Source: Candidatus Omnitrophota bacterium | GTDB taxonomy: Bacteria; Omnitrophota; Gorgyraeia; Zapsychrales; Fredricksoniimonadaceae | Length of the DNA: 64,000 nucleotides | Direction of reading: 5' to 3' | Assembly: GCA_015233675.1 (NCBI GenBank) | Contig: JADFXH010000007.1 | Span: 44,162-108,161, forward strand | Shown here: one piece after another, positions 1-64,000 of the stretch | Numbering within the stretch: the first letter of the stretch is position 1 | How the letters are laid out: every line of letters begins with the position of its first letter | Notes under the pieces: generated by a model | What the model saw: only the letters and a program-made list of their open reading frames with translations | What the model was told of the DNA's origin: nothing | Databases searched by the model: none | Position numbers and translations under genes: made by a program

Positions 1-1570
1 CAACCCTCTTGGCCTGGAAAATATCAGCAATCAATAAAGATCCGATTGCCGAATCAGGGCTGTAATATCCCAAAGGGATACGACGCTTATCCTGATCAAA
101 GAATTCCAGACCGTGCAGGGTCGTTCCATGCACCAATTCCCTGACCCCGTCTTTGGGATTATCAAAAACTTCATAAATACCATAATAATTCCTTTTTTTG
201 ATTATAAAATGAACTTTCTGCCAAATTGACTCAAGCCAAGGAGCCAGAAAAATAATCCCGATTAAAACAAATGCAAACAACTTTTTATCTGAGGCCAAAC
301 CTAAAAACGAAACCCAGACTGTAACCCATAATAAAGCAAACGACCACAAATGATACCCATTAACAAAGTTGGGCCATACAAAAAATGCTGCCACCAACAG
401 CAAAACACAAAGGCTACCCTGCCAAAAAGGCAGTCTTTTAGACGGCTGAGGTACCATTAGCGCCACCAACAATAACCCTGCTAAATATTCTATCAGGGTG
501 TTAGATATCCAGGGAATGATCCAGCTAGTAAGCATCCCGCCTAAAAAACCTCCCAGAGATATCATCACATAAAACAATGTCATCTGGGCACTCGAAGAAG
601 GTTTGGATTGAATCAGCTGATGTTGAGTGTACATGCAGATAAAAAACAAAAACGCGCACAGCAAGACAATAACAAGAATGACCGGCAATAGATGTTTTTG
701 GGACATAAAATACATCATGGCCGCAAACCCAATGATAGGCCCGATATAACGGACAATCCACAGAGGACACCAGGGTTTTTTCTTAAAGTTCAGAATAAAA
801 GCCATCAAATAAATTCCCAAAGGAATAATCCATAGCAAGGGCACCGGAGCCACTTCATAAGTAATGATATTAGTAACAGACATAAACATCACGACACCTG
901 CCGCCCCTAAGCAAAGCCAACGCAGAATTTGGCTTATAGCTACCGGAACAGCTTCCGACACGGACTGCTTCTCCAAGTGACGCCCATCTGTTTTGACCAT
1001 GCGCCAAGCCCACAAATTAGTAAAGGCCAAAACAAGATATAAGATTCGCCAAATTTGCAATTGTTCCGTGTTTGTCAAATACCGCTCAAAAACAAACGGG
1101 TAGGTCAAAAGCGCCGCGAAGGACCCTAAATTTGATATCGCATAAAGGCCATAAGGGTTATTGCGCTCTTTTAAGAAAGAATCGGCCAGCCAGCTTTGGG
1201 TCACCAGGCTCATGGTTGACAGTACAAAAAAGACCGGACCGATGGTAACTATTAAACGCCAAAATATGTCTAACACCAAAACCAAGGGAAGACTGCCAAA
1301 TGAAAAATGAAAATCGCGTAAAGGGAAGAACAAAAGCGGAATGAATAAAAGCAATAAATGCACTTTTAAATAGGACGACGTGCCTAAACGCCTCAAAAAA
1401 GTATGGGCAAAAACATAGCCTGCAAGCAAAACCGCCTGAAAAAAAACAATGCATGCCCCCCAAACCAAATAACTGCCGCCGTAATTAGGCAGGAATAACT
1501 TAGCTATGATAAGCTCGATTTGAAATAATAAAAAAGCCGAAAGAAAAGTAGGTATGATCAATAAAGCCAT
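1..1570 (-). CDS. polytopic membrane protein with spermidine-synthase-like domain (partial; C-terminus lies beyond window edge)
   Basis: Reverse frame is open from the ATG at 1568-1570 to position 1. It is absent from the ORF track because it has no stop in the window. Hand translation gives MALLIIPTFLSAFLLFQIELIIAKLFLPNYGGSYLVWGACIVFFQAVLLAGYVFAH..., many hydrophobic spans, then RNYYGIYEV...LVHGTTLHGLEF...GYYSPDSAIG. This is the pattern of membrane-fused spermidine-synthase-family proteins. Confidence 0.6.
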   Translation of the reverse strand, partial: MALLIIPTFLSAFLLFQIELIIAKLFLPNYGGSYLVWGACIVFFQAVLLAGYVFAHTFLRRLGTSSYLKVHLLLLFIPLLFFPLRDFHFSFGSLPLVLVLDIFWRLIVTIGPVFFVLSTMSLVTQSWLADSFLKERNNPYGLYAISNLGSFAALLTYPFVFERYLTNTEQLQIWRILYLVLAFTNLWAWRMVKTDGRHLEKQSVSEAVPVAISQILRWLCLGAAGVVMFMSVTNIITYEVAPVPLLWIIPLGIYLMAFILNFKKKPWCPLWIVRYIGPIIGFAAMMYFMSQKHLLPVILVIVLLCAFLFFICMYTQHQLIQSKPSSSAQMTLFYVMISLGGFLGGMLTSWIIPWISNTLIEYLAGLLLVALMVPQPSKRLPFWQGSLCVLLLVAAFFVWPNFVNGYHLWSFALLWVTVWVSFLGLASDKKLFAFVLIGIIFLAPWLESIWQKVHFIIKKRNYYGIYEVFDNPKDGVRELVHGTTLHGLEFFDQDKRRIPLGYYSPDSAIGSLLIADIFQAKRV

Positions 1571-1583
1571 GGGCACATAATAA

Positions 1584-2843
1584 ATGCAAATAGACCCTTT
1601 GTCATTGAAAAAAAATTCATTAACTGATAAAATCCAAAAAATGAGAATTTCGCGCCAATTTAAAAAACGTCATCTTCGAACGCGTGTCATCAATAAAATT
1701 GAAGAAATTTCACCCGAAGAATTCAACAAAGTATTCCCCCATGTCCCGGAAAGATACCATTTTCTCAAGACTTTAGACGAATCTAAATTTGGCCAATTTT
1801 CATTTTATTATATCCTTGTTTATACGCGTAAACAACCAGGCCCTCATCCCAGACACTCACAGCTGCCAGCCGGACATTCGTCCTTACTCGTTGGCATTGC
1901 ACCGTGCTTTACAGTAAACTATTCTCTGGATACCAGCATCAACGGCCCCTTGCGCCAATTTTCAAATTCAATCAAAAAAACATTTCCCAATCTCTTTAGC
2001 ATTAAAGCCCTGGTATGCGGCATCCCCATGGGCCAGGGGCAGATGGGAATTCTTCGCGGCTATTCAGGGGTCCTTAAGGCCATTGAAGAACGCATGGAAG
2101 CACTGGCACGCAAAATTCATGTTCCTATCATTGCCTTCAAAGACTTTGACCAATCGTATGACGATCTCTTTAATCCTCTGCTAAAAAATGATTTTCTGAA
2201 AATTGACAGTTTGCCTATGACCCGGCTTGCGCTCGACTTTTCTAATTTTGAAGAATATTTAAAGTCCCTCAGCGGCCCCACCCGCTATGATTTCAGAAGA
2301 AAAATTAAAAAAGCCTCAAGCATTAAAATTGAATCAAGCATGGAAACCCACCTTGACGACGACACTCTCAATGAAGTTTACGACTTGTACCTTCAAGCCG
2401 TTGAGACGCACGATATGGGCTTTGAAATCGTCCCTAAGGATTTTTTTCGTTTAATCTCAAAGAATATGCCCCAAGAAACTAAATTTTTCCTGTGGAAGAT
2501 CAATGGCAAGTTGGTTGCATTTGTATTCTGCCTTGTTTCAGAAGATATTTTGCTCGATTATTATCTGGGATTTGACTATACTCCGGCCCATGAATACCAT
2601 CTGTATTTTATTAAATTTAAAGAAATTTTGAACTGGTGCCTGGCCAATAACATTAAAACCTACGAAATGGGCGCCACAGGCTATGAGCCTAAACGCCGTC
2701 TCGGATTTGATTTTGTACCGGTCTATCTTTATGTCAAAATCCGTTATAAAATACTGCGTTTTTGTTTAAAATGTTTATGCGCACTTCTTAAATTCGAAAA
2801 CTTTGACCCGGAAATTAGGCGATGGAAAAAATCACAAAAATAA
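1584..2843 (+). CDS. FemAB/GNAT-like acyltransferase (Acetyltransf_6-type)
   Basis: 419-aa ORF. The C-terminal half (YDFRRKIKK, FFLWKINGKLVAFVFCL, HLYFIKFKEILNWC, YEMGATGYEPKRRLGF) resembles FemAB-family/GNAT acyltransferases. It is divergent from the membrane protein at 1-1570. The start could instead be 1644 (MRISRQF). Confidence 0.45.
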   Translation: MQIDPLSLKKNSLTDKIQKMRISRQFKKRHLRTRVINKIEEISPEEFNKVFPHVPERYHFLKTLDESKFGQFSFYYILVYTRKQPGPHPRHSQLPAGHSSLLVGIAPCFTVNYSLDTSINGPLRQFSNSIKKTFPNLFSIKALVCGIPMGQGQMGILRGYSGVLKAIEERMEALARKIHVPIIAFKDFDQSYDDLFNPLLKNDFLKIDSLPMTRLALDFSNFEEYLKSLSGPTRYDFRRKIKKASSIKIESSMETHLDDDTLNEVYDLYLQAVETHDMGFEIVPKDFFRLISKNMPQETKFFLWKINGKLVAFVFCLVSEDILLDYYLGFDYTPAHEYHLYFIKFKEILNWCLANNIKTYEMGATGYEPKRRLGFDFVPVYLYVKIRYKILRFCLKCLCALLKFENFDPEIRRWKKSQK

Positions 2844-3298
2844 ACCAGCTGCCCGTTAAAATATTCCTGTTAATCATTGCCAATGACCTGCTGGACACAT
2901 TAGCCCAGCTGTTAATGAAAAAAGGTTTAGGGCTTTGTGATTTAAGCAGTGTAGCCTCTTACTTTCAGCATCTCTTTAATTTTTCGAATCCTCATATATT
3001 CCTGTTTTGGATAGGACTCGGCATATATCTTTCCAATTTCTTTTTATGGATGAAGGTCCTTTCAAACACAGATCTAAGCGTTGCCCTTCCCTTGGCCAGC
3101 AGCAGCTATATTTTAATACCGTTTGCAGCGGTTTTCTTTCTACATGAATTTGTCAAGCCCATACGATGGCTGGGGCTGGTTTTGATCGTATTTGGGATAT
3201 ACTTTATCTCCAAAAGCAAACCCTCAGATTTATTAACACCCTCACCTGACCTCCCCTGTCAAGGGGAAGGAATAAACATAGGTGACACTCATGAATAA
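2822..3298 (+). CDS. small EamA/SMR-like (ArnE/ArnF-type) 4-TM transporter subunit
   Basis: 158-aa hydrophobic ORF with about 4 TM spans. It is paired with a similar ORF immediately downstream. Its last ~15 codons (SPDLPCQGEGINIG) read through a short hairpin repeat. Confidence 0.45.
   Translation: MEKITKINQLPVKIFLLIIANDLLDTLAQLLMKKGLGLCDLSSVASYFQHLFNFSNPHIFLFWIGLGIYLSNFFLWMKVLSNTDLSVALPLASSSYILIPFAAVFFLHEFVKPIRWLGLVLIVFGIYFISKSKPSDLLTPSPDLPCQGEGINIGDTHE
3252..3277. repeat. degenerate copy of the C-rich/G-rich hairpin repeat with GGAATAAA tail
   Basis: TCCCCT-GTCA-AGGGGA (6-bp stem, 3252-3267) is followed by AGGAATAAAC. It sits at the junction of the two small transporter genes and is translated as the tail of the first. 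Confidence 0.5.
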
Positions 3299-3662
3299 AA
3301 CCATCACCCTTGTTCTTATCGCCGAATTCTGGATAACTATCGGACAGGTTTGTTTCAAAAAAAGCGCCAATCGCCTCAACGCTCAAGAAACTGACGGAAA
3401 ATCATGGATTATGCATTTACTGGGATCTGTATTTAGCTACCCCACGCTGTGGATAGGGGCAACTGCGATACTGGTGGGAATGCTCTTTTGGTTCGCGGCC
3501 TTGAGCAGCGGTGAATTAAATTCTGTCTATCTGCTTGGAAGCATCCAGTACATCTTCGCACTTTTCGCCGCGCATTATTTCCTGCATGAAAAAATCAATA
3601 AGACTAAATTAATCGGGACCTTATTGATCACTCTGGGTATTATTTTAACTGCGGCCAGCTAA
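3291..3662 (+). CDS. small EamA/SMR-like (ArnE/ArnF-type) 4-TM transporter subunit
   Basis: Hydrophobic 4-TM ORF. The ATG at 3291 is preceded by AGGTGA with a 5-nt spacer. The ORF-track start at 3282 is a GTG. Confidence 0.45.
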   Translation: MNKTITLVLIAEFWITIGQVCFKKSANRLNAQETDGKSWIMHLLGSVFSYPTLWIGATAILVGMLFWFAALSSGELNSVYLLGSIQYIFALFAAHYFLHEKINKTKLIGTLLITLGIILTAAS

Positions 3663-5057
3663 TGCTTTTTGTAAGGCTTCTTCGAAGAGCATTAATGACA
3701 AATCTATTTCTTCTTCGGTGATATAAAGCGAAGGCGCCAGGGTGAAAACATTTTTATAATATCCTCCGATATCGAGAACTAACCCGCGTTTTTTACCGCC
3801 GGCCTGTAGATCTCCTTTTAACCCGATGTTCATGATCTTATCGGTCAACTCACGGTTTGGCGTGAAAGAATCTTTTTGGCACATTTCAATACGCAACGCA
3901 AGCCCTAAACCGTCCACATTTCCGATATAAGGATATTTTTTTTGCAAGGCTTGAAGTTTTTTAAGAAAATACGCGCCCTTTTTTGGGACTTCCTCATCAA
4001 AGTTTGACTCTTCGATAAGGTTCATGACCGCAAGGCCGGCAGCTGTACCCAGCGGATTAGAAGAAAATGTCGAATGGGTCATGCCCGGCCCGAAAACTTC
4101 CGGCGAAATAAGCTCTTCCTTGGCCCAAATCCCTGAAATAGGATTAAGGCCATTTGTAAGCGCTTTACCAAATACTATGATATCAGGCACCACATCAAAA
4201 TGCTCAATGGCCCATAACTTGCCGGTGCGGTAAAATCCCATCTGTATTTCATCCGAGACAAATAATACATGATGTTTATCGAGGGTCTTCTTTAATTCCT
4301 TAAAATAATTCATAGGCGGGACGATGTATCCGCCGGTAGCTTGTACAGGCTCGACAAAAAAAGCGCCGTATTCACAATTTTTATTTTTAGGGTTGACGAC
4401 CGAATAATATTCCGATTCAAACAATTTCTGGAACGACTTTAAGCAAGAAAGATCACAGCAGGAGTCTTTCGAATGGCTGGCCGAACAGCGAAAACGGTAG
4501 GGATAAGGGATAAAATGGGCCCTGTCAGAAAAATGGCCGTAGTGTTCCCGGTAACGATAGCTGGAAGTAATAGCCGTTGCCGCCAGCGTGCGACCGTGAT
4601 AACCGCCCATAAAAGCAAAAACCGGGATCTTGCCCGTAAAATTACGAACCACTTTAATGGCATCTTCAACAGCCTGCGCTCCCCCGACGTTAAAATGAAC
4701 CCTTCCTTTGACACCAAATTTCTTTTCAATATCCTGGGAGATCTTTGCGGCTAAACGAATTTTTTCTTCATGCAAATATTGACAGGCTAATTGCGGCAGG
4801 GTATCGATCTGCTTTTTAAGAACATCATTAAGTCGTTTATTCTTATAACCAAAATTAGCTGCGGAATACCACATCTGCAAATCCAGATATTCCACACCTT
4901 GAGAGTCATATAAATAAATGCCTTCTGCTTCACGAAAAATATTCAACTGTTTGGCATAATGGACTGTATCGCCCCAGGAGCAGTATTTTGACTCCAAGGC
5001 CAATAGTTGCTCGTCATTCATCTGATCCATGTTTTGTTCAGTGCTTTTTTTGACCAT
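3645..5057 (-). CDS. class-III (PLP-dependent) aminotransferase
   Basis: 470 aa. It carries GGYHGRT, DEIQMGFYRTGKLWAIEHFDVVPDIIVFGKALTNG (PLP lysine context) and THSTFSSNPLG, motifs typical of the acetylornithine/GABA aminotransferase family. Confidence 0.8.
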   Translation of the reverse strand: MVKKSTEQNMDQMNDEQLLALESKYCSWGDTVHYAKQLNIFREAEGIYLYDSQGVEYLDLQMWYSAANFGYKNKRLNDVLKKQIDTLPQLACQYLHEEKIRLAAKISQDIEKKFGVKGRVHFNVGGAQAVEDAIKVVRNFTGKIPVFAFMGGYHGRTLAATAITSSYRYREHYGHFSDRAHFIPYPYRFRCSASHSKDSCCDLSCLKSFQKLFESEYYSVVNPKNKNCEYGAFFVEPVQATGGYIVPPMNYFKELKKTLDKHHVLFVSDEIQMGFYRTGKLWAIEHFDVVPDIIVFGKALTNGLNPISGIWAKEELISPEVFGPGMTHSTFSSNPLGTAAGLAVMNLIEESNFDEEVPKKGAYFLKKLQALQKKYPYIGNVDGLGLALRIEMCQKDSFTPNRELTDKIMNIGLKGDLQAGGKKRGLVLDIGGYYKNVFTLAPSLYITEEEIDLSLMLFEEALQKALAGRS

Positions 5058-5766
5058 GGATCAGCAACTCCTGAAAATAATGATGCACGTCCCCCAAATT
5101 CTTGTAAGCAATGCAAGGCAATTCTTCCTTTGTCATAAAACGCAATAAATTATCCTTGGCAAATACAATGTCCGAAACACGCGCCGGACAAAAATCCGAA
5201 CGACCATCCCCGACGAAAACAATCACTTTATTCTCTGTCTTGTCTTTGGTTAAATGGATCTTTTTGCAGTGAGCGCAGGTAAGGCAAAAAGGGTTGTCAT
5301 AAGGGAAAGACGGAATGATATGATCACGATAGAAACGCAAGGCATTGCCATAAACCTTCAAATCTTTGATGCCCTGATACTTTAAAATCCACTCAATGAT
5401 ATAAGAAAAATTATCACTCAAAATAACCGGCTTGATTCCTTCCCGGACAAGCAGCGCCAAAAGATGGTGAAAATGAGGGTCAAGTTCAACGTTCTTAAGG
5501 AATTTATGTAAAGCGCTTTTAGTGACCCGAACATTCCTTAACTGCCCTTCAAGGCATTCCTTGGTACCAATTTTTTCTTCATGCCATGCCTTTTCCAAGA
5601 CCATCCATTGATCGTTGATAGAAAAACGCCGGATAACATCATCCAACACGTCTGAGGTGGTCATGGTATTGTCAAAATCAAGAAAAACACGGCAATTAGA
5701 TAAGACGATTGGTGATTTTGACTGCAGTTTTGACTCTAATTGATTGAGACGGTTAATAAATGGCAT
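5038..5766 (-). CDS. HAD-superfamily phosphatase (MtnX/PSP-like)
   Basis: FLDFDNTMT (DxDxT motif I), ILSDN (motif II-like) and VGDGRSDFCPA (motif IV). It overlaps the aminotransferase start by 20 nt. Confidence 0.65.
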   Translation of the reverse strand: MPFINRLNQLESKLQSKSPIVLSNCRVFLDFDNTMTTSDVLDDVIRRFSINDQWMVLEKAWHEEKIGTKECLEGQLRNVRVTKSALHKFLKNVELDPHFHHLLALLVREGIKPVILSDNFSYIIEWILKYQGIKDLKVYGNALRFYRDHIIPSFPYDNPFCLTCAHCKKIHLTKDKTENKVIVFVGDGRSDFCPARVSDIVFAKDNLLRFMTKEELPCIAYKNLGDVHHYFQELLIHGQKKH

Positions 5767-5772
5767 ATTATT

Positions 5773-6660
5773 TTATGCGAGATTGGGCTGTCCGGAGAAA
5801 AATCGCTGCATGTGCATGGCCACCGTATTGCGTTCCTGGTCAGCGGTTATGATATGGTAAGAATTATGTAAAAGGACCAATTCTTTACGATCGGATCTAA
5901 CCCGGTTATAAATAAACTGGGAATTGCGTTCACTGCTCATATCGTCATGCTTGGCCTGAATGAGCTGGACAGGCACGGAAATGCTCTGCAAACGGCCGCT
6001 TAAATATTTGACCAATTTTTCCAGCTGATACAGCAAGGTCAAAGGGAAAAATGGGTATCCATATTGATGGACTTGCTCCATATTATTCAAATCAGCTTTG
6101 CTATAAAATTCATGAATACGACGGCGAACAGCTTCATTCTTAATCCCGTAAGGCGGTTCTTCCTTAAAATAGAAAAAATATTTCAAAGGGGTTTTATATG
6201 CCAACGGCAGAAAAAAACTATACCATGGCGTATTCCAACCGTCATAAAATAAAGTAGGCGAAAGGCAGCTGACACCGGCAATTTCAGCCTTAAATTCATC
6301 TGCCAAAAGCAGGGCCAATAAAGCCCCCATTGAAAGGCCTCCGGCGTAAATGTGCTTGTACTGGCCGCGGATTTTAAGATAAGACTGACGGACCGTCTGA
6401 TAAAAATCCTGCCATTTGCTCATTTGAAGTATGTGGATCGGAGCCCCGTGATTAGCTAAACGCGGGCAATATACAGCATAACCCTGGCGGTTTAAATAAT
6501 TGGCCAAAAATCTCATTTCATGGGGCGTGCCTGTCATGCCGTGAATAAGAATGATGGCCTCTTGGTTTTGGCCCGGTAATTCGAACCCATTATCAGGCAG
6601 ATCTAGTTTTTCAGAAGGCCTGAATAAATTTTTTAAATTAACAGAAAATCTGACTGCCAT
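5773..6660 (-). CDS. alpha/beta-fold hydrolase (esterase/lipase-type)
   Basis: ILIHGMTGTPHEM oxyanion region, nucleophile elbow GGLSMGA, and a C-terminal NSYHIIT histidine region. Confidence 0.7.
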   Translation of the reverse strand: MAVRFSVNLKNLFRPSEKLDLPDNGFELPGQNQEAIILIHGMTGTPHEMRFLANYLNRQGYAVYCPRLANHGAPIHILQMSKWQDFYQTVRQSYLKIRGQYKHIYAGGLSMGALLALLLADEFKAEIAGVSCLSPTLFYDGWNTPWYSFFLPLAYKTPLKYFFYFKEEPPYGIKNEAVRRRIHEFYSKADLNNMEQVHQYGYPFFPLTLLYQLEKLVKYLSGRLQSISVPVQLIQAKHDDMSSERNSQFIYNRVRSDRKELVLLHNSYHIITADQERNTVAMHMQRFFSGQPNLA

Positions 6661-6665
6661 AATTT

Positions 6666-6914
6666 TTACTTTCCCTCTTTTTGAGAGGCAATATAATCCA
6701 CTATACTTTTAACAGTCTTGGCTTCATAAAGGGCCGCATCCGGAATTTTGATATCAAATTTTTCTTCCAGTTCAAATGCAACTTCCACCGATCCAAAAGA
6801 ATCCACTCCCAAATCTTCAACCAAGCGCGAATCCAAATTAATACGATCCGCCCCCATGGCTAATTGTTTGGCTAAAACTTCTTTGACTGTCGCTTCGACT
6901 TCGCTATAGGTCAT
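6666..6914 (-). CDS. acyl carrier protein
   Basis: 82 aa, acidic, with an LGVDSFGSVE phosphopantetheine-attachment serine motif. It lies directly downstream of the KAS gene. Confidence 0.85.
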   Translation of the reverse strand: MTYSEVEATVKEVLAKQLAMGADRINLDSRLVEDLGVDSFGSVEVAFELEEKFDIKIPDAALYEAKTVKSIVDYIASQKEGK

Positions 6915-6919
6915 AAAGA

Positions 6920-8167
6920 TTAACCTCCCTTAAAATCTGAAAAAACAATACAGGCGTTGCAATTACCGAATCCAAATGAATTGGATAAAACCGTATTCAA
7001 TGGGGCACGGCGTCCTTCTAACGGAACATAGTCCAAGTCACATTCCGGATCACGGTCCTTAAGATTGATCGTGGGCGGAATGAATTTATTCTTGATGGCT
7101 AATGCACAAACTACCGCTTCAATCCCTCCTGCGGCCCCGAGGCTGTGACCGATCATGGATTTCGTCGAAGAGACCGGTATTTTATAAGCTTGCTGTCCAA
7201 ACAAGTTCTTAATAGCCTTGGTCTCCGCACGGTCATTAGCCACTGTTGATGTTGCATGGGCATTTATATAATCTACTTTCGCCGGGTCTGCGTCTGCATC
7301 CTTGAGGGCATCAGCCATAACTCGAGTTGCGTCCTCACCGGTTATATCAGGCATGACCATATGTCGTGCCCCAGAATTGCTGGCATACCCGATCACTTCA
7401 GCATAAATCGGAGCATTTCTCTTAAGAGCATGGCTTAATTCTTCCAAAATTAACCCGCCGCCACCTTCACTCAAAACAAAGCCGTCGCGTTGTAAATCAA
7501 AAGGACGAGAAGCTTGGCTTGGAACATCATTTTTCTTAGAAACTACTCTTAACGCGCAATACGCTCCAAAATTTAAACGTGTCAGAGGGGCTTCAACTCC
7601 TCCGGTCACGCAAATATCCATATCGCCCCACTGAATTTTACGAAAAGCTTCTCCAACAGCATGACTGGAAGAGGCACAGGCTGTCGAGATCACCATGTTA
7701 GGTCCCAAAAGGCCATACATAATAGCAATATGGCTGGACACTGCATTAGGAGAAATTCTAGGAACCGAAGAAGGGTTGATTCGGTTTGCGCCCTTCTCAA
7801 GAATCGCCGCCATCTGTTCTTCGTGGAACATCATTCCGCCCAAACCGGAACCAATGACGACCCCAATCCTATGCTTATCTTCTTTTTCTAAATCTAACTG
7901 GCTGTCTTGCATGGCCATCTTGGTACAAGCCAAACCAAAATGGACAAATCTGTCGACCTTTTTAACCATCTCTGCAGGCATGAATTGGCTGGGGTCAAAA
8001 TTCCTGATCTCCCCGGCTATTTTTGTATCAAAGACATCCGTGTTAAAGCCGGTAATATTAACTATCCCTGAACGGCCTTCAACATTAGCCTGCCAAAAAT
8101 TATCTTTACCGACACCATTGCAAGCAACAACCCCTAAACCTGTAATAACCACACGCCGTTTATTCAT
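6920..8167 (-). CDS. fabF: beta-ketoacyl-ACP synthase II
   Basis: 415 aa. RVVITGLGVV N-terminus, active-site ISTACASSSHAVGEA, INAHATST and GHSLGAAG motifs. Confidence 0.85.
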   Translation of the reverse strand: MNKRRVVITGLGVVACNGVGKDNFWQANVEGRSGIVNITGFNTDVFDTKIAGEIRNFDPSQFMPAEMVKKVDRFVHFGLACTKMAMQDSQLDLEKEDKHRIGVVIGSGLGGMMFHEEQMAAILEKGANRINPSSVPRISPNAVSSHIAIMYGLLGPNMVISTACASSSHAVGEAFRKIQWGDMDICVTGGVEAPLTRLNFGAYCALRVVSKKNDVPSQASRPFDLQRDGFVLSEGGGGLILEELSHALKRNAPIYAEVIGYASNSGARHMVMPDITGEDATRVMADALKDADADPAKVDYINAHATSTVANDRAETKAIKNLFGQQAYKIPVSSTKSMIGHSLGAAGGIEAVVCALAIKNKFIPPTINLKDRDPECDLDYVPLEGRRAPLNTVLSNSFGFGNCNACIVFSDFKGG

Positions 8168-8357
8168 TGTGAAAGAACCCTGACTAATTTATATATTTTA
8201 ATATAATTCTTGTTAAAACCAGATTAGTTGATAATTATAAATTTTTAATACCCTTTTCCAAAACCATTATTAACCCTAAGACGCAACTGCCTTGTATAAA
8301 CAGGGTGATACTATATCACAATAATGGCAAAAAAGAGGAAAATTTTTGTAATAATAA

Positions 8358-8786
8358 TCAAAACTTAAAATTTGCCCCGTTTGCCGTTAAACTTGGCTCA
8401 TCATCAACTGTGCTTTCGGCACCGTCTGGGTTGAGCGATGCCATTAAATTTTCTTTATTTATCCATTTTTTCATTTGATCTTCACTTAAAATTTTGCTTA
8501 ATTTCTCATATTCATTCTCTTTTAAACCCTTTAAAGTGCTTTTGACAGCAACATGATCAACAATTCCCTGGCCTGCAACCTCATGTAAAACAGCCTCATG
8601 CTTGACCAGATAATCTTTAATAATTGGTCTTATGCCTGAAGCTTGACTGTCAGTCAACCTCAGCTCTGTTTTCATTTTATTAATCTTATAATCAACTGTT
8701 GACCAAACGTCCTCATCTTGCGCAAATAAAGAGACGTTTTGGACAATTAACAAGGACAAAACACATGCTAAACATTTGCGGATCAT
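8358..8786 (-). CDS. secreted hypothetical protein
   Basis: N-terminal signal-like sequence MIRKCLACVLSLLIVQNVSLFAQ. The mature part is helical and charged. No family was recognised. Confidence 0.4.
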   Translation of the reverse strand: MIRKCLACVLSLLIVQNVSLFAQDEDVWSTVDYKINKMKTELRLTDSQASGIRPIIKDYLVKHEAVLHEVAGQGIVDHVAVKSTLKGLKENEYEKLSKILSEDQMKKWINKENLMASLNPDGAESTVDDEPSLTANGANFKF

Positions 8787-8811
8787 ACCGATTACCTCAA
8801 AATTAAGCAGG

Positions 8812-9069
8812 CTATTTATTTTTTTTATCCCAATTCTTGGGGTTTAAATTAGGCATAAACCACTTGGACCCATTCTTGATCCAGCGTTGGCGAAACTTTT
8901 CAAAAACCGCAGGTTCATTGCCTCCGTCAAATCCAAATTCGAAACCACAACAGGGACAAATCTCATGCGACGGCTCGTTGCTTGAGCTGAAAGCCGCTTC
9001 ACCAAGTCCATCGAAGCCGCATACCGGACAAAAATGTTTTTTATTCAAAATTCCAATCCTCCTTATCAT
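8812..9069 (-). CDS. CPCC-family cysteine-rich small protein
   Basis: CPVCGF ... CPCCGFEFG pattern followed by FRQRW. Confidence 0.6.
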   Translation of the reverse strand: MIRRIGILNKKHFCPVCGFDGLGEAAFSSSNEPSHEICPCCGFEFGFDGGNEPAVFEKFRQRWIKNGSKWFMPNLNPKNWDKKNK

Positions 9070-9088
9070 TGCAGAGTCCTCTGCAATG

Positions 9089-9472
9089 TCATTGGGAAGC
9101 CCAATATCTATAATCTGTCTTAAAATAAGTCCGGATCCGGCCTCTTTTGGTCATCACAGCGAATTCGCCGGTGCTTAGCCTAAAATGCTCAATGTCCCCA
9201 TTGTTAGGCCTGATCTTTTCTAAAATATCTCCTTTAGCAGGAGCATCTAAAAGCGCCCGGGCGCCCTGCAAATATTGTTCCTGGGTGATCTCTCCGAATT
9301 GATAGCCGTGTTTCAAATAATGGGCCTCTAATTGTCCCGGAGCAAAATTACCCGCCTTGACACCGGCAAGATCCCAAGCCGCAAGATCCGGCTGAAAACA
9401 CAAAGGCACAGAAATACCGATAACAATAAATAACAACAAACCAAGAATAAATCTACATCTCAAATTACTCAT
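9089..9472 (-). CDS. membrane-anchored/secreted hypothetical protein
   Basis: N-terminal hydrophobic anchor FILGLLLFIVIGISVPLCF. It has a 4-nt overlap with the upstream dehydrogenase gene. No family was recognised. Confidence 0.4.
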   Translation of the reverse strand: MSNLRCRFILGLLLFIVIGISVPLCFQPDLAAWDLAGVKAGNFAPGQLEAHYLKHGYQFGEITQEQYLQGARALLDAPAKGDILEKIRPNNGDIEHFRLSTGEFAVMTKRGRIRTYFKTDYRYWASQ

Positions 9473-10512
9473 TTTAAAGAAGCTATATCAATGACGAATC
9501 GATATTTCACATCAGCCTTGATAACCCTTTCATAAGCCTCATTGATCTTGTTTATGGGTATTAATTCAATATCTGCGGTAATATTATGTTTGCCGCAGAA
9601 TTCCAGCATCTCCTGAGTTTCTTTAATTCCGCCGATCAAAGATCCCGCCAGACTGCGACGCCCCATAATCAAAGAAAAAGCATGAACTTGGGGAGCATCG
9701 CTGGGAACTCCCAGTAGGACCATGGTTCCGTCGCGTTTAAGTAATCCCAAATACTGCCCCCAATCCAATTTAACGGATACGGTATTAATGATCAAATCAA
9801 AATGACGCAACAAATTCTCAAATGTTTTGGGGTCACGGGTTTCATACACACAATCGGCGCCAAGACGCTTGGCATCGTCTTTCTTGTCCAAAGTTCGGGT
9901 CAAAACCGTAACCTCTGCCTTCATGGCATGTGCGATCTTAACGGCCATATGGCCTAAACCTCCTAAACCAATAACAGCCACCCGTTTTCCCGGGCCGGCA
10001 TTCCAATGGCGCAATGGCGAATAGGTGGTAACACCGGCACATAAAAGCGGAGCTACCTTATCAAGAGGAAGATTATCAGGAATATGAAGAACAAAATCCT
10101 GATGAACGACGATCTTGGTGGAATAACCGCCTTGAGCTAAGGTTTTATTATCTTTTTCAAGACAATTATAAGTAAAGACCGGTCTTGAACAAAACTGCTC
10201 TAAATTATCTTTGCAATCAGGACACTCACGGCAAGAATCAACCAAACAACCAACACCCACCTTATCTCCAACCTTAAATCGTGTCACCTTTGCCCCGACT
10301 TTCGATACTATACCTGCAATTTCATGTCCCGGAACCATAGGATAAAGGGAATTGCCCCATTCATTACGCGCTTGATGGATATCGGAATGGCAAACACCGC
10401 AATAAGCGATATCAATAGCCACATCATCAGCATCCACATCTCGACGAACAATTTGTAACGGCCCTAATGGCAGGGCGGCACTTAAAATCCCATAGGCTTT
10501 GACCTGCTGCAT
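9469..10512 (-). CDS. zinc-dependent NAD(P) alcohol dehydrogenase (cinnamyl-ADH/YahK-like)
   Basis: GVCHSDIH...PMVPGHEIAG catalytic-zinc motif, CRECPDCKDNLEQFC structural-zinc cysteines and GLGGLGHMAVK Rossmann motif. Confidence 0.85.
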   Translation of the reverse strand: MQQVKAYGILSAALPLGPLQIVRRDVDADDVAIDIAYCGVCHSDIHQARNEWGNSLYPMVPGHEIAGIVSKVGAKVTRFKVGDKVGVGCLVDSCRECPDCKDNLEQFCSRPVFTYNCLEKDNKTLAQGGYSTKIVVHQDFVLHIPDNLPLDKVAPLLCAGVTTYSPLRHWNAGPGKRVAVIGLGGLGHMAVKIAHAMKAEVTVLTRTLDKKDDAKRLGADCVYETRDPKTFENLLRHFDLIINTVSVKLDWGQYLGLLKRDGTMVLLGVPSDAPQVHAFSLIMGRRSLAGSLIGGIKETQEMLEFCGKHNITADIELIPINKINEAYERVIKADVKYRFVIDIASLK

Positions 10513-10620
10513 AGGTCCCTCCTTAATTTGACTCCTTTAATTTATTTTACAATAAAACAACTCCTAACAGGTAATAATTTTATTCAATAATTTCAAAATC
10601 TTAAAAAAACCCATAAAATC

Positions 10621-10649
10621 TTGGTTCTAAACGAAATCCGTGGTATAAA
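10621..10649 (+). promoter_or_regulatory. candidate sigma70-type promoter (TTGGTT-17 nt-TATAAA with TG extension), possibly giving a leaderless mRNA
   Basis: TTGGTT at 10621-10626, 17-nt spacer, TGGTATAAA with the -10 hexamer at 10644-10649. The ATG of the downstream ORF (10656) lies 6 nt after the -10 hexamer and has no Shine-Dalgarno sequence. Confidence 0.3.
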
Positions 10650-10655
10650 AAATAA

Positions 10656-12347
10656 ATGCTGAAAAAACACTTCCTGCTCTTAACTCTTTTGGCATCAGCT
10701 CTATTTTTCTTTTGTTCTCTGCATTATCAATACATCCTCTCTCAAGAAGATCACGGCCGCGACCTGTATACCTTTGCGCAAGTCTCACAGGGTAAACACA
10801 TCTACAAAGACATGTGGTGGGAGTATGGGCCGCTCATGCCCTACTATTACGCCCTGTTTGACATCCTGTTCGGATTAAAAATTTCCAGCGTACTTTTAGG
10901 CAAGGCGATCTTAAATATCTTTGGTTGCCTGTTTTTTTATCTGGCTTCCTGTGAGATAATGAGCACTCCCTGGGCTTTTCTATCAGCTTGCTTTTTCATG
11001 CTGCAACAGCATGACTTTTTTTATACCTATAATCATATCGGAGGCATTGCCCTATTCTTAATGCTTTTCTGGCAGATCTTGAAATATTTTCGAAATGGAG
11101 ATCAGAAAAATATTTTCTTAGCTCTTGGCAGTTGTTTATTGATCGGTTTTATCAAAATCAATTTTGGCATTAGCGCCCTGGCAGCAACTTTCCTATCTAT
11201 TATCATTATTGAAATTATCCATTCCCGTTTAAACAAAAAGAAACAAAGAACAAAACCTTTTTACCTCATCGGCCTCTTGATTGTACCGTTACTGTGGGGC
11301 ATCGTTTACTGTTTTATTCTTAATGGCTTAACGATCACCGAAATCAATCAATGCCTGCCTTATTTCGGAGACAATAAACCTATTATATCCACTCCCCTGC
11401 AAAGCATTAAGGGGTATTGGACACAAAATTACATATTTTTTCTAACTGATTGGTTATCTTTTCTGGAATCTTCGATTTTAATAACCCAAAATCCCACTCA
11501 ATTATTAAAGCCTTTTGTGCTCTTAACGTGTTCTATAGCTGTATTGAAACTATTTATTTATCCGTTAATTTTCGGGTCTATCATCAGCGCCTTTTGGATT
11601 TCTTTCACCAAGAAATTTAAAAGCAGACTCCTGGAATTCTGGCTGATCCAATCGGTTTTATGGCTCTTTATTGTCTTCAACCTTCACGAATATATTGTCA
11701 GCAATATTTGGTACAGGTCCTTTTGGTCACAGCCGTTTCTTTTATTCTTCTGCTTTTTTATGATCTCAACGGCCATATCCTTTGTCCCCAAATTCCGCTT
11801 CTTGGCTGGAGGGTTTTTCATTTCCCTTTTTATCCTCGTTACAATAAATGTTTGGATAGTTACGAAGAATTCCTGCACACCAGATAAATTCTTAAAAGCC
11901 ACAACCGGACAAATTTATGTCGGCAATGAATCAGGTTGGGTGTCTACATTTAACGAAGTCACCGATTATCTGAATAAAAATCTTAAAAAAGATGAACTAT
12001 TTTTTGCAATGCCTTGCGGCAGCCTTTTTTATTATCTGACAAATAAACCAAGCCCTAGCCGCCAGACCATCTTTTTTAATCTCTTCCATATCACGCCGCA
12101 ACAGGAACTTTCCGTTATTCGGGAATTGGAAAACAAAAAAGTCAACTATGTCCTGTTATCTAACCGCATAAAAACCAAATCGCCGGAATTGGGAGAATTT
12201 GGCAAGAGTTACTGCCGTCTCATCTATCAGTATGTCGGGAAGAATTTCATCCCTTTCTATAGTTATGGGGGCAACTGGAATATCCCTGCGGGGTGGGCCA
12301 ACAATCATGGGGTGATACTTTTAAAAAGGAAACCCGGGGCTTCCTAA
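10656..12347 (+). CDS. large polytopic membrane protein (ArnT/PMT-like glycosyltransferase fold suspected)
   Basis: 563 aa with at least 10 hydrophobic spans followed by a soluble C-terminal domain. This architecture resembles GT39/GT83-type lipid-linked sugar transferases. No catalytic motif was verified. Confidence 0.4.
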   Translation: MLKKHFLLLTLLASALFFFCSLHYQYILSQEDHGRDLYTFAQVSQGKHIYKDMWWEYGPLMPYYYALFDILFGLKISSVLLGKAILNIFGCLFFYLASCEIMSTPWAFLSACFFMLQQHDFFYTYNHIGGIALFLMLFWQILKYFRNGDQKNIFLALGSCLLIGFIKINFGISALAATFLSIIIIEIIHSRLNKKKQRTKPFYLIGLLIVPLLWGIVYCFILNGLTITEINQCLPYFGDNKPIISTPLQSIKGYWTQNYIFFLTDWLSFLESSILITQNPTQLLKPFVLLTCSIAVLKLFIYPLIFGSIISAFWISFTKKFKSRLLEFWLIQSVLWLFIVFNLHEYIVSNIWYRSFWSQPFLLFFCFFMISTAISFVPKFRFLAGGFFISLFILVTINVWIVTKNSCTPDKFLKATTGQIYVGNESGWVSTFNEVTDYLNKNLKKDELFFAMPCGSLFYYLTNKPSPSRQTIFFNLFHITPQQELSVIRELENKKVNYVLLSNRIKTKSPELGEFGKSYCRLIYQYVGKNFIPFYSYGGNWNIPAGWANNHGVILLKRKPGAS

Positions 12348-13195
12348 TCAAAGACAACTGTTTTATTGCCGTAACAAAGAATTTTTTTCTCCAGATGCCA
12401 ACGCACGGCACGGCTTAAAACAACCTTTTCTAAATCTTCACCTTTTCTTTTCAAGTCCTCCAGGGAATCGCGGTGACTAACGACCACAGTGTCCTGCGCG
12501 ATAATAGGCCCTTCGTCTAATTCTTCAGTCACAAAATGGCTGGTGGCACCAATGACTTTGACCCCTCTTTCATAGGCCTGCAAATAGGGGTTGCTCCCAG
12601 CAAACGCAGGCAAAAATGAATGGTGAATATTAATGATCTGCGACTCAAAGTGGCCGATGAATTGTTTTGTCAATATTTGATGATATCTAGCCAGAATAAC
12701 AAGATCAACCTTCTCAGCATTCAAAAGCTCTATCTGCTTTTTTTCCTGTTCGGCTTTATTATGGCGCTCAATAATAAATTCGGAAAACCTGATGGAAAAA
12801 TCATCCGCAACTTTCCTGGCATCGGGGTGATTGCTCACCAAAAGCACAATGTCGCAAAAAAGCTGTCCGGTCTTATGCCGCCACAAAAGATCGTACAGGC
12901 AGTGTAAATGTTTACTGACAAAAATAGCGACCCGCGGCTTTTGATCTGAAAACGAAAGCTTCCAGAACATATTAAAAGTATTGGCAATAACGGCGAAGGC
13001 CGGCTGAATATCCTCACGTTTTAGTCTAAAGTCATCAAGGGCCCATTCAATCCGCATAAAAAAAGTATTACTCTGTTCATCGATATGTTGATCAGCATGA
13101 ACGATATTGCCTTGATTATGAAATATGAAACTCGTGACTGCGGCAGTAATACCTTTTTGGTCCCTGCAAGAAATCAATAAAATGGCATGATTCAT
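12344..13195 (-). CDS. purU: formyltetrahydrofolate deformylase
   Basis: N-terminal ACT domain (ILLISCRDQKGITAAVTSFI) plus a formyltransferase core (VDLVILARYHQIL, NIHHSFLPAFAG, GATSHFVTEELDEGPII). Confidence 0.85.
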   Translation of the reverse strand: MNHAILLISCRDQKGITAAVTSFIFHNQGNIVHADQHIDEQSNTFFMRIEWALDDFRLKREDIQPAFAVIANTFNMFWKLSFSDQKPRVAIFVSKHLHCLYDLLWRHKTGQLFCDIVLLVSNHPDARKVADDFSIRFSEFIIERHNKAEQEKKQIELLNAEKVDLVILARYHQILTKQFIGHFESQIINIHHSFLPAFAGSNPYLQAYERGVKVIGATSHFVTEELDEGPIIAQDTVVVSHRDSLEDLKRKGEDLEKVVLSRAVRWHLEKKILCYGNKTVVFD

Positions 13196-13197
13196 GG

Positions 13198-13890
13198 CTA
13201 GTCCTTTTTTGGAATCGCTGGCATTGTGTCTGAAGACTTGACAGTCAAAGCAAAGACATCTGAAAACGGCCGGTCGCTTAACCAGCTGTCTGAGACCAGT
13301 ATATTCTTAACCGGTTGTGTTGGCCTGGGATTTGCAAAACTTATATGGTACATGGTGCAATCCCTGCGAACAGGGTTAACACCAACAGCCTTGCTTGTAA
13401 CGCCGTCTTTGGCCCAGGCAATCGATGGCAAATGAAACCAGTCCCAGAATACCGGAGCGGAGAGAATTTTATATGTCCCGTCCTGATAGGCAAAGGTCAC
13501 GGTCAAAACCGAATAGTAATAATTTTCTCCATACAAACGCAACAAAGAATCATGTTCATAGCTGTTTCCATAATTCCCCGAAGCTAAAAAATGGATCGCT
13601 TCAACCTTCATGCCGCAACGCACAGGAACAAGGAACATATTATTATTCCCAAGATTAAGCCTGCCATAATCTTGCCAATCATCAGCTCCTTTAACTAAAA
13701 AATCAACACCATCATATGCCAAATATTTGTTGGAGAATTTATTGGCTCCCGCACCCAAAGCAGCAAAATTCTCCCTCGTGTTTTTAGTCAAAAAATATAA
13801 ATTCCCCCAATTTTCCCACTGTTGGGTCGCCCCCCAAGAAGCTGTCATAAAAAGAAAACCCATGATTACAGAACATATAATTTTTTTCAT
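13198..13890 (-). CDS. secreted hypothetical protein
   Basis: The start was moved to the ATG at 13888-13890 (MKKIICSVIMGFLFMTASWGA signal peptide). The ORF-track start at 13926 is a TTG lying inside the neighbouring transposase remnant. Confidence 0.45.
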   Translation of the reverse strand: MKKIICSVIMGFLFMTASWGATQQWENWGNLYFLTKNTRENFAALGAGANKFSNKYLAYDGVDFLVKGADDWQDYGRLNLGNNNMFLVPVRCGMKVEAIHFLASGNYGNSYEHDSLLRLYGENYYYSVLTVTFAYQDGTYKILSAPVFWDWFHLPSIAWAKDGVTSKAVGVNPVRRDCTMYHISFANPRPTQPVKNILVSDSWLSDRPFSDVFALTVKSSDTMPAIPKKD

Positions 13891-13910
13891 GTTATTAATT
13901 TTAGGCGAAA

Positions 13911-14411
13911 TTATGGTGACACACAACTTAATTTATTTGGTTTAGGTCCTGGTTTTTGTCTTATTAATGCTCTGCCTGTTTTTCCTTCCAAAATTTTCAA
14001 AAATTCATTTGTTCCCAAAGGTCGTCCCGTACCGATGCTTTTTCTTAACTCTTTCACCTTTTCATCTTCCATCATCAAATACTCAGACCAATCTTTAATA
14101 ATATCCTGCAAATAACATCGCACGATCACCCCGTCTTGCCTTCCGTCTACATGACTTCTCGCACTAGACCAACGATAATCCTCTGCCCTCTTTACTATCC
14201 CTGTCCTTACTGGATTACGCTCAACATACCTTACCCCTAAAAAACTATACCCCCCATCCATTGGATAGCTTAAAAACCTTCCCTGCCATAAATACCCTTT
14301 CCATCCATGACATTCATTGATCACTTTTGTATACCGCCAATTTGTTTTCGCAAAGGCTTGAAAACTATCAGCATTATTGGGCACTGCAACCAAATGAACA
14401 TGATTATCCAT
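13911..14411 (-). pseudogene. IS200/IS605-type Y1 (HUH) transposase / RAYT-like gene, N-terminally truncated
   Basis: The ORF begins MDNHVHLV (HUH motif) and continues with [14 protein letters not shown] (catalytic Tyr region) and YRWSS. The roughly 60 residues that normally precede the HUH motif are missing. Confidence 0.6.
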
Positions 14412-14471
14412 TCAGGGGAAAACCTAAATTGAATTAAGTTGCGTGTCACCGTATCTCTGTCACCGTATCTC
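13915..14471. mobile_element. inverted-repeat-bounded transposase remnant
   Basis: GGTGACACACAACTTA (13915-13930) is the reverse complement of TAAGTTGCGTGTCACC (14435-14450) at 15 of 16 positions. The right end is followed by a direct duplication, TGTCACCGTATCTC x2 (14444-14457 and 14458-14471). Confidence 0.5.
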
Positions 14472-14485
14472 CATGAAGAGGCCTT

Positions 14486-15190
14486 TTACCAGGACACTTC
14501 CTTACGGTCCCGAAAGAGTTTACCTGAAGGCCCCCCATCAGGTAAGGTCGAAAGCCACACAGCTGTATCCGCCCCTTCTTCTACTGAACGAGTAGCGCCG
14601 GAACCGCCCATACGGGTTTTGACCCATCCAGGACACATACTATTTACTAAAATATTTGTTCCGGCAAGTTCCACCGCTAAAACTCTGGTTATGACATTGA
14701 TTGCTGTTTTAGACATTCGGTAGGCAAGGTAACCGCCGCCCATATCATTCAATTGCCCCAAGCCGCTTGAAATATTAACTATACGGCCATAATTGTTCTT
14801 CCTCATAAGCGGCAACAAAGCCTGACAAAGCAAATAGGGCCCATAAACATTTGTTTCCATAGTTTGGCGCACAGTAGCCACATCCGTATTAAAAAAATTA
14901 CCATCTTGATTATCAAGAAAAATCCCTGCATTATTGACTAAACAATCACAACGGCCAAATTCTTTTGTAAGAAAATCCGTTAGCTCTAAGATTTGGGAAG
15001 GATTAGTCACATCCAATGGGCAGAAACGCACCGGAAACTCATTTTTATTAAAATTAGTAACAGCTTCCAAACCGTCTTTTTCATGACGGGAAGTTAAAAC
15101 CACCATTAAATCTAACTTAGCCAGCTGACGGCAAATCTCATGCCCTATACCGCGATTGCCTCCGGTAACAACAACGACACGTTCTTTCAT
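14486..15190 (-). CDS. short-chain dehydrogenase/reductase (SDR)
   Basis: VVVVTGGNRGIG cofactor motif, NNAG, and the catalytic YRMSK (YxxxK). Confidence 0.85.
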   Translation of the reverse strand: MKERVVVVTGGNRGIGHEICRQLAKLDLMVVLTSRHEKDGLEAVTNFNKNEFPVRFCPLDVTNPSQILELTDFLTKEFGRCDCLVNNAGIFLDNQDGNFFNTDVATVRQTMETNVYGPYLLCQALLPLMRKNNYGRIVNISSGLGQLNDMGGGYLAYRMSKTAINVITRVLAVELAGTNILVNSMCPGWVKTRMGGSGATRSVEEGADTAVWLSTLPDGGPSGKLFRDRKEVSW

Positions 15191-15334
15191 GGGACACCTC
15201 CAGCTTTACAATTTCATTGCCTGCTTTAAAATAAAAACCGCCACGAACAGTCCTTCTGCAAGCGTCGCTGTAATACCCAATGGCTCGAAATTAATATTAT
15301 TAGCAGAATTCTTTTTACAATCAATTTAAAAACT

Positions 15335-16540
15335 TTAATCCTCATCGATTCCGCCTTCAGATATTTTTTCATGTTTTCCTTTATAAAGTTCAGCAAGAAG
15401 ATGCTTGGGCAAAAAAACAAGATTGGCGATCATGGTCGGGATCACGGCACTGGCAATAACTGCGGCAACAAGGAAAGAATACTGTTGCTTTGTCACTATC
15501 CCGTGAGAAAAACCATAAATCGCTGATATGGTTCCAAAAGTAAGCCCTGTGGACATCATCAGGGTATAATACCATTTTTCGAGACGCTGCTTACGAAATA
15601 AACCAATGACAGGATAAAGCCCGAAAATCTTAGAAAAGACTTTCCCTGTTAATAAAACCAAAAAGACAACAGGACAGGCAATTAAAGCGGGCATATAAAC
15701 TAGTGTTCCGGCCCGTAAAAAATAAAATGGCGTAAGAAAGCCTACTGTTAATGTCCTAAAACGTCTTACCCAATGCTCTTCCTTGGTGGCAAACTCAGCC
15801 ACTAATATTCCTGCAATATAGGCCGGTAATACAGCTTCACTTCCCGACCAATAAGCCAGCGCGCCTAAACCAAATAATACAAAAACTACCCATTTAGCCC
15901 TGATAGCAGCGGTCCTGTTACCATAAATATTCGTTAACTGCTTAGTAAAAAACGGAAACAACGAAAGCACGAGAGCACTCACTAAAATAAAAATAATTGA
16001 TTTGTAGGTGAATGGCGCAAATAAAAGTCCCAATACTATTACTGTACCTAGATCATTAACAAAACACGCCCCAAGGATGCCCTTGCCAAATTCCGTCTTG
16101 TTAAAGCCTGTCTCAAGCATAACAGCATAAACAACAGCCATTGACGTCGTGGAAAGAGCAACTCCCGCCAATAAGCTTGCCCGGGGATCCCAATGAAGCA
16201 CGTATCGTGCCAGTGTCGCGCACCCTAAGAATGGGGCCAAAAAACCGATAAATCCGACAACGGACACCTCCTTCCATTTTGTTTTAATAATTCGCGGATC
16301 GAGTTCTGCTCCGGCAAGAAACGTTAACAAGACAGCACCCGTAGAAGCTAAAAAACGCAGCCATTCTGAGTTGCTGCCAATAAAATCAGAGCCGCCAATG
16401 TAATAATTGGCGATAGCGGCAACTAAAATCCCTACACAAATTTCCACCAAAGCAATTGATATTCTAAGATGATACGCAATGATCGTAGATAAAACGGCAA
16501 GACCGATCCAAACAGTTGCAATAAAAAAAATCTGTTCCAT
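15335..16540 (-). CDS. cation:proton antiporter (CPA1/CPA2, Na+/H+ exchanger family)
   Basis: 401 aa with about 12 TM spans. Has the typical FLAGAELD and GLxxGTIS-like segments. RBS AAGGA lies upstream of the ATG at 16540. Confidence 0.7.
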   Translation of the reverse strand: MEQIFFIATVWIGLAVLSTIIAYHLRISIALVEICVGILVAAIANYYIGGSDFIGSNSEWLRFLASTGAVLLTFLAGAELDPRIIKTKWKEVSVVGFIGFLAPFLGCATLARYVLHWDPRASLLAGVALSTTSMAVVYAVMLETGFNKTEFGKGILGACFVNDLGTVIVLGLLFAPFTYKSIIFILVSALVLSLFPFFTKQLTNIYGNRTAAIRAKWVVFVLFGLGALAYWSGSEAVLPAYIAGILVAEFATKEEHWVRRFRTLTVGFLTPFYFLRAGTLVYMPALIACPVVFLVLLTGKVFSKIFGLYPVIGLFRKQRLEKWYYTLMMSTGLTFGTISAIYGFSHGIVTKQQYSFLVAAVIASAVIPTMIANLVFLPKHLLAELYKGKHEKISEGGIDED

Positions 16541-16571
16541 ACAACTTTCCTTTCTTCATATTAGCATATTA

Positions 16572-16738
16572 GTGTCAGTTCTCCCTAACCATTTGATTAT
16601 CAAAGGGTTAATTGTTAATTACCTCAATCTCAATAACTGAAATGCCGAGTTCTAATGCACTTTCCTTTTCGTAGGGGAAGAATATCGTGAATTTAACACT
16701 AACTTATTGTACTGCAATAGTTTGGGGAGAACTGACAC
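16572..16738. repeat. 167-bp intergenic unit bounded by a perfect 14-bp inverted repeat (MITE-like element or structured leader RNA)
   Basis: GTGTCAGTTCTCCC (16572-16585) and GGGAGAACTGACAC (16725-16738) are exact reverse complements. The unit lies between the stop of the GGDEF-EAL gene and the start of the antiporter gene. Confidence 0.5.
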
Positions 16739-16758
16739 CAATATAATATACTAATATA

Positions 16759-19700
16759 CTAGCGCGCTTGCGTTGCACAACTCTTTATGTACAAATCGGT
16801 TGCCTGGTCTTCGGGAACAGCTTTACTAAAAAGATACCCTTGAAAATAGTCACAACCGTCATTTGATAATTTCCTTAATTGCATCTCTGTTTCAACCCCC
16901 TCAGCCACAACACCTATATGAAGCTTATGAGCCAAATCAACAATTGCCGGGATTATAACAGCGCGTTCAGCATCTTTCTCGATTTCCTTAATAAATAACC
17001 TGTCGATTTTAACATTACCTATGGGTAACTGTTGCAGATGAACCAACGAGGAATATCCGCTGCCAAAATCATCCAAAGAAACTTGAACACCAAGAGAACG
17101 AATGGCTTTTAAAATCGAAATAGCGGCATCAAATGATTGAATCATCAGGCTCTCAGTAATTTCAATCTCCAAACACTCCGGGGGAAGTCCAGACTTATTG
17201 ATTGCGGAAATGATTACATCAAGAAAATCCTTTCGCCTAAGTTGATAAACGGATACGTTGACAGACACAACAGGCCTGCCCCAACCACCGTCAATCAGCT
17301 TCTTATTGAACCGGCATGCCTCATGCAAAACCCATTCGCCAATGGGAACAATAAGCCCGGTCTCTTCTGCCGCGGGGATAAATTCATCCGGAAAAATAAG
17401 CTCGCCTTCAGGAGGGAACCAACGTAAAAGGGCCTCAAACCCGCGGATCTTTCCGCTCCCAATGGAAATGATCGGCTGATAAAAAAGCCGAAAATTAGCA
17501 TTAGCCAGAGCTTGGTGCAACCCACGTTCAACCCACATTTTTCTTACAGCCTGGCGGTTCATTTCCGGATTAAAGAAACAATACGAATTCTTCCCGTCAT
17601 TTTTAGCTGAATACATCGCCGCATCAGCGTTTTTTAAAAGCTCCTCCATGTCATGCCCGTCATCAGGGAAAATAGCAATGCCGATGCTGGCTGTAATAAA
17701 AACCTCGTTGCCGGCAATTAAACGGGGGTTATCAAATTTCTCCCGAATGCGCTCGGCGACATACCGGGCACTTTCGCCGCTATCCAAGTCCCCCATAAAA
17801 ACAATAAACTCATCCCCTCCCAGGCGCGCAACGGTATCCATTTCCCGGACACATTCCCTGAGCTTCAGGGCCGCATCTTTCAGCAGCTCATCACCCATGG
17901 AATGGCCCATCGTGTCATTAACGCTCTTGGAGTTATCCAAATCAACAAACAAAATGGCGCAGCATTTCTTATCGCGTCTGGACAAAGCCAGGCCGGCGTT
18001 CGCCCTCGCAAAGAATAATGCACGGTTCGGAAGTCCCGTCAAAACATCATAATGAGCAAGGTATTCCAGACTGACTTCAAGCTTCTTTCTCTGGGTAATA
18101 TCGCGAATATTACACTGGATAACCTTACGGCTATCTACCAAGTAAACATTACTTACAAGTTCCACCTGAATAGCCCTTCCATCAGCTGTCTGAAGTTGTA
18201 TGTCTTCATAACGGACATATCCTTTTTCCCGCAATCTCTTAAAAACTTCCAGACCCTTTGTATTATCCCCAAAAAAATCAATATCCCAGAGATGCTTACC
18301 CAAATACTCCTTGTGTGAATACCCCAAGAGATTGACTAAAAACGGATTAACGTCCTCAATCAGGCCTGTTTCGGCGTTGACCAGAAGAATACCGTCTTCG
18401 CTCGACTCAAAAAGACGGCGATAGGAAAGTTCAGAAGCTTTCAAGGCCATCTCGCTTCTCTTTCGCTCTGTGATATCAGTTGTCAATCCCAAAATATACC
18501 GATCTCCAGCCAAATCAACCACCTCAGCTGATAAAGAAACGTCTCTGATCTGGCCTCCTCTCATGCGGAACTGTGTTTCAAAATCATCGATCCTGCCCTT
18601 TGTACGCAAAGCATCAATCATTTTTTCACGTTGTTCCATATAAACCCACATATTCAACATAAACGGAGTACTTCCGATCACAACCCCGCGGGGAAGATCG
18701 ATTAATTGTAAAAATTTATCATTAACATCGAGAATTTTTCCATCTGATAGTCTTATCAGGCTGCAGGCGATAGGGCTGGCACGAAAAACCGTGGCAAAGC
18801 GCTGTTCACTTTCCCTAAGAGCATCTTCAACCTGCCTTCGTTCGCTGACATTCTTAAAATATCCGATAATGCCATTAACCCTGCCTTGGGGATCACGCCT
18901 CGAAATATAATCCCCCTCGAAATATTCTTTTTCCCCTTTCTTCGAGATCAGGGGCAGATCGACATGCACAGGCTGACCCGTCTCAATAACGCGCCTTTTA
19001 ATCGCTGTAAGCTTATCCGCATCCTCTTTGGACAAAAAATCGTAATCGGTCTTTCCGACCATATCCTTTTCCGTAAATTCTAACTGGGGATTAATCACCA
19101 TTTCATACCTAAGATCAAGATCCTGAACTAGAAGTTGGTCGGGAGAATTAGCGGCGATAACCTTGAAACGCTCTTCGCTTTTGCGCAGCGCCTCCACCCC
19201 CTGCCAGCGCGAATCCTCATTGCCTAAGGCAGAAGCAAGTATCCCAAGAGTCCAGCGGTCATCTTTGCTGGGCTGATAATCCATCTGATACAGTACGCAA
19301 AGCGAACCCACCGGCCTGCCGTCACATTTGACTGAACAACCCATATATGTTCTAAGTCCGTATGCCCGGACATTGAGGTCAGTCTCAAAATATTTAGTAT
19401 TCGGCAAATCACAGACCACAACCACATCATCTTTTTGTGCGCGGATAATATCATAACAAATATGCCCCTCAGGGGTATTTTTTTGCCTGAACCCCGCCGG
19501 AGTATTCCATTGCCCCAGGGAACAAAGCTGGTCGTTCTCTAGACGGTTATAAAGAGCGCAAGAGGCCCCCAGTAATTTGCCGGCCAACGCGACCAGTCGG
19601 TTGATGTTGCCTTCGTGGTCACGGTCAAAACTCAAGAGGCAATCATTGATCTTTGCCAAACGCTCCGCGTTCTTATTTTGCAACTCCTGAGCCTTCACAT

Positions 19701-21744
19701 GCTCAGTAATGTCATAATTAACGCCTGTCTGGCGCAATGGCTTCCCATCGGAGTCTCTGGTTGTCTGAGCATATGCCTTAATATGCCTAACCGTTCCATC
19801 CGGCCAAACGATACGAAATTGCGTATCATATTCTTTTTCACCGCGCAAGGCTCTCTGAGACTCTTCAATGACAAAATCTTTGTCCTCAGGATGAATGCAG
19901 TTAAACCAGACGGCATAAACGCCGGTAAAATCTTCTCTTTTGACAGCATACAATTCAAGCATCCGGTCATCCCAGGTCAAATTATCTTTTTGAACATCCC
20001 ATTCCCACACGCCTAAACCGGCAGAGAGAGCGGCCAGGTTATACCTTTCGATAACCGATTTCCGCGCTTGTTCCGCCAATTTCCGCTCAGTTGTCACCTC
20101 AGTGTAGGAAATGACCCCGCCGATCTTGCCATCCAACTGATACCATGGCCGCATTTCCCAGCGATTATACGTAACAGACCCATCAGGCCTTTCGAAGGAG
20201 TCATTATCATTACGTTCTGTAGCCCCGGCCAAACATCGCTGATGAATTTCCTTCCATCTTTGAGGAATTTCCGGAAATACTTCGTAATGAGTCTTCCCTA
20301 TAATATCCGATTCCTTGACATTGTAATCACGCAGCCACCGGTCACTTGCCGCAATATAACGCATATTAAGGTCATGGACCGCGATGGCATAAGGATCATG
20401 TTTAATAATCTGCTGCAAAAGCGCTTGGCTTTTTCGTAACGCCTCTTCTGACTTTTTACGTTCGGTAATGTCCAGCGCTGCTCCTAATATCTGACAAACC
20501 TTACCCTTGCTATCACGGGCAAAGGGAATATCCCGACTATACAGCCAATGCCACTCACCGTTGGAATGCCGCATCCTGTATTCCAGTGTTAATATTTCGT
20601 CATTTTTCACGGCACTCAATTTATGATGATGCTCGGCTACAGCAGGGACATCGTCAGGATGCAAAATATTTTGAAATAATGCTGATCCCATCGCTTTTAT
20701 TTGATCAAACGTATAGCCTAAGAATTCCCAAATCTCACGATTGGTATAAATATTACGATGTTCGTTCAGGTCATAAATATAAACAAGGCTTGGGGAAGCA
20801 TTGAGAATGCTTTGATTGAAATGGGAAGCTCCTTTAAGATCCTCTTGCCCCCGTTTACGCTCGGCTTCTGCTTTTTCAATATCTCGTGACAAAGCCAGTG
20901 AGACCTGTACCATCACAATACTGATCAAAATGACAAAAGACAGGGTTAACAAAGCTGATACCAAACTCGGGTTGAACTGATACATAGATTTATATTTATC
21001 ATGAAGAACATCCGTAAAAACTATCGCTAAAATAACAATAGGGAGAGTATTGCGCAGTAATTGGGGTATTGGCTTATCTCCTGAAAATGGGCGTAAAATA
21101 ATGCTCTTCTCTGTTGATAATGCTATCAACCCGCATCCCAAAAATAAAAATGCAATGGCCGTGGTTTCTGCCAAAGGAATTACAGTGCTTTTATACAAAA
21201 GAGGTTCGTCATACAAATATCCTAATGTCGCAACAAACCCTACCACTCCTACGATCAGCCCTAAAAAGCCGACCGTATTCAAAAATTTCAACCGTCCATT
21301 GGCGAAGATAGACAACAGAATAGCAGCTGAACTTAAGAAAAACAATACGCCCGAGCAGGGTGACATGCGACGAAGAGGAAAATCCCCGAGCTTCTCAGTG
21401 ACCGGGAACAAATAGTTTTCTAATGTCAGGTCAAAACGCAAGAAATGACCGGCTAATTTCAACAGGACATATAACGCGAAAAAAGAAAAAATTGCCGTAG
21501 ATATTTTAAAACTGTGGCTATCCTGCATGCTCCCGGCAAAAAGCAGAAATACGCCGAAGGCGATAAACAAAACAGCATTTTCAGGAGGCATGGGAATATA
21601 CTCAGGACGCACACTGGCCAGAACACGTAAACCCGTAATCCAACCTAATAAAGCCAAAACACCAAGCGACGCAACCACTAATCCAAATAACCGCGTTGCG
21701 GCACTAAGCTCTGATCTGTCGCCTGTTTTAAATATCCTCAACAT
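16759..21744 (-). CDS. membrane-bound multi-PAS/GAF sensor with GGDEF and EAL domains (c-di-GMP turnover)
   Basis: 1661 aa. Contains an N-terminal multi-TM region, repeated PAS/PAC units (TERK/TERKRSE boundaries), a GAF-like segment, GGDEF (RLGGDEFIVF) and EAL (FEALLRW ... EITES ... DDFGSGYSSL). Confidence 0.85.
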   Translation of the reverse strand: MLRIFKTGDRSELSAATRLFGLVVASLGVLALLGWITGLRVLASVRPEYIPMPPENAVLFIAFGVFLLFAGSMQDSHSFKISTAIFSFFALYVLLKLAGHFLRFDLTLENYLFPVTEKLGDFPLRRMSPCSGVLFFLSSAAILLSIFANGRLKFLNTVGFLGLIVGVVGFVATLGYLYDEPLLYKSTVIPLAETTAIAFLFLGCGLIALSTEKSIILRPFSGDKPIPQLLRNTLPIVILAIVFTDVLHDKYKSMYQFNPSLVSALLTLSFVILISIVMVQVSLALSRDIEKAEAERKRGQEDLKGASHFNQSILNASPSLVYIYDLNEHRNIYTNREIWEFLGYTFDQIKAMGSALFQNILHPDDVPAVAEHHHKLSAVKNDEILTLEYRMRHSNGEWHWLYSRDIPFARDSKGKVCQILGAALDITERKKSEEALRKSQALLQQIIKHDPYAIAVHDLNMRYIAASDRWLRDYNVKESDIIGKTHYEVFPEIPQRWKEIHQRCLAGATERNDNDSFERPDGSVTYNRWEMRPWYQLDGKIGGVISYTEVTTERKLAEQARKSVIERYNLAALSAGLGVWEWDVQKDNLTWDDRMLELYAVKREDFTGVYAVWFNCIHPEDKDFVIEESQRALRGEKEYDTQFRIVWPDGTVRHIKAYAQTTRDSDGKPLRQTGVNYDITEHVKAQELQNKNAERLAKINDCLLSFDRDHEGNINRLVALAGKLLGASCALYNRLENDQLCSLGQWNTPAGFRQKNTPEGHICYDIIRAQKDDVVVVCDLPNTKYFETDLNVRAYGLRTYMGCSVKCDGRPVGSLCVLYQMDYQPSKDDRWTLGILASALGNEDSRWQGVEALRKSEERFKVIAANSPDQLLVQDLDLRYEMVINPQLEFTEKDMVGKTDYDFLSKEDADKLTAIKRRVIETGQPVHVDLPLISKKGEKEYFEGDYISRRDPQGRVNGIIGYFKNVSERRQVEDALRESEQRFATVFRASPIACSLIRLSDGKILDVNDKFLQLIDLPRGVVIGSTPFMLNMWVYMEQREKMIDALRTKGRIDDFETQFRMRGGQIRDVSLSAEVVDLAGDRYILGLTTDITERKRSEMALKASELSYRRLFESSEDGILLVNAETGLIEDVNPFLVNLLGYSHKEYLGKHLWDIDFFGDNTKGLEVFKRLREKGYVRYEDIQLQTADGRAIQVELVSNVYLVDSRKVIQCNIRDITQRKKLEVSLEYLAHYDVLTGLPNRALFFARANAGLALSRRDKKCCAILFVDLDNSKSVNDTMGHSMGDELLKDAALKLRECVREMDTVARLGGDEFIVFMGDLDSGESARYVAERIREKFDNPRLIAGNEVFITASIGIAIFPDDGHDMEELLKNADAAMYSAKNDGKNSYCFFNPEMNRQAVRKMWVERGLHQALANANFRLFYQPIISIGSGKIRGFEALLRWFPPEGELIFPDEFIPAAEETGLIVPIGEWVLHEACRFNKKLIDGGWGRPVVSVNVSVYQLRRKDFLDVIISAINKSGLPPECLEIEITESLMIQSFDAAISILKAIRSLGVQVSLDDFGSGYSSLVHLQQLPIGNVKIDRLFIKEIEKDAERAVIIPAIVDLAHKLHIGVVAEGVETEMQLRKLSNDGCDYFQGYLFSKAVPEDQATDLYIKSCATQAR

Positions 21745-21956
21745 TATCCAATTCCCCTAAATAGACCACAGCATGCTTTGCAATATTTTACTCCTTATCC
21801 CCTTTCCTAGCAACATATATCACATTACGAAAGTGTCAATGCAAAACTGAAATTTCCTCGTTATAATGTCGGTTAAATAAAAATTAAATTAAATTTGACC
21901 CCGATACTACAAAGTATTAAGATGTAAAGACTTTTCAATTTATGAATGGAGGAAAT

Positions 21957-24356
21957 ATGAATAAAACGTGGAAATTTTTTAAACCCGGCTTTTTTTGTTT
22001 TATCGCGCTTTTTTTAGGGATCCCTGCAGTTTGGGCAGGAGAATCAGACCTGAAGGTTCCGGATCTATCCATCGTTCCCATGATCTTTAATTTAAACGGA
22101 CGGACAGCCTTAATGTTTGGCATTCTTATATGTGCTATGGGCGCTTTCTTTGGAATACGTCAGTATGGACAATTGAGAAAAATGCCCGTGCATAAAAGCA
22201 TGAAAGAAGTCTCTGAACTCATTTATACAACGTGCAAAGCGTATCTAATCGCGCAAGGCAAATTCTTACTCATCCTGGAAGCCCTGATCGGATTGGTCAT
22301 GGTGGCATATTTCGGTTGGCTGCGTCATTTTGAAGCCACCAAAGTCATTCTTATCCTAGTATGCAGTTTAATTGGTATCGCCGGAAGCTATGGCGTCGCG
22401 TGGTTCGGCATGAGAATTAATACATTTGCCAATTCACGCTGCGCTTTCGCAAGCCTTGCAGGTAAACCGTTCCCAGTTTACTCCATTCCTTTACAAGCGG
22501 GCATGAGCATCGGTATGCTGCTAATAAGCATTGAACTTTTTGTCATGTTATGCATTCTCTTATTTATTGACCCAAATTATGCAGGTCCATGCTTTATCGG
22601 TTTTGCTATCGGAGAATCTTTAGGCGCTTCAGTACTTAGAATTGCCGGTGGAATTTTCACCAAAATTGCCGACATAGGGTCAGACTTGATGAAAATCGTG
22701 TTTAATATTAAGGAAGACGACGCCCGCAATCCCGGGGTCATTGCGGATTGTGTTGGCGATAATGCCGGCGACTCTGTCGGCCCGACCGCAGATGGCTTTG
22801 AAACATACGGCGTCACAGGAGTCGCGTTGATTTCATTTATTCTTTTGGCAGTTAAACAGCCCTTTAATCAGGCACAGCTTTTAGTTTGGATTTTTTGCAT
22901 GCGCTTGATGATGGTCATTGCCAGCAGTCTTTCTTACTGGATCAACGATTATTTTGCCAAAAAACGTTATGCCAATGTTGAGAAGATGGACTTTGAAGAA
23001 CCCTTGACATCTCTGGTATGGATCACTTCCTTTATATCCATCATCCTGACCTACGGGGCTTCCTATCTCATCATTCCAAATTTAGGTGACGGCACATTTT
23101 GGTGGAAGCTTGCCTCCATCATTACCTGCGGCACAATAGCAGGCGCAGTCATTCCGGAGGGAGTAAAAATATTCACCTCCATGAATTCGGATTTCGTGAA
23201 GAACATCTATGAATGCTCTAAAAAAGGCGGAGCTTCCCTCAATATTCTCTCTGGTCTTGTAGCCGGAAATTTTAGCGCTTATTGGATGGGATTAGTCATT
23301 ACTGTATTGATGGGATTGGCCTATTTCTTTAGCTTAATGGGTATCCATACACTCATGATCGCCCCAGCAGTGTTTGCTTTTGGACTGGTGGCTTTTGGGT
23401 TCTTGAGCATGGGACCGGTTACCATTGCCGTTGATTCCTACGGACCGGTTTCCGACAACGCTCAATCCATTTATGAGCTCTCTCTTATTGAGACCCTTCC
23501 CAATATTAAAGAAGAGATCAAGAAAGATTTTGGCTTTACGCCAAATTTCGAACTTGCCAAACATCATTTGGAGACCAATGATGGGGCAGGCAACACCTTC
23601 AAAGCCACCTCCAAACCGGTTTTGATAGGAACTGCTGTGGTCGGCGCAACCACTATGATCTTTTCTATTATAATGATTTTAACCCACGGTCTTACCATTA
23701 ATATGGCAAACCTCTCTATACTTTATCCTCCCTTCCTGCTTGGACTCCTAAGCGGCGGTGGCGTAATCTATTGGTTTACAGGGGCTTCCATTCAGGCTGT
23801 GACCGCAGGGGCCTATCACACCGTAGAATACATCAAAGAGCATATTAAACTTGAAAGCACAGAAAAATCTTCTACTAAAGACAGCACGAAGGTCGTGGAA
23901 ATTTGTACGATGTTTGCCCAAAAAGGCATGATCAATATTTTCGTGACGGTACTTTTTATGACACTTGCTTTTGCCTGCTTACAGCCCTATTTCTTTATCG
24001 GGTATTTGATCTCGATAGCCATCTTTGGCCTTTTTCAGGCTATTTTCATGGCGAACGCCGGCGGAGCGTGGGACAATGCCAAAAAGCTGGTGGAAGTGAC
24101 TTATCATGAAAAGGGAACAGAAATTCATGCGACAACGGTCGTCGGAGATACGGTAGGAGATCCTTTTAAGGACACCTCATCGGTTGCCATTAACCCGATC
24201 ATTAAATTCACAACCTTGTTTGGATTATTGGCCATTGAAATTGCTATTGGATTAAGCCGGAGCCTTGATATTCTCCTGGCCGTTATCTTTTTTGCCATTG
24301 CCGTGTTCTTTTTGATCCGTTCTTTTTACGAAATGCGTATTTCAACCAAAGTTTAA
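21957..24356 (+). CDS. hppA: membrane-bound proton/sodium-translocating pyrophosphatase
   Basis: GDNAGDSVGPTADGFETYGVTG, DSYGPVSDNA and GDTVGDPFKDTSS signatures. The ATG at 21957 is preceded by GGAGGA; the track start at 21942 is upstream. Confidence 0.9.
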   Translation: MNKTWKFFKPGFFCFIALFLGIPAVWAGESDLKVPDLSIVPMIFNLNGRTALMFGILICAMGAFFGIRQYGQLRKMPVHKSMKEVSELIYTTCKAYLIAQGKFLLILEALIGLVMVAYFGWLRHFEATKVILILVCSLIGIAGSYGVAWFGMRINTFANSRCAFASLAGKPFPVYSIPLQAGMSIGMLLISIELFVMLCILLFIDPNYAGPCFIGFAIGESLGASVLRIAGGIFTKIADIGSDLMKIVFNIKEDDARNPGVIADCVGDNAGDSVGPTADGFETYGVTGVALISFILLAVKQPFNQAQLLVWIFCMRLMMVIASSLSYWINDYFAKKRYANVEKMDFEEPLTSLVWITSFISIILTYGASYLIIPNLGDGTFWWKLASIITCGTIAGAVIPEGVKIFTSMNSDFVKNIYECSKKGGASLNILSGLVAGNFSAYWMGLVITVLMGLAYFFSLMGIHTLMIAPAVFAFGLVAFGFLSMGPVTIAVDSYGPVSDNAQSIYELSLIETLPNIKEEIKKDFGFTPNFELAKHHLETNDGAGNTFKATSKPVLIGTAVVGATTMIFSIIMILTHGLTINMANLSILYPPFLLGLLSGGGVIYWFTGASIQAVTAGAYHTVEYIKEHIKLESTEKSSTKDSTKVVEICTMFAQKGMINIFVTVLFMTLAFACLQPYFFIGYLISIAIFGLFQAIFMANAGGAWDNAKKLVEVTYHEKGTEIHATTVVGDTVGDPFKDTSSVAINPIIKFTTLFGLLAIEIAIGLSRSLDILLAVIFFAIAVFFLIRSFYEMRISTKV

Positions 24357-24485
24357 AATCTGTGTTAGCATTGACAGATTAAATCAATCATGAAGAAAGG
24401 AAATACAATATGGCAACTAAAAAAGCCCCTTGCAAATCATGCAAAAAGACAGCTAAAAAAAAGTAAATAATTACTAATAACTCTT

Positions 24486-24523
24486 ACACAAAACCCTCTA
24501 ATCATTTTTAGAGGGTTTTGTGT
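24486..24523. terminator. bidirectional intrinsic terminator hairpin
   Basis: ACACAAAACCCTCTA (24486-24500), an 8-nt loop, then TAGAGGGTTTTGTGT (24509-24523), a perfect 15-bp stem whose arms contain and are flanked by T-runs on both strands. It sits between convergent genes (hppA on + and 24548-25339 on -). Confidence 0.7.
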
Positions 24524-24547
24524 TTTATATCCTTCATTCTCTCATAT

Positions 24548-25339
24548 TTATTTCCTCAACTCTCCCCCTGCAAAATTGCCCCCATTGCCGGTTATTTTGG
24601 CTTTGAAGCCTGAGGTGTCTGGCAGGCTCTTGGAAAAGATCGCTGAAGCCTCGAGCGCATCCTTTGCGGTCACGGGCATTTTTTCCAAAACAGAAGCAGA
24701 TGCTGATGCAGATTCCGGCGATGTTGCCTTAACTGATGAAACTGGTGTTGCCGGCAAGCGAACATCAGCCTTCCCTAACGGATTTATAAATCCAGCCAAA
24801 CATAAAAAAACGGTTGAGATCAAACCAAAAAAAAGAAAGCCCACGGACCGACCATAGGCGTAATCCATCATCACATTAGAAATCCCTGTGTCGTCAATGG
24901 CGCGTTGCAAATGTTCCTCATTCCACTTGCTGTTTTTTTCTGCAAGGAGAATAGCAACTGAAAATCCGGCCAGCGCTGCCAATACCAGCACTGTCGACAG
25001 ATCCCCGGTCACAAACCCTGTAAAGATCATTACAGCAAGAATCCCCACAGCGCTCCAGGAAACAGCAACAATGATTCTGTTCCGGCCTGCCCTGGCTTCC
25101 ATGAAGGCCATCAATAAATTCCTAAACCTAGAATCATGGTCCTGTCTTAATTTAGCCTCAATCTGCTTTTCCCGTTGCGAGCTTTCATCACGTAATTTTA
25201 TGATTTCTTCAGCATGGCGGGCTTCCAAGTCAATGGCAAGCTGTTTTTGGTTCGCGGCATTTTCTTCCTGTAATTTCTGAAGCTGCTCTGAAAGCTTTTG
25301 GGCCATATATGACTCCTTTAAGAATTTAGGACTTCTCAT
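24548..25339 (-). CDS. hypothetical membrane protein with N-terminal coiled coil
   Basis: 263 aa. Contains a charged helical N-terminus, about 4 hydrophobic spans and an Ala/Ser-rich tail. No family was recognised. Confidence 0.4.
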   Translation of the reverse strand: MRSPKFLKESYMAQKLSEQLQKLQEENAANQKQLAIDLEARHAEEIIKLRDESSQREKQIEAKLRQDHDSRFRNLLMAFMEARAGRNRIIVAVSWSAVGILAVMIFTGFVTGDLSTVLVLAALAGFSVAILLAEKNSKWNEEHLQRAIDDTGISNVMMDYAYGRSVGFLFFGLISTVFLCLAGFINPLGKADVRLPATPVSSVKATSPESASASASVLEKMPVTAKDALEASAIFSKSLPDTSGFKAKITGNGGNFAGGELRK

Positions 25340-25381
25340 GTTAAAGGATTCGAGAAATTAAAGCGCTAAACACACTGCATA

Positions 25382-25624
25382 TTATTTCAACCCGCAGATC
25401 AACAGATACCCTGCGCTAAAAACAGCAACAGCAACGACCATAAGGCCCATGATCCTCGTATTACGGATTTCAAGGGCCATGTCTACAGGTTCTATACGCC
25501 AATTGATCTTAAGGTAAAATCTTTTCTGGATATCAATGGCCTGTGAAGGTTTTAAAGTAAAAAACAAACCCAAGGCCAGGCTGACTGAACAGATAAGGAT
25601 AAGGGAAGGAAAACAAAAAACCAT
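25382..25624 (-). CDS. small 2-TM membrane protein
   Basis: 80 aa with two hydrophobic helices. No family was recognised. Confidence 0.3.
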   Translation of the reverse strand: MVFCFPSLILICSVSLALGLFFTLKPSQAIDIQKRFYLKINWRIEPVDMALEIRNTRIMGLMVVAVAVFSAGYLLICGLK

Positions 25625-25726
25625 ACTTAACCTTGAAGAAGGGGGTCTTAAAACTTATATAAATATTTTACCATTTACTACAAAATAACAAACAAATTTC
25701 TATTCTCCCCCTTTGGTTCTGAAATT

Positions 25727-26302
25727 TTATGAAGTGACTTTTTTTAATAACCAGGACATGTTTTCGCCCAAGACGGTCATAGTTTTTATCCCTTCATCAT
25801 CGTTATTGACATCTCCTATTTCACGGCCAAAAGCAAAGTTCCAATAGCTGGAGCCGACCACAATCATCTCTGAGATCGTAAAAAAATGATTCATGGTATC
25901 AAATGCGTGAATAGCACCCCCGCGACGCACCGCCATGACCGCAGCGCCTATTTTCCGCTTTAAAAAACTATCATTAGCACGAGCTACAAGACATGTACGG
26001 TCAATAAGGGCTTTCATCTCAGAAGAAACATCCGCGACATAAACAGGAGAACCAAGGATGATCCCGTCAGCATCGGCCATTTTATCAATACATTCGTTGA
26101 CGAAATCTCCGTCGAATGAACAGCGCCTGTTTTTTTTGCTGGAGCATTTATAACAGGCCCTGCAACCGCGGATGGTATGGCCGGCCATCTGTATCTGCTC
26201 GCATTCAATTCCATTCTTTTTTAAGGGTTCAAAAACTTTCTCGATCAAAACAGATGTGTTCCCGTTCTTGCGTGAACTCCCGTTAATGGCAACGACTTTC
26301 AT
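25727..26302 (-). CDS. iron-sulfur flavoprotein / NADPH-dependent FMN reductase family
   Basis: MKVVAINGSSRKNGNTS flavodoxin-like N-terminus, and a compact cysteine motif CRACYKCSSKKNRRC typical of Isf-type proteins. Confidence 0.65.
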   Translation of the reverse strand: MKVVAINGSSRKNGNTSVLIEKVFEPLKKNGIECEQIQMAGHTIRGCRACYKCSSKKNRRCSFDGDFVNECIDKMADADGIILGSPVYVADVSSEMKALIDRTCLVARANDSFLKRKIGAAVMAVRRGGAIHAFDTMNHFFTISEMIVVGSSYWNFAFGREIGDVNNDDEGIKTMTVLGENMSWLLKKVTS

Positions 26303-26393
26303 TTCCCCCTCCGTTCATAAACAGTAAAAGTAGTTTTTTCTTGTAAATTTGTATTTTTTAAAATTTTATCACATTTAAACTAAAAAGTAAGTC

Positions 26394-26430
26394 ATAAAAA
26401 ATCCCCGCGAAAGCTTACGCTTGCAGGGAT
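26394..26430 (-). terminator. intrinsic terminator after the last gene of the long minus-strand array
   Basis: The minus strand reads ATCCCTGCAAGCGTAAGCTTTCGCGGGGAT followed by TTTTT. The outer 8 bp pair (one G-U wobble) and are GC-rich. It lies about 50 nt downstream of the stop at 26483. Confidence 0.5.
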
Positions 26431-26482
26431 TATTTATTGCCACGATAAACAATTACAAAATAAAATGGTGCGCTGTTAAACC

Positions 26483-26902
26483 TCAAAATTTCTGGCTGGG
26501 GTCTTTATCTTTAAACAGAAGGATCGCCCGGGCTAATTCCTCAAGCCTGATCGGTTTTACACAACAACTGTTCATCCCGATGCAAAGGCCTTCTTTTAGC
26601 TGTTCCCTCGTCGCCGAACCAGTAAGGGCAATAATCCACATCTGTGATCCTAATTCCTGACGGATGATCCTGGTTGCTTCCAAACCTCCCATAACAGGCA
26701 TCTGGAAGTCCATAAGGCACAGGTCGTACTTATTGGCCTTGACCTTATTGACCGCTTCCAACCCATTATACGCGTAATCGGCAGTACAGCCTAAGATATC
26801 AAAATAGGCTTTAATCAAATCCCTGTTAGGTTTAATATCTTCAACGACAAGAACGTGCAGCCCTTTACAACAATTAACCAAATCATTTTTTTCTTCTGTC
26901 AT
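26483..26902 (-). CDS. single-domain response regulator (receiver)
   Basis: VLVVEDIKPNRDL ... [16 protein letters not shown] ... IIALTGSA ... KP receiver motifs. Confidence 0.8.
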   Translation of the reverse strand: MTEEKNDLVNCCKGLHVLVVEDIKPNRDLIKAYFDILGCTADYAYNGLEAVNKVKANKYDLCLMDFQMPVMGGLEATRIIRQELGSQMWIIALTGSATREQLKEGLCIGMNSCCVKPIRLEELARAILLFKDKDPSQKF

Positions 26903-27051
26903 TTGCCTGCCTCACATACGCATAAATTAAAAGAACTAATTAAATTATAATAACAAATGGTCTATATAAAATATAACACTTTTTTTGGGCAAATGGTATT
27001 ATTTCGTTGTTTATGTCGTTGTTTAGCGGTTTAGCGGGCATGAAAGAATCA

Positions 27052-30000
27052 CTATCGACTGCATGCCCATTTAAGGATTTGCTCTTTGAGTTTATTGTGG
27101 TTCATCGGTTTGGTCAGGAAATCATTCATGCCGCTTTTCAGGGATTTTTCATGGTCTTCTTTCATTACCGCCGCCGTAAGGGCAATGATCGGAATATCCT
27201 TATTGACTTCTCTTCGAATAATTTCCGTAGCTTCTAGTCCGCCCATCACAGGCATTTGTATGTCCATTAGACATATATCATAAGAGTTTTGTCTTATCAT
27301 CTCAATTGCTTCCCGGCCGTTATTAGCATAATCACTGACACAGCCAAACATGTCCAGATACACCTTCATTAATTTCTGGTTAGGCGTTTGGTCTTCGACA
27401 ACAAGCACCCTTATGCCTTTTAAAGACAACTCCCCGACGGTATGACGGGTTATGATATCTTTTTCTATCCTTTTATCTCCCATCACAGCTTGTATTATTT
27501 TAATCAACTCATGCCTAAGTACCGGTTTTGACAAATAAGCGTCAAATCCTGCCTGCTGGGCTTCTTCCGAAGTGCCGGGCCTTACATCTGATGTGGCAGC
27601 GATAAATTTTATACAGCCATACTTTTCTTCTTCCCGTAAACGTTTAATTAATGTCATGCCATCCATTTCCGGCATCATGATATCCGATATAATGATCTCA
27701 GGTAAATCCTGTTGTCCGCTTATCCATGATAATAATTTCAAAGCACGGTCTCCAGTATAAATAACTTCCATACCGATATCTTTACAATATCTCTCAATAA
27801 GCTTTAGCCCATGTTCATTATCGTCGACAATGGCGACCTTCTTGCCTTTAAGGCTCATCATGTTAACCAATGAAATATCTGTTTGTCTCAGGGGTTTCCC
27901 TGTTTCCAGATGTAATGTGACTATAAACTCACTGCCGCGGCCAAGTTCCGAGAGAACCTCAATATCTCCTCCCATTTTTCGCGCCAGGGCCAAAGCGATA
28001 GAAAGACCTAATCCCGTTCCCCCGAATTTCCTTGTCGTTGAACTATCGGCTTGAGTAAATAATTCAAATATCGCCGATCGTTTATCCGCAGGAATGCCTA
28101 TCCCCGTGTCTTTCACTGAGATCTTAACCGTCCGAAAACTGCCGACCTGGGTTGAAGTCTCAGGTGATGAGACAGTGACTTTTATTTCGCCTTGTTCGGT
28201 AAATTTAACGGCATTGCTCAACAAATTTAGGATGATCTGGCGAACTCTTGTGGGGTCCCCCATAAAGAATGCCGGTGTGCCGGCTTGAAATTCAAACAAA
28301 AGATCAACATCTTTATTCATGGCTTTTACCGCTGTTATTTTTAATAAATTTCCTACCAAATATTCCAAATCAAAAGAAATTTTCTCAAACTTAACACTAT
28401 TGGCCTCAATCTTGGAAATATCAAGGATATCGCTGATAAGAGCCAGAAGGATGTCTCCGCTGCTTTTGATGGTATAAACATAATCTTTCTGCACTTCATT
28501 AAGCGGGGTGCCTTCCAAAAGATCGGAGAAGCCGATGATGGCGTTCATGGGCGTGCGTATTTCATGAGACATATTGGCCAAAAATTCACTTTTAGCCTTG
28601 TTGGCCGCATCAGCAATATTCTTTGCCTGGATCAGCTCCTGCTCTTGCTTTTTACGTACGGTAATATCAACGATGGCAAGCAAAACATGTTTCTCGTTGT
28701 CAATAAACACAGGCGCCGCATTAATGCTTAACCATACAGATACTTTTTTCTGATTTATAAAAAGTTCTTTTGGGGTTTCAATGCCATCAATTATTTGCTC
28801 CGTGGCCAAGGCCTGCTCAAAAAGATTACGGATAGCGCAAACCTTGCAAGCCGGAGTTTCACCACAACGTTGATTAGTAGTCAATGGATTGATACAACAA
28901 ATCGCCTCTCCGGGCCTTTCCAATAAAATATCACCCGCATTACGCCCGACCATGGCTGCTAAAATATTATTGACACGTTTGACAACGCCTTTCGAATCAA
29001 TAAGGATAAGGCCTACCTGAGATGAATCAAATATTGTCTGGAGATTGGTTTTTTCCTTTTCCAACAGTATCAAGCTCTCCTTTAAATCTTTTGTCTTTAT
29101 CCTCACAAGATTTTCAGCCCGAAAACGCTGGGTTACCATGGAATTCAAAAATGCAGCAATCAATGCTGTCAAAAAAATCCCCATAGGCAATACCGCCCAA
29201 TATCCATTGGATAAATTTTCTTCAATAAATGCCGAGCCCGGAACAATAGTGATCCGCCATTGACGATCAGGCATTTTCAGGATGGTTTGATATTTCAAAA
29301 AAGGATGGCCCCAATCAACCCTTCCCTTCCTCAGGACATGTCGATACAAAACACGATCCTGCGCAGGTGCCGTCATATCTTCGACAAGAAAAGACAGTCC
29401 TTCCGGCGGAGATTTTGAATAGGCCGCTTTAAGAAATTCATTTGTATTATAGACCCCAAGAACAAAACCCCGCAAGCTCTTGCGCCGCTCCTCAACGGTA
29501 TTCTTCGGCATATCCATGTCATACACAGGATAAAAAACCAATACCCCATTTTTCTTTGAAGATCCAAACAATTGAATCGGCGCTGTGGCCACCGGACGCC
29601 CCTCATCACGGCTTTTTTCTATGGTCAAACGCCTAAGCGTTTCAGAAGACAAATCAAACCCCAGAGCGGCCTTATTAACTTCAAAGGGCTGTACATAATA
29701 AACAGGAAAATACTCGTCCCGATCATGAACGGGGATCTTTTTGCCAAGAACATCCTTCTCATAAAGCTTAAAATTGTTTTCGACATAACTATTGGAGCTC
29801 TCATAAGAAGATAAATTCTCACGAGTGACACGCGGTATCCATGCTATGGCACGAATCGGCGCCTCTTCTAAAAATGGAGCAGTATATTGATTAAATTCCC
29901 TTAACCTCACGTTAGATCTGATGGCTTCCAAAAAACGCCGCAACCCGTCTAAGTTATCAAGCTGATGCCCCAACTCCAAAAAAACATTTTGAGCCCTGCT

Positions 30001-31497
30001 GACAGCTCGCTGCATAAAGGCCGTTTGGAAGCGGTCCCACGCGGTATTTTGCAGCTGCAAAAAAAGCCCTGCAGTGATCAAAGATCCAAATACTACTACT
30101 ATTACCGCTATCCCCCAACGCAGAGTGATGGGCATCTTTTTATCTTCAAGGGCCTGCTGCAGGGCCACATAAAACCTTCGCCAATAAGTAAATATACAAA
30201 GCACCATCAAACAGATAAATCCGACAATGAGGATAGACTTCAACCGGTTGTGGGCCACCGCATAACTAAAATCATGCGCGTTCTGGTCTATACCAAGTAC
30301 CCCGATCAGCTTTCCCGTACGGTAATCATTCAAAGGCGAAAATACTGATATCCAACTGCCCCACCTATCAGTGTAGGGCACCCCAACAATACTCTTTGAG
30401 GAGTCAAACACATCATAAACCGCTCGAGGAACTTCATCGTACACCTGTCCGGCAGGAGACTCGTCCTTACTGCCGATTGGTTCAGAATCGACAAGAAAGA
30501 CTATTTTCCCGCCTGCCTTACGCATAAGATAAATAAACCGAATGTGAGTCATGGCCTTGCGCAGGTTCTGAAGCTGGTCTTTCAATGCCCGATACGCCAA
30601 AGTGTTAACATCAGATGCCGAGCCAGTCAACTTCCTGACCAATGCATCGTCCATTACTGAAGTTACCTGTTGTGAAATATTTAAAAGCCTCGCACGCTGA
30701 AAATCTTTCTCATTAATCCCTGCCTTATCTGTGCAAAACCATCCCAAAGCAAGTATCAATATCATCGCAAGAAGAACCCCCGCCCCAAGTCTTTTTTGGT
30801 TATGAGCCATCTGAACATCAAGCTTTTCTATATAAATTTCTTCCTGATAATGCCAGATCATAAAAGCGATCACACCCGCAGCAAAACAACGCAAAAGTTG
30901 AACAGGAAATCCGGTAATAGTAAAAAATAAATCCTGATTGACTGTCAAAAAAGATAACTGCTCCGACTTAGGCAGAAAAAAACCAGCTAACGGGGCATAC
31001 ACAGCCATAGCAAATGCCGCAATGACCATGCTGCGAGCTCCCTGCTTGCTTTCTCTTGAAATCCTCCAGAATGCAAGGGCTGTCAGAAGCCCCCCGAAGA
31101 ATCCAAAAGAACAACGGATACACGCGTTCACTTGTGATACTCCGGCCCAAGTACCTAAGACTACCGCTAGAGATAGCGGAATATAGAACCATCGTCCTAT
31201 CCTGACATATTTAAACCGTTCGCATGTTAAGCGGCCAAATTCAAAAAGACAAATGAATGAAGCGGCCAATGAAATAATGAGAACCCGTTTAAAAAAGCCA
31301 TTATTGCCAAGGCTGATCACCAGCATGGACAGCCATTCATTGATTCCGTGGATCAACCCGAAAAGCCCCAGCCAATGCCAGGGAATCATGGACTCACGAC
31401 GTTTGGGAAAGGAAAAACATATCAAAAATAGTACAGTAAAGGCGAGGCTGTATACAAAAAAAATATAGTCCATCTGACTAGAAAAAAATTCACGCAT
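27052..31497 (-). CDS. multi-sensor hybrid histidine kinase (membrane sensor modules, CHASE-like domain, Cys-rich PAS, HisKA, HATPase, two receivers)
   Basis: 1481 aa. Contains N-terminal multi-TM and periplasmic modules, H-box [21 protein letters not shown], the G-boxes DTGIGIP and GGTGLGLSI, and two receivers ([12 protein letters not shown] and [11 protein letters not shown]). Confidence 0.85.
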
Positions 31498-31551
31498 GAA
31501 ACTTACCTCTCGGGATCATTCAAACTAGCTCCCAGATCGTTTTTATGTCTG

Positions 31552-31974
31552 TTATCCTGAAATTTGAGACAAGAAGCCTTTTTCTTTGAAGTATAAGCTG
31601 TATTGCTGATCCATATTGACCATATGATTATCAAGCCAGCTCGATAAAAAGGCAACCAGCTCCTGCGGCAAGGCTTTATTCCCTGAATTGAATTCTTCCC
31701 AAAACTCCAGCACTTTGGAGGTACAATTGCGGTGTTCCTTTGTATGCATCTCATAGCCGGGATAGGAAAACCTGATCATGAGGATCTCTTCAGTCGAGAA
31801 ATGTGCCCCAACATATTTTACAAGAGCTTCAAAAGTACTCGTAAGGACGCCTTTTTCGCAGCCCAGTTGTACGGCATTATCTAAAACATTCAGGGCCTCT
31901 AGGATCTCCTGATGCTGCGCATCAATGACTTTAATGTGCACGCTCATCTGCGATCCCCAGACAAGTTTGGGCAT
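31552..31974 (-). CDS. bacteriohemerythrin-like protein
   Basis: 140 aa. IDAQHQEILEALN, HFSTEE, HTKEH and the NHMVNMD His/Glu/Asp ligand pattern are those of hemerythrin-like metal-binding domains. Confidence 0.75.
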   Translation of the reverse strand: MPKLVWGSQMSVHIKVIDAQHQEILEALNVLDNAVQLGCEKGVLTSTFEALVKYVGAHFSTEEILMIRFSYPGYEMHTKEHRNCTSKVLEFWEEFNSGNKALPQELVAFLSSWLDNHMVNMDQQYSLYFKEKGFLSQISG

Positions 31975-32000
31975 AGACTAACTCCGAGGTATATTGCCGG

Positions 32001-32666
32001 TCATTCCAAATCGATCATTTGAGTATTGCCCACATAATCAACACGTTTGAGCTGCTGCAGGGCATCGATCTTCTTGAGAATAGCAGTGACCTTGCTTAGT
32101 TCATTTTTTATTTTTGACAATGTCAAATGCTTTTTGTCCTTTGGGTCATTTTGAGACAAAAGGATTTCAAGATAGGTGATCGCCGCCATTAATGGTTGAT
32201 TCATATTATGGTTATACGTCACCACCATATTCTTAACTGTCTCGAGATTTGTAATTTGAATTTTTTCTTCTTCAGCCCTTTTGATGCGCAGATGGGCCTT
32301 CACCCGGGTTTTGACTTCTTCGGGATTTATAGGTTTACTAATATAATCAGCCGCTCCTACAGAAAAACATTTAACCATGTCTTCAGGCTTATTCATTGCG
32401 GTAATAAAAAGTATCGGGATAGACTGATGTTTTTCATGCTTCTTAAGCCTTTGGCAAACCTCAAAGCCGTCTATATCCGGCATGATGACATCAAGCAGTA
32501 TAATATCCGGCTTTTCACGCTCCACAGCATCGAGAGCAGCACGGCCGGAATCAGCTTGCACAACTTTATACCCCTCGTCAGCCTGTAAAAGCAGCATTGA
32601 TAAAAGCTCACGGTTCGTCTTTTTATCATCTACAACAAGTATTTTCGAGGTTACTCTTTCCGTCAT
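32001..32666 (-). CDS. receiver domain fused to an H-box/dimerisation-like domain without ATPase domain
   Basis: ILVVDDKKTNRELL ... ILLDVIMPDIDGFE receiver, then YNHNMNQPLMAAITYLEIL. The latter parallels the H-box [20 protein letters not shown] of the kinase at 33224-34390. No N/G boxes follow. Confidence 0.65.
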   Translation of the reverse strand: MTERVTSKILVVDDKKTNRELLSMLLLQADEGYKVVQADSGRAALDAVEREKPDIILLDVIMPDIDGFEVCQRLKKHEKHQSIPILFITAMNKPEDMVKCFSVGAADYISKPINPEEVKTRVKAHLRIKRAEEEKIQITNLETVKNMVVTYNHNMNQPLMAAITYLEILLSQNDPKDKKHLTLSKIKNELSKVTAILKKIDALQQLKRVDYVGNTQMIDLE

Positions 32667-33205
32667 TTCTTTTTATCCCATTTTTTGACGATCGCGCTGA
32701 TCTTGTCCTGCACCTTGCTTTTGATCTCAATATCACTAAGAATAGAGTTCAGCAACTCCTCGTGTTCTTCGGCCATACGCAGGATATCCAGTTTTAATTC
32801 TTCGTTATACCTTTCCAAACGGAAACGTTCAATCGCATGCTTCAAAGGAAGAAGCACCTTATCTTTATCCTCAATGGGTTTAAGGATGTAATCAAAAGCT
32901 CCTTCTCTTAGGGCGTCCTGACAGGTTTCCATCGTGCCGAATCCTGTTAAGAAAATCACAGGGATTTCTTTTTTCCTTAAATTAAGATATCTTAGTAATT
33001 CTATCCCCATTTTACCGGGCATTTTAAGATCACTGATAATAGCTTCAATATCTCTTTTTAATTCAACGACCTTAATAGCATTATCAACGCAATCCGCTAT
33101 GTACACCTGAAAACCTAATGCTTCCAGGAGTTCTTGAAGCGATTCTCTGATGGCTTCTTCATCATCCACTACTAAAACACAACCTTGTTTTTCCTTTGTT
33201 GCCAT
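32663..33205 (-). CDS. response regulator (receiver plus short helical C-terminal tail)
   Basis: VLVVDDEEAIRESL ... IISDLKMPGKMG ... FLTGFG ... KP. It has a 4-nt overlap with the next gene. Confidence 0.75.
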   Translation of the reverse strand: MATKEKQGCVLVVDDEEAIRESLQELLEALGFQVYIADCVDNAIKVVELKRDIEAIISDLKMPGKMGIELLRYLNLRKKEIPVIFLTGFGTMETCQDALREGAFDYILKPIEDKDKVLLPLKHAIERFRLERYNEELKLDILRMAEEHEELLNSILSDIEIKSKVQDKISAIVKKWDKKK

Positions 33206-33223
33206 GGTCTGCCTCCGGTTAAT

Positions 33224-34390
33224 TTACAAATTTTCCAATTCAGCTTTTAGCTCTTTATTTAATGCCTCAACACCGGCCAAATCCTGTTCTTTATCAAGAG
33301 GAAGCACAAAATAAAAAATCTTTCGCTCATTCTTTAAAGATGAAAACCCGATTACCCCTTTATGGCTTTTTATAATGGTAAAAGAAACGGAAAGACCAAG
33401 GCCGGTCCCTTTACCCGGGGCCTTAGTGGTAAAAAAGGGCTCAAAAAGATTCTCCTCTGATCCGCTTTTGACCGCTATCCCATTATCAATAACACCGGAG
33501 ACAATTGCGGGGAAGTTCTTCAATTTTTTAGAAATAAACCAGATGTGGCCGCCTTCCTGTTGATTAAATTTCTCATCAATGGCATCACGGGCATTGATCA
33601 GGAAATTAACCACCACATCCTGGATCTGGTAGCGGTCAATATAAACCTCAGGGAGGTCTTCTTGCAGTTGTAATTCCACGGCAATATTGTGGTCCTTGAA
33701 CTGTTGCGTCAAAAGAAAAAGTCCGTCAGTGATCGGGCGTTTGACGTCCCCTTCGGTAAAGGTGCCCATACGGCTACCGGAATATTCATGCATCCGCTTA
33801 ACGATAGTGCCAAGCCTGACAAACTGGTCCTTGATCTTGAGCATCTTGTTTTTCAGCACCAAATTTGTCACGAGAGCATCATTCATCAAGAGTCCCTCGA
33901 GATAGGATGATATGGCCATCAAAGGCTGGTTCATTTCATGGGCAACACCGGCACCCAATTCCCCCATCGCGGTCAATTTCGCAGCCCGTAAAAGCTGTGT
34001 CTGTTGGATTTTTAACTGCAGGTACAATCTTTGATTTTCCGCGGCCCGGTTGATATTCATACACAGTTCTTCTAAATTAAAAGGTTTAATAATATAATCA
34101 AAAGCCCCTTTTTTTAATGAGGCAATAGCGCTTTCCATGTCCCCATGCCCTGTCAGCATAATCACCTGCGCCTCGGCGTTCATGAGTTTAACTTTTTCCA
34201 GCATTTCCATGCCATCCATGCCGGGCATCGAAATATCGCAAATGATCACTTCCGGTTTCTCTTTGACAAAAGCTTCCAGGCCTTGCTCGCCGCTTGAGGC
34301 AACAAAAACCTCATAGTTCTTGAGTTCCAAGCTGCTTTTGAGCATCTTGCGCTGTATTTCTTCATCATCTACAATCAATATTTTTATCAT
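33224..34390 (-). CDS. receiver-histidine kinase fusion (REC-HisKA-HATPase)
   Basis: [14 protein letters not shown] ... [12 protein letters not shown] receiver, H-box [11 protein letters not shown]-box NARDAI and G-box GKGTGLGLS. Confidence 0.85.
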
Positions 34391-34413
34391 CTTTTTTAAT
34401 TCCCCTTCCCATA

Positions 34414-36027
34414 TCAGGATTTTTCAACGAAGGCGCGTTGTAAATTTTCAAAATTAATTTTTACCTGAAAATATAATTTCTTGATCTCTTCAATACTCCC
34501 TTTCTCTCTTGCCAGATTGTTTATCTCTGCGGCAGGCGTCGACACCGAAGTCAGCCTCAAATTAGAAAAAACCCCCTTTAGTATGTGCGAAGTTTGATCG
34601 ATATGAGTAAAATCATTTTCTACAATCGCTTTTTCTAAATTAGCAACGTCTGCACTTCCTTCCTCCACAGCCCCCCGCGCTATTTTTAAGTAAATATCTA
34701 GGGGGCATTGCAATTCTTTAGAATTTTGCTGGACCATTTCTTCAAACGAATTGATGTTGTTTTCATTGTTCATAGTTTCCCCTTCGCTAACCCCTCCCGC
34801 CAAGGGGAGGGAATCTAATTTGTTATTGCCCCCTCTCTCCAGGGGCGTAGAATTTAATGAACTATTGCCCCCCCCCACCAAAGGTGTGGAATTTAATGAG
34901 CTATTATGGTCTTTCTCAAGTTCAAGAGCCTTGATCTGCAGGGCCTTGATCTGGTCCTCATATTTCTGGATCATCTGGTCCATATGAATGGATTTGCGGA
35001 ATTCCTCAAACTCCTTGCCTTGGGCAAACTGCGCTATCGACTCAACCGCGCCTTTTGTCTTTTCATCGATAAGCTCAAGTTTCATCTTGCCTTCTTGGAT
35101 ACGCAATTTGATCTTGTGCAGTTCTTTCTTTTCTTCATCCATCAGCTTTTCAATATGAAACATTTCAATCTCTGATTTTTTGAAACGGGCCATACGTTCG
35201 CTTGTATCCTTCTGTGCGAGCGTCATGCGCTCGATCTGGTCAGTAAGACGCTTAATCACACTTTCCTTAACTGCGAGTTCTTCATTATTTTGCGGTACGT
35301 TCTTGCCCTGTTGCTCCATCATTGACAGCTGGGCCTTGAGCTTCACGAGCTCTTGCTCTTTCTGGCCGGACTCGGTTGCTTTTGTCTCAAGCTCAGCTTT
35401 AAGATTCTTAACTTCACTCAGAAGACGATTGATCTCGGTTTCCTTGACTGCGATTTCTTCAGTTTTTTGTAAGGCGCTCTTGCTTTCTTCTCCTAATCTT
35501 ATCAGCTCAACCTTGAGCTTCACAATCTCCTGTTCTTTCAAAGTGAATTCGTTCGCCTTGCCCTGGAGTTTTACTTTAAGACTCTCCACTTCACTGAGCA
35601 GGACCCTGTTCTCGCTTTCCTTATGCGCAAGCTCTTCACTGTTTTGAGAAACGTTTTTACCCTGTTCCTCCATTTTTGCCAACTGGACCTTGAGTTTCGT
35701 AAGCTCTAGTTCTTTCTGGGAGGACTCAGTCGCCTTTGACTCGAATTCTTCTTTAATCCTGCGCACTTCACCGACCAAATCCCGAAGATCATTATTTTTT
35801 GAAAGCAATTCTTCATTTTTTCGTGAGGTCTCAGCTTGCAATCTGTCGGATTCTTCTTTTATTTGTTCCAGCTCTTTCTTAAATTTCTCTGGAGCGGTTT
35901 CCGCAAAACTCAACTGCTCCTTTAATATTTTGATCTGCTTGTTTAATTTTGCGTCCTCATTAATGATATAAATGACAACACCGATAGCAACCACAGCACA
36001 CGTTATTGAAAAAATTATTAGGATCAT
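34414..36027 (-). CDS. membrane-anchored long coiled-coil protein with C-terminal HPt (histidine phosphotransfer) domain
   Basis: 537 aa. Contains an N-terminal TM (ILIIFSITCAVVAIGVVIYII), about 340 residues of heptad-rich E/K/L/Q sequence with about 59-aa internal repeats, and a C-terminal SHILKGVFSNLRL HPt signature. It has a 4-nt overlap with the upstream gene. Confidence 0.7.
   Translation of the reverse strand: MILIIFSITCAVVAIGVVIYIINEDAKLNKQIKILKEQLSFAETAPEKFKKELEQIKEESDRLQAETSRKNEELLSKNNDLRDLVGEVRRIKEEFESKATESSQKELELTKLKVQLAKMEEQGKNVSQNSEELAHKESENRVLLSEVESLKVKLQGKANEFTLKEQEIVKLKVELIRLGEESKSALQKTEEIAVKETEINRLLSEVKNLKAELETKATESGQKEQELVKLKAQLSMMEQQGKNVPQNNEELAVKESVIKRLTDQIERMTLAQKDTSERMARFKKSEIEMFHIEKLMDEEKKELHKIKLRIQEGKMKLELIDEKTKGAVESIAQFAQGKEFEEFRKSIHMDQMIQKYEDQIKALQIKALELEKDHNSSLNSTPLVGGGNSSLNSTPLERGGNNKLDSLPLAGGVSEGETMNNENNINSFEEMVQQNSKELQCPLDIYLKIARGAVEEGSADVANLEKAIVENDFTHIDQTSHILKGVFSNLRLTSVSTPAAEINNLAREKGSIEEIKKLYFQVKINFENLQRAFVEKS
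34788..34904. repeat. three tandem 39-bp units of a hairpin repeat, in-frame inside the HPt gene
   Basis: The units at 34788-34826, 34827-34865 and 34866-34904 each have the form C-rich arm / G-rich arm / GAAT(C/T)TAAT. Unit A forms a 7-bp GC hairpin (34792-34811). They translate as SLNSTPLVGGGNS / SLNSTPLERGGNN / KLDSLPLAGGVSE. Confidence 0.8.
35224..35739. repeat. about 177-bp (59-aa) tandem coding repeats, ~3 copies, in the coiled-coil region
   Basis: Protein-level repeats are KATESSQKELELTKLKVQLAKMEEQGKNVSQNSEELAHKESENRVLLSEVESLKVKLQG, KANEFTLKEQEIVKLKVELIRLGEESKSALQKTEEIAVKETEINRLLSEVKNLKAELET and KATESGQKEQELVKLKAQLSMMEQQGKNVPQNNEELAVKESVIKRL. Confidence 0.75.
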
Positions 36028-36644
36028 GCCTTTTCTCCACCAGGCTTAGGTTTTAAGCCCTTTAGCCTGCGAAGTTTTTCAAGTGTCGAATCGATCCCCT
36101 TGGATTCCTTCTCTTCAACGCCGATATCTTCAAGATTGCTTTGGACCTCTTGGTGAACATAAAGCTTGGAAAGATCAATCGACTCAAATTCGGCTGCTTC
36201 TTTAAGCTCCTGTAGCTTGTACTCGCGGGCAGGGCCGCTGAGACCTTTGAGCTCCTTTAGCATACCTGCAATCTTGTCGGAAAGCTTCTCCGATACAGCA
36301 TCGAGGGAACCTTGAAGGATCGCCCCCATATGCGTCTTAAATTCCTCGAGCGTCATGCCAGCTTGCCCCGCTGCAGGAGATGCTACAAGCGGCGCCGGCG
36401 GGACCGATAACGGGACAGCAGGGACCGGCGGCTCTGGTAGCACAGTTCTGGGCTCCTGTATCCTATTTTTCACCCGGGCCGTCACCACATCCATAGAACC
36501 CACAAATTCACCCAGCAGTAATTCCATCTCCATGAGCTCATCATTAAGCTCCTTACGTGACTGCTGAGTGGCATTGATCCTTTGAAATAATCTTGGGACC
36601 AAAACCTCGGGATCATCTATGGTATTTGTATCTTCAGGGCTCAT
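36024..36644 (-). CDS. hypothetical protein with central proline-rich linker (cluster-specific)
   Basis: 206 aa with LPEPPVPAVPLSVPPAPLVASPAAG between two helical segments. It has 4-nt overlaps at both ends, with the actin-like gene upstream and the HPt gene downstream. Confidence 0.5.
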   Translation of the reverse strand: MSPEDTNTIDDPEVLVPRLFQRINATQQSRKELNDELMEMELLLGEFVGSMDVVTARVKNRIQEPRTVLPEPPVPAVPLSVPPAPLVASPAAGQAGMTLEEFKTHMGAILQGSLDAVSEKLSDKIAGMLKELKGLSGPAREYKLQELKEAAEFESIDLSKLYVHQEVQSNLEDIGVEEKESKGIDSTLEKLRRLKGLKPKPGGEKA

Positions 36645-38032
36645 TGGCTCCCACCATTAATTGCATTAAACAAACATCCGCGCACAACACTGGTAAAAGG
36701 CTCCTTGGCGTGAAGGATATTCCCCACGGGAAATCCGAATTTAACCGATTTAATCTCCTCTTGGACGACATCAATAAAACCTGGCACCATGGATGATCCG
36801 CCTGCAAAAACGATATCAGCCGGCTCTTTAAAATGGGGAGTATCCGTGCTTTTGCCAAAGACACGGGCCATGTTCTCAATAAGATAATGGATATAATTAC
36901 GGTAATAGATCGCGATCGCTTCTTCTTCGCGGTTGGCGGGGATCTTGATACTCATGCCATGTTCCTTGATAGTTGAGACACGGGTCGTAGGGACACCAAG
37001 GACAGTCGCCGCGCTTTTATCGATCCAGTCACCGCCGCGCGTGATCGAAAACGACAGCACAGGCACAGACTTAAACGCGGCACATATATTGACCATGCCG
37101 GCCCCACAGGAAATGCCGATACCCGTAAAATCCTGATCTTCCATCTCGGAAAGGACAACGGCATATCCTTCGTCGATAACTAAAGGCTTAAAACCGATAT
37201 TCTTTAGGATCCCTTCAAAAACACCACGGTGGTAGATCGTATCCTGGTCGCGGTCAAGAGGTTTAGCGGGTACTGAAAAACAACAAACCTCGCCTTTTTC
37301 GCGAGGCTCCCATAAAATATTTTTCACTAAAAGCTGGATGATCGGGATAGACTCGGCTTCAGAAGGGTTTAATATCCCCATGTTCATGGACCGTTGTGTT
37401 TCCCGCCCGAAAATGTCCGCAAGCTCCAAAGCCATGCCACCTAAAACATAAAGTTTGTCCTGCAGGGCAACATATTTGATCTTAAGGCGTGTTAACAAAT
37501 CCTTGGTCGATTGATCACAACGCACGGAAAGAAAGGCATTGCGTTCATTCTTCACAAATACCCGTTTGTCCTCAACCTCACGGCTTGCGACAATATAGGC
37601 TGTTCCCAAGTCCAGGCCGACGCCTGTCCTGACCGCAGCGTTCCTGCCGCGGCTCAGCGCCGGAAGTACAACCGTAGTGGTTTCTTCTTCTTTGACAGGA
37701 ACCGGTTCTTGCTCTTCGCCCACCTCCTCGACCGTCTCCTCTTCCATGACAAATGCAAGCTTCTCGACAGGTGGAGGGGGAAGCTCTTCCCTTAGAAAAA
37801 CAGGCGGCTTGACGTCGCGGCCCATGGCGCGAGCACGAATATATTCGTTAATGGCGCGCAGTTTCGCGCGCATTTCGTCAACGGGAATTTCCTGGTCCCC
37901 ACGAAGTCTTTGAGGTTTAATTTCTTTTTCGTTAGAAAACTGCGGGCTCTTGCTTAGGTTGGAATAACTCTTTATCTTATCATTTATCTTTAATAATCGC
38001 TTTCTGATATCCTGCAATTCCTCATCGACCAC
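36641..38032 (-). CDS. actin-like ATPase (MamK/Mad28/MreB superfamily) with ~140-aa N-terminal extension
   Basis: GTG start at 38032 with AGAGG 7 nt upstream. Actin-fold motifs are GVGLDLGTAYIV (phosphate 1), FTGIGISCGAGMVNI (phosphate 2) and IVFAGGSSMVPGF (adenosine). It is a clear paralogue of 38134-39123. Confidence 0.7.
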   Translation of the reverse strand: MVDEELQDIRKRLLKINDKIKSYSNLSKSPQFSNEKEIKPQRLRGDQEIPVDEMRAKLRAINEYIRARAMGRDVKPPVFLREELPPPPVEKLAFVMEEETVEEVGEEQEPVPVKEEETTTVVLPALSRGRNAAVRTGVGLDLGTAYIVASREVEDKRVFVKNERNAFLSVRCDQSTKDLLTRLKIKYVALQDKLYVLGGMALELADIFGRETQRSMNMGILNPSEAESIPIIQLLVKNILWEPREKGEVCCFSVPAKPLDRDQDTIYHRGVFEGILKNIGFKPLVIDEGYAVVLSEMEDQDFTGIGISCGAGMVNICAAFKSVPVLSFSITRGGDWIDKSAATVLGVPTTRVSTIKEHGMSIKIPANREEEAIAIYYRNYIHYLIENMARVFGKSTDTPHFKEPADIVFAGGSSMVPGFIDVVQEEIKSVKFGFPVGNILHAKEPFTSVVRGCLFNAINGGSQ

Positions 38033-38090
38033 TTACTTGCCTCTTTCTTTCCGGCTTCCAAAACTTTTCTCATATCTTCTTTCTATAAAA

Positions 38091-38122
38091 GATTGCTTCG
38101 TCGCTTCGCTCCTCGCAATGAC
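38091..38122. repeat. GTCAT-type palindromic-unit repeat, single arm
   Basis: GATTGCTTCGTCGCTTCGCTCCTCGCAATGAC lies in the gap between the two actin-like genes. It belongs to the same family as the units at 46335, 50001, 60165 and 61564. Confidence 0.6.
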
Positions 38123-38133
38123 ACAGGCTCTTC

Positions 38134-39123
38134 CTATTCTACCTCGCTTAAGCCCGCCAGGAGGCATCCTCTTGCGGTCGCGTACAACGGCTCATCGGCA
38201 AGCCTTACAGTATTGATCGGTATGGGGAAAGACAATTTCTTTAATTCTTCCTTAAAGACATCAACAAACCCGCCGATCATTGAGGAGCCTCCGGCACACA
38301 CAATATCAATGGGTTCCGGGAATTGCGGCATCTGTTCGGCTTTCTCAAATTTATTCTTGATATTGACCAGCGTATAATTAATCAGATTGCGATAATAGAT
38401 ACAGACCGCTTCTTCTTCGCGATTGGCGGGCTTGTTAATATTGATCCCTTTTTCCTTGATGGCGGTCGCCCGGTTGACCTTGATACCGAGAACTTGGGCC
38501 ACATTCTTGTCGATCCAGTCACCCGCTCGGCTCGTCGCAAAACTGATGGCAGGGATCGTCTTATAAGCAACACAAATATTAAACATACCGCCGCCGGCAG
38601 AAATACCGATACCGGTAAAATCCTTGTCTCCTAATTCCGCAAACACCACCGCATGGCCCTCATTCATGGGCTTACCGGTATATCCTAAATTCTTAAGCGC
38701 CCCGGCAATTACGCTTGAGTGGTAAACAATATTGAAGTTCGCATCAACAGGGTCAGCGGGAACGGAATAATAACAAAGCTGTCCTTTTTCATCAGGTTTT
38801 CCAAGGACCGCGTCGATCAAAAGCCCAAAAATGGGAACCGCATCCGCTTCACCGGGACTCATGACGCCATCCTGCATAGGCCGGCGCACGGTTTTATTCA
38901 TGATATTAGCAAGCTCAAAAGCAGAATCACCGAGGATATAAACCTTATTACCCATTTCGGCATATTGTACTTTTTGCTTTTTCAGCATGCTCTTGGTAAA
39001 CGAATTCGCTTCAATATCCAAGAACGTATGGCGCATCAGCTTCAACTTGATCTTGCCGTCTGCTCCCTGTTCAGAGCCAACCAGGTTCATTGTTCCGACG
39101 TCTAATCCCTTAACTTTTCCCAT
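38134..39123 (-). CDS. actin-like ATPase (MamK/Mad28/MreB superfamily)
   Basis: The start was moved to the ATG at 39121-39123 (AGGAG 8 nt upstream). Motifs are VKGLDVGTMNLV, RRPMQDGVM, FTGIGISAGGGMFNI and IVCAGGSSMIGGF. The track extension to 39186 covers a hairpin. Confidence 0.7.
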   Translation of the reverse strand: MGKVKGLDVGTMNLVGSEQGADGKIKLKLMRHTFLDIEANSFTKSMLKKQKVQYAEMGNKVYILGDSAFELANIMNKTVRRPMQDGVMSPGEADAVPIFGLLIDAVLGKPDEKGQLCYYSVPADPVDANFNIVYHSSVIAGALKNLGYTGKPMNEGHAVVFAELGDKDFTGIGISAGGGMFNICVAYKTIPAISFATSRAGDWIDKNVAQVLGIKVNRATAIKEKGININKPANREEEAVCIYYRNLINYTLVNIKNKFEKAEQMPQFPEPIDIVCAGGSSMIGGFVDVFKEELKKLSFPIPINTVRLADEPLYATARGCLLAGLSEVE

Positions 39124-39158
39124 ACGAAAAACTCCTTTTTTAACGCCCCCACCTAAGC

Positions 39159-39176
39159 GCCTGCCTGCTGGCAGGC
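39159..39176. repeat. intercistronic GC hairpin
   Basis: GCCTGCC-TGCT-GGCAGGC, a 7-bp stem with a 4-nt loop, lies between the coiled-coil gene stop (39211) and the actin-like gene start (39123). Confidence 0.5.
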
Positions 39177-39210
39177 TTCTCCCCATCAGTGAGGAGGAAT
39201 AATAGGATTC

Positions 39211-40023
39211 CTATTTATGTTTAGCTTTATAGTAATGTTCTCTGGCACGAGCCCTGGTATCAGCAAGCATCAGACGAATCTCATCAAGGCTCTCCTTGCT
39301 GCGCTCAAGTTCACGGCTGGCCTGGTCTCTTTCAGCAATGATACTGCCAAGTTGGGTTTCCGCCGCATCAAGTTTCCCTGAAATGGATTCTTTCTCATCC
39401 TCCAAAAGCGAAACCTGATGGTGCAGGCTCTGGATCGTCTTGTTAGCGCTCGAAAGCTCAAGCTCAATTTGTTCGATCCTGGTATCACGGGCTTCGCACT
39501 CTTTCTCAAGAGCCGCCATCTTGTTTGTCTGGTCCTTGATGACTGCTTCCCTGCCCTCAAGTTCTTCTTCCACAGACTTCATTTTTCCGACTGACTCAAG
39601 CCGTTCATTTTCAAGAAACTCGAGCTCGGAATTAAGCTCTTCCTGAGAAACCAGCAAACCTTTCATCTCTTTTAACTTTGCCTCGGCGATGGCCGCCTTT
39701 TCTTCCGCCTTTTGGCAACGCTCTTTTAAATTATTAATATCCTTTTCCTGGGCATCCTTAAGACTAAATGAAGCATCCAACTGCTTCTCTAGGTCTCCAA
39801 TGATTTCAAAAACGCTGACCTTCTCCTCCTCGGGAGACATGATATATTTTGTCGAATCCTTAATCTGCCTGACCGCAGAACGGATGGCCGCCTTTGATTC
39901 TGAGGACGTCGTTGCCGGCCTTTGGATCGCTGGCTTTATTGTTGACTGAAGAAGCGGATTATCTATGAGCTTGCTTTTTCTTGAATCCATGCCCCTGTTA
40001 GCTAACTTTTCTTGTTTTTCCAT
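39211..40023 (-). CDS. coiled-coil protein (cluster-specific)
   Basis: 270 aa, of which about 190 residues are E/K/L/Q-rich heptad sequence. Strong RBS AAGGAGA lies 6 nt before the ATG at 40023. It overlaps the ParA-like gene end by 26 nt. Confidence 0.55.
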   Translation of the reverse strand: MEKQEKLANRGMDSRKSKLIDNPLLQSTIKPAIQRPATTSSESKAAIRSAVRQIKDSTKYIMSPEEEKVSVFEIIGDLEKQLDASFSLKDAQEKDINNLKERCQKAEEKAAIAEAKLKEMKGLLVSQEELNSELEFLENERLESVGKMKSVEEELEGREAVIKDQTNKMAALEKECEARDTRIEQIELELSSANKTIQSLHHQVSLLEDEKESISGKLDAAETQLGSIIAERDQASRELERSKESLDEIRLMLADTRARAREHYYKAKHK

Positions 40024-40759
40024 TCAGGATCTCCTTTGCTAATTGACGGTAAGCCTCCGCCCCTTTGGAAGTCTTGTCATACTTATATATAGGAAGGTGG
40101 GCATTATGGGCTTCTTCTATCTTGATATTCTCCGGGATCACGGCCTTAAAAACCTTCTTGCCAAAATAATTCCTGATGGCGTCACGAGCCTCATTGGTCA
40201 CAACACGCTCGCGGTATCGGGTGATCACGACCCCGGTTATCTCAATATCGGAACCAAGTCCATGGCGGACATTCTCAACAATTTCTTCTAAAAGCTTGAT
40301 CCCTTTCAGGGAAAAAAATTCAGGGCAAATAGGCACAACAAGTTCATGACAAGCCGTCAGGGCATTGACAGTCAAAAGCCCCAAAGACGGCGGAGCGTCA
40401 ACAATCATAAAATCATACTTGAGCTTCTGCGTATAATGGTACAGCACTTTTTCGCGGCCGATATGCTCGTTAATCCGCAAAGTGGCGCCTGAGAGTTCAA
40501 TATCACTAGGCACGACGTCAATCCCAAAAGCATCGGAATGCTGGACGACGGTACGGATATCCATCTTATCGACAATGACATTATAAATATTAAATTCAAA
40601 ACGCTGGTTACCGAAGATGGCCGCCGTGGAAGAATACTGAGGGTCCATGTCAATTAAAATAACCTTTTTACCCGCCCGCGCAAGTTCAGCGGCCAGATTC
40701 AATGAAGTTGTGGTCTTGGCAACGCCGCCTTTTTGATTAGCGACACAGATTTTTCTCAT
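39998..40759 (-). CDS. ParA/MinD-family P-loop ATPase
   Basis: Deviant Walker A ANQKGGVAKTTTS with the signature lysine, IDMDPQ, and Walker B-like FMIVDAPPSLG. Confidence 0.85.
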   Translation of the reverse strand: MRKICVANQKGGVAKTTTSLNLAAELARAGKKVILIDMDPQYSSTAAIFGNQRFEFNIYNVIVDKMDIRTVVQHSDAFGIDVVPSDIELSGATLRINEHIGREKVLYHYTQKLKYDFMIVDAPPSLGLLTVNALTACHELVVPICPEFFSLKGIKLLEEIVENVRHGLGSDIEITGVVITRYRERVVTNEARDAIRNYFGKKVFKAVIPENIKIEEAHNAHLPIYKYDKTSKGAEAYRQLAKEILNGKTRKVS

Positions 40760-40763
40760 GGAT

Positions 40764-41066
40764 TCACTCTGACTTTCCTGATTCTAATAAAGCAGTTGCA
40801 TCACTAAACAAAGCGCCTATCTGAAAACATACGCTATTTAAAAATCCTTTGCGTGAAGAACTCTCGGCCTTAGAACTTTTGATAACTGTTTTATATTCCG
40901 GTTTCGTAACTGCAGAACTCGGCACTTCGACAACGTCCTGCTGTAAAGCGCGGACTTTCTTTATCCGGGAAACGGTCTTCCTGATAGGAAGCGACGATGC
41001 GCCCTTGACTGCAACCGCCTTTGACTTGGCAGGACTCTTTTTTTGTTTCTTCTTAGCCTGTGGCAA
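40764..41066 (-). CDS. small highly basic protein (Lys-rich N-terminus)
   Basis: 100 aa beginning MPQAKKKQKKSPAKSKAVAVKG. It lies 4 nt upstream of the ParA-like gene. Confidence 0.45.
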   Translation of the reverse strand: MPQAKKKQKKSPAKSKAVAVKGASSLPIRKTVSRIKKVRALQQDVVEVPSSAVTKPEYKTVIKSSKAESSSRKGFLNSVCFQIGALFSDATALLESGKSE

Positions 41067-41078
41067 AGCTTCTCCTTA

Positions 41079-41267
41079 TTAGCCCTTCGCGTAACCCTCG
41101 TAGAAGGATTCTTTCGCATCAGTTAAGATCGAAGTCATCTTTTCGCCGGCCCCATCGATTGATCCCTTGACCTTTTTGATGAAGTCAGGATTTTTCTTTT
41201 CCAATATCTTGTAACCAACAACACCGACAAAAACCACGGCCACTGCCGCTAATAAACCTTTAAACAT
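41079..41267 (-). CDS. small single-TM protein with amphipathic tail
   Basis: 62 aa. The N-terminal TM is LLAAVAVVFVGVVGY, followed by a charged helix. Confidence 0.4.
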   Translation of the reverse strand: MFKGLLAAVAVVFVGVVGYKILEKKNPDFIKKVKGSIDGAGEKMTSILTDAKESFYEGYAKG

Positions 41268-41269
41268 AG

Positions 41270-42304
41270 CTACCCCCTTGTTAAGTTTCGTTTAAATTTT
41301 GTCTGATTCTCTCGCCACCAGAACCTCCAAGACTCAATAGCGTCTTCCTTATCCCTTTTCGTGGACTTGGCTTTAAAGCCAAAATCCTCACCCGTTATTT
41401 TCTTTAATGATGCCGCAGCCGTTAACTGGACATCGCTTTCAGGATCTGCCAAAAGCGTAATAAGCCCTGATATAGCTTGTGGCACCTTCAGAGCACCGGA
41501 AATCTGGCTTGCGGCCTTTCTGACACCGGAATCCGGATCATGCAAAGCATTAACAGCATAAATCACGCATTTATCGCCAAAGCTCCAGCAAAGGCAATTT
41601 AAAATCTGCCTGCGCACCTCAGGGTCTTTATCTTTTATGAAAGAAACTAAAATATTAAAGCCTTCATCATCGTGATATTTGGAGATAGCCCGCAGGGCTG
41701 CCAGACGTATGCCTGTATCCTGGTGGTGAATGAATTTCTTGAATACATCTTTAGAAGTGGTTGCCTCTTCGCTGATAAATGCCAAGGCATTTAATAATTC
41801 AATGATCTGCAAAGTGTCTTGCTCGCGGGAAAGCAGATCTTCAAGCATCGCGGTTGCTGTGGCCCCCGAAAGCTTCTTGATCTGGCGCAAGGCCTGCATC
41901 CGTATGGCCCTGCTGGGCGACTGGAGGTCCCTAAAATATATTTCCACCTCGACCTCTTCGGTCTTGTTGGCATATGCCATATCTTTCATTGCGACCATAC
42001 GATTAGCAGGCTTCTTCGGGGCAACAGGCTCTGGAGTTATTCTCTCTAAAACAGCCGGAGGCGCTTCTGCCAGAGGCGATTCTTCCGTAGCTACCAAGGG
42101 AGCTGTTGGGATAATCACCGGCGACGGAGCTTGAGGCTGGACAACAGGAATAGGCATGGACACAGAGGACTTTGGAAAACTCTGACGTGGCATACTCTTG
42201 CCAAATGTAAAAAGATAGTTAAATTCTTTTTCCACGCCTTTGACCGCAGCTCCAAGAAAATGAGCCAAATTGTTCTGACCACCCGACGGAATTTTTGTTT
42301 GCAT
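41270..42304 (-). CDS. HEAT-repeat (PBS-lyase type) protein
   Basis: The C-terminal 200 aa contain repeats SPSRAIRMQALRQI, HQDTGIRLAALRAI, DKDPEVRRQILNCL, DPDSGVRKAASQI and DPESDVQLTAAASL. The N-terminus is proline-rich. Confidence 0.7.
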   Translation of the reverse strand: MQTKIPSGGQNNLAHFLGAAVKGVEKEFNYLFTFGKSMPRQSFPKSSVSMPIPVVQPQAPSPVIIPTAPLVATEESPLAEAPPAVLERITPEPVAPKKPANRMVAMKDMAYANKTEEVEVEIYFRDLQSPSRAIRMQALRQIKKLSGATATAMLEDLLSREQDTLQIIELLNALAFISEEATTSKDVFKKFIHHQDTGIRLAALRAISKYHDDEGFNILVSFIKDKDPEVRRQILNCLCWSFGDKCVIYAVNALHDPDSGVRKAASQISGALKVPQAISGLITLLADPESDVQLTAAASLKKITGEDFGFKAKSTKRDKEDAIESWRFWWRENQTKFKRNLTRG

Positions 42305-42356
42305 AAAATATTACCTGTCAAGTAAAGGTTGCCCCTGAACATTAAATTGCTTTTTT

Positions 42357-42384
42357 ATTATAAAGTCGTGAAAATAAAAAGCAA
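42357..42384 (-). promoter_or_regulatory. candidate internal sigma70-type promoter (TTGCTT-16 nt-TATAAT)
   Basis: On the minus strand, TTGCTT (42379-42384) and TATAAT (42357-42362) are separated by a 16-nt spacer. The site is in an AT-rich 99-nt gap about 50 nt upstream of the ATG at 42304. Confidence 0.3.
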
Positions 42385-42403
42385 GAAATTATAAAAAAAT
42401 AAA

Positions 42404-42589
42404 TCAAATGTCTTTTGACTTTTTTAGCAAGTCTTCCTTCTTCTGTTTGACATAATCAATGAGTCCTGTTAAACGCTCAACTTCCAGCTCAAGGTCCTTG
42501 CTGTGGCCGCCGTATGTAAATACGATCCTGTGGTCCCTGTGCCATTCGTAAAATTGCCTGCCCAGAGCTTGAAAACAGCGTTTATCCAT
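42404..42589 (-). CDS. small hypothetical protein
   Basis: 61 aa counted from the ATG at 42589 (MDKRCFQALGRQFYEWH...). No family was recognised and coding status is uncertain. Confidence 0.25.
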   Translation of the reverse strand: MDKRCFQALGRQFYEWHRDHRIVFTYGGHSKDLELEVERLTGLIDYVKQKKEDLLKKSKDI

Positions 42590-42634
42590 ATGCTTGACAC
42601 TCCATGCGGGCCGACACAAAATCGGCCCCTACAA

Positions 42635-42979
42635 TCAACCAATCAACATTTTTAAAGCCCGGCTTACAGCAGCGGAAGCTTTGCCCGCGCTGTATGCGCC
42701 CACTGCGATAAAATCCCGCGGCTTCACATCTTTAAGATCAGACTTAAACTGACGGCTAACACCCTTGAACATCAAAATTGTTTCATCCGTGATCTTTTTG
42801 CCCTTAAGGCCCTTAAGCTTGCTGTCCTCATCCAGGATAATATCCGCAACGCGCTGGGCGCTTTCTGATACGTTATGACCAATGCCAGCCACGGACTTTT
42901 TGATAATAGCGGCCTTGCGGCCCACATCTTTAGCCTCTATGACCTTTTTAATCTTTTTTTTCTTCGTCGAACTTGGCAT
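42635..42979 (-). CDS. small basic hypothetical protein (cluster-specific)
   Basis: The start was moved to the ATG at 42977-42979 (MPSSTKKKKIKK...), 1 nt after the stop of the upstream 565-aa gene. The track extension overlaps that gene. Confidence 0.45.
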   Translation of the reverse strand: MPSSTKKKKIKKVIEAKDVGRKAAIIKKSVAGIGHNVSESAQRVADIILDEDSKLKGLKGKKITDETILMFKGVSRQFKSDLKDVKPRDFIAVGAYSAGKASAAVSRALKMLIG

Positions 42980-42980
42980 A

Positions 42981-44678
42981 TTATTTCCGTCTTTTATTTT
43001 CCGCTGGCAAAACCGCTTTCTGCCCGAGCTTGTTGCCGGCAGCACTCTCCCTTTGTAAATCACGCAAGAGACGAGGTTTGGTATAACTTTCTTTAGCGAT
43101 CGCCTTCCAAACCCGCGCCTGCCGCTTGCGCTCAGGAAGAGGCGCTGAATAATCATACCCCTTATCTGTCCCGGTTATTGCCATAAGGGCTTCAATAGTT
43201 TCTTTACAAACCTTAATATTAACTGATTCTAGTTTCGGGACTAAAGTCACAAAGGCAAAATGGTTCGCCATAATCCCAAGCTTGCGAATCGCCAAACGAG
43301 CAACTCCTTCATCGCTATCACCGGAAAGACGCGCAATGGCCTCTGCTTCGGGACCACCGGCCCTGTGATCGAGATGGTTGACGATAAAACGTCTGATATG
43401 AGCATCAGGATCCCTGATAGCGGACACGATAACATGCTTTGCTTCCTCGGAGCCGAGCTTAACGAGCCCCATCATCCCCTGCAGCCGAAGCGAAGAATTC
43501 TCATCATTGATAAAGCGACGATAAACATCGACCATGGTCGGATAGTCCAGCGTGCCCAAAAGTGAAATGAGCTTCCTTTGAAAAAAAATATCCGCTTCAC
43601 GGGTGAGTTCATAAAGAAAAGGGACCGCCCTTTTAGGAGCATTACGAAAAAGAGTATGTAAGACCGCGAGCTTATCATCATCCGAAGTGCTCTCATTTCC
43701 CAGTTTGCGTGAGGCGGTCTCCAACAGGCCGTAGTCTCCCTGGTCCTCGAGCTCTTCGTCATTTCCGTTCTCAACGACTTCCTGTTGTTCGGACAAAACT
43801 TCTTCTTGTGTTTCACCAGAAACTTCTTCGGCGAGATCTTCCGGATATTCCGGTAGCGGCACAGGAGGTTCCAACGGCTGGGTGACAGGACGGAAAGATC
43901 CCTGACGGTCAATACGCGCCAGCTCAAGGTCTTTTTCATAGACATCGTTGATATTTTTAAAAAGGACGATGACCTCGTCGATAAGGTCATCCACACGCCT
44001 GGTCGTCTCGTTGACTTCCAGCCTAATCTGCTCAAGGAAAGACTCTTCAGCCTTCCACATGGCAACCTCGGGATTGTCCGCAAAAAATTTCTTTTTATTT
44101 TCCATAATACGTTTGATCTCCTCCCGCTTCTGGGCCATCAAAAAAGTAATCTTTTGGATCTTTTCATCCACAGCGGCCTGATAAGCCGCAGTCCTCTCGC
44201 CAGTAGTGTGCATAAGACCCGCAGAAAGACAATCACTCAAATCCTTCTGGACATCGAGGATCTTATTTTCGGCCACACGCAACGCAACATTAAGCTTAGT
44301 GTATGGCTCAAATTGCCCCCGCCGGGATATCCCGGATGGGCGCTGTTCTTGACTAACAGGCGCTGGCGCAAAAGAAACATCAGCCTCTCCCACACAGTTA
44401 ATCGGCAGGGATTCTGAAACTTTGAATTTTGGCAATGGCTCGGACTTAGCTACCGATAAAGGCTCCCGCTTCTCTTTTCTGTCAGAAATCTTTTCTGCGA
44501 CAACATCCCTGATAAGCCGCTTGGCTACAACCGTTAATTTAGGATTATCCGGTTCAAAATAATAAGCAATAGCCCCTGCCTGAATATTCTCATAAAGCAG
44601 CCTGCCGAAGGTGATGAATAAAGAATCAGCCTGTTTTTCGCATTCCTGAAGAAATTCACGTGTATTTTTTGTTGGCAT
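42981..44678 (-). CDS. coiled-coil plus HEAT-repeat protein
   Basis: 565 aa. Contains a helical N-terminal half, an acidic linker (EEVSGETQEEVLSEQQEVVENGNDEELEDQ), and HEAT units DENSSLRLQGMMGL, DPDAHIRRFIVNHL and DSDEGVARLAIRKL. Its start overlaps the upstream stop in a TAATG arrangement. Confidence 0.65.
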   Translation of the reverse strand: MPTKNTREFLQECEKQADSLFITFGRLLYENIQAGAIAYYFEPDNPKLTVVAKRLIRDVVAEKISDRKEKREPLSVAKSEPLPKFKVSESLPINCVGEADVSFAPAPVSQEQRPSGISRRGQFEPYTKLNVALRVAENKILDVQKDLSDCLSAGLMHTTGERTAAYQAAVDEKIQKITFLMAQKREEIKRIMENKKKFFADNPEVAMWKAEESFLEQIRLEVNETTRRVDDLIDEVIVLFKNINDVYEKDLELARIDRQGSFRPVTQPLEPPVPLPEYPEDLAEEVSGETQEEVLSEQQEVVENGNDEELEDQGDYGLLETASRKLGNESTSDDDKLAVLHTLFRNAPKRAVPFLYELTREADIFFQRKLISLLGTLDYPTMVDVYRRFINDENSSLRLQGMMGLVKLGSEEAKHVIVSAIRDPDAHIRRFIVNHLDHRAGGPEAEAIARLSGDSDEGVARLAIRKLGIMANHFAFVTLVPKLESVNIKVCKETIEALMAITGTDKGYDYSAPLPERKRQARVWKAIAKESYTKPRLLRDLQRESAAGNKLGQKAVLPAENKRRK

Positions 44679-45169
44679 TATACTTCCGCAACATCCTTGG
44701 TGACATTTTCAATTTCTTTTTCAAGATCAAGATTAACCGGCGCTTTTTTTTCGATCTGAGCCTTACTTTTAGTTTTTCTGACAGGACTTTTAGCGTTGGT
44801 CTTCTTACCCACGACTTTCTTTTTATGCGCAACAGGGACTTCAATAACAGCCTCTTTTTTCTGCAGGGTTGTTTTCTTGGATGAGCTCTGGAGGTGTCCT
44901 TCACCGACAGAATCCATCCCAGCCTTAAAAGACGCCCTTATTTCCCGCGTGCTTTTCTCAACGGTATCGGTCACCTGGCCCAATACAACCTCAGCCTTCT
45001 CACCAAAGGATTCACAAATATCCTGAGTTGCCACGACCATGCTTTTCAAAGGCTTCTTTTCTGCTACCTGGCCTAACTCCACAACCTTTTTGCAAAGAAA
45101 CCCCGTCTTGTACGAAAGGGTCTTTAAGAGCCCTATTATTTCATCTTTCTTACCTTTTTCTTTTACCAT
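44678..45169 (-). CDS. Lys-rich hypothetical protein (cluster-specific)
   Basis: 163 aa. It overlaps the upstream gene by 20 nt. No family was recognised. Confidence 0.45.
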   Translation of the reverse strand: MVKEKGKKDEIIGLLKTLSYKTGFLCKKVVELGQVAEKKPLKSMVVATQDICESFGEKAEVVLGQVTDTVEKSTREIRASFKAGMDSVGEGHLQSSSKKTTLQKKEAVIEVPVAHKKKVVGKKTNAKSPVRKTKSKAQIEKKAPVNLDLEKEIENVTKDVAEV

Positions 45170-46271
45170 AATTTTTATTCCTTTTTCTTTCGGGCATGAG
45201 CTTTTCTAATGCCTTCTCAGCCGCTTTTTTAACGTCTTGCTCTTTATCAGAAAGCAAATTCTTGACTACGGTCAGCGCTCCCTCGGGTTTAACGATTGAC
45301 AACATCTCCAGCAAACTTATACGGACATAAGGATTAGTGTCTTCCCAAGCTGTAATTGCCTTCTTAACACCTTCCTTGCCATAATAAATCCCCAAATAGG
45401 TCACGGCAAGCCCGCGGATATGCTCGTCACTGTCACTCAACAGGCCATCGAGAATCTTACGGTTCCTGTCACTCACATGACTGCCGAGCCCCTTGACCGC
45501 CGCTGTCCTGACCTTGGCATCAGCGTCATTCATGCCCAAGTCAAAGAATCCTTCAGCTTCGCCTTGTTTCATCCGTGATACATTCTTGATAACAGCAAGG
45601 CGGACCAGGCTGCTCTCATCCTTCATCGCAAATTCGTAAACCTGGTGCAGGATATCTTTCGGGGTAATATGGGCGATCTGGCCGATAGCGACCTCGCGTT
45701 CACGCTGGGTGCCCATTGAAAGCTGATTGATATTCTTTTCAAAAAGCCTCCTGTCCGCATCACAATTGAAACTGGCCGTCTCCAAAAGCCGGGTTAAAGT
45801 GTCATCCGGCCTGATCCTCTCCTCAACAAACGGAGAGCTCGCTGAACTTTCTTCCTCAACGGCTTTATTAACCTCAGATTCGACAGTACTCGTTTCTTCA
45901 AGCTCAATTTCGTCTTCTACTACGGCCTCTTGCTGGATCTCACCTTCATCTTCCTTTTCATCTTCTACTGCAGATTCCGCTTCAAGCTCATCTTCAACCT
46001 CATCTTCAATCTCATCTTCCTCTTGATAGACGGCTGTGTCATCCTCTGACTCTTCCTCATCTTCATCCTCAAGCTCCTCAATCTTCGTTATCCTTTCATC
46101 CAGATAATCCAAAAGCCTCGTAATCTTTTCAATCTCTTGTTCTTTTGGGCGGTCTTCAGATGCAAAACCAAAACTTATCTCTTTAGATTTATAAAGTTTA
46201 TAAACCGCTTCGCCGAACAAAAAGATCAACTTTCTCTGTTTAGACTTAAGTTCTTGCAGATGTTGATCCAT
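45150..46271 (-). CDS. acidic-domain plus HEAT-repeat protein
   Basis: RBS AGGAGAG lies 7 nt before the ATG. Residues ~65-150 are extremely Glu/Asp-rich (EELEDEDEEESEDD...EDEIEDEVEDELEAES...). The C-terminal HEAT units are DADAKVRTAAVKGL, DSDEHIRGLAVTYL, DTNPYVRISLLEML and DKEQDVKKAAEKAL. Confidence 0.65.
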   Translation of the reverse strand: MDQHLQELKSKQRKLIFLFGEAVYKLYKSKEISFGFASEDRPKEQEIEKITRLLDYLDERITKIEELEDEDEEESEDDTAVYQEEDEIEDEVEDELEAESAVEDEKEDEGEIQQEAVVEDEIELEETSTVESEVNKAVEEESSASSPFVEERIRPDDTLTRLLETASFNCDADRRLFEKNINQLSMGTQREREVAIGQIAHITPKDILHQVYEFAMKDESSLVRLAVIKNVSRMKQGEAEGFFDLGMNDADAKVRTAAVKGLGSHVSDRNRKILDGLLSDSDEHIRGLAVTYLGIYYGKEGVKKAITAWEDTNPYVRISLLEMLSIVKPEGALTVVKNLLSDKEQDVKKAAEKALEKLMPERKRNKNYGKRKR

Positions 46272-46334
46272 GAATTTTCTCTCCTAATTGTTAATTACAC
46301 CGTACTTGTTTAGCGTTCAGAAAAACTCAACAAG

Positions 46335-46360
46335 GTCATCCTGAGCCTGAAGAGCTAAGA
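46335..46360. repeat. GTCAT-type palindromic-unit repeat, single arm
   Basis: GTCATCCTGAGCCTGAAGAGCTAAGA lies in the 110-nt gap between the DtxR-like gene and the acidic HEAT gene. Confidence 0.5.
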
Positions 46361-46381
46361 ATAATAGATAATTATATAATA

Positions 46382-47140
46382 TTATCTTCGCCCTGAAAGA
46401 ATTGCCAGAACTTTTTTAATCCAATTTCCGCCCTTGTCTTTCTCATCAGCAGTCCTGTGGCAGCCCTCATCATTAGCTTCATTAAAATTCTTCCAAACGG
46501 ATATATTCGCCACAACATCCTGATCAAGGGCAATGCTTGATCCCTCGCATTCAATAACATATGTCGGATAATTCTGATGAAGCTTGACAATGACACCGGG
46601 GCGTATGCATAACCCATCGAGTTTGTGGATCTGCTGGTCGTTCTTACAATTAATATAAGCGATCCGGGCCGATTCTCCAAGCTTAATATCAGACAAAGGA
46701 ATTATGAAACTGGAAGCGCTCTTCATGGCCTGCCGGCAGCACTCACCCTCCGGTATAGGCATGCCGTGAGGGCATTCCTTAGGGTGTCCCAGAAGCGTAC
46801 AAATGCCGTTAACAAGCTCAAGTGAAACCGTATGCTCGAATTCACACGCTATCTGTTCAAGGTCTCCCCCGCCTAAAACATCGGCAACAAGCCGCTCCGC
46901 GAGCCGATGCGCCCTGATCAACTGACGGGCCCTTGCTTCGCCATCGGCTGTAAGTTTAATAATAGAGTCCTCTGGGTTTTGCTCAAGCATGCCTAGCAAA
47001 GAAAGCTCATTAATGATTTTGGAATCAAAAGAACGCTTCATGGTTTTCTTCAAAAAATCCAGCGAAGTCTCACCCTGCTCTTTCATATACCAGAGCTGCT
47101 CAATATGTTCGTCTTGTTCAACATTTCTTTCTATAGCCAT
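46382..47140 (-). CDS. DtxR/IdeR-family metal-dependent regulator with C-terminal FeoA/SH3-like domain
   Basis: A winged-helix N-terminus is followed by the LIRAHRLAERLVADVLG dimerisation/metal helix and EFEHTVS...HPKECPHGMPIP metal-site residues. The C-terminal FeoA-like region is LSDIKLGESARIAYI...GVIVKLHQ...IECEGSSIALD. Confidence 0.7.
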   Translation of the reverse strand: MAIERNVEQDEHIEQLWYMKEQGETSLDFLKKTMKRSFDSKIINELSLLGMLEQNPEDSIIKLTADGEARARQLIRAHRLAERLVADVLGGGDLEQIACEFEHTVSLELVNGICTLLGHPKECPHGMPIPEGECCRQAMKSASSFIIPLSDIKLGESARIAYINCKNDQQIHKLDGLCIRPGVIVKLHQNYPTYVIECEGSSIALDQDVVANISVWKNFNEANDEGCHRTADEKDKGGNWIKKVLAILSGRR

Positions 47141-48000
47141 ACCCGCTCCACCACTTTCCCGGCGCCCAAAGCTAAAACGCCATACAACATCAAGGCCAGC
47201 ACTGATGGCGATGATGAAATCTTCATTCTGAATGCTCCCAAAAATGCCAGAGGCTGATAATAAAAAGTTTTCTGAAAATTTGACCCCTTAAAACTTTGGC
47301 GCGGCAAAGCATCTATGTCGTTCAACCATGCTTTCCAGCGGGACTTCTCGGCGACAGTCAGCATCTGGACTTGTTGAGGCTTCTCAAATTGCACCACCTT
47401 GGCCTTCCAACCGTCAGTCAAAAGCAGCTCATCCTGCATGGGAAGATGATCTTCTGTCAAACCCTTAACAAATATCCGGCTCTCATAATCCGTAATCAGC
47501 GCTGTGGTTTTATCGAGCTTCACCGCGAAAGCTGTCCCCCTGACGCCGGCAATAGCGACAGGTGTACGCACCTTGAAGGTCGAGCCTTTCTCAAGATTAT
47601 CAAGTTTTAGCTTGATCTCGCCCTTATCCATAAAAAGTGTCGTGTCCTTCTGGATCCTGTTGCTTTCAAAAAATACCCGCGTATCGGCACCGATACGCAT
47701 GATATCTTTATAAACATCATCATAAGCGACTTCGACATAAGCACCCTTGCTTGTCGTGATTTCATCCTGCGGGTTTAAGAGCATGCCGGCACTTAGAACT
47801 ATCGCCTCCCCGCCGCGCTTAACAACGACACCGCCTTCGAAACGTACGATACGCGCGCGATCAGGGGTTTCGCTGGCCAAAAAATTGACCGCCAGAAGGA
47901 TTGCCAAGAGCGCCCCACCGGCCATTAAAATATGGGTAGAATTTGACGTATAACGTGCAATAAAATTAAAAACGATTTGTTTTTCAGAAGTCCAGCGCAT
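47131..48000 (-). CDS. membrane-anchored FecR-domain protein
   Basis: An N-terminal TM (ILMAGGALLAILLAVNFLA) is followed by VRFEGGVVVKRGGEAIVLSAGMLLNPQDEITTSKGAYVEVAYDD, a beta-rich FecR-type pattern. It overlaps the regulator gene by 10 nt. Confidence 0.5.
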   Translation of the reverse strand: MRWTSEKQIVFNFIARYTSNSTHILMAGGALLAILLAVNFLASETPDRARIVRFEGGVVVKRGGEAIVLSAGMLLNPQDEITTSKGAYVEVAYDDVYKDIMRIGADTRVFFESNRIQKDTTLFMDKGEIKLKLDNLEKGSTFKVRTPVAIAGVRGTAFAVKLDKTTALITDYESRIFVKGLTEDHLPMQDELLLTDGWKAKVVQFEKPQQVQMLTVAEKSRWKAWLNDIDALPRQSFKGSNFQKTFYYQPLAFLGAFRMKISSSPSVLALMLYGVLALGAGKVVERVWL

Positions 48001-48012
48001 TATACTCCTACA

Positions 48013-49977
48013 TTAGTGAGGCATCGTTAAAACTAGCAGCCAGTTAAGAGCTCCTGCCAGGATGAACGATGAGATAAAAATCAACGCCGCCATCGCCATC
48101 GCGGTTTTAAATCCCATCTCCCTGCCGATCGCGGTAACATTCGCCACACAAGGGAAAGAAATCGTTGTCACAACCACAGCAACAATAGACTGGACATAAT
48201 TCAATGACCCCGCATTCACCATCTTAAGGATAAGACCGGCGGCCGCTTCACGCCGGGCAAACGCAAGCAAGAAAACATCGACAATATCCTTAGGCAAACC
48301 CATCCAACCAACGATAAGAGGCGTCAACAGCTGTTTGATCAGATTCAACAAACCGGTCTTTTGAAAAGCAAAAAGACCGGCCGCAGATAACAAAAAAATC
48401 GGCAGGGCTTCCTGAAGAAAATCAGCAACGCGGTGGTAGGTTTTACGAAAAACCGCCTTTAAGCTTGGAAATCGCATTGGCGGGATCACCTGGATAAAAG
48501 AGCTTGCTTCTTTACTTTTGATCATCTTATTGAGGATTATCCCGGCCCCCATCTCGCAGAAGCCCAACATCGCAAAAACAATCAAAAAAGCGCTGATCCC
48601 CACCTTTGCAAGAATGGCCATGGAAATACCCAACTGCGCGGAACAAGGAATGGCAAACGCGATCAGGAAAACTGCAATGAACTTCTCCTTGGGAATCGTC
48701 AAGCTGCGCGCGCTCAAAGTCGCCATCGTCTTACAACCGAATCCCAAAACCAGCGAGGTGACCGCATTGCCCGGAATCCCAATCTTCGCAAAAATCCTTT
48801 TGGAAAAAACTGTAAAATTCGTAATATACCCGCTGTCTTCAAAACAACCAAAAATAAAAAAGAACACAGATAGAATAGGAAGTACGGTGCCTATGGCGTT
48901 AAAAAGACCAAGCGTTAATATGCCGTAGTCGCCGATCAAAAGGTCTTTCCAAAACGGCGGCAGGGTTAATTTTGATATCAAACTGGTCACTGGAAAAACG
49001 AGGAAGAAATCGATGAATTTATCGAGCGCTCCCGATACATAAACAACACTTAAATAAACGACAGCCATGAAAGCCAAAAAAATCGGTATCCCTAAAACAG
49101 GATCACGGCTGGCCCTTGTAAAATGATAAGAAAATCCCTGATACGTCATTTTCTGTTTCTTGATGACAGCCGCAGAAATTTGATCGACCCAACGGCTGCG
49201 CCTTTCGATGAAAACTTGATGAATATTCCCCTTCATCTGCCGCCGCACCTTGTTTGTTTCCTGACGTATAAGAGCGGCCCTTGGACTTCCAAATCTTTTT
49301 TCCAAAAACTTTTCGACGAATGGATCAGTCAACAGAAGCAGACTCGCGATTTTATATTTGAATTCCAAATCAAAAGGCAATTCCGCCGCCAACGCAATGA
49401 TGCATTTCTCTATCGCCAAACCATACTTAAGATCAAGAGACCCTTTGCGCGCGTGGCCTATGGCTTCTTTGATTTTCTCTTTGCCCAATCCGCGTGACGC
49501 TATTGATTCAACCACCGGTACGCCAATAATCCGCTCAAGGGCTTCGGAGTCGATCCAGATCCCCTTACGCGCCGTCTCATCCATGGAGTTAAGGACAATG
49601 ACCATCGGGGTCTCCAGTTCCAAGAGTTCGGCGGTCAACAGCAAAGATTGTTTATACTGGCTGGCATCAATGCATTGAAGAATAACATCCGGCGCCTCTG
49701 CTAAAATCATGTCACGGACCGCAATTTCTTCTTCGGAATGAATATAAAGGCAGTGCAGGCCGGGCGTATCGATGATCTCGTAATACTTATCTTTAATCCG
49801 TGTCAGTGACCGCCTCATTTCAACGGTCGTGCCGGGATAGTTGGCGACAATGTTATACTCGCCGGTTAAATTATTGAAAATCTGTGTTTTTCCTGTATTG
49901 GGAATCCCGATGATAGCGACCTTCTTCACCTTCGTCGCCTCGGGAACAGTAAGAATGGGGGGCTGGTTACTTTCCAT
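48013..49977 (-). CDS. feoB: ferrous iron transporter FeoB
   Basis: The N-terminal G-domain has IIGIPNTGKTQIFNNLTG (G1), DTPG (G3) and NSMD (G4). It is followed by the polytopic gate/permease domain. Confidence 0.85.
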   Translation of the reverse strand: MESNQPPILTVPEATKVKKVAIIGIPNTGKTQIFNNLTGEYNIVANYPGTTVEMRRSLTRIKDKYYEIIDTPGLHCLYIHSEEEIAVRDMILAEAPDVILQCIDASQYKQSLLLTAELLELETPMVIVLNSMDETARKGIWIDSEALERIIGVPVVESIASRGLGKEKIKEAIGHARKGSLDLKYGLAIEKCIIALAAELPFDLEFKYKIASLLLLTDPFVEKFLEKRFGSPRAALIRQETNKVRRQMKGNIHQVFIERRSRWVDQISAAVIKKQKMTYQGFSYHFTRASRDPVLGIPIFLAFMAVVYLSVVYVSGALDKFIDFFLVFPVTSLISKLTLPPFWKDLLIGDYGILTLGLFNAIGTVLPILSVFFFIFGCFEDSGYITNFTVFSKRIFAKIGIPGNAVTSLVLGFGCKTMATLSARSLTIPKEKFIAVFLIAFAIPCSAQLGISMAILAKVGISAFLIVFAMLGFCEMGAGIILNKMIKSKEASSFIQVIPPMRFPSLKAVFRKTYHRVADFLQEALPIFLLSAAGLFAFQKTGLLNLIKQLLTPLIVGWMGLPKDIVDVFLLAFARREAAAGLILKMVNAGSLNYVQSIVAVVVTTISFPCVANVTAIGREMGFKTAMAMAALIFISSFILAGALNWLLVLTMPH

Positions 49978-50000
49978 AGGGCTGCGGTAATTCTGTTATA

Positions 50001-50058
50001 GATTCCCGCTTTCGCGGGAATGACATAAGCTTCTTAAGAATGACATACTACTTATGTC
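50001..50058. repeat. nested palindromic units (GTCAT-type family) between the feoB start and the upstream stop
   Basis: The minus strand contains GTCATTCCCGCGAAAGCGGGAATC (8-bp hairpin ATTCCCGC/GCGGGAAT) and GTCATTCTTAAGAAG. In addition, GACATAAG (50022-50029) pairs with CTTATGTC (50051-50058). Confidence 0.6.
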
Positions 50059-50845
50059 CTCCGAATAGCATCTTGGGAAAAAGGGATTCACTGTGGGGCT
50101 TATCCTTTGTTTTCCCTGAGTGATGCTTGTCATCGGTTGCTTCTGAATCGGTCATATCCGAATCAATCATTACAGTCTTAATGGGACCATCAGCCCCTTC
50201 GGATTTTTCATCCTTATCGGCTTCTTCAATATTTTCTTGAATTCCCGGCACAGCTTCTTGAGGGGCAGGTGCTGGCGGCTGCTCTGGCGTCCGTGAAAAA
50301 TATTTCTTTGTCTTATCAACGCCGACCCCGCGCAAATGAAACGTGATCGTAAAATCTTTCCATTCGAACACGCGGTCGAGCTCGGCTTTAATGACTTGCT
50401 CAATCTCATTTAATTCCTCATAAATCGAGGAAACACCATCTAAACCAATGGCAATTGAAATCTCAACATCCTTTTTGCCTTTATGTTCAAATTCAATGCT
50501 AACATCAGAAGCGCACGGGCTCTGCTCAATAATCTGCAGGATAAAACTCCTGACCGCCTTTTCAGGGATACTCAAAGGCTTGCCGTCTTTTTCAACCTCG
50601 ATCACATGAGGCGCGGGTCTGGTCCTCGCAGAGAAGATCAAAAGGATAAATCCTAAAACAACAAAAAAAGCCCCCACCCCGGCAATAGTCGTGAGTGATC
50701 TCGGAGTTGCCATTAAATTGTTATAAAATTCCAGCAGCTTTTCAGAAGGCAGACGCCCCAGACCAACAGCAACAAGGACAAGGCCTTCCAACATGCACAA
50801 CGCCGCGGCGACCATCATAAACACTTTTATAAAAAATGATTTCAT
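50048..50845 (-). CDS. 2-TM membrane protein with Asp23/AmaP-like core and acidic tail
   Basis: The start was moved to the ATG at 50845 (MKSFFIKVFMMVAAALC), with AGGAGGA upstream. The track extension reads through the hairpin repeat. The C-terminal tail is Asp/Glu/Lys-rich. Confidence 0.45.
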   Translation of the reverse strand: MKSFFIKVFMMVAAALCMLEGLVLVAVGLGRLPSEKLLEFYNNLMATPRSLTTIAGVGAFFVVLGFILLIFSARTRPAPHVIEVEKDGKPLSIPEKAVRSFILQIIEQSPCASDVSIEFEHKGKKDVEISIAIGLDGVSSIYEELNEIEQVIKAELDRVFEWKDFTITFHLRGVGVDKTKKYFSRTPEQPPAPAPQEAVPGIQENIEEADKDEKSEGADGPIKTVMIDSDMTDSEATDDKHHSGKTKDKPHSESLFPKMLFGGHK

Positions 50846-50886
50846 TTCAACACCCATCCTCCTATAAATAACCATTTTGTATGTCC

Positions 50887-50906
50887 CCTCCCCCTCAAGG
50901 GGGAGG
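50887..50906. repeat. CCTCCCCC-TCAA-GGGGGAGG hairpin repeat
   Basis: Perfect 8-bp GC stem with a 4-nt loop, followed by the AATAAAAATC tail shared with the copies at 3252 and 34788. It is intergenic. Confidence 0.75.
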
Positions 50907-50915
50907 AATAAAAAT

Positions 50916-51257
50916 CTACAAATTAAACAACAAATCACGGCACGAAGGAGGTATCCTTAATTTCCCATACCTGCTCTCGACCCTCACCTCTATGGCCTTT
51001 GCCATATTCTTAAGATCTTCTTTAATCTGATTTGTTTTGCCAGACCCCAGCTTGATCTGGGTCCCCAAAGACATGATCCTTACCGTCTCGGAAAATGTCA
51101 TTGCATCACAAATACGATTAATGTCCTCTTTCATGACGGACTCAATGTCAATGCCGTTTAATTCCTTGGCAATCGAGGAGCCCTTATCAAGCCGGCTTAT
51201 CCCTTCGCGAGCGGCATTGGTCAAAAAAGAAGCCATTTGTTCTTTAATATATGACAT
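50916..51257 (-). CDS. hypothetical soluble protein (cluster-specific)
   Basis: The start was moved to the ATG at 51257 (MSYIKEQMASF...), 1 nt after the stop of the upstream PDZ gene. No family was recognised. Confidence 0.4.
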   Translation of the reverse strand: MSYIKEQMASFLTNAAREGISRLDKGSSIAKELNGIDIESVMKEDINRICDAMTFSETVRIMSLGTQIKLGSGKTNQIKEDLKNMAKAIEVRVESRYGKLRIPPSCRDLLFNL

Positions 51258-51258
51258 T

Positions 51259-51813
51259 TTACTTATTAGGCTGAATCGGTAAAAACCCTTCCATCTCTCC
51301 TTCACCGATAAAAATAATACCCTGTTTCTTGCGCAAGCCCCGCATATAGGTTATCTTCGCATCTTTTTCCGGAGGAGCCTTGGCCAAAAGATCCTGGAAC
51401 TGCTGTAAACCGGTAATATCCTTGGTATTAAAGTTCAGAATGACATCGCCTTCTTTTAGTCCGGCCTTATCCGCCCATGAGTTACCCATGACACCCGTGA
51501 TCTTGACTTTGCCGCCGCCAACCTGGATTGCCTCAACACCCATGATTTTAATGAGCACCGGCGCATCCTGCCCTTGAGCAATTGGCGGTGCCCCGGGCAT
51601 TACCACCTGCTGTAATGCGCCCTGGTTGGAATAATATCCCTGTCCACTGCCGGGTACCGGACAATATGCACTCTGTTTAAACATATCCGATGTCCTGATT
51701 TCATGCAGAGCATCTTGGGCTGTATCCTGCACAGCGTTATTAGTAAATAACGCGATAAGGATCATAACAAAAAACGCCCCGGCGCATATACTAATAATAA
51801 GTTCTTTTTTCAT
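51259..51813 (-). CDS. membrane-anchored PDZ-domain protein
   Basis: The ATG at 51813 has AAAGGA 6 nt upstream. An N-terminal TM (ISICAGAFFVMILIALF) is followed by the PDZ core GVEAIQVGGGKVKITGVMGNSWADKAGLKEGDVILNFN. Confidence 0.6.
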   Translation of the reverse strand: MKKELIISICAGAFFVMILIALFTNNAVQDTAQDALHEIRTSDMFKQSAYCPVPGSGQGYYSNQGALQQVVMPGAPPIAQGQDAPVLIKIMGVEAIQVGGGKVKITGVMGNSWADKAGLKEGDVILNFNTKDITGLQQFQDLLAKAPPEKDAKITYMRGLRKKQGIIFIGEGEMEGFLPIQPNK

Positions 51814-51823
51814 TGGGAGTCCT

Positions 51824-52864
51824 TTACACAAAAAATAATTTAACCGCTAGTATCACAAGAATAACTACAAAAAGGTAAAGCGTTACTTTTGTATTCAACT
51901 TGGGCGCAATGCGCGCCCCTGCCTGCGCTCCGACGATGACACCAATCCCCATCCACATGGCCTCTGCATAACAGACATTTCCCAGAAACACATGCGGCAA
52001 AAGCGCGATGGCGCACGTCAGAAGCGTCACAAAATGGCTCGTCGCTGTCGCGACATGCGACGGATATCTCAAAAGAAAAATCAAAATCGGCACTTGGAAC
52101 ACGCCGCCGCCAATACCCAGAAACCCGCATAAGAATCCCAACAAAAGGTTCATTGAGATACCAAGCTTATCATTCGAATAATAATCATACTTGACGCCAA
52201 AGCTGTCCATAAATCTTACCCTGCGGTGTCCTGCGGCCTTGGCTTCCTTAAGCAAAACCTGTTGCTGCTCATCTGTTTTGTCAACCCTGCCGACACTCAT
52301 GATGGTATACACAGCCAAAAAGATCAGAAAAACGCCGAAGACTTCATTGAAAAACGTCAAATTGATCAGGTGATGCGTAAAGCTGGAGATAAGCGCCCCG
52401 GGCATGGCGGCAAGAGTGAATTGTATGCCGCCTTTATAATCGATCCTTTTTTGCATGGCATAACCGACACAACCAGACCCTGCATTTAAAAAAACGATAA
52501 AGAGCGATGTGGCTACCAGAAGTTCATTTTCCCAACCGAAAAATAAGACCAGCAACGGAAGAATAATAGGGCCTCCGCCAATCCCAACGATAGTTCCATA
52601 GCAGCCGACAATAAGACCGCTCACAAGCAAAAGCCACGCCGGTTGATCAGGAATAGCCGCAGGTGTATTAACTGCCCCTGCCTGCGGGAGAGCGGCCAGC
52701 ATTGACGGCTGTCCTGAAAAAGGAACCTGCATCGACTGCGGGGTCGGAGCCGCTGTTTTAGACGGAAGGAACATCGCAGCAAAAATCACAAGTACTATCG
52801 CGATAACAAGCCCTATCTTAAGATAACTCATCCAATTATAAACAGTTTCATTTTTATTGAACAT
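51824..52864 (-). CDS. mamO: TauE/SafE-family anion permease (MamO C-terminal-domain type)
   Basis: 346 aa with two internal repeats of 4 TM, carrying GIGGGPIILPLLV and GIGGGVFQVPILI motifs typical of TauE. Its position in the cluster matches the split mamO-Cter of deep-branching clusters. Confidence 0.5.
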   Translation of the reverse strand: MFNKNETVYNWMSYLKIGLVIAIVLVIFAAMFLPSKTAAPTPQSMQVPFSGQPSMLAALPQAGAVNTPAAIPDQPAWLLLVSGLIVGCYGTIVGIGGGPIILPLLVLFFGWENELLVATSLFIVFLNAGSGCVGYAMQKRIDYKGGIQFTLAAMPGALISSFTHHLINLTFFNEVFGVFLIFLAVYTIMSVGRVDKTDEQQQVLLKEAKAAGHRRVRFMDSFGVKYDYYSNDKLGISMNLLLGFLCGFLGIGGGVFQVPILIFLLRYPSHVATATSHFVTLLTCAIALLPHVFLGNVCYAEAMWMGIGVIVGAQAGARIAPKLNTKVTLYLFVVILVILAVKLFFV

Positions 52865-52885
52865 TTCTTATCCTTTTCCCTCTTG

Positions 52886-52906
52886 CCCCTCCCTCAAGGG
52901 GAGGGG
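52886..52906. repeat. CCCCTCCC-loop-GGGAGGGG hairpin repeat
   Basis: 8-bp GC stem (52886-52893 pairs with 52899-52906), intergenic between the PDZ-permease gene and the TauE gene. Confidence 0.7.
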
Positions 52907-52918
52907 GCATAAATCCCC

Positions 52919-54721
52919 TTACGGAAGCATGCTTAAAAATATCAGGTAAATAGTCCCAATTGCAAGGACCATAAGAGCGACCGGGAATCCCCGGCGGCTG
53001 TAATTTGCAAAGGTCAAACCTTCATTCTTCTTGGGGTTTATCCCCAACTCCTCTACAAGAGTCTGAGAGACGATCCCTGCACTTGCCCCAGAAATGCAAG
53101 CACAAGCCCCGGCGATGGACCCAAGATTCAAGGCCCACCAGACAACATCCGTAAAATCAGCAAAACCTGAAGAAACAACAATAGGGACCAAAAAAGCCGT
53201 TGCCGGCCCGGAATTCAAAAGCGCCGTTAAAACTGTGGAAATCAGCATTAGAAAAATCGGATACAAAATCTTATTACCCATCGCCATCGTCAGAAGCATA
53301 TTGGAAATGACCTTCAAAAGGCCGGAATATAACGCTCCGCCGACAATAAGAAAAAGCGCGACAAAAAACAATATATCCATCAGGCTTATCTTTTTAATCA
53401 CGTCCCGGGCCTTCTGATTTTCAATAGCGAGCAGTAAAAACCCGCCACCCATCGCAATCGGCGCCAAGTGGACCCTAAACAACGGCAATATTATGAAAGC
53501 GACAAGGACGCATCCAAGAATAAAAAGAACCCTTTTGATCCGCGGCCAATCCATGTGCATATCCCGCAGTTCTTTTTCAACCTTCGAAAGAAAAGCCTTA
53601 TGGAGTTTCACTGACCTGATCTTGTCCTTGTGCCTCAATTCAAAAAACCACAAATACCAAAGGAAAATGGCTAAAAATACGCAACAGATCGGCCCCATGA
53701 CAATCAAAAAATCCAAAAACGATAAGCCAGCGCTTGATGCCATCAGCATGTTCGAAAAATCCCCTATCGGCGTAATGTTCCCACCGATGACTGAAGAAAT
53801 GATCTCAGCAATGACTACTGGAATAACGTCAAAATCCATGCCTCGGGCAGCATACACCGTGATCGGAATAATGACGAGAATGACCGAAATATTGTTCACG
53901 AACGCAGAGGAAATAAAAGTCATGACACACATACTCAAAATTACCTTGATCGAATCGGCTTTGGAGGCAACTATGATCTTCTTGGAAACATATTCAAAAA
54001 CACGCAGGTCTTCCAAAAATATGGTAAAAATGCTCATTCCTATATAAATGAAGATCGGGCTCACCCGAATGGCATCAAAAGCTTCGGACTGGTTGTAAAA
54101 CCCAAAGACCGAACCTGCAACCAGCATCAGTACCGCACCCAGCGTCACGCACACCGTGCGGTTAAAAAGGTTCAAAAAAAGCATGGTAAATGTGACTGCG
54201 ATGATGACCAAGACCACCAAAATATCACGCCCGCTGCCCCCCAAGATGTCGATGCCGGCATTGACAGGGATGGTATCGCTCATGTTTAAAGTCCTACCAT
54301 TACGGGAGATAACAAAGCTGATCTTGTCCCCGGGCTTGCTCTGTGACATAAGATACGCCATATGATTGGCTGACTGGACATCGATGCCGTTGCATTTAAG
54401 GATAACATCCCCGCGCCGAATATCAATGAGCCGGCGGGCAGAGCCTGCAGGCACATTGTTGACAAGGACCCCTGCCACCTGCGGAAGATTAAAGTCCCTC
54501 GCAATGATAGGATTAACGGTAATACCTTCAAATTCAATGGCATTGGTACCCCCCGACTGGGCAAGGCGCGGCGAGCCCCGCTGAGGCATATTCCTGGTAT
54601 CCATAAAAAGCGCGACCAAAACCACAATGACCACTAGGGCGATCGCTGCTTCCATGAACGGAAAATTCTTAAAACGCTTCAATTTGTCTTCGTCCATGGA
54701 TCTTCGGATGTCTAAAGCCAT
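52919..54721 (-). CDS. PDZ domain fused to ArsB/NhaD-type (CitMHS-like) ion permease; MamN-like
   Basis: 600 aa. An N-terminal TM is followed by a PDZ domain (GVLVNNVPAGSARRLIDIRRGDVILKCNGIDV...PGDKISFVISRNG), then about 11 TM spans with the two-fold permease architecture of arsenite/NhaD-type transporters. Confidence 0.55.
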   Translation of the reverse strand: MALDIRRSMDEDKLKRFKNFPFMEAAIALVVIVVLVALFMDTRNMPQRGSPRLAQSGGTNAIEFEGITVNPIIARDFNLPQVAGVLVNNVPAGSARRLIDIRRGDVILKCNGIDVQSANHMAYLMSQSKPGDKISFVISRNGRTLNMSDTIPVNAGIDILGGSGRDILVVLVIIAVTFTMLFLNLFNRTVCVTLGAVLMLVAGSVFGFYNQSEAFDAIRVSPIFIYIGMSIFTIFLEDLRVFEYVSKKIIVASKADSIKVILSMCVMTFISSAFVNNISVILVIIPITVYAARGMDFDVIPVVIAEIISSVIGGNITPIGDFSNMLMASSAGLSFLDFLIVMGPICCVFLAIFLWYLWFFELRHKDKIRSVKLHKAFLSKVEKELRDMHMDWPRIKRVLFILGCVLVAFIILPLFRVHLAPIAMGGGFLLLAIENQKARDVIKKISLMDILFFVALFLIVGGALYSGLLKVISNMLLTMAMGNKILYPIFLMLISTVLTALLNSGPATAFLVPIVVSSGFADFTDVVWWALNLGSIAGACACISGASAGIVSQTLVEELGINPKKNEGLTFANYSRRGFPVALMVLAIGTIYLIFLSMLP

Positions 54722-54736
54722 TATTTTACCCTCTCA

Positions 54737-55600
54737 TCATTTCGTTTGCGTTATCGCAACCTTGGCATTATTAAGCGCAGCCTCATCAATGGACTGGGCA
54801 GATAAAACTGTATCGTCCCTTTTAGGCTTTAAATAGTCCACAGAATCAGGATTGCCGGTCACACGATACGGTATGATATTGCCTTTGGTGACATCTTCGT
54901 CAACCTGTGCGTAATGAAACATTCTCTCTTTGTATCCAAAAAGCCAAGCATAGACACAACCCGGAAAAGTACGCACAGCGGCATGAAAAACACTGGCCGC
55001 CTTGTTGTACTCCATACGGCTGGCGGCAATACGGTCTTCACTAACAATAAGCGCGTCCATCAATTTCTGAAAATTCTGGCTTAATTTAAGGTCAGGATAC
55101 GCCTCAGCAACGGCCAGGAACTTGGATAGGGCATCTTCCATATTGCCCCCCCCATTTGTCGTCTTGGCTAAATCAAGAAGCCCGCCTTTCTTGAGCGTCT
55201 CAATAAGCTCTTCCGTTTTGCCTACGTTCTCTGCGCGCTTGTCTGCCATATACTCATACATCGTCCGTTCATGTTCCGCGTAAGCAATAACCATCCGGGC
55301 AAGATTAACAGCAAGATTTCTTTTTCTCTGTTGCTGCACTTCAATCTGGTGCTGTTCCATTTCCGTGAACCTTGACAGGTTGACGAACTTGTTAAAATAA
55401 TAAATACTGCCTCCGATACAAATGACGGCCGCGGCAAGACCCAGAAAAAGATATTTGTTCTCGAGCTTACTAAAGTTGATCTTGTTCCACCAATGTTTGC
55501 GTACCGGCCTCAACTCTTCAAAATCGCTTGGGAAAAGCCGTTTAACCGTATCTGATATGCGCATACTAATGCTCCCTCTACATGCGGGGCATATATCCAC
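54737..55600 (-). CDS. mamQ: LemA-family membrane protein (MamQ-like)
   Basis: A single TM (LFLGLAAAVICIGGSIYYF) is followed by a LemA-type helical domain (QQQRKRNLAVNLARMVIAYAEHERTMY ... AYPDLKLSQNFQKLMDAL..SEDRIAASRMEYN). It sits between the MamA-like gene and the permease gene. Confidence 0.6.
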   Translation of the reverse strand: MDICPACRGSISMRISDTVKRLFPSDFEELRPVRKHWWNKINFSKLENKYLFLGLAAAVICIGGSIYYFNKFVNLSRFTEMEQHQIEVQQQRKRNLAVNLARMVIAYAEHERTMYEYMADKRAENVGKTEELIETLKKGGLLDLAKTTNGGGNMEDALSKFLAVAEAYPDLKLSQNFQKLMDALIVSEDRIAASRMEYNKAASVFHAAVRTFPGCVYAWLFGYKERMFHYAQVDEDVTKGNIIPYRVTGNPDSVDYLKPKRDDTVLSAQSIDEAALNNAKVAITQTK

Positions 55601-55612
55601 CCGCTACAGTGT

Positions 55613-56515
55613 TTATTTATAATTACTCACTCTAACTTTTTTTACCCCCCCCGTGCGCTTCTGGCCTTTTTCAACATCCATGGCCTTTTTGAAGCATACG
55701 ATGGCATCTTTATGATTGCCGGAGGTTTCATACACGAATCCCAGGGCTTGGTAATATACGGCCTCGCGAGGCTCAAGGTCAATGGCTTTCTTGTAACATT
55801 TCTTAGCCTCTTCGATCTGTTCGGTCTTCTCATAACAGGTGCCCAGATGATAATAAATATCAGCCTCATCCGGATGTATTTCGCTCGCCTTTTTAAGAAA
55901 CGTAATAGCTTCGGGATATTCCTCAATGGAAAGAAGGCAGTCACCCAACTCGGTGATAAGGTTCGGATCATCTTTTTCCAGCTTGTCGGCTTTTCTCAAA
56001 TACTCAATGGCCTCCTTATATTCTTCCATATTCTTGTGGCACATGGCGATCATGTAAAGGATATTAGCATCCTTCTCATTTCCCTCTTCGAGATAAGAAA
56101 GAAACGAATCCTTGGCTTTTTCGTAATCACCTTTATCAAAAAACTTAAACCCTTGCTCCTTATTAAAATTGACCTTGGCCTCAGGCGGCGCCACAAATAT
56201 GCTCTGATAGGCATTCGAAAGTCCATTCATGATCCGTTCAGCCGCTGAAACAGACGCGAATGCGGCAACCTTCAGCTTCTCTTGGATCTGGGGCAATGGC
56301 TGGTCTTTCTTGACACTTTTGGATTTAGCAGGATGTTTCTTGCCCACCGATTTATTTTTTTCAAAGTGGTCGGACACGTTACCAAGATCAGCCACATCAG
56401 CTTCACTGGAAGAAACATCCGCTTCAACAGCGTCGATAGCACTCTTCTTTGCCTCAACGTCTTCCCTTTTATGTTTTTTAAGCTCTTCCATAACTTCCTC
56501 CATCAATTTCGTCAT
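55613..56515 (-). CDS. mamA: TPR-repeat protein (MamA-like)
   Basis: The C-terminal ~190 aa form 5 consecutive 34-aa TPR units (GDYEKAKDSFLSYLE, EEYKEAIEYLRKA, EEYPEAITFLKKA, EQIEEAKKCYKKAIDL, GNHKDAIVCFKKAMDV). It lies immediately downstream of the CDF pair. Confidence 0.6.
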   Translation of the reverse strand: MTKLMEEVMEELKKHKREDVEAKKSAIDAVEADVSSSEADVADLGNVSDHFEKNKSVGKKHPAKSKSVKKDQPLPQIQEKLKVAAFASVSAAERIMNGLSNAYQSIFVAPPEAKVNFNKEQGFKFFDKGDYEKAKDSFLSYLEEGNEKDANILYMIAMCHKNMEEYKEAIEYLRKADKLEKDDPNLITELGDCLLSIEEYPEAITFLKKASEIHPDEADIYYHLGTCYEKTEQIEEAKKCYKKAIDLEPREAVYYQALGFVYETSGNHKDAIVCFKKAMDVEKGQKRTGGVKKVRVSNYK

Positions 56516-56556
56516 TTTAAAAATGACAAGTTGCTAATTATTAAAACAACAATCTA

Positions 56557-57468
56557 TTACTTCTTTAATAAAACCGGCGCTTTTGCTTTTACTACCAAAT
56601 TTTCCTTACACGTAAAAGAAATAGTCACATCCTTTATCTGGACAAAACGGCGCATCAGAGCGGCACGCACTTCACGGCATATGGCATGCCCTTCCTTGAC
56701 CGTCCTTTTGGGATCAATAATGATCTCCATATCGATCCAGGCCTTTTGCCCAACCCTGCGGGCATGGATGAAATTAACCCCCTTGACTTCCTTATATTGA
56801 AGGGCCTCTTCCTCAATAAGCTTTTCCTTATTACCCGGCAGTGATTCGTCAATAAGATTCCTGAAAGCTTGAATGCCTAATACAATCGCTGACTTCATGA
56901 TCATGAGTCCGACAAAGATAGCTGCTAACGCGTCAAGTATGGGGAAACCTATGTTCGCCGCAAAAACGCCGACCAAAACCGCAATGCTTGAAAGCATGTC
57001 CGAGCGGTTCTCCTGTGCATTAGCAACCATTGCCGGAGAGTTCAATTTCTTCCCCGCGCAAAAACCGTAAGAGGACAGGATATAGTTTGCGATGATCGCA
57101 ACCAAAGCGGCGAAAAAAGCAGCCATGTGAGGAGGTCGGATGACTCCGCTCGTGATCACCACGATCGCATCGACTAAGATCATCACTGAAATGCCAAAAA
57201 GCAATACGTAAGCAAAAACAGCGCCAAGGAATTCCGACTTACCTAAACCCCAGGGATATTTCTTGTCATCCTTATGCCTGGAGAGTGCCACCGTGATAAT
57301 GACCATGAAGGTCGTGACCACGTCTGTCCCCGAATGGATACCGTCGGCAACAAGGCCTTTGGACTTGGCGATATGCCCGACGTAAATCTGAAAAATTGCC
57401 AGCGTTAAATTCCCCATAAGGACGACCCAGGGAACTATCCTGCCGCATCGGATACATTTATCTTGCAT
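56557..57468 (-). CDS. mamB: cation diffusion facilitator (MamB-like)
   Basis: N-terminal CIRCG (CxxC), TM2 ADGIHSGTDV (canonical metal site), KYPWGLGKSEF and a C-terminal ferredoxin-like CTD. It is tandem with a second CDF. Confidence 0.65.
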   Translation of the reverse strand: MQDKCIRCGRIVPWVVLMGNLTLAIFQIYVGHIAKSKGLVADGIHSGTDVVTTFMVIITVALSRHKDDKKYPWGLGKSEFLGAVFAYVLLFGISVMILVDAIVVITSGVIRPPHMAAFFAALVAIIANYILSSYGFCAGKKLNSPAMVANAQENRSDMLSSIAVLVGVFAANIGFPILDALAAIFVGLMIMKSAIVLGIQAFRNLIDESLPGNKEKLIEEEALQYKEVKGVNFIHARRVGQKAWIDMEIIIDPKRTVKEGHAICREVRAALMRRFVQIKDVTISFTCKENLVVKAKAPVLLKK

Positions 57469-57478
57469 GAATTATCCT

Positions 57479-58375
57479 CTACTCCGCCGGAACAACTTGA
57501 ATGGCAATGTTGCCGATATACCTGTCTTCACTGCGCAAAAAAGCCCTGACCGATTGATTGATCGCCTTTGCCTCAAGGACGCTGATGTTCGGATCCATCT
57601 GCATAGTTATATCAAGAATTATCTTCCTGCCTGTCTGGCGAGCCCTCACCTTACTGACATGTTTAATGCCTTTCACCGAGAGAACCCTGTTCTTGATGAT
57701 CTCAAGATAATTCTCGGGAAGATTCGTGTCCATGATGCCAAGAAGGCCGTCTTTAAGGATACCGAAACTGCCATGAAGGACATGCGCGCATTCAAAAATA
57801 GCAATCGCAGGGTCAACCCAATGCAGGCCGAAGCGCGTCAAGATGACGCCGATGGCAACCAGGATCGATGAAACAACGTCGATCTTGTTATGCTCCGCAT
57901 GGGCCTTAAGCGAGGGGCTGTTGAGCTCCTTGCCTCCGCAATGCGAAAATTTAAAAAGAAGGCCGCTGATAATAGCGCTTAAGATCGCCACAAAAAAAAC
58001 GACCGTGTGCTGGACAATGATGATTTTTTTAGCAATGACAATGAACGAACTTAAAATAAGAGCCACGGTGCCTAAGATCATCAAAACGCTCATCCCAACC
58101 TGGGCAATGAACTCGATCTTACCGTAACCGTAAGGATACTTCTCATCCGCCGGCTTTTTTGAATACCTGACACCCAGAATAACAACAATGGAAGAACCGA
58201 CGTCACTCAGGTTGCACAAGCCGCTGCCGATCAAAGCACGGCTGCGCCCCAAAAAACCGACAAAAAGCTTAAAAGCCGCAAGGAAAACGTTAGCAACTAT
58301 CCCCCAAATGATCGTCTTGCGGGCACAAGCCTCACATTTTTTCGGATCTTTTATCTTCTCAAGCTTCATCTTCAA
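57479..58375 (-). CDS. mamM: cation diffusion facilitator with degenerate TM2 site (MamM-like)
   Basis: N-terminal CEACA (CxxC), TM2 GSGLCNLSDV in place of HxxxD, KPADEKYPYGYGKIEF and TM5 HAEHNKIDV. Confidence 0.6.
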   Translation of the reverse strand: MKMKLEKIKDPKKCEACARKTIIWGIVANVFLAAFKLFVGFLGRSRALIGSGLCNLSDVGSSIVVILGVRYSKKPADEKYPYGYGKIEFIAQVGMSVLMILGTVALILSSFIVIAKKIIIVQHTVVFFVAILSAIISGLLFKFSHCGGKELNSPSLKAHAEHNKIDVVSSILVAIGVILTRFGLHWVDPAIAIFECAHVLHGSFGILKDGLLGIMDTNLPENYLEIIKNRVLSVKGIKHVSKVRARQTGRKIILDITMQMDPNISVLEAKAINQSVRAFLRSEDRYIGNIAIQVVPAE

Positions 58376-58637
58376 ATAACTCCTGGCCTTCTTCCGTGGA
58401 TTCGCTCACTTGGCGTTTCTTCTTCATCTTCGCGCCAAAATGGGTCATCAGCCAGAACATGTTCGATATTCCCAACAAATATGAAATCGCTATGATATAG
58501 ATTAACCCGCATTGCCTGTTTTTAATAAGCGGTATCCATATCCGTACAGGATCAGAGTTTTCAAAAACAAAAAATCCCAGGAAAATAAAAGCTAAAATCC
58601 CCGCGATTATTTTTATGACTGTCTTAACCTTCATCAA
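58359..58637 (-). CDS. small 2-TM hairpin membrane protein (LapA/DUF1049-like topology) with acidic tail
   Basis: 92 aa with two TM helices and a C-terminal SESTEEGQELFEDEA. It overlaps the MamM-like gene start by 17 nt. Confidence 0.45.
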   Translation of the reverse strand: MMKVKTVIKIIAGILAFIFLGFFVFENSDPVRIWIPLIKNRQCGLIYIIAISYLLGISNMFWLMTHFGAKMKKKRQVSESTEEGQELFEDEA

Positions 58638-58680
58638 GTTCTCCTGATTTCCGTATCAATCCCTTGGCAAACCGGGATTC

Positions 58681-59862
58681 TTAAAATATCGTTCCCGTTC
58701 CCGGCAATTTTTTCAACATAACATGGCAATTATTGCACTTGCCGCGATATTCATGGGGAGCAACAGCTCCCTTCATGATAGGCGGAGGATTTGGCAATAT
58801 GTCCCCGGCATCTGTCGGAAGCTGTCCGCCGGTCGTCATAATAATATGACAAACCGTGCACGCCTTGTTCCTGCTGCGATGAGGGCTTAAAGCGCCCGGC
58901 GTGATCGGCTGGGCCGCCTCATTTTGCGAAAAACCCATTGTCCTGACCGACGAGAAGGTAAATTCCATCAACTGCCCGCGCCTTGACACCAGCACTTGTG
59001 CTTTGTGCCTGTTCTTCACCCTTCTGGTGGCTTCAGTAAATGCCGCAAGGTCAGGTGTCGCAAAATCGTCCACCGCAACAACCATATCCCCTGCCAATAT
59101 CCCGGATTCAGCAGACTCAAGCGAAATCTCATCAACCAGAAGGCCTTTGGTATCAGGAGGAATTTTATATTCTTTAGACAACTCCGGCGTTGTTGGGATA
59201 AGCTCCAGCCCCAGCCAATGGCCTTCAATAAATTCTTTTTGTGCCGCGCCCTGTTCTTTAGGTGTCGGCAGATTAATTTGAGGCGCATTTACAGAAGGAG
59301 CAATCGCGCCCGCCTCGGCAGTTTCCGCAGGCGAACGGTTCGCGAATGCCGCAGGCAGCATTCCCTGAGGCTGATTAGAAGCAGGAGCCGCAACTGCCAG
59401 CGCACCCATTTTCGGGTCGATATTTAGCATTTTCTTGATCTTATCATGCAAGCCCAATTTATTCTCCATCGTGATATAAAGAGGCTGGCCGTTGCGAAGT
59501 ATGTCCAGAAGAAAGCCCGGTTCATGGCTTACTGTCCTTGCGACTTTAAGAAAATCTGATAAGTTTAATATTTTCTGATTATTGATCGCCTTGATAAGAT
59601 CACCACTACGAACGCCGGCTGAGTAGGCAGGGCCCTCACACCAATTGACCACAACACCTTGTTCATCCTTGGGAATGCCAAATTCCATCCTCATCGCAGG
59701 CGTCACATTCGAAACAGAGATCCCTCCCCATTCCGCATCTCCGGCGCCAATATGCATAAGCGCGGCAATAAAGAAAAGGGCCAAGGCCGCAAGCCCGATA
59801 ATCAGCCAAAGCTGCAACCACCTTTTTTGACGCATTTGTTTAAGTTCAAATTCAATAGCCAT
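58681..59862 (-). CDS. mamP: MamP-like protein: TM anchor, two PDZ domains, two magnetochrome (CxxCH) motifs
   Basis: PDZ cores are GVVVNWCEGPAYSAGVRSGDLIKAINN and GLLVDEISLESAESGILAGDMVVAVDD. The magnetochrome-type motifs are SPHRSRNKACTVCH (CxxCH at 58846-58860) and APHEYRGKCNNCH (58723-58737). Confidence 0.7.
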   Translation of the reverse strand: MAIEFELKQMRQKRWLQLWLIIGLAALALFFIAALMHIGAGDAEWGGISVSNVTPAMRMEFGIPKDEQGVVVNWCEGPAYSAGVRSGDLIKAINNQKILNLSDFLKVARTVSHEPGFLLDILRNGQPLYITMENKLGLHDKIKKMLNIDPKMGALAVAAPASNQPQGMLPAAFANRSPAETAEAGAIAPSVNAPQINLPTPKEQGAAQKEFIEGHWLGLELIPTTPELSKEYKIPPDTKGLLVDEISLESAESGILAGDMVVAVDDFATPDLAAFTEATRRVKNRHKAQVLVSRRGQLMEFTFSSVRTMGFSQNEAAQPITPGALSPHRSRNKACTVCHIIMTTGGQLPTDAGDILPNPPPIMKGAVAPHEYRGKCNNCHVMLKKLPGTGTIF

Positions 59863-59871
59863 AGGCTTGTA

Positions 59872-60135
59872 CTATTTCCCTAACTTTTCAGAGTCGATAT
59901 TAAACCTCTCAATCGCGGTATTGCATTCTTTGCAAACCCACAGATCCCTCTTTGAACCCAGCATATACAAACCGATAAAGAGAAGAGGAATACCTAGCAC
60001 CATGCCAATCCAAAAAAGCGTGGCCAGGATTCCGGCGATGATAAAAAACCCGGCGACCTTACGGTTGTAGCGAGGGCCTGAATACTGCTGCATTTCACCG
60101 TTACAATGTGTGCAAATGATTGGCTTACCTGCCAT
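59872..60135 (-). CDS. small membrane protein: split zinc-ribbon (CxxC ... CxxC) around a 2-TM hairpin
   Basis: 87 aa. CTHCNG is followed by two TM helices (FFIIAGILATLFWIGMVLGIPLLFIGLYML) and then CKECNT. Confidence 0.5.
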   Translation of the reverse strand: MAGKPIICTHCNGEMQQYSGPRYNRKVAGFFIIAGILATLFWIGMVLGIPLLFIGLYMLGSKRDLWVCKECNTAIERFNIDSEKLGK

Positions 60136-60164
60136 GAATAACTCCTTCCTCAGATCGAGGTGAT

Positions 60165-60234
60165 GTCATTCTGAGCCCGAAGGGCGAAGAATCTTAAGGA
60201 GTCTTAAGATCCTTCAGCTTCGCCTCAGGATGAC
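60165..60234. repeat. GTCAT-type palindromic element, two inverted arms (long hairpin)
   Basis: GTCATTCTGAGCCCGAAGGGCGAAGAATCTTAAG ... CTTAAGATCCTTCAGCTTCGCCTCAGGATGAC. The arms are imperfect reverse complements and fill the gap between two genes. Confidence 0.7.
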
Positions 60235-60251
60235 AAATAATTTTGTCCTTT

Positions 60252-61538
60252 TTATTTCCCCCCACCAATAACAATACGCGCAGAATTCGGGTCCTGCTGT
60301 CCTGCAAAATTCTGCTGCGTTTGATTGTTCTGCATCATATTCTGATTATTCTGCGCTCCCATTGAAGATTCCAATATCTGGTGGCAATTGGAACACACGC
60401 CCCGATAAGCATGCGGCAGGGTCGCGTCGCGCGTGATCGGAGGAGCCTGTGTTGTTGGCTGCGTCATAGCGACCTGATTGCCATAATTGCCGTTGCCGTA
60501 ATAGGCATTCTGATTTTGAGCAGGCACCATAGCGGCCTGATTGCCATAATTGCCGTTACCGTAATATCCATTGGGCTGAACATTATATTGAAAATTTTGA
60601 TATTGAGGAGCCATCTGGTTATATTGCGGGGCGGTAGGCTGCATATTATTGGGCTGTTGATAGTAGCCTGGCTGTTGATACATTCCTGCCTGCCCCTGCA
60701 TGGCACCAGCTTGTATTCTTGGAATTGGGCAATATGGGTTGTTCCCCATGCCCTGTCCCTGCATATATTGACCACCCTGACCATAGGCCACTTGTGTATT
60801 CTCAACAACGCCTTGAGGCGCTTGAAAATTCTGATATTGGGGAGCCATCTGATTATATGATTGAGCGCCAGCCTGCATTCTAGGAATCGGGCAGTACGGG
60901 TTATTTCCCATGCCCTGACCCTGCATATATTGACCACCCTGACCAAACGCCACCTGTGTATTGTCAACAACACCCTGAGGTGTTTGCACAGGAACATAGG
61001 CAGGTTGAACTGTGCCATCAACAGGCTGAGGTGATGCTGATATCCTTGCCTGCCTGTAAAGCTTGACGACTTTCTGTGCACGGCCCTGATATCCGCCGAA
61101 TACCCTGATACCGAATTGCATTAAAATGTTATAATCTTGCGGAACGATATTCCCGACAATAACAGCTTCTTCCCCTTTACTGGCAACCAGATAAACAAGC
61201 TGAGTACCGGAGGCCCCGCCTCGATAGGGATTCTTGACGGCTTCAACAAGTTTCCCTGACAAAGGATTGACCACCAGGAAATAACGCGCTTCGTTTAATG
61301 TCGGAGCCACGTTAGATGCCAGGGACTGCCCGTCGGTTGCAATTACAATCATCCCGCAGGCGGGATTGCCCTGCATGGCATTTTTGGCATCTGGTGAAAA
61401 TAAGGCATAAAGGCCAACAATCAGCACCACCAAAATCGCACCAAAAATGAAAAAGGTGTTCAGGTCGGTATTTTTAAACTTCGACATGAATTCCTCAAAG
61501 GATTTTTCAAAACTTTTCCCTTGCGGTTTTTTTACCAT
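60252..61538 (-). CDS. TM anchor + NifX/NifB-C-like (Nitro_FeMo-Co type) domain + Q/N/G/Y-rich repeat region + single magnetochrome motif
   Basis: The ATG at 61538 has GGAGGG 5 nt upstream. The NifX-like region is IVIATDGQSLASNVAPTLNEARYFLVVNP...KNPYRGGASGTQLVYLVASKGEEAVIVGNIVPQDYNILMQFGIRVF. The low-complexity region has 54-aa repeats. The C-terminal LPHAYRGVCSNCH carries CxxCH at 60381-60395. Confidence 0.6.
   Translation of the reverse strand: MVKKPQGKSFEKSFEEFMSKFKNTDLNTFFIFGAILVVLIVGLYALFSPDAKNAMQGNPACGMIVIATDGQSLASNVAPTLNEARYFLVVNPLSGKLVEAVKNPYRGGASGTQLVYLVASKGEEAVIVGNIVPQDYNILMQFGIRVFGGYQGRAQKVVKLYRQARISASPQPVDGTVQPAYVPVQTPQGVVDNTQVAFGQGGQYMQGQGMGNNPYCPIPRMQAGAQSYNQMAPQYQNFQAPQGVVENTQVAYGQGGQYMQGQGMGNNPYCPIPRIQAGAMQGQAGMYQQPGYYQQPNNMQPTAPQYNQMAPQYQNFQYNVQPNGYYGNGNYGNQAAMVPAQNQNAYYGNGNYGNQVAMTQPTTQAPPITRDATLPHAYRGVCSNCHQILESSMGAQNNQNMMQNNQTQQNFAGQQDPNSARIVIGGGK
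60702..60980. repeat. 162-bp (54-aa) tandem coding repeat, ~1.7 copies
   Basis: PQGVVDNTQVAFGQGGQYMQGQGMGNNPYCPIPRMQAGA... is repeated as PQGVVENTQVAYGQGGQYMQGQGMGNNPYCPIPRIQAGA. The DNA copies are near-identical (for example CCCATGCCCTG(A/T)CCCTGCATATATTGACCACCCTGACC). Confidence 0.8.
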
Positions 61539-61563
61539 ATAATCCCTCCATATGCCGCTGATT

Positions 61564-61657
61564 GTCATCCTGAGTGCAACGAAGGATCTTAAGACTCTTA
61601 AGATTCTTCGGCAAATATAACGATTGCCCGGTTTAAGGGCCTTCGCCTCAGAATGAC
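61564..61657. repeat. GTCAT-type palindromic element, two inverted arms with an insert
   Basis: GTCATCCTGAGTGCAACGAAGGATCTTAAG ... GGCCTTCGCCTCAGAATGAC lies in the gap between the PDZ gene stop (61664) and the start at 61538. Confidence 0.65.
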
Positions 61658-61663
61658 GAAAGA

Positions 61664-62299
61664 TTACCTAAAAATCGGCCCATAACGGACCCCTTGACCA
61701 ACAAGAGGCGAACCGAGCTGCCAGCTTCCCTTGTTCGGCCCCGCGAGAGGCCCGTACTGATACGTGAAAGGAATGGTCAAATAAAAAATGTTCCCATCCC
61801 GAAAAATTTCCAACAAGATACCTTCACGGTATTGAACCTTATTGGCCACTTCGATAAACTCGCGGGCAGTCGGGACCGCCTTGCGGCTGATCGAAATAAT
61901 CACATCGCCGGTTTTGACGCCGTACTGCTGCGCCAACTCTTTGCCTTCATCCACAACGAACATCCCTTTGATATTTTTGGGGATCTTAAAATCTTTCCTG
62001 ATAGTCCTTGAGACCGGCGCGATTTCCATGCCGACCCATATCGCACTGTCCCCTCTTTCAATAACCATGCCATTTTGCACAGGTCGAGTTTCCTGTCCTT
62101 CCGGAAAAACTTCTAAAGGAAGGATCTCTAACGATGACAGAAGCCAAAAGAATAAAATAATCGCTGCAATCAAAATCCCTACAAAAAGCACCGGTTGTTT
62201 GGCCCAGTAATCTTTGAGCTTATCAAAAAACTTTTCAAATTTGGATTCGAGAACTGACACTGGTTTTGCTGACACTGGTTTTGCTGGTTTTTTCTTCAT
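61664..62299 (-). CDS. membrane-anchored PDZ-domain protein
   Basis: A Lys-rich N-terminus and a TM (VLFVGILIAAIILFFWLL) are followed by the PDZ core GMFVVDEGKELAQQYGVKTGDVIISISRK. It has a 4-nt overlap with the protease gene. Confidence 0.6.
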   Translation of the reverse strand: MKKKPAKPVSAKPVSVLESKFEKFFDKLKDYWAKQPVLFVGILIAAIILFFWLLSSLEILPLEVFPEGQETRPVQNGMVIERGDSAIWVGMEIAPVSRTIRKDFKIPKNIKGMFVVDEGKELAQQYGVKTGDVIISISRKAVPTAREFIEVANKVQYREGILLEIFRDGNIFYLTIPFTYQYGPLAGPNKGSWQLGSPLVGQGVRYGPIFR

Positions 62300-63681
62300 T
62301 GTAGCCTCACTAGGATCTCATCTTCCCTGCCGTTTCTTAAAATACGCACGTTAACATTCTCGCCGGCCCTGAAATTCTGGACGACTTTCGGAATTTCATC
62401 TTTGTCCGTAATCGTAACACCAGCGACTGAAAGAACCACATCTCCGCGCTGAATACCGGCATCTTCAGCCGGCGAACCATGCATGACCCTGTTGACTAAA
62501 ACACCCTGAGTATCTCTTAACCCGAATTGTTGAGCAATGATGGAATCCATGGGCATGACCTCTAGCCCGAAACGGATCGGAACGGGAGACCTCTTCACGT
62601 TAGGGATATCAGCAGGCAAAGCGGCTAGCATCCCTTTTTGATCGACGGGGAAAGAATAATTCTTGCCGAGATTCCTTGATAAAAAATCTTTGCAGTCATT
62701 GATCGGAATAGCAAAACCTGTACCGCTAAAAACACCTGTCGGCGCGTAGATCGCCGTATTCATCCCGATCACCTCGCCCTTAAGATTGACAAGCGGGCCT
62801 CCGGAGGAACCGCGGTTGATGGCCGTATCGGTCTGAAAAAGATTACCATACTGGACGCCTTCAATCACAATGGACTTGCGTATGCCGCTTATGATGCCGC
62901 TCGTGACCGTCTGTTCAATACCAAAAGGACTTCCTACAGCGACCACATAATCACCGATCTGGCTGAAGGCTGAATCACCTATCGCGGCTTCAGGAAACGG
63001 GCCGTCACCCCTAAGCTTAAGAAGGGCCAGATCCATCTTAGGGTCCTGTGCCACCACATCCGCACGAAAATCACGGGGAGGAGTTCCAAAAATAGTAATA
63101 ACAATATCCGTTGCTTGCGCAATCACATGAAAATTCGTCAGGACAAAACCGCGCTCATCAACGATCATGCCGGCCCCGATATTCTCGAAACCTTTATTTT
63201 CAATGAATTTATCAATGGCACCGCTAAAAGGGGGGACAAACTGCATGTTCTGAGCATCAACAGGTTTTGCTGTAGGCATGCCAACAACGCGCGTGGCATG
63301 CACATCACACACAGAAGGGATAATAGCATTAACAGCGTTTTTTAATGAATCCTGGAAACCGGCATTGACCTGATTGCCGACAAGTTGCATATTGCCATAA
63401 GGGGTGGCCTTGGTAATGGCAGCGAGAGAATAATTCCTGTCAGCGGGAGCTCCATTCATTGCGGCCGGCACAACACCTTTAGGAAAAGACGGTTCACCGG
63501 GGATGGGCAGTTTGAGCTTAGGAGCTTCCACTTCACCTGCCCCCTGCAAGATATCTTCACGCTTCATCACGACCCAGAAGACCGACATGACTGAAAGGGC
63601 AACGACACCGATGATCCATGGGCCTATCGGCTGGTGGCAAAATCCGTCTTCAATTTCTTCCGGTTCTTTATCAAGCGGCAT
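62296..63681 (-). CDS. mamE: membrane-anchored HtrA/trypsin-like serine protease with C-terminal PDZ (MamE-like)
   Basis: A TM (WIIGVVALSVMSVFWVV) is followed by the catalytic triad contexts TNFHVIA, DLALLKL and NRGSSGGPLVN. The PDZ domain is GVLVNRVMHGSPAEDAGIQRGDVVLSVAG. No CxxCH is present in this ORF. Confidence 0.65.
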   Translation of the reverse strand: MPLDKEPEEIEDGFCHQPIGPWIIGVVALSVMSVFWVVMKREDILQGAGEVEAPKLKLPIPGEPSFPKGVVPAAMNGAPADRNYSLAAITKATPYGNMQLVGNQVNAGFQDSLKNAVNAIIPSVCDVHATRVVGMPTAKPVDAQNMQFVPPFSGAIDKFIENKGFENIGAGMIVDERGFVLTNFHVIAQATDIVITIFGTPPRDFRADVVAQDPKMDLALLKLRGDGPFPEAAIGDSAFSQIGDYVVAVGSPFGIEQTVTSGIISGIRKSIVIEGVQYGNLFQTDTAINRGSSGGPLVNLKGEVIGMNTAIYAPTGVFSGTGFAIPINDCKDFLSRNLGKNYSFPVDQKGMLAALPADIPNVKRSPVPIRFGLEVMPMDSIIAQQFGLRDTQGVLVNRVMHGSPAEDAGIQRGDVVLSVAGVTITDKDEIPKVVQNFRAGENVNVRILRNGREDEILVRLQ

Positions 63682-63720
63682 AAGAATGTATATCTTTCTT
63701 TTTAATAAAACCGTTCCGGG

Positions 63721-63939
63721 TCAAAAAACCAACTTCTCATCTGTCACGCCACCACCAGCTTGCTGGCTGGGAAAAGCTGCCTGCATGGCGGCTCGCGGCG
63801 GCACCTGAGGCAGCCTGCGATGCCGGCGGCTTCCTCTGGATTCGAAAAAAATGGCACTCGCAATAATGGCACAGACCGCGAGGATGACCAAATATCCGAA
63901 CCAAGGACTAAAACATTTGTCTTTCTTTTTACCGATCAT
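63721..63939 (-). CDS. small single-TM protein (cluster-specific)
   Basis: 72 aa with the TM WFGYLVILAVCAIIASAIFF and a basic, Pro/Gln-rich tail. It is the first complete gene of the array in this window. Confidence 0.4.
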   Translation of the reverse strand: MIGKKKDKCFSPWFGYLVILAVCAIIASAIFFESRGSRRHRRLPQVPPRAAMQAAFPSQQAGGGVTDEKLVF

Positions 63940-64000
63940 GATACCTCAAGAGGAGATCTATTTTTTGTCCTTCTGGAATTTCAAGCCTGTATTAATAGCG

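Follow-up and report, generated by a model that had tools for sequence, protein, structure and literature searches.

The window analysed here, a 64-kb stretch of Omnitrophota DNA, carries on its minus strand a gene that joins a membrane-anchored coiled coil to an HPt domain (Table 1). Its product is a 100% match to P0001, the NCBI protein that bears the same locus tag. The Hpt family (PF01627) matches residues 454-530 with 26.9 bits, above the Pfam gathering score of 24.6, and AlphaFold2, with an alignment of the C-terminal 178 residues and their homologues as input, modelled the HPt domain as five helices with a pLDDT of 96-98. The linker between both parts stays below a pLDDT of 50 and shows no secondary structure up to residue 423. 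It is predicted to be disordered and is rich in Ser, Asn, Pro and Gly; the simplest role that the model suggests would be that of a flexible 46-residue tether from the coiled coil to the HPt domain.

The gene is surrounded by genes for HEAT-repeat proteins, a ParA-like ATPase and two Volactin actin-like proteins, and further neighbours encode a hybrid response-regulator/histidine kinase and a response regulator. Since a magnetochrome protein is also encoded within the window, these neighbours identify the window as part of a magnetosome gene cluster region.

Table 1. Features of the fused gene and of the hairpin sites, in window positions unless residues are given.
Feature	Position	Strand	Remarks
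Fused coiled-coil/HPt gene	34414..36027	-	ORF, 537 aa; locus tag HQL12_06140
Membrane anchor (N-terminal) and coiled coil	residues 1-372		part of the 537-aa protein
Interdomain linker	residues 373-418		46 aa
HPt part	residues 419-537		Hpt Pfam match and AlphaFold2 model
U1, peptide SSLNSTPLVGGGN	34902-34864	-	codons 376-388; hairpin decayed; coding strand AGC TCA TTA AAT TCC ACA CCT TTG GTG GGG GGG GGC AAT
U2, peptide SSLNSTPLERGGN	34863-34825	-	codons 389-401; residual 6-bp stem; coding strand AGT TCA TTA AAT TCT ACG CCC CTG GAG AGA GGG GGC AAT
U3, peptide NKLDSLPLAGGVS	34824-34786	-	codons 402-414; intact 8-bp hairpin at 34791-34811; coding strand AAC AAA TTA GAT TCC CTC CCC TTG GCG GGA GGG GTT AGC
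Purine-rich SD-like GAAGGGG, then in-frame ATG of Met419	34771..34785	-	
Hairpin, arms the same as in the U3 hairpin	52886-52906		in the spacer of minus-strand genes
Hairpin CCTCCCCC-TCAA-GGGGGAGG, near-identical arms	50887-50906		in the spacer of minus-strand genes
Imperfect family member CCTCCCCT-GTCA-AGGGGAAGG	3250-3270	+	junction of two EamA half-transporter genes
Spacer, PDZ-CitMHS gene stop (52919-52921) to TauE gene ATG (52864-52862)	52865..52918	-	54 nt; hairpin 52886-52906
Spacer, stop TAG (50916-50918) to ATG (50845-50843)	50846..50915	-	70 nt; hairpin 50887-50906

Tandem units in the linker and hairpins elsewhere in the window

Most of the linker consists of three consecutive units of 13 codons each (codons 376-414), for which TRF returned a period of 39 and through which the reading frame is kept. 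U1 and U2 are 79% identical, and U3 shares 59-64% identity with them in register. Five of the eight differences between U1 and U2 are synonymous and all five fall within SSLNSTPL, which argues for a region with some history of translation and against an assembly artefact. On the coding strand, U3 contains the hairpin CCCTCCCC-TTGGC-GGGAGGGG (CCCCTCCC-GCCAA-GGGGAGGG on the plus strand), a perfect 8-bp stem with a predicted stability of -15 kcal/mol. In the predicted folds, U1 retains a 4-bp stem with mismatched extensions and U2 a 6-bp stem.

The codons that U3 uses for SLPLAGG (TCC, CTC, CCC, GCG, GGA, GGG), among them the rare Leu codon CTC with 8% usage, have a joint probability of ~4e-5 given the peptide. 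Because of this joint frequency the U3 hairpin is not a side effect of the peptide, and the codon choice shows that in U3 the hairpin probably preceded the peptide. Downstream of U3, the SD-like tract and the ATG of Met419 are kept in the sister gene (L001) too, and the layout repeats that of the intergenic copies, which runs from an A/T-rich leader over the hairpin and 17-22 nt containing a purine-rich tract to an ATG. A run of nine G lies in U1 at 34868-34876 (G10 in the sister genome), and out-of-frame TAG or TAA stops are found 2-5 codons past it.

Is the U3 hairpin a singular structure of this gene? Related hairpins lie at three further sites of the window (Table 1). Those at 34791, 50887 and 52886 have 8-bp stems with loops of 4-5 nt, the stem at 3250 is imperfect, and predicted stem stabilities range from -15 to -21 kcal/mol across the copies. 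The exact hairpin pattern was found twice in the window, against zero expected from 100 shuffles. In a test that presupposes no particular sequence, the window holds six GC-rich perfect hairpins with stems of 7 bp or more; three of them have an arm 6-mer in common, and a family of three hairpins occurred in 0 of 300 first-order Markov simulations. On the plus strand, YCAAGGGGRRGG is common to all four sites, a pattern that was derived post hoc. Their flanks read TTAG, TATG, TATG and GTAG at variable spacing, and only an A/T-rich, TTWATT-like leader is common to the copies.

The copy at 3250 lies inside an annotated 158-aa EamA ORF, within a 28-aa tail past the domain end at residue 130, while the downstream EamA paralogue has a tail of only 3 aa; the ATG of this second EamA gene (3291) follows the copy by 20 nt. 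It is the second case in the window of an element absorbed into a reading frame. The descriptive claims of the earlier note thus hold. It had reported hairpin elements at several sites, and all four exist; it had read a copy at 3252-3277 as the C-terminal tail of the first ORF, which agrees with the tail just described. It had also placed three in-frame 39-bp units exactly between the coiled coil and the HPt domain, as borne out by the repeat period and by the positions of the repeats and of the Hpt match; the peptides that it gave are our units rotated by one codon.

Beyond the window, the exact 20/21-mer was found at at least 120 loci, with at least 159 matches, in a scan of 185,579 species-representative genomes, where base composition would, by a rough estimate, lead one to expect between a handful and a few tens of matches over all genomes. 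Hosts among the matches listed include Acetobacteraceae, Prevotella, Sphingomonadales, Clostridia and others, and many of these listed genomes carry numerous copies, with flanks conserved within lineages and copies often paired in inverted orientation at distances of 60-150 bp. Among the matches listed, unrelated bacteria thus carry the same hairpin core as a high-copy repeat. The four window sites came out on top in an nhmmer search with a profile of 88 external copies. An upstream C-tract of the Acetobacteraceae-type repeats, considered as a feature common to the window copies, was dropped, as the nhmmer alignments stopped short of the tract. Matches of a looser hairpin pattern in viral contigs were at about chance level. 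No Rfam family reached its gathering score anywhere in the window, and a literature search on the hairpin sequence returned only unrelated eukaryotic matches.

Filled, empty and fused sites in related genomes

The two intergenic copies with perfect stems occupy spacers that are two genes apart, and both were compared with a sister genome (L247, GCA_015233335.1) and with a JGI metagenome contig (L250), whose versions of the 600-aa PDZ-CitMHS protein are 89% and 85% identical to that of the window. After the 600-aa gene, L250 reads TAA-GGTTAGGATAAGAA-ATG, an empty spacer of 14 nt, where the window has 54 nt and L247 has 63 nt with a different palindrome. At the second site, L250 again has an empty spacer (TAG-TTTTTTAAGGAGACGGGTGTAGAA-ATG, 24 nt), the window has 70 nt with its hairpin, and L247 has 149 nt with two inverted copies of the other palindrome. 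This second family, B (GAGATTGCTTCGCCCTTCGGGGCTCGCAATGACA; at both sites GAGATTGCTTCGC...GCTCGCAATGACA), was found at at least five sites in the sister genome and in one copy in the window, at 38091-38126. In 43 kb of the sister genome, no copy of family A, to which the U3-type hairpin belongs, was present. The coding flanks and ribosome-binding regions align well across all three genomes and the middles of the spacers differ; relative to the empty sites, the window carries an insert of ~41 nt at 52886 and ~45 nt at 50887.

Different elements at the same two sites, together with a third genome in which both are empty, are the classical signature of insertion. As judged from these alignments, the hairpins at the two sites are lineage-specific insertions, REP/MITE-like and mobile or at least insertional, which target the gap just after a stop codon.

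Relatives of the fused gene suggest that its linker, too, occupies such a gap. An exhaustive HMMER search with residues 376-537 retrieved 99 homologues, mostly stand-alone proteins of 105-130 aa. The best matches after P0002 are free-standing HPt proteins (112-131 aa) whose start falls on or close to the position of Met419; in one of them (P0031), residue 1 aligns to query position 44, which is Met419. Conversely, HPt-less homologues of the coiled coil (P0003-P0010) end 0-5 residues past LELEK, where the repeats begin.

P0031 is encoded in a syntenic locus (L245) of a MAG of the same group, GCA_015233375.1, in which the two genes are unfused. There, a coiled-coil gene of 270 aa, 60% identical to window residues 187-372, ends in ...CTT GAG AAA AAA CCG TAA (LELEKKP). 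Past the TAA come 12 nt, GGGGGGCGCGCG, and then a separate HPt gene of 120 aa, which is in frame with the first and begins ATG AGC AAT GAA AAT AAT (MSNENN) where the window has ATG AAC AAT GAA AAC AAC (MNNENN). Because the two genes of L245 share a frame, loss of the stop codon would be enough for fusion. Identity of Volactin to that of the window falls from 84% in L001, which is fused, to 75% in L245 and to 63-70% in the HPt-less loci, which makes the shared ancestor of the window genome and L001 the most likely origin of the fusion.

Counted from the conserved GAGAAA up to the HPt ATG, the junction has a length of 21 nt in L245, against 72 nt in L001 and 138 nt in the window. The window exceeds L245 by 117 nt, which equals 3 x 39 exactly. 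When the L001 linker is aligned to U3, the C-rich arm proves conserved, but the other arm is A-rich and non-complementary. Deletion of the 54 nucleotides that the L001 alignment marks as extra, an alignment-dependent step, yields the sequence CCG TAA GGGGTGTCC ATG; this restoration of a stop and a start is suggestive support for a putative former junction. GAAGGGG and the ATG of Met419 are more likely what remains of the ribosome-binding site and start codon that a separate HPt gene once had. A third G-tract after U3 had been considered as part of the element; the comparison with L245 favours an old ribosome-binding site, with some ambiguity remaining. A purine tract is also present at the corresponding place in one intergenic site (site A).

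A proposed insertional palindrome at the gene junction and rival readings

The explanation that we prefer, with a probability of roughly 0.7, is that an insertional palindrome filled a former junction of two genes and gave rise both to the fusion and to the translated linker. The element would be a small palindromic repeat of ~40 nt including its A/T-rich flank, landing in short spacers of co-transcribed genes, after the stop and before the next ribosome-binding site. At the ancestral junction, a membrane-anchored coiled-coil gene would have been followed, in the same frame, by a separate HPt gene of ~119 aa. With the stop codon lost and 117 nt, or three 39-nt units of the element, filling the gap in frame, two genes would have become one, and the element copies would now be translated as the Ser/Asn/Pro/Gly-rich, disordered linker of 46 residues. 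We infer that the order of events was insertion, fusion and duplication, and that the role of the linker is simply tethering. The three units and the intergenic copies presumably go back to one and the same element, and for U3 as a putative copy the evidence is good: identical arms, a length of 39 nt compared with 41-45 nt, and the same layout.

Several points count against this explanation, namely the density of only four sites per 64-kb window, the lack of any identified conserved termini or target-site duplication in the hairpin copies, and the restriction of the intact hairpin to U3, so that U1 and U2 might be nothing more than tandem duplicates of an ordinary peptide repeat. The timing of the element relative to the fusion is uncertain, because the L001 linker has no G-arm and family A is absent in the 43 kb of sister DNA. 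Either the ancestor had the hairpin and L001 lost it, or the window lineage gained or renewed it, for which selection, gene conversion or a fresh insertion are all conceivable. Likewise, the three units may stem from tandem duplication or from repeated insertion beside an existing copy, as in REP clusters. The earlier note had proposed that a mobile hairpin was exapted as a linker. Filled and empty sites, the predicted disorder and the codons of U3 speak for this proposal; what has to be revised is the landing place, which was not a pre-existing linker but apparently a former stop codon and spacer.

The main competitors concern what the U3 hairpin does and where it came from. It may be kept by selection as a putative RNA element within the ORF, acting in an internal start at Met419 that would yield fused and free HPt, in interdomain ribosome pausing, or in mRNA protection or processing. 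U3 shares the intergenic layout of hairpin, 17-22 nt with an SD-like tract, and ATG; GAAGGGG and the ATG are kept in the sister gene; and the U3 stem is still perfect where U1, U2 and the sister copy decayed. Yet an elongating ribosome would be little hindered by an 8-bp stem, the hairpins have no fixed orientation to transcription (the genes are on the plus strand at 3250 and on the minus strand elsewhere), and recent insertion or gene conversion explains the perfect stem equally well, so that we regard selection on an RNA element as rather improbable. It is compatible with the preferred explanation of the origin of the hairpin. Modulation of HPt translation by mRNA structure, the alternative offered in the earlier note, stays speculation, as a strong hairpin is present in just one of the three units. 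The SD-like tract and Met419 are kept in both fused genes, and free HPt could therefore still be made. Extending this, the linker could be a switch, in which the U3 hairpin, the SD-like tract and Met419 yield free HPt beside the fusion and slippage on the G9 run flips between fused and two-protein states; we offer this as a long shot. Somewhat less doubtful than the switch, but still unlikely, is an ordinary low-complexity tandem repeat of the peptide SxLNSxPLxGGx, with the hairpin a by-product of Pro (CCN) and Gly (GGN) codons that shares no descent with the other copies. It would account for SSLNSTPL being kept in U1 and U2 through five synonymous changes, for dinucleotide shuffles of the units that fold almost equally well (z = -0.7 to -1.9), and for the sister linker without a hairpin. 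It leaves unaccounted the U3 arms identical to those of the 52886 copy, the need for a rare Leu codon and five other specific synonymous choices in U3, the match of the 39-nt unit to the 41-45 nt inserted at two intergenic sites, and a family of three hairpins that none of the simulations produced.

Two further readings appear very unlikely. The hairpins lie just downstream of stop codons, as intrinsic terminators or conserved regulatory stem-loops would, and a terminator scan flagged 34792-34811 on the plus strand; the flagged stretch, however, is antisense to its gene. In the gene sense, the stem is followed by GGACAUAC, CAAGAGGG, UUAGCGAA or AAUAAAC, and the U-rich tract precedes it. The lack of a U-run past the stem in the direction of the gene led us to reject the terminator reading. 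Moreover, orthologous sites are empty or hold an unrelated palindrome, so that no structure is conserved there, and Rfam gave no match. The least probable reading is that the three units are a misassembled repeat. The source is indeed a metagenome-assembled genome, but the units differ at 8-16 of 39 positions, synonymous changes are over-represented among these differences, the frame is unbroken, and 117 bp fit in a single short read.

Implications and comparison with known systems

The set of comparisons available here is unusually full and includes both a filled and an empty site, a relative whose genes are unfused, and a sister with the fusion. If the preferred explanation is right, a tiny selfish palindromic repeat has made a new protein architecture by turning an operon gap into an interdomain linker. 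The findings would also extend REP-like elements to Omnitrophota and depict two repeat families in competition for the same spacers of sister genomes. Through the fusion, the HPt domain is tethered to a membrane-anchored coiled-coil protein encoded in a magnetosome gene cluster, which may bear on how the magnetosome apparatus is linked to signalling. Were the switch reading true, it would amount to a reversible coupling of a magnetosome-cluster scaffold protein to a phosphorelay.

How do the hairpins and the fusion relate to known systems? Gene fusion by loss of a stop codon over an in-frame intercistronic spacer is a general mechanism, and the locus resembles it in the shared frame of the L245 genes and in the old start Met and SD-like tract inside the fused ORF. 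Unlike in simple read-through, the junction was enlarged sixfold by a repeat element. Intercistronic stem-loops that stabilise the upstream mRNA are a classical role proposed for REPs; the window hairpins share the operon position and the stem stability, whereas their sites are not conserved in relatives.

REP, BIME and REPIN elements of Proteobacteria are mobilised by RAYT transposases (Bertels & Rainey 2011, PMC3116915). The window family is similar in being made of short GC-rich imperfect palindromes between co-transcribed genes, in the tendency of its copies to cluster, and in forming genome-specific families with filled or empty orthologous sites. The placing is extragenic in the sense that two copies lie in intercistronic spacers of 54 and 70 nt, one overlaps the 3' end of a gene and one lies in a former spacer. 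It differs from REP in its arms of pure pyrimidine or pure purine, in its Omnitrophota host and in the translation of one locus. REPs are palindromes of about 20-40 nt that typically number tens to hundreds per genome and flank their cognate RAYT gene, a Y1/HUH transposase; the density of the window hairpins is four sites per 64 kb. The family thus seems to behave in a REP/REPIN-like manner, yet we do not file it as REP, among other reasons because it has no conserved GTAG-type 5' tetranucleotide.

The closest parallel for the translated copies is found in the Rickettsia palindromic elements (RPEs), MITEs that inserted in frame in protein genes; in-frame translation of palindromic repeats is known from them and from some other MITEs (PMC10969869). 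As in RPEs, a palindromic repeat lies in an ORF, keeps the frame and adds a peptide between functional parts of a protein. RPEs measure ~100-150 bp, encode a conserved peptide and sit in single genes, whereas the window has a 39-bp unit in an Omnitrophota genome, in three tandem copies that bridge two former genes, so that only the principle of in-frame translation is common to both. This principle is not new; what sets the window apart is that an element fills, and is amplified in, a stop-codon junction and thereby fuses two genes.

Hairpins at gene ends and their orientation

At the junction of two EamA half-transporter genes, we found that the first protein carries a 28-aa tail past its Pfam domain (window 3212-3298), which reads through a hairpin of the CCCCTCCC family and ends in an 8-nt overlap with the ATG of the next gene; the tail of the downstream EamA paralogue measures only 3 aa. 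The hairpin at this junction is enclosed by an outer 7-bp stem, in which 3242-3248 pairs with 3279-3285. Two relatives (L244 and L243) have GC-rich hairpins of their own directly 3' of stop codons, and the arms of the L243 hairpin are those of the CCCCTCCC family in reversed order.

All four window copies share the same plus-strand orientation, one lying among plus-strand genes and three among minus-strand genes, and the GC skew is negative in all 2-kb bins from 1 to 64000. The uniform orientation could reflect a replication-strand insertion bias, at n = 4 not a significant effect (p about 0.125).

A second palindromic repeat family, family B, reads AGATTGCTTCGTCGCTTCGCTCCTCGCAATGACA. Its single window copy compares with at least five sites in the sister genome (L247), inverted pairs among them, where it occupies the same spacers in which the window has the CCCCTCCC hairpin.

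Coordinates of family B repeats, hairpins 3' of genes in relatives, and example loci of the exact hairpin
Feature	Locus	Position	Remark
Family B	window	38091-38126	upstream of Volactin gene
Family B	L247	9869-9958	
Family B	L247	11812-11846	
Family B	L247	13936-14024	
Family B	L001	3776-3807	
Family B	L245	3084-3115	
Two 8-bp GGGCCGGC/GGGCGGCC-type stems	L244	7603-7654	directly 3' of coiled-coil gene
GGGAGGG-GCAGTGA-CCCTCCC, then GAAATAAAAT	L243	9670-9690	downstream of response-regulator gene
CCCCTCCC(N)YCAAGGGGAGGG	L156	1647-1741	
CCCCTCCC(N)YCAAGGGGAGGG	L164		
CCCCTCCC(N)YCAAGGGGAGGG	L197		

The fused ORF and its magnetosome setting

Within the fused ORF, which joins the coiled coil to the HPt domain, the minus strand holds a G9 run (34868-34876), and the fused ORF of the relative L001 holds a G10 run (11081-11090). 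In the +1 and -1 frames a TAG or TAA follows the window run within 2-5 codons, and a slip of +1 or -1 there would end the protein at the end point of the HPt-less homologues. A long internal duplication (KATESSQKELELTKLKVQLAKMEEQGKNVSQNSEELAHKES versus KATESGQKEQELVKLKAQLSMMEQQGKNVPQNNEELAVKES) lies in the coiled-coil part, at 35230-35760 (protein residues about 90-265), and the length of this region varies widely among homologues.

The window, which comes from an Omnitrophota MAG, is part of a magnetosome gene cluster region and includes the gene for a magnetochrome protein (60252-61538); the sister locus carries genes for MamI, Trypsin/PDZ, cation-efflux, TPR, LemA and FeoB proteins. An HPt / hybrid RR-HK / RR phosphorelay directly adjoins the Volactin, ParA-like and HEAT-repeat genes (32663-38032); going by position, the coiled-coil gene may be the counterpart of a 'mad' gene.

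The exact hairpin in unrelated bacteria

In the matches listed (L123-L242), unrelated bacteria carry multiple copies of the exact 20/21-nt hairpin CCCCTCCC(N)YCAAGGGGAGGG as a repeat; among these bacteria are Acetobacteraceae MAGs, Prevotella, Sphingomonadales and Clostridia. In these matches the flanks are conserved within, and specific to, each lineage, and the copies frequently form inverted pairs spaced 60-150 bp apart. Many of the listed copies have an additional C- or G-tract 3-5 nt away, which yields four consecutive G-runs on one strand, a G-quadruplex-like arrangement.

Follow-up and report, generated by a model that had tools for sequence, protein, structure and literature searches.

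Two adjacent genes in an Omnitrophota magnetosome gene cluster, here called paralogues A and B, are old, diverged copies within the Mad28 (Pfam 'Volactin') family of bacterial actins. They were analysed within a window of 64,000 nt, which is the whole stretch of DNA under study. The explanation that we favor, and consider fairly probable, is that they represent an anciently diverged Mad28-family pair, co-transcribed in the magnetosome cluster, which would position the magnetosome chain by means of a filament and a tether on B. As the literature already has mad28 in several divergent copies, the pair is a real but largely expected addition to an already described family.

38134-39123, minus strand: paralogue A, 329 aa, Mad28/Volactin-family actin-like ATPase without N-terminal extension (MGKVKGLDVGT...)
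38033..38133, minus strand: A-B spacer, 101 nt, in which a Shine-Dalgarno-like AAGAGG precedes the GTG of B by 7 nt
36641-38032, minus strand: paralogue B, 463 aa, Mad28/Volactin-family actin-like ATPase with a GTG start and a 137-aa N-terminal extension

Gene pair and family assignment

The first-pass annotation had described tandem paralogous actin-like ATPases with a set of actin motifs, and this description holds: the two ORFs can be aligned over 321 residues without gaps (BLASTP, A taken from the ATG at 39123; 146 identities, 45%; 67% positives; E 2e-112), with all of the quoted motifs aligned. In the ORF list, A spans 38134..39186 and B 36641..38032, both on the minus strand. Position 39123, given as the end coordinate of the earlier annotation, is the start of A, as the N-terminus of 56 of 58 A-type orthologues lies 2-22 residues (median 6) ahead of GLDxGT and a Shine-Dalgarno sequence, AAAGGAG, lies 8 nt upstream of the ATG. 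The GTG of B at 38032 comes right after an in-frame TAA and is also the start in the public annotation (100% identical protein). The public record labels both genes 'cell division FtsA domain-containing protein'. No promoter or terminator site was found in the A-B spacer, where scan counts were at shuffle level and the fold gave z = -0.97, and tblastn detected no further copies beyond A and B in the window.

Pfam PF25216 'Volactin' matched A with 1.2e-79 (268.6 bits, profile positions 3-320 of 321) and B with 3.2e-81 (273.7 bits, profile positions 3-321 of 321, residues 138-457), the cut-off being 35. The same profile matched Mad28 of Desulfamplus magnetovallimortis BW-1, whose gene was retrieved by the published primer RPA655, with 9.9e-80. 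In BLASTP comparisons, A is 38% identical to this protein over 327 aa (E 4e-79) and B 34% over 345 aa (E 2e-70), and the identities with Mad28 of Solidesulfovibrio magneticus RS-1 are 34% for A and 32% for B.

Both genes could instead be loosely annotated MamK, MreB or FtsA. FtsA-domain matches in Pfam (23.9 and 19.1 bits), MamK as the sole PDB sequence match of the pair (E about 1e-6), and MamK and MreB as the top structural matches would be in line with such an identity, which we nevertheless regard as extremely improbable. The FtsA scores lie under the gathering threshold of 31.8 bits, MreB_Mbl has no Pfam match in A or B, and the NCBIfam MamK model NF040964 matched only partially (29.3 bits for A and 23.7 bits for B, against a curated cut-off of 400), while the Volactin profile scores at about 270 bits. 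In Foldseek, the best PDB match of the B core is MamK 5ljv (TM 0.74 on target, 19% identity), and identities to MamK and MreB structures together are 14-19% (MreB 14-17%). An identity of A and B as MamK, MreB or FtsA is ruled out by these Pfam, NCBIfam and Foldseek results. This agrees with the earlier impression that neither copy is MamK. A and B do not group with MreB or FtsA either, and the clustering that had been named as speaking against the first-pass reading was thus not found.

Conservation of actin motifs

36641..37621, minus strand: actin-fold core of B, aa 138-463 plus stop codon

The AF2 model of B has a mean pLDDT of 81.9, with the core mostly >90. The motif pairs of A and B in the BLASTP alignment are GLDVGT and GLDLGT, FTGIGISAGGGM and FTGIGISCGAGM, SFATSRAGDWIDK and SFSITRGGDWIDK, and PANREEEAVCIYYRN and PANREEEAIAIYYRN, and AGGSSM is present in both. 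The nucleotide-binding motifs are intact and unvarying in the A and B lineages, and the degeneration of these residues that had been raised as a possible objection was not observed. In the B core, none of the five actin-fold motifs varies among 50 orthologues (G139-D141-G143-T144, E288-G289, T303-G304-G306-S308-G310-G312, G411-G412, and R451-G452). Mad28 has been defined by the phosphate-2 motif xxxSxGxGxx, with Ser replacing the Asp of MamK and MreB, along with conserved phosphate-1, adenosine and connect-2 motifs (Awal et al., 2023). Both A (GISAGGG) and B (GISCGAG) carry this serine; the motif is common to all four clades, and S308 of B is unchanged across the 50 B orthologues.

Divergence of the two paralogues

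In a neighbour-joining tree, the canonical Desulfobacterota Mad28 clade is monophyletic (100% bootstrap) and excludes A and B, neither of which is thus a strict orthologue of canonical Mad28 in the sense of branching inside that clade. A joins magnetosome-unlinked Planctomycetota homologues (94% bootstrap), and B is placed in a clade of its own beside a small 'X' group. The deep branching order rests on this distance-based tree without outgroup, discrete signature columns being too few to confirm it.

The within-genome identity of A and B is steady at 40-46% in every genome examined (22 pairs with complete cores), and A is the more conserved of the two in 92% of the genome comparisons. The evolutionary rate of B is about 1.4 times that of A, and the B core averages 66% identity among orthologues. 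A is 68-94% identical to its Omnitrophota orthologues and about 60% to the Planctomycetota homologues, and B shows 48-84% identity across about 67 full-length orthologue clusters, all of which, where an organism name is given, are Omnitrophica/Omnitrophota. A database of 5.8 billion proteins holds 58 A-type and about 67 B-type clusters, and the tandem is kept on at least 25 Omnitrophota contigs; in 25 A/B cluster pairs, the longest contigs of the two clusters are equal in length. Judged from these sequence comparisons, A and B are anciently diverged paralogues and did not arise by a recent duplication. The earlier proposal of a Mad28-type duplication therefore stands as far as the family is concerned (32-38% core identity, same Pfam family, phosphate-2 serine), whereas a simple local duplication is at odds with 40-46% A-B identity everywhere and with the separate clades. 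Since A groups with Planctomycetota homologues that are found in housekeeping contexts without magnetosome genes, the ancestral function of its sub-branch probably lay outside magnetosomes.

N-terminal extension of paralogue B

37952..38029, minus strand: helix H1, aa 2-27, VDEELQDIRKRLLKINDKIKS..., with heptad-spaced hydrophobic residues; AF2 helix, pLDDT 75-87
37826..37882, minus strand: helix H2, aa 51-69, VDEMRAKLRAINEYIRARA; AF2 helix, pLDDT 83-88
37622..37825, minus strand: spacer, aa 70-137, proline-rich then acidic, predicted disordered, with an 'LP' motif (P124)

A charged, proline-containing N-terminal extension of about 140 aa had been noted before; its presence and composition were borne out (27 acidic, 24 basic and 12 proline residues) and its length was corrected to 137 aa. 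Among 50 orthologues, L13 of H1 and L58 of H2 are invariant, L6 of H1 is nearly so (at least 90%), and K57, I61, N62 and Y64 of H2 are at least 90% conserved. With a mean hydrophobicity of -0.49, H1 is likely too polar to insert in a membrane. In the spacer, whose length differs by 0 to about 80 aa between orthologues, P124 is at least 90% conserved; residues 83-130 have a pLDDT <50 (AF2) and residues 96-137 carry a net charge of -7. A query with the extension only against 1.84 billion representative proteins returned B-type proteins alone and nothing similar elsewhere, and hhalign gave no clear similarity to canonical Mad28 N-termini (probability 9%, E 0.004). The conserved, lineage-specific motifs of the extension would fit an adaptor role. 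The N-terminal modules of the family would include, besides the two-helix tail of B, the tail of roughly 70 aa in canonical Mad28 and, in soil bacteria, a ParB-HTH-like domain.

The N-terminal region of RS-1 Mad28 contains amphipathic helices. It is required for filament formation, and an N-terminal Dendra2 fusion gave no filaments, which shows that this terminus is sensitive to modification (PMC12713370). Together with the long extension and the faster evolution of B, this sensitivity could suggest that B is a non-polymerising regulator that kept the actin fold and lost the filament function, for instance an ATPase switch or an anchor to a membrane or partner. We consider such a role quite improbable, given that the nucleotide-binding and connect motifs are without exception invariant in B orthologues, that the B core is still well conserved at the average identity given above, and that canonical Mad28 polymerises despite its N-terminal extension of about 70 aa.

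Gene neighbourhood and synteny

41270-42304, 42981-44678 and 45150-46271, minus strand: three HEAT-repeat proteins (Pfam HEAT_2, HEAT), upstream of the ParA-like gene
39998..40759, minus strand: ParA/MinD-type P-loop ATPase, 253 aa (Pfam AAA_31 4.8e-49, also CbiA, ParA, MipZ)
39211..40023, minus strand: coiled-coil protein, 270 aa, directly upstream of A; sub-threshold tropomyosin/SMC-type matches only
36024..36644, minus strand: 206-aa protein without family match, its start overlapping the stop of B by 4 nt
34414..36027, minus strand: coiled-coil protein with C-terminal Hpt domain, 537 aa (Pfam Hpt 5.9e-06, 26.9 bits, cut-off 24.6, residues 454-530)
32663..34390, minus strand: response-regulator/histidine-kinase hybrid (388 aa) and 180-aa response regulator (Pfam Response_reg, HisKA, HATPase_c)

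The A-B tandem occurs with the same neighbours in loci L001, L002, L003 and L010, and the order HEAT...HEAT...ParA-coiled-coil-A-B is found in L003 and L010. The ParA-like gene overlaps the 270-aa coiled-coil gene by 26 nt, in conserved synteny, and its product is 27-31% identical, in the N-terminal half only, to the ParA-like proteins beside canonical Mad28 (BW-1 and the metagenome locus L008). At the position of the coiled-coil gene, a 261-279-aa protein is encoded in all four loci, and tblastn with the 270-aa protein detected 51-55% identity in L031 and L080. The position of the 206-aa protein, which has no Pfam or NCBIfam match, is held by a 183-219-aa protein in L001, L003 and L010, with 61% identity in L011 (tblastn). 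The 537-aa Hpt gene, whose product also shows coiled-coil-type matches, overlaps the 206-aa gene by 4 nt, and the two regulator genes lie downstream in the same gene string as the actin genes; in L001, L002 and L003 the actin genes are likewise followed by such a pair, of 388 aa and 179-190 aa, and L010 has RR-HK-RR. Small unannotated ORFs lie between the three HEAT-repeat genes (41270..46271). HEAT repeats have also been described for Mad23 of RS-1 (PMC12748827).

Upstream on the same strand are genes for MamE, MamP, MamM, MamB, MamA, MamQ, a MamN-like protein, TauE and FeoB. Within 27 kb, mamE, P, M, B, A, Q and feoB share one strand with the HEAT, coiled-coil and ParA-like genes, and both A and B are thus located, as expected of Mad28, among mad-type genes of a magnetosome cluster. 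The linkage to mam genes is not universal within 10-kb flanks, since an FtsW/RodA gene immediately precedes the HEAT-ParA-A-B block in L010, and NAPRTase and AAA_14 genes precede it in L001. The Planctomycetota homologues examined are flanked by NDK/NFACT and peptidase/HK genes, without mam genes.

These contexts, the hundreds of Planctomycetota proteins about 60% identical to A, and the action of the archaeal namesake volactin in cell-shape transitions (PMC10869688) raise the question of whether the genes form a PVC-type cytoskeletal module of general use, serving in cell shape, polarity or division, which merely adjoins the magnetosome cluster here. We judge this unlikely, as A-type and B-type proteins each form only about 60 clusters though Omnitrophota are abundant in metagenomes. 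Many of the named sources are HQL-tagged Omnitrophica MAGs, which we take to be those that Lin et al. 2020 obtained by magnetic enrichment. Moreover, both in the window and in L003 the block forms one continuous stretch with feoB/fecR/dtxR and mam genes, and its HEAT, coiled-coil and ParA-like surroundings mirror the mad clusters of canonical Mad28 (L008, L009, BW-1).

Proposed function of the A-B pair

According to the explanation that we favor, A and B would be co-transcribed in the chain-organisation ('mad'-type) part of the Omnitrophota magnetosome gene cluster. Both most likely form filaments in an ATP-dependent manner, as Mad28 of BW-1 and RS-1 has been shown to do, since all actin-fold nucleotide-binding motifs are kept, including the phosphate-2 serine. 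Mad28 filaments have been seen in vivo and in vitro (PMC10653835). In RS-1, Mad28 positions the chain at positive cell curvature, and the coiled-coil protein Mad25 was its only interactor in two-hybrid assays (PMC12748827). We posit that A is the conservative subunit without extension and B the faster-evolving copy, whose extension, with its two conserved heptad-type helices, LP motif and variable proline-rich/acidic spacer, most likely acts as a flexible tether. This tether may dock the filament system onto the products of neighbouring genes, that is, the 270-aa or 537-aa coiled-coil proteins, the 206-aa protein, the HEAT proteins or the ParA-like ATPase, and the docking would position the magnetosome chain in the cell.

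The first-pass annotation had also raised a heteropolymer system with an adaptor extension. It is indeed conceivable that A and B co-assemble into a single mixed filament, either in alternation or with B decorating, nucleating or capping filaments of A, so that neither works alone. The strict tandem co-occurrence with similar cluster numbers, the colinear, gapless alignment, and the slow A beside the faster B, a pattern of structural plus accessory subunit, are consistent with co-assembly, as are the cross-interaction reported for MamK and Mad28 (PMC10653835) and the short copies that are paired in tandem with N-extended ones elsewhere in the family (at 12 of 80 metagenome loci). However, the single-copy Mad28 of BW-1 and RS-1 and the Planctomycetota homologues evidently function without a partner paralogue, and 45% identity allows incompatible filament interfaces; we hold obligate co-assembly to be possible, if doubtful.

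Tentatively, two ideas may be taken together. A may be the structural filament subunit of a two-subunit actin system, derived from a widespread magnetosome-unlinked PVC cytoskeletal lineage, with B co-assembling with or nucleating it and tethering it to magnetosome-chain coiled-coil proteins via the two-helix extension. At the same time, Mad28/Volactin may be one large, mostly uncharacterised bacterial and archaeal cytoskeletal family that has repeatedly evolved 'short plus N-terminally extended' tandems with differing N-terminal modules. If true, magnetotactic lineages recruited this family and did not invent it.

Comparison with known systems

MamK is likewise an actin-fold family of magnetosome clusters and a filament former, and 5ljv is the nearest solved structure to A and B. 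It differs by its low identity (19%), by the NCBIfam MamK model, which A and B fail by >370 bits, and by the phosphate-2 and connect-1 motifs; in RS-1, the deletion phenotypes of MamK and Mad28 differ as well (PMC12748827). PF25216 takes its name from volactin (HVO_2015) of Haloferax volcanii; A and B match this profile end to end (about 270 bits), and volactin forms dynamic filaments in vivo (PMC10869688). Unlike A and B, it is archaeal and linked to the rod-to-disk shape transition, not to magnetosomes. Saltatorellin of Saltatorellota, a PVC-group actin homologue forming filaments (bioRxiv 10.1101/817700), is a possible further lead.

The Planctomycetota Volactin-family proteins (345-400 aa) have the same motifs and show identities of about 60% with A and 44-50% with B, and their genes, like A, have a coiled-coil-like gene directly upstream. 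Unlike A and B, they are single copies in housekeeping neighbourhoods without mam genes, and their N-termini are short and not conserved.

Mad28 of BW-1 and RS-1 shares with A and B the Pfam family, 32-38% identity across the whole actin core, the Ser-for-Asp phosphate-2 motif, and a location in a magnetosome cluster amid HEAT, coiled-coil and ParA-like genes, although the neighbouring ParA-like genes have only a generic relationship. An extension precedes the core in Mad28 (about 70 aa) as in B, but is absent from A; that of B is twice as long, and homology between the two was not detected by hhalign. BW-1 and RS-1 have one copy, whereas two deeply diverged copies outside the canonical clade are present here. 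Awal et al. report that mad28 can be present in several divergent copies in Nitrospirota and Thermodesulfobacteriota MTB, whose magnetosome clusters resemble the one studied here in holding multiple genes of the Mad28 family. Locus L008, from the canonical clade, has the order ParA - Mad28 - x - Mad28 - x - MamK-like. Its Mad28 copies are 79% identical, and this duplication is therefore recent, whereas A and B, at 45% identity, are a lineage-wide conserved pair with unlike architectures.

Tandem actin-like genes of the Mad28 family

The two genes lie in tandem on the minus strand of the window, A at 38134-39123 (329 aa) and B at 36641-38032 (463 aa). In the ORF listing, A extends from 38134 to 39186 (minus strand); its start was placed at the ATG at 39123, because the start precedes GLDxGT by 2-22 residues (median 6) in 56 of 58 A-type orthologues (e.g., MGKVKGLDVGT) and AAAGGAG is present 8 nt upstream of this ATG. 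The end coordinate 39123 given for A in the first-pass annotation is thus exact. The GTG start of B comes immediately after a TAA in the same frame and has AAGAGG upstream, and the same start is used in the public record P0001, which is 100% identical to B, as P0121 is to A; the two records belong to a Candidatus Omnitrophica metagenome-assembled genome, on a contig of 124,925 bp. BLASTP aligned A and B over 321 residues with 0 gaps at 45% identity (E 2e-112). This alignment contains all motif strings quoted in the first-pass annotation for two tandem paralogous actin-like ORFs, and residues 1-137 of B have no counterpart in A. With 27 acidic, 24 basic and 12 proline residues, they correspond to the charged, proline-containing extension of about 140 aa that had been described for B. 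A third copy was not found in the window by tblastn. All details of the first-pass observation were confirmed.

The codons in frame ahead of the B GTG (38033-38056, minus strand) read ...S-R-K-E-R-G-K-TAA, while the closest B orthologues (P0002, P0003, P0005, P0007) encode ...KERGK-S-VV(D/E)xEL.... This genome has a stop in place of the serine codon of some relatives, and the N-terminus of B is therefore 9-12 residues shorter here. A start at MVD(D/E)EL is also seen in the B orthologues P0006, P0008 and P0012.

Deep-branching magnetotactic bacteria have Mad28 as a second actin. Both A (268.6 bits) and B (273.7 bits) matched the Pfam family PF25216 "Volactin" end to end (cut-off 35), the sole other Pfam match being FtsA, below threshold. 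The NCBIfam MamK model scored 29 and 24 bits where 400 are required, which bears out the earlier impression that neither copy is a canonical MamK; an identity of A and B as MamK, MreB or FtsA fails the curated Pfam and NCBIfam cut-offs. Sequence matches in the PDB were MamK entries only (E ~1e-6). For direct comparison, the Mad28 gene of BW-1 (Desulfamplus magnetovallimortis) was recovered by scanning the genome collection for exact matches to the mad28(BW-1) primer (Awal et al., 2023, supplement); it encodes 403 aa, with C-terminal residues that agree with the reverse primer. BW-1 Mad28 matched Pfam Volactin at 9.9e-80 and aligned over the whole core with A (38% identity, E 4e-79) and B (34%, E 2e-70), and Mad28 of RS-1 (Solidesulfovibrio magneticus; P0324) was 34% identical to A and 32% to B. 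Mad28 differs from MamK in that a serine replaces the aspartate of the phosphate-2 motif (Awal et al., 2023; PMC10653835). Both proteins have this serine (A, GISAGGG; B, GISCGAG); it does not vary among 50 B orthologues, and all four clades compared keep the motif. Given the PF25216 match, the similarity to BW-1 and RS-1 Mad28 and the phosphate-2 serine, A and B are very probably Mad28-family proteins, and Mad28 would be the bacterial part of the Pfam family that takes its name from archaeal volactin. B was modelled with AlphaFold2 from an alignment of 50 sequences (mean pLDDT 81.9), and the solved structures nearest to the model were MamK (5ljv; TM 0.74 on the target, 19% identity) followed by MreB; for the Mad28/Volactin family itself no solved structure was found.

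Genomic neighbourhood of the pair

The magnetosome gene cluster occupies the minus strand from ~64 kb down to ~32 kb, in the following order.

Gene order of the magnetosome cluster (all minus strand; coordinates in the window)
First: MamE-like protease, then PDZ protein
60252-61568: protein with FeMo-cofactor-binding-type domain (PF02579) and C-terminal magnetochrome (PF18509), 438 aa, between the MamE-like and MamP genes
Then: MamP, MamM, MamB, MamA, MamQ
52919-54721: PDZ/DegP-like N-terminal segment fused to a MamN-like transporter domain, 600 aa (245 bits against a cut-off of 500)
51824-52864: TauE/SafE-family protein, after the PDZ-MamN-like gene
Then: FeoB, FecR-like, DtxR/FeoA
Then: three HEAT-repeat proteins, with small ORFs in between
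Then: ParA/MinD-type ATPase, 270-aa coiled-coil protein, A, B
After B: 206-aa protein, then 537-aa coiled-coil protein with terminal Hpt domain
Last: response-regulator and histidine-kinase genes

A MamK-encoding gene was not found within the window, and exact-protein look-ups of 62296-63681 and 61664-62299, made in looking for mamK beyond position 64000, returned no record. Genes here overlap by 4-26 nt and promoter and terminator signals do not exceed shuffle level, which suggests that a single transcription unit runs through A and B. The idea of a regulatory element in the spacer between the two genes was rejected, as promoter and terminator signals and the fold were all at chance level.

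The block running from the HEAT-repeat genes through ParA, coiled-coil, A and B acts as a self-contained module with variable flanks. It is preceded by feoB/fecR/dtxR in the window and in L003, by Fic-like, AAA_14 and NAPRTase genes in L001 (1-6617), and in L010 it directly follows an FtsW/RodA gene (L010 1-1298). Downstream, the window encodes the Hpt coiled-coil protein, a response-regulator/histidine-kinase hybrid and single-domain response regulators (32001-36027, minus strand). Because Hpt coiled-coil, hybrid and response-regulator genes always follow A-B (window, L001, L002, L003 and L010), their position points to two-component (phosphorelay) control of the actin module. Two proposed orthologies of upstream genes were discarded. 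The ParA-like gene shares just generic likeness (27-31% identity) with the ParA-like genes beside canonical Mad28, and the BLASTP similarity of the coiled-coil gene upstream of A to the gene upstream of Planctomycetota homologues is compositional (E 0.001 and 0.74).

Conservation and history of the pair

Full-length B-type matches, extension included, formed ~67 clusters at 48-84% identity, and all organism-labelled ones are Omnitrophica/Omnitrophota. A-type proteins formed 58 clusters (68-94% identity), followed at ~60% identity by hundreds of proteins of 345-400 aa whose organism-labelled members are Planctomycetota; B is just 44-50% identical to the latter. Adjacent A and B with the same neighbours were found in the Omnitrophota loci L001, L002, L003 and L010, and in 25 A/B cluster pairs the longest contigs were equal in length. 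Among the 22 pairs with complete cores, mean identity between genomes was 73% for A and 66% for the B core, A being the more conserved in 92% of genome comparisons, and within-genome identity of A and B was always 40-46%. As this value is steady and the copies are conserved across genomes, the duplication is old, with purifying selection on both copies and no gene conversion. The first-pass proposal of a Mad28-type duplication therefore holds for the family (38% and 34% identity to BW-1 Mad28) but not as a simple local event: recent local duplication or gene conversion is contradicted by the constant 40-46% in 22 genomes and by the separate clades of A and B.

These clades were recovered in a neighbour-joining tree (324 core columns, 99 sequences, 200 bootstraps), which is distance-based, has no outgroup and may be affected by long branches. 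Monophyly was supported at 100% for A, 99.5% for B and 100% for canonical Mad28, the Desulfobacterota-type clade of BW-1 and RS-1, and the split of A plus Planctomycetota-type from B plus canonical proteins at 93.5%. Midpoint rooting gave (canonical Mad28, ((Planctomycetota-type, A), (B, X))), where X is a small group beside B. Discrete signature columns for the deep topology numbered 3 versus 1 versus 2, too few to decide the branching order.

Other family members occur in several settings. The two Planctomycetota-type loci examined lie in housekeeping surroundings, among NDK, NFACT, peptidase and regulator genes, and have no magnetosome genes there. Each (L006 6024-9062; L007 6086-9128, labelled Planctomycetota) has one Volactin-family gene, preceded by two conserved genes that lack annotation (~235 aa and 236-284 aa), the end of the second coinciding with the beginning of the actin gene. 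Canonical-clade loci have mad-type surroundings, with MamK-like, HEAT, CreS-like coiled-coil and ParA-like genes alongside. The order in L008 (7050-13382) is ParA-like, Mad28 (363 aa), a 202-aa protein, Mad28 (391 aa), a 160-aa protein and an MreB_Mbl/Salactin-type protein of 359 aa, which is probably MamK; the two Mad28 copies are 79% identical and stem from an independent and recent duplication. A third Omnitrophota group, P0076 (HQL21_05690, 487 aa) and P0080 (454 aa), is sister to B in the tree and has an N-terminal extension different from that of B (MPINKNKLDDIDKIIYDIHKLLDAEKEREI...); one of the two comes from MAG HQL21, which carries the A-B pair on another contig. P0303 (ABID83_04970, 393 aa), labelled Candidatus Omnitrophota, is of canonical type (58% identical to BW-1 Mad28); either some Omnitrophota have the canonical form, or the contig was mis-binned or horizontally acquired. 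Saltatorellin, sought by its published primer-encoded termini, had no match among the fetched proteins.

N-terminal modules of B and of the wider family

An alignment of 50 sequences resolved the B extension into three conserved islands on a variable background. The first, H1 (D-x-E-L-x-x-V-R-x-R-L-x-K-x-N-x-K-V-K), has an invariant L13 and an L6 conserved in at least 90% of sequences; the second, H2 (S-L-E-E-M-R-x-K-L-R-A-I-N-x-Y-L-R), has an invariant L58, with K57, I61, N62 and Y64 at least 90% conserved. The third is an LP motif ~14 residues ahead of the core (P124 at least 90% conserved), separated from H2 by a proline-rich, then acidic spacer whose length differs by up to ~80 residues among orthologues. 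Residues 2-27 and 51-69 were predicted by AlphaFold2 to be helical (pLDDT 75-88), and residues 26-46 and 83-130 to be disordered. In both helices hydrophobic residues recur at heptad intervals and the overall character is strongly hydrophilic (mean hydrophobicity -0.49 for H1 and -0.34 for H2), from which we infer that they are of a protein-binding or coiled-coil type and not membrane-inserting.

An extension-only query of 1.84 billion representative proteins returned B-type proteins only, apart from one spurious repeat protein. The extension showed no significant similarity to the ~70-aa N-terminal region of canonical Mad28 (hhalign probability 9%); the common "M-x-D-E...L..R.RL" look of the two may be due to chance, or be too short for scoring.

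Scanning metagenomes yielded 80 loci of the Mad28/Volactin family, 12 of them, outside Omnitrophota, with two tandem copies (L030, L035, L036, L038, L039, L044, L045, L047, L048, L049, L052, L060). These have 52-70% G+C, and by name several of the contigs belong to recurring soil or rhizosphere samples. The first copy is short (335-372 aa) in the 11 loci where it is complete and the second long (516-711 aa) in the 11 where it is callable. At its N-terminus the long copy bears a well-conserved domain of ~165 aa, and in most cases its C-terminus is a proline-rich tail. ORFs were read in one tandem locus, L060, and there the gene immediately upstream is coiled-coil-like. The cores of the soil pairs do not cluster with B, and an ancient "long" lineage of B, canonical Mad28 and soil long copies was not supported (S2+B+X, 0% bootstrap; short versus rest, 44%). 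The 165-aa domain gave a ParB-HTH match below threshold (19 versus 22.6 bits) and no sequence match in the PDB, and proved homologous neither to the canonical Mad28 N-terminus nor to the B extension (probability 0.2%). An actin joined to a possible DNA-binding HTH domain merits a study of its own.

N-terminal modules in the Mad28/Volactin family
A and short soil copies: none
Planctomycetota: short, poorly conserved sequence
Canonical Mad28: ~70 aa
B: two-helix tail
Third Omnitrophota group (P0076, P0080): another type
Long soil copies: ParB-HTH-like domain

Across the family the core is constant and the N-terminus is one of several lineage-specific modules, the pattern expected if, as we infer, the N-terminus is the seat of targeting or partner specificity.

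Proposed role and relation to known actins

By sequence, A and B are Mad28-family ATPases with an intact actin fold, and they are located and conserved together in the chain-organisation part of the magnetosome cluster. Polymerisation of Mad28 has been shown both in vivo and in vitro, and the protein partially replaces MamK (PMC10653835). In RS-1, according to recent genetic work, it holds the magnetosome chain at the positive curvature of the cell, and it has the coiled-coil protein Mad25 as its only two-hybrid contact (PMC12748827); RS-1 Mad28 with a truncated N-terminus does not form filaments (PMC12713370). We posit that A may serve as a conservative filament subunit and B as a filament or filament-associated subunit, whose flexible extension would couple filaments to the magnetosome chain by docking onto proteins encoded nearby (coiled-coil or HEAT proteins, or the ParA-like ATPase), possibly under phosphorelay control by the downstream Hpt protein and response-regulator/kinase genes. 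We lean towards this picture of a filament subunit A and a docking subunit B, and regard the alternative, that A and B polymerise only together, as rather unlikely.

Multiple divergent copies of mad28 are already described in the literature, the presence of mad genes in Omnitrophota has been reported (PMC12713370), and two Mad28-like genes here would not surprise a specialist in magnetotaxis. In the searchable literature we found neither a short conservative copy paired with a long, two-helix-extended one as a fixed arrangement across Omnitrophota, nor the close relation of A to Planctomycetota proteins unlinked to magnetosomes, nor a paper naming both Mad28 and the volactin of Haloferax, which share one Pfam family (PF25216); the volactin paper (PMC10869688) makes no mention of MamK or magnetosomes. 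The Omnitrophota architecture, the A-Planctomycetota closeness and the Mad28-volactin link are modest but real additions.

Omnitrophota retain a neighbouring pair of old copies that differ in architecture, a natural experiment in actin specialisation for organelle positioning. With A near a magnetosome-unlinked Planctomycetota protein and B bearing a private N-terminal module, the pair offers a test of which part carries targeting. Public names such as "FtsA domain-containing protein" and "hypothetical protein" could become "Mad28-family actin-like protein". By our results, Mad28 shares a sequence family with archaeal volactin and thousands of unnamed proteins, the organism-labelled ones including proteins of Planctomycetota; if this link holds, Mad28 would have been recruited from among general cytoskeletal proteins and not be a magnetosome-specific invention.

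Follow-up and report, generated by a model that had tools for sequence, protein, structure and literature searches.

Why does a ParA-type ATPase gene stand in a magnetosome gene cluster (MGC), between genes for a small basic protein and a coiled-coil protein, and what would such an ATPase position there? The locus belongs to a complete MGC of a Candidatus Omnitrophica genome and lies in a 64,000-nucleotide stretch of DNA that was analysed as a whole and is referred to as the window throughout this paper. A sequence-only reading of this DNA had proposed the three genes as a candidate organelle-positioning module that could partition or space the magnetosome chain, either together with the actin-like filaments or independently of them. 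On balance, we lean towards the view that the locus encodes a ParB-less ParA positioning system, which is built into the MGC and serves magnetosomes through the coiled-coil partner. Here, the gene arrangement, the individual proteins, their conservation and the competing explanations are considered in turn.

Gene Organization of the Locus

The genes for the basic protein, the ParA and the coiled-coil protein are three minus-strand ORFs at 41066..39211 that make up a tightly packed operon (Table 1). Their coordinates, the sequence KGGVAKTT, the 4-nt gap between the stop of the basic-protein gene and the start of parA, the 26-nt overlap at the end of parA and the strong RBS (AAGGAG) were all confirmed as first read. 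The magnetosome setting was borne out as well, as the window encodes MamE/P/M/B/A/Q, a MamO C-terminal (TauE) protein, FeoB, HEAT proteins and two Mad28 actins; MamK is absent from it. From HEAT3 to Mad28a the successive genes are spaced by gaps of 2, 12 and 4 nt, then by the 26-nt overlap and a gap of 24 nt, and no terminator-like site was located between genes in a promoter and terminator scan of the operon.

The three genes are conserved together in Omnitrophota, and to this extent their treatment as a module holds, but the conserved unit is larger: it extends from a HEAT-repeat gene to a coiled-coil/Hpt gene and comprises the HEAT protein, a 62-aa membrane protein, the basic protein, the ParA, the coiled-coil protein, two Mad28 proteins, a 206-aa protein and the coiled-coil/Hpt protein. 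The same order and the same ParA/coiled-coil overlap recur in every related Omnitrophota locus examined (L numbers designate individual loci), and therefore the arrangement is not due to chance. In each locus compared, the HEAT protein encoded 5' of the ParA matched HEAT3 best, rather than HEAT1 or HEAT2. In the Omnitrophota loci covering the region it precedes parA either directly or with just the 62-aa and basic-protein genes intervening, and it is likewise placed in the KSB1 MGC (L005) and in Hydrogenedentes (L007, L029). The 62-aa protein is kept in all Omnitrophota loci and has a weak match in L029; neither it nor the 100-aa or 206-aa protein matched a Pfam or NCBIfam family. Mad28a, whose likely start is M22 at 39123 because its orthologues are 329-330 aa long, is encoded directly 3' of the coiled-coil gene in 13 Omnitrophota loci; Mad28b carries an N-terminal extension of about 135 aa, and its position after Mad28a is conserved. 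Orthologues of the 206-aa protein were found in L001, L003, L004, L086 and L096 (E 1e-55 to 1e-69), and in the same five loci coiled-coil/Hpt orthologues end the block, as in the window, where two-component genes come after it.

Table 1. Features of the conserved block, listed in the direction of transcription (window coordinates).
Feature	Position	Strand	Evidence and remarks
HEAT3, HEAT-repeat protein, Mad23-like, 344 aa	41270..42304	-	Pfam HEAT_2, E 1.1e-19; first gene of the block
62-aa protein	41079..41267	-	hydrophobic N-terminal segment MFKGLLAAVAVVFVGVVGY...; starts 2 nt past HEAT3 stop
100-aa basic protein	40764..41066	-	TTG start 6 nt after AGGAGA; begins MPQAKKKQKKSPAKSK
Lys-rich N-terminus of basic protein	41019-41066	-	sequence
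Conserved C-terminal helix of basic protein, KGFLNxVCFxxGALFSD	40773-40853	-	sequence
Soj-type ParA ATPase, 253 aa	39998..40759	-	Pfam AAA_31, E 4.8e-49
Coiled-coil partner, 270 aa	39211..40023	-	ATG 7 nt after AAGGAG; 26-nt overlap with end of parA
ParB-type docking peptide RKSKLIDNPLLQST in 270-aa protein	39940-39981	-	N-terminal; LIDNPLLQST plus basic residues
Single helix, residues 64-269 of 270-aa protein	39217-39834	-	AlphaFold2, pLDDT >90; ~205 residues
Mad28-type actin-like protein a, ORF 350 aa	38134..39186	-	Pfam Volactin, E 1.2e-79
Mad28-type actin-like protein b, 463 aa	36641..38032	-	Pfam Volactin, E 3.2e-81
206-aa protein	36024..36644	-	without Pfam match; co-conserved with the block
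Coiled-coil protein with C-terminal Hpt, 537 aa	34414..36027	-	Pfam Hpt, E 5.9e-06; last gene of the block

The ParA ATPase

The ATPase, a Soj-type ParA of the small type Ib, scored 167 bits against the Pfam family AAA_31 (cut-off 27) and 98 bits against CbiA (cut-off 25; E 5.7e-28), and its best PDB matches were the ParA of 8RAY, the Thermus thermophilus Soj (1WCV/2BEK) and the Helicobacter pylori Soj (6IUB), with E values of 1e-48 to 1e-40. Its deviant Walker A motif occupies residues 10-17 (40709-40732) and keeps the signature lysine; K10 and K15 are invariant across 33 homologues, and the switch I/Walker B aspartates D37, D39 and D121 as well as R185 are invariant in the homologue alignment. 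Arg185 (40205-40207) aligns with the DNA-binding Arg of the Soj 'DGR/DAR' motif, while the second Soj Arg-rich motif, PRNVRL, is replaced by PENIKI, as it is in the ParB-linked sister ParAs. Nucleoid binding is predicted from the one conserved Arg, and the ATPase would presumably bind in its ATP-bound, dimeric form. Assignment to MinD was rejected: the C-terminus (...AKEILNGKTRKVS) is polar, with a mean hydropathy of -0.79 and no membrane-targeting helix, minC and minE are missing, and the NCBIfam MinD models scored far below their cut-offs.

In a neighbour-joining tree with bootstrap, the clade that contains the window ParA received 100% support; all partners encoded in this clade bear NPLF-type peptides, and C145, F149, S150, R181, H218 and H221 are specific to it. 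Among the HEAT-linked ParAs, those of Omnitrophota and KSB1 were united with 76% support, the placement of Hydrogenedentes and the monophyly of the HEAT-linked ParAs as a whole not being resolved by the tree. The sequence-only reading had asked whether the protein would group with Soj proteins adjoining parB, and the answer is divided. ParAs 56-60% identical to it do adjoin parB, so that it derives from a partition-type lineage, but its own clade never stands beside parB in the loci compared. A ParB profile search recovered no ParB among the window ORFs, parS-like matches in the window were no commoner than in shuffled sequence, and the window holds one ParA only. A chromosomal Soj is also rejected on other grounds: the neighbours are magnetosome genes, whereas chromosomal ParABS genes usually lie near mnmE/mnmG/rsmG, the downstream gene encodes a coiled coil, canonical Soj proteins are about 40% identical among the matches listed and fall outside the clade, and a canonical parAB occurs separately in an Omnitrophota genome (locus L018).

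The Coiled-Coil Partner and Its Putative Docking Peptide

In the AlphaFold2 model of the 270-aa protein, residues 1-62 are mostly disordered, with low pLDDT and one short helix (42-55), and the long single helix follows, ending in a conserved, basic C-terminus (...REHYYKAKHK). Searches of Pfam and NCBIfam gave sub-threshold coiled-coil matches only; an identical protein is on record, annotated as hypothetical, from a Candidatus Omnitrophica MAG, and no 'Mad' names occur among its homologues. Within the N-terminal peptide, D21, N22 and L24 do not vary among 28 homologues.

The peptide was searched for as the motif [KR]..[ILV][DE]NPL[FL]..T. It was present in 12 of 4,125 ORFs that were 100 aa or longer, all 12 being these ParA partners, with zero background, and it is unique within the window. 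The same motif is N-terminal in the ParBs of L090 (a metagenomic contig) and L006 (Planctomycetota), and it opens the plasmid-type 150-aa partner of L094 and the coiled-coil partners of L093 (Planctomycetota), L005 (KSB1) and L007 (Hydrogenedentes). All partner genes in the ParA clade around the window protein begin with it; Bdellovibrio partners have a variant form. In canonical ParBs, among them one of Omnitrophota, LGRGLxAL stands in its place. Since the peptide is common to the partners of the clade and absent from the other control ORFs, the 270-aa protein is in all probability the cognate partner that would activate the ATPase of this ParA and serve as its cargo adaptor. Neighbouring ParA lineages have different N-terminal peptides and other downstream partners, FtsZ among them.

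The Small Basic Protein

Relatives of the 100-aa protein amounted to eight cluster representatives among 1.84 billion proteins. Besides the features in Table 1 it carries a VSRIKKVRA helix, and K5, K10, V32, S33, I35, K37, K73, G74, N77, G84 and D89 are invariant in its alignment (A3). AlphaFold2 predicted it to be mostly disordered (mean pLDDT 58), with helices at 28-43 and 72-98, and its orthologues in L001, L003 and L087 contain a CxxxxC...CxxH motif. No equivalent was detected in the KSB1 or Hydrogenedentes versions of the locus; as judged from these comparisons, the protein is confined to Omnitrophota and fast-evolving. The two neighbours of the ParA are not equivalent: the coiled-coil protein has a ParB-type peptide and is conserved across phyla, and the basic protein is limited to Omnitrophota. 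It may be an Omnitrophota-specific accessory that could act as a second activator or as a DNA/nucleoid tether.

Conservation and Linkage to Magnetosome Genes

The sequence-only reading had suggested examining co-occurrence across magnetosome clusters, and the neighbours do prove to be conserved with ParA across related clusters, the ParA and coiled-coil genes being adjacent in 16 of the 16 Omnitrophota loci that cover both positions. HEAT–ParA–coiled coil is the sole part conserved across phyla (Omnitrophota, KSB1 and Hydrogenedentes); in KSB1 (L005) it adjoins mamI/A/Q/B, and in Hydrogenedentes it sits on short contigs. In the window and in L003, L004, L086 and L088, the block and mam/feoB/HEAT genes form one contiguous stretch. 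In GWA2_45_18 (L001, L092), a published MGC carrier (PMC5955933), the mam genes lie about 20 kb from the block on the same contig. Homologues of ParA, the coiled-coil protein and MamP also share contigs.

The housekeeping-like flanks of L001 and L088 raised the possibility of a general module of non-magnetotactic Omnitrophota. This was largely rejected, as mam genes or MamP are on the same contigs; the first gene of L088 is an MGC-tail gene, and in its organism MamP is encoded on the same contig. The sole remaining exception to magnetosome linkage is probably the complete 1.8-Mb Omnitrophota genome CP070807.1 (L002), which has a reduced block (a truncated HEAT gene, the 62-aa membrane-protein gene, and the basic-protein, ParA and coiled-coil genes) flanked by housekeeping genes, with no MamP homologue among the matches listed, so that the pair may work without magnetosomes. 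The 15.6-kb contig that carries the ParA–coiled-coil pair of L093 (Planctomycetota) is free of mam genes.

Relation to mad29 and the Mad Chain-Organization Genes

Based on gene position and description, the window ParA probably corresponds to mad29, a gene that has a name but has not been studied. The order in the window is ParA, coiled coil, Mad28a and Mad28b, versus mad29, mad28(I) and mad28(II) in the Nitrospirota LHC-1, and mad29, located beside mad28, is described as 'contains an AAA ATPase domain', AAA_31 being the top Pfam match of the window ParA. Nitrospirota Mad29 is about 300 aa long versus 253 aa for the window ParA, and the name Mad29 is absent among the best 120 ParA homologues. 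The papers searched contained no explicit link between ParA and magnetosomes, nor any functional study or ParA-type description of mad29. If the identification is right, the candidate module would be less new than the sequence-only reading had supposed.

Proposed Mechanism and Alternative Explanations

The ParB body appears to have been replaced by a coiled-coil rod that retains the docking peptide of ParB, which suggests that the machine moves or spaces the magnetic organelle and not DNA. In the mechanism that we propose, the Soj-type ParA would bind the nucleoid as an ATP dimer, and the translationally coupled 270-aa protein would activate its ATPase. The flexible N-terminal peptide, with its basic residues and LIDNPLLQST, would dock on ParA, and the rigid rod of about 30 nm would join this peptide to the cargo. 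Judging by gene context, the magnetosome chain, or else its scaffold, is the likeliest cargo, and the co-conserved HEAT protein, the Mad28 actin filaments or both may provide the connection to it. As ParA bound and the partner stimulated hydrolysis in repeated cycles, chains of magnetosomes could be distributed, centred or segregated, in parallel with the actin-like filaments. A role in magnetosome positioning, in itself an inference, is well supported by gene context; the fuller picture of a type I (ParA-driven) organelle machine in deep-branching magnetotactic bacteria, with the ParB peptide grafted on a ~30-nm rod that is attached to the chain by HEAT/Mad28, is more tentative and, in our judgement, possible rather than probable.

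The same genes could be read in other ways. The ParA/coiled-coil pair might control the assembly, length or placement of the Mad28 filaments or of the HEAT/coiled-coil network, comparable to the action of MipZ and PomZ on FtsZ; with two Mad28 genes directly 3' of the pair in 13 loci, other ParA relatives coupled directly to an FtsZ that bears a partner-like N-peptide, and a Mad25–Mad28 interaction in RS-1, this reading is not without basis, but we consider it unlikely, as KSB1 and L088 keep HEAT–ParA–coiled coil with no Mad28 detected within the 8-10 kb flank and the ParA retains the DNA-binding Arg of Soj. Quite improbable, in our estimate, is the positioning of a signalling assembly (the Hpt coiled-coil protein with the downstream kinases and regulators) similar to that by ParC/ParP or PpfA/TlpT: the downstream genes are mam genes in KSB1 and housekeeping genes in L088, and conservation across phyla is limited to HEAT–ParA–coiled coil, even though the coiled-coil/Hpt gene is followed by response-regulator and histidine-kinase genes in the window, L001, L003, L086 and L096.

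Least of all do we expect a DNA partition system, in which the basic protein, a zinc ribbon in some orthologues, would bind a centromere of the chromosome or of an MGC-bearing island. The ParA lineage does contain real parAB operons and a plasmid-type pair, and the Lys-rich tail of the basic protein and the CxxxxC...CxxH of L001, L003 and L087 would suit such a role. However, the window combines a single ParA with no ParB and with parS at chance level, the ParB-type peptide is on the coiled-coil protein and not on the basic protein, the block has no flanking mobile-element genes, the KSB1 and Hydrogenedentes versions do without the basic protein, and the canonical parAB of L018 is separate.

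If this fuller picture is true, magnetosome inheritance would combine a nucleoid ParA gradient with actin-like filaments, no ParA system would have been described before for a bacterial organelle bounded by a membrane, and the locus would clearly exemplify the re-targeting of a partition system by a swap of the adaptor body. The loci compared illustrate such re-targeting within one ParA lineage, in which a ten-residue peptide is kept and the rest of the partner exchanged (ParB, plasmid-type protein, coiled-coil rods). The positioning and inheritance of magnetosome chains have hitherto been attributed to actin-like filaments (PMC5059902); a conserved ParA/activator pair in MGCs across several deep-branching phyla would bring in a second engine that works by a different mechanism, a concrete and testable role would fall to the unstudied mad29-type gene, and the xIDNPLL peptide offers a simple experimental handle.

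Comparison With Known Systems

Classical McdA lacks the signature lysine, whereas the window ParA keeps it in KGGVAKTT. The McdA/McdB system of the carboxysome likewise consists of a ParA-type ATPase and an adaptor encoded beside organelle genes, and McdB-type adaptors are small coiled-coil proteins whose N-terminus is basic and disordered (PMC7182216, PMC10554743). McdB forms condensates, whereas the 270-aa partner is predicted to be a long single rod, and the magnetosome is a membrane-bounded organelle. An adjacent, co-conserved partner gene whose product has a charged, disordered N-terminal peptide, as in McdAB and PomXYZ, was found here in the 270-aa gene.

In the PomXYZ system of Myxococcus xanthus, a ParA-type ATPase, PomZ, is likewise paired with a coiled-coil activator that has an N-terminal peptide: PomX is a cargo-carrying coiled-coil scaffold whose short, positively charged N-terminal peptide activates nucleoid-bound PomZ (PMC7993993). 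The disordered N-terminus and long helix of the 270-aa protein correspond to this PomX-like activator architecture (PMC7993993; bioRxiv 10.1101/2022.06.09.495121). The two proteins share no sequence homology, however, the peptide here being the ParB-type xIDNPLL of the ParA clade, and the cargo of PomXYZ is the divisome, whereas the setting of the cargo here is a magnetosome cluster that also encodes HEAT and actin-like proteins. No counterpart of PomY, the second activator, was identified at this locus, and the basic protein might fill its role.

ParABS operons of the same clade (L006, L090, L094) have ParAs that are 52-60% identical to that of the window, parA is overlapped by the next gene just as here, and the xIDNPL(F/L) peptide likewise stands at the start of the partner. 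Their partners are a ParB (ParB_N plus HTH) or a small DNA-binding plasmid-type protein, whereas here a coiled coil takes the place of the DNA-binding body.

Among magnetotactic bacteria, it was reported that in D. magneticus RS-1 the HEAT protein Mad23, the coiled-coil proteins Mad25/26 and Mad28 are needed for chain assembly and interact mutually (PMC12748827), and the same cast of HEAT, coiled-coil proteins and Mad28 actin as in this Mad23/25/26/28 network is present in the MGCs of deep-branching magnetotactic bacteria. The presumed task, chain placement and partitioning, is also that of MamK in Magnetospirillum, a type II-like system in which segregation is achieved by actin treadmilling and has been explicitly contrasted with ParA-based systems (PMC5059902). 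In contrast to the MamK system, the window encodes a ParA-based (type I-like) component together with actin-like genes.

Genomic Context and Operon Structure

The window carries a magnetosome gene cluster. The mam set, encoded on the same strand as the ParA gene, includes a MamE-like protease, MamP-like PDZ and magnetochrome proteins, two CDF transporters (MamM/B), the TPR protein MamA, the LemA protein MamQ, together with one CitMHS/PDZ and one TauE protein (of the MamO C-terminal type). Genes for FeoB, FecR and a DtxR/FeoA protein and three paralogous HEAT-repeat genes lie on this strand as well, and housekeeping genes fill the first 25 kb. One Candidatus Omnitrophica MAG contig encodes proteins that match the 270-aa coiled-coil protein and the MamP-like protein at 100% identity.

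The trio of genes encoding a basic protein, ParA and the 270-aa protein was recovered exactly at the positions assigned by the sequence-only reading, all on the minus strand. Gaps of 2 nt (HEAT gene to 62-aa gene) and 12 nt (62-aa gene to basic-protein gene) precede the trio, the first actin-like gene begins 24 nt downstream of the 270-aa gene, and a terminator scan found no intergenic terminator-like site in this gene run. Because of this spacing on both sides and the lack of such sites, the trio is read as the central part of one long predicted operon. After it come two Volactin/Mad28-type actins (Mad28a and Mad28b), the genes of a 206-aa and a coiled-coil/Hpt protein, and then several two-component genes in a row. 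The search for MamK in the 64 kb was negative, with the NCBIfam MamK model reaching at most 29 bits against a cut-off of 400.

An ORF at 42635-43156 (minus) overlaps the gene of the second HEAT paralogue by 176 nt, and its orthologues are 103-112 aa long. Its true start is probably Met60 (MPSSTKKKKIKK...); counted from there, it would join the basic protein as the second small protein of the cluster whose N-terminus is Lys-rich.

Features of the ParA gene region in the window
Feature	Position	Strand	Remarks
Three paralogous HEAT-repeat genes (373, 565, 344 aa)	41270-46271	minus	small proteins of unknown family interleaved
HEAT-repeat gene	42304..41270	minus	third of these paralogues (344 aa); upstream of trio
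62-aa protein, hydrophobic N-terminus	41267..41079	minus	between HEAT gene and basic-protein gene
100-aa Lys-rich basic protein	41066..40764	minus	TTG start after AGGAGA
ParA, 253 aa	40759..39998	minus	KGGVAKTT; starts 4 nt past basic-protein gene
270-aa coiled-coil protein	40023..39211	minus	ATG after AAGGAG; 26-nt overlap with parA end
Two Volactin/Mad28 paralogues	36641-39186	minus	sole actin-like genes of window; second with ~135-aa N-terminal extension
537-aa coiled-coil protein	34414-36027	minus	internal repeats, C-terminal Hpt domain; ends the block
Response-regulator and histidine-kinase genes, hemerythrin, 1481-aa CHASE hybrid kinase	26483-34390	minus	past 537-aa Hpt protein

Conservation of the Gene Block

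Loci (L-numbers) were fetched around homologues of ParA, of a MamP and of the 270-aa protein, and the window proteins were mapped onto them by phmmer. The Omnitrophota order is HEAT3 (the 344-aa Mad23-like protein), 62-aa protein, basic protein, ParA, 270-aa protein, Mad28a, Mad28b, 206-aa protein and coiled-coil/Hpt protein. This block is complete as far as the contig extends in L001, L003, L004, L086, L087, L096 and L100, and fragments of it occur on shorter contigs. The ParA and 270-aa genes are neighbours, mostly overlapping, in 16 of the 16 Omnitrophota loci covering both positions. The feoB, fecR, HEAT and mam genes are contiguous with the block in the window, L003, L004, L086 and L088. 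In Omnitrophica GWA2_45_18 (L001, L092), a published carrier of a magnetosome gene cluster (PMC5955933), the block lies at 6-14 kb and the mam genes at 36-52 kb of one contig; the block therefore moves as a unit. The HEAT genes keep their interleaved small proteins in L003, L004, L086, L087 and L100.

Across phyla, just a core of the block is retained, and of the three HEAT paralogues it is the third alone whose best matches adjoin ParA there. A KSB1 genome (L005) has HEAT, ParA (60% identical) and a 218-aa coiled coil in this order, about 3-4 kb from mamI/A/Q/B-type genes. The HEAT–ParA order is also found on two Hydrogenedentes contigs; the coiled-coil gene comes next in L007, and L029 stops inside ParA.

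The complete 1.8-Mb Omnitrophota genome CP070807.1 (L002, 293556-314308) is probably an exception among the Omnitrophota loci. Its reduced block, amid glycine-cleavage and other housekeeping genes, consists of a truncated HEAT gene, a 68-aa protein, an extremely K/R-rich 97-aa protein, ParA and a 277-aa rod, and lacks Mad28. The gene after the rod resembles an ATP-grasp enzyme by sequence reading, without a Pfam match, and none of the MamP homologues listed maps to this genome.

ParA and Its Probable Partner Protein

The ParA matches Pfam AAA_31 and CbiA far over threshold, and its nearest solved structures are 8RAY (a ParA) and the Soj proteins of Thermus (1WCV/2BEK) and Helicobacter (6IUB). 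Invariant among homologues are K10, K15, D37, D39 and D121, the signature and catalytic residues, and also R185, whose counterpart in the alignment is Soj's DNA-binding arginine; the C-terminus is polar, in contrast to the membrane anchor of MinD.

The 270-aa family begins with a run of basic residues and LIDNPLLQST, in which D21, N22 and L24 are invariant in 28 sequences (alignment A2), followed by a variable linker and a conserved coiled coil finishing ...REHYYK. AlphaFold2 predicted residues 1-62 to be mostly disordered, with a short helix at 42-55, and residues 64-269 to form a single helix (pLDDT >90), a rod of about 30 nm. This same peptide begins the products of the genes that follow the closest other ParAs, irrespective of protein type, while canonical ParBs, one of them (L018) from an Omnitrophota genome, start with LGRGLxAL instead.

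N-terminal peptides of proteins encoded downstream of related ParAs
Locus	Partner	Peptide
L090	true ParB	ATRLADNPLLKKT
L006 (Planctomycetota)	true ParB	ARAVIDNPLFKKT
L094	150-aa protein, plasmid-like context	MARAKIDNPLFSKT
L093 (Planctomycetota)	393-aa coiled-coil protein	KKKIDNPLFAPT
L005 (KSB1)	coiled-coil protein	PAIENPLFENT
L007 (Hydrogenedentes)	coiled-coil protein	RRKSIDNPLFTPT
L008-L010 (Bdellovibrio)	144-165-aa proteins	K(A/H)NPLF(Q/L)DST (variant)

The motif [DEN]NP[LF][LF] was found within the first 50 residues of 12 among 4,125 ORFs (≥100 aa; 92 loci), each time in the gene right after such a ParA; the 270-aa protein is the only one in the window to have it. The ParAs whose partners carry the NPL-type peptide form one clade (100% bootstrap), separate from canonical Soj and marked by C145, F149, S150, R181, H218 and H221. 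The established mode of ParA/MinD activation by partners is through a short, positively charged peptide at the N-terminus of otherwise diverse proteins (PMC7993993; bioRxiv 10.1101/2022.06.09.495121). Since the peptide is common to the partners of this clade and this mode is established, the 270-aa protein is probably the cognate activator and adaptor of ParA, sitting in ParB's place with a rod replacing the DNA-binding domains.

Other ParB-less ParAs were also observed. In Bdellovibrionales (Bdellovibrio bacteriovorus), ParA is followed by the small proteins with the variant peptide, and in Chloroflexota (L023, L024, L051, L078) by a small protein starting with KKGGLADSPFF; both kinds of small protein are of unknown family, and their N-termini hint at additional partner peptides particular to single lineages. 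Among Gaiellales, Solirubrobacterales and Thermoleophilia, a Soj-like ParA precedes a translationally coupled FtsZ (L028, L034, L041, L047 and at least about 40 further Actinomycetota loci; downstream ORF start near locus position 10731). This FtsZ (Pfam Tubulin and FtsZ_C, E ~1e-45) has an N-terminal extension with basic residues and RASMREGPLAELFRxTE at its start; it thus occupies the ParB position with a partner-like peptide.

The Small Basic Protein

The small basic protein is a real gene, whose position is kept in all Omnitrophota loci. It evolves fast, with just 8 cluster representatives in 1.84 billion proteins, and its Lys-rich N-terminus is followed by a VSRIKKVRA helix and, at the C-terminus, by a hydrophobic helix that is conserved. 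The versions in KSB1 and Hydrogenedentes lack it by phmmer mapping. Its role may be that of a second activator or of a DNA tether.

An N-terminal zinc-ribbon-like motif, KKCSVxGCRxxxLxxGxCxxH (CxxxxC...CxxH), occurs in the orthologues at L001 7601-7954, L003 9623-9997 and L087 9629-9988 and is missing from the window's copy. In L088 (9656-9910) and L089, identical in sequence, the frame is intact (ending ...ILDVLCFEAGKSVGRLKHLFKK), and has no ATG, GTG or TTG start beyond the stop of the small gene before it; this may reflect read-through, decay or an unusual start.

Possible Function of the Module

The sequence-only reading had proposed the trio as a candidate organelle-positioning module, which the analysis supports in part. 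The coiled-coil protein holds as the probable partner by virtue of the shared peptide; the conserved unit turned out to be larger than the trio. The following mechanism is, with moderate confidence, the most likely. The rod's peptide would engage ParA dimers bound to the nucleoid and switch them off, and the rod's far end would be joined to the magnetosome chain or its scaffold via the co-conserved HEAT protein and/or Mad28 filaments, so that magnetosome chains would be distributed or segregated. This rod-to-chain link is plausible by analogy, because in Desulfovibrio magneticus RS-1 the HEAT protein Mad23, the coiled-coil proteins Mad25/26 and Mad28 interact in a network that organises the chain (PMC12748827).

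Three rival explanations remain. The ParA/rod pair may regulate the Mad28/HEAT scaffold itself, or it may position signalling proteins whose genes lie downstream, namely the Hpt protein and the kinases; comparable signalling genes come after the block in L001, L003, L086 and L096. The third, and least likely, is a role in DNA partition with the basic protein as centromere binder: neither a ParB nor a second ParA is encoded in the window, and parS matches there were not above chance.

Relation to Known Systems

The window ParA probably corresponds to mad29, a gene that adjoins mad28 and for which the magnetotactic-bacteria literature gives no more than an 'AAA ATPase domain' that 'may provide energy'. 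Our literature search found no paper linking a ParA-type system to magnetosomes, and in the Magnetospirillum paradigm MamK-driven segregation was explicitly contrasted with ParA systems (PMC5059902). The module opens a direct experimental route to a gene of magnetosome clusters that has so far gone unstudied. The closest mechanistic analogues of the ParA/270-aa pair are PomX/PomZ and McdB/McdA, while by descent it stands nearest to the parAB and plasmid-type pairs of the clade to which this ParA belongs.
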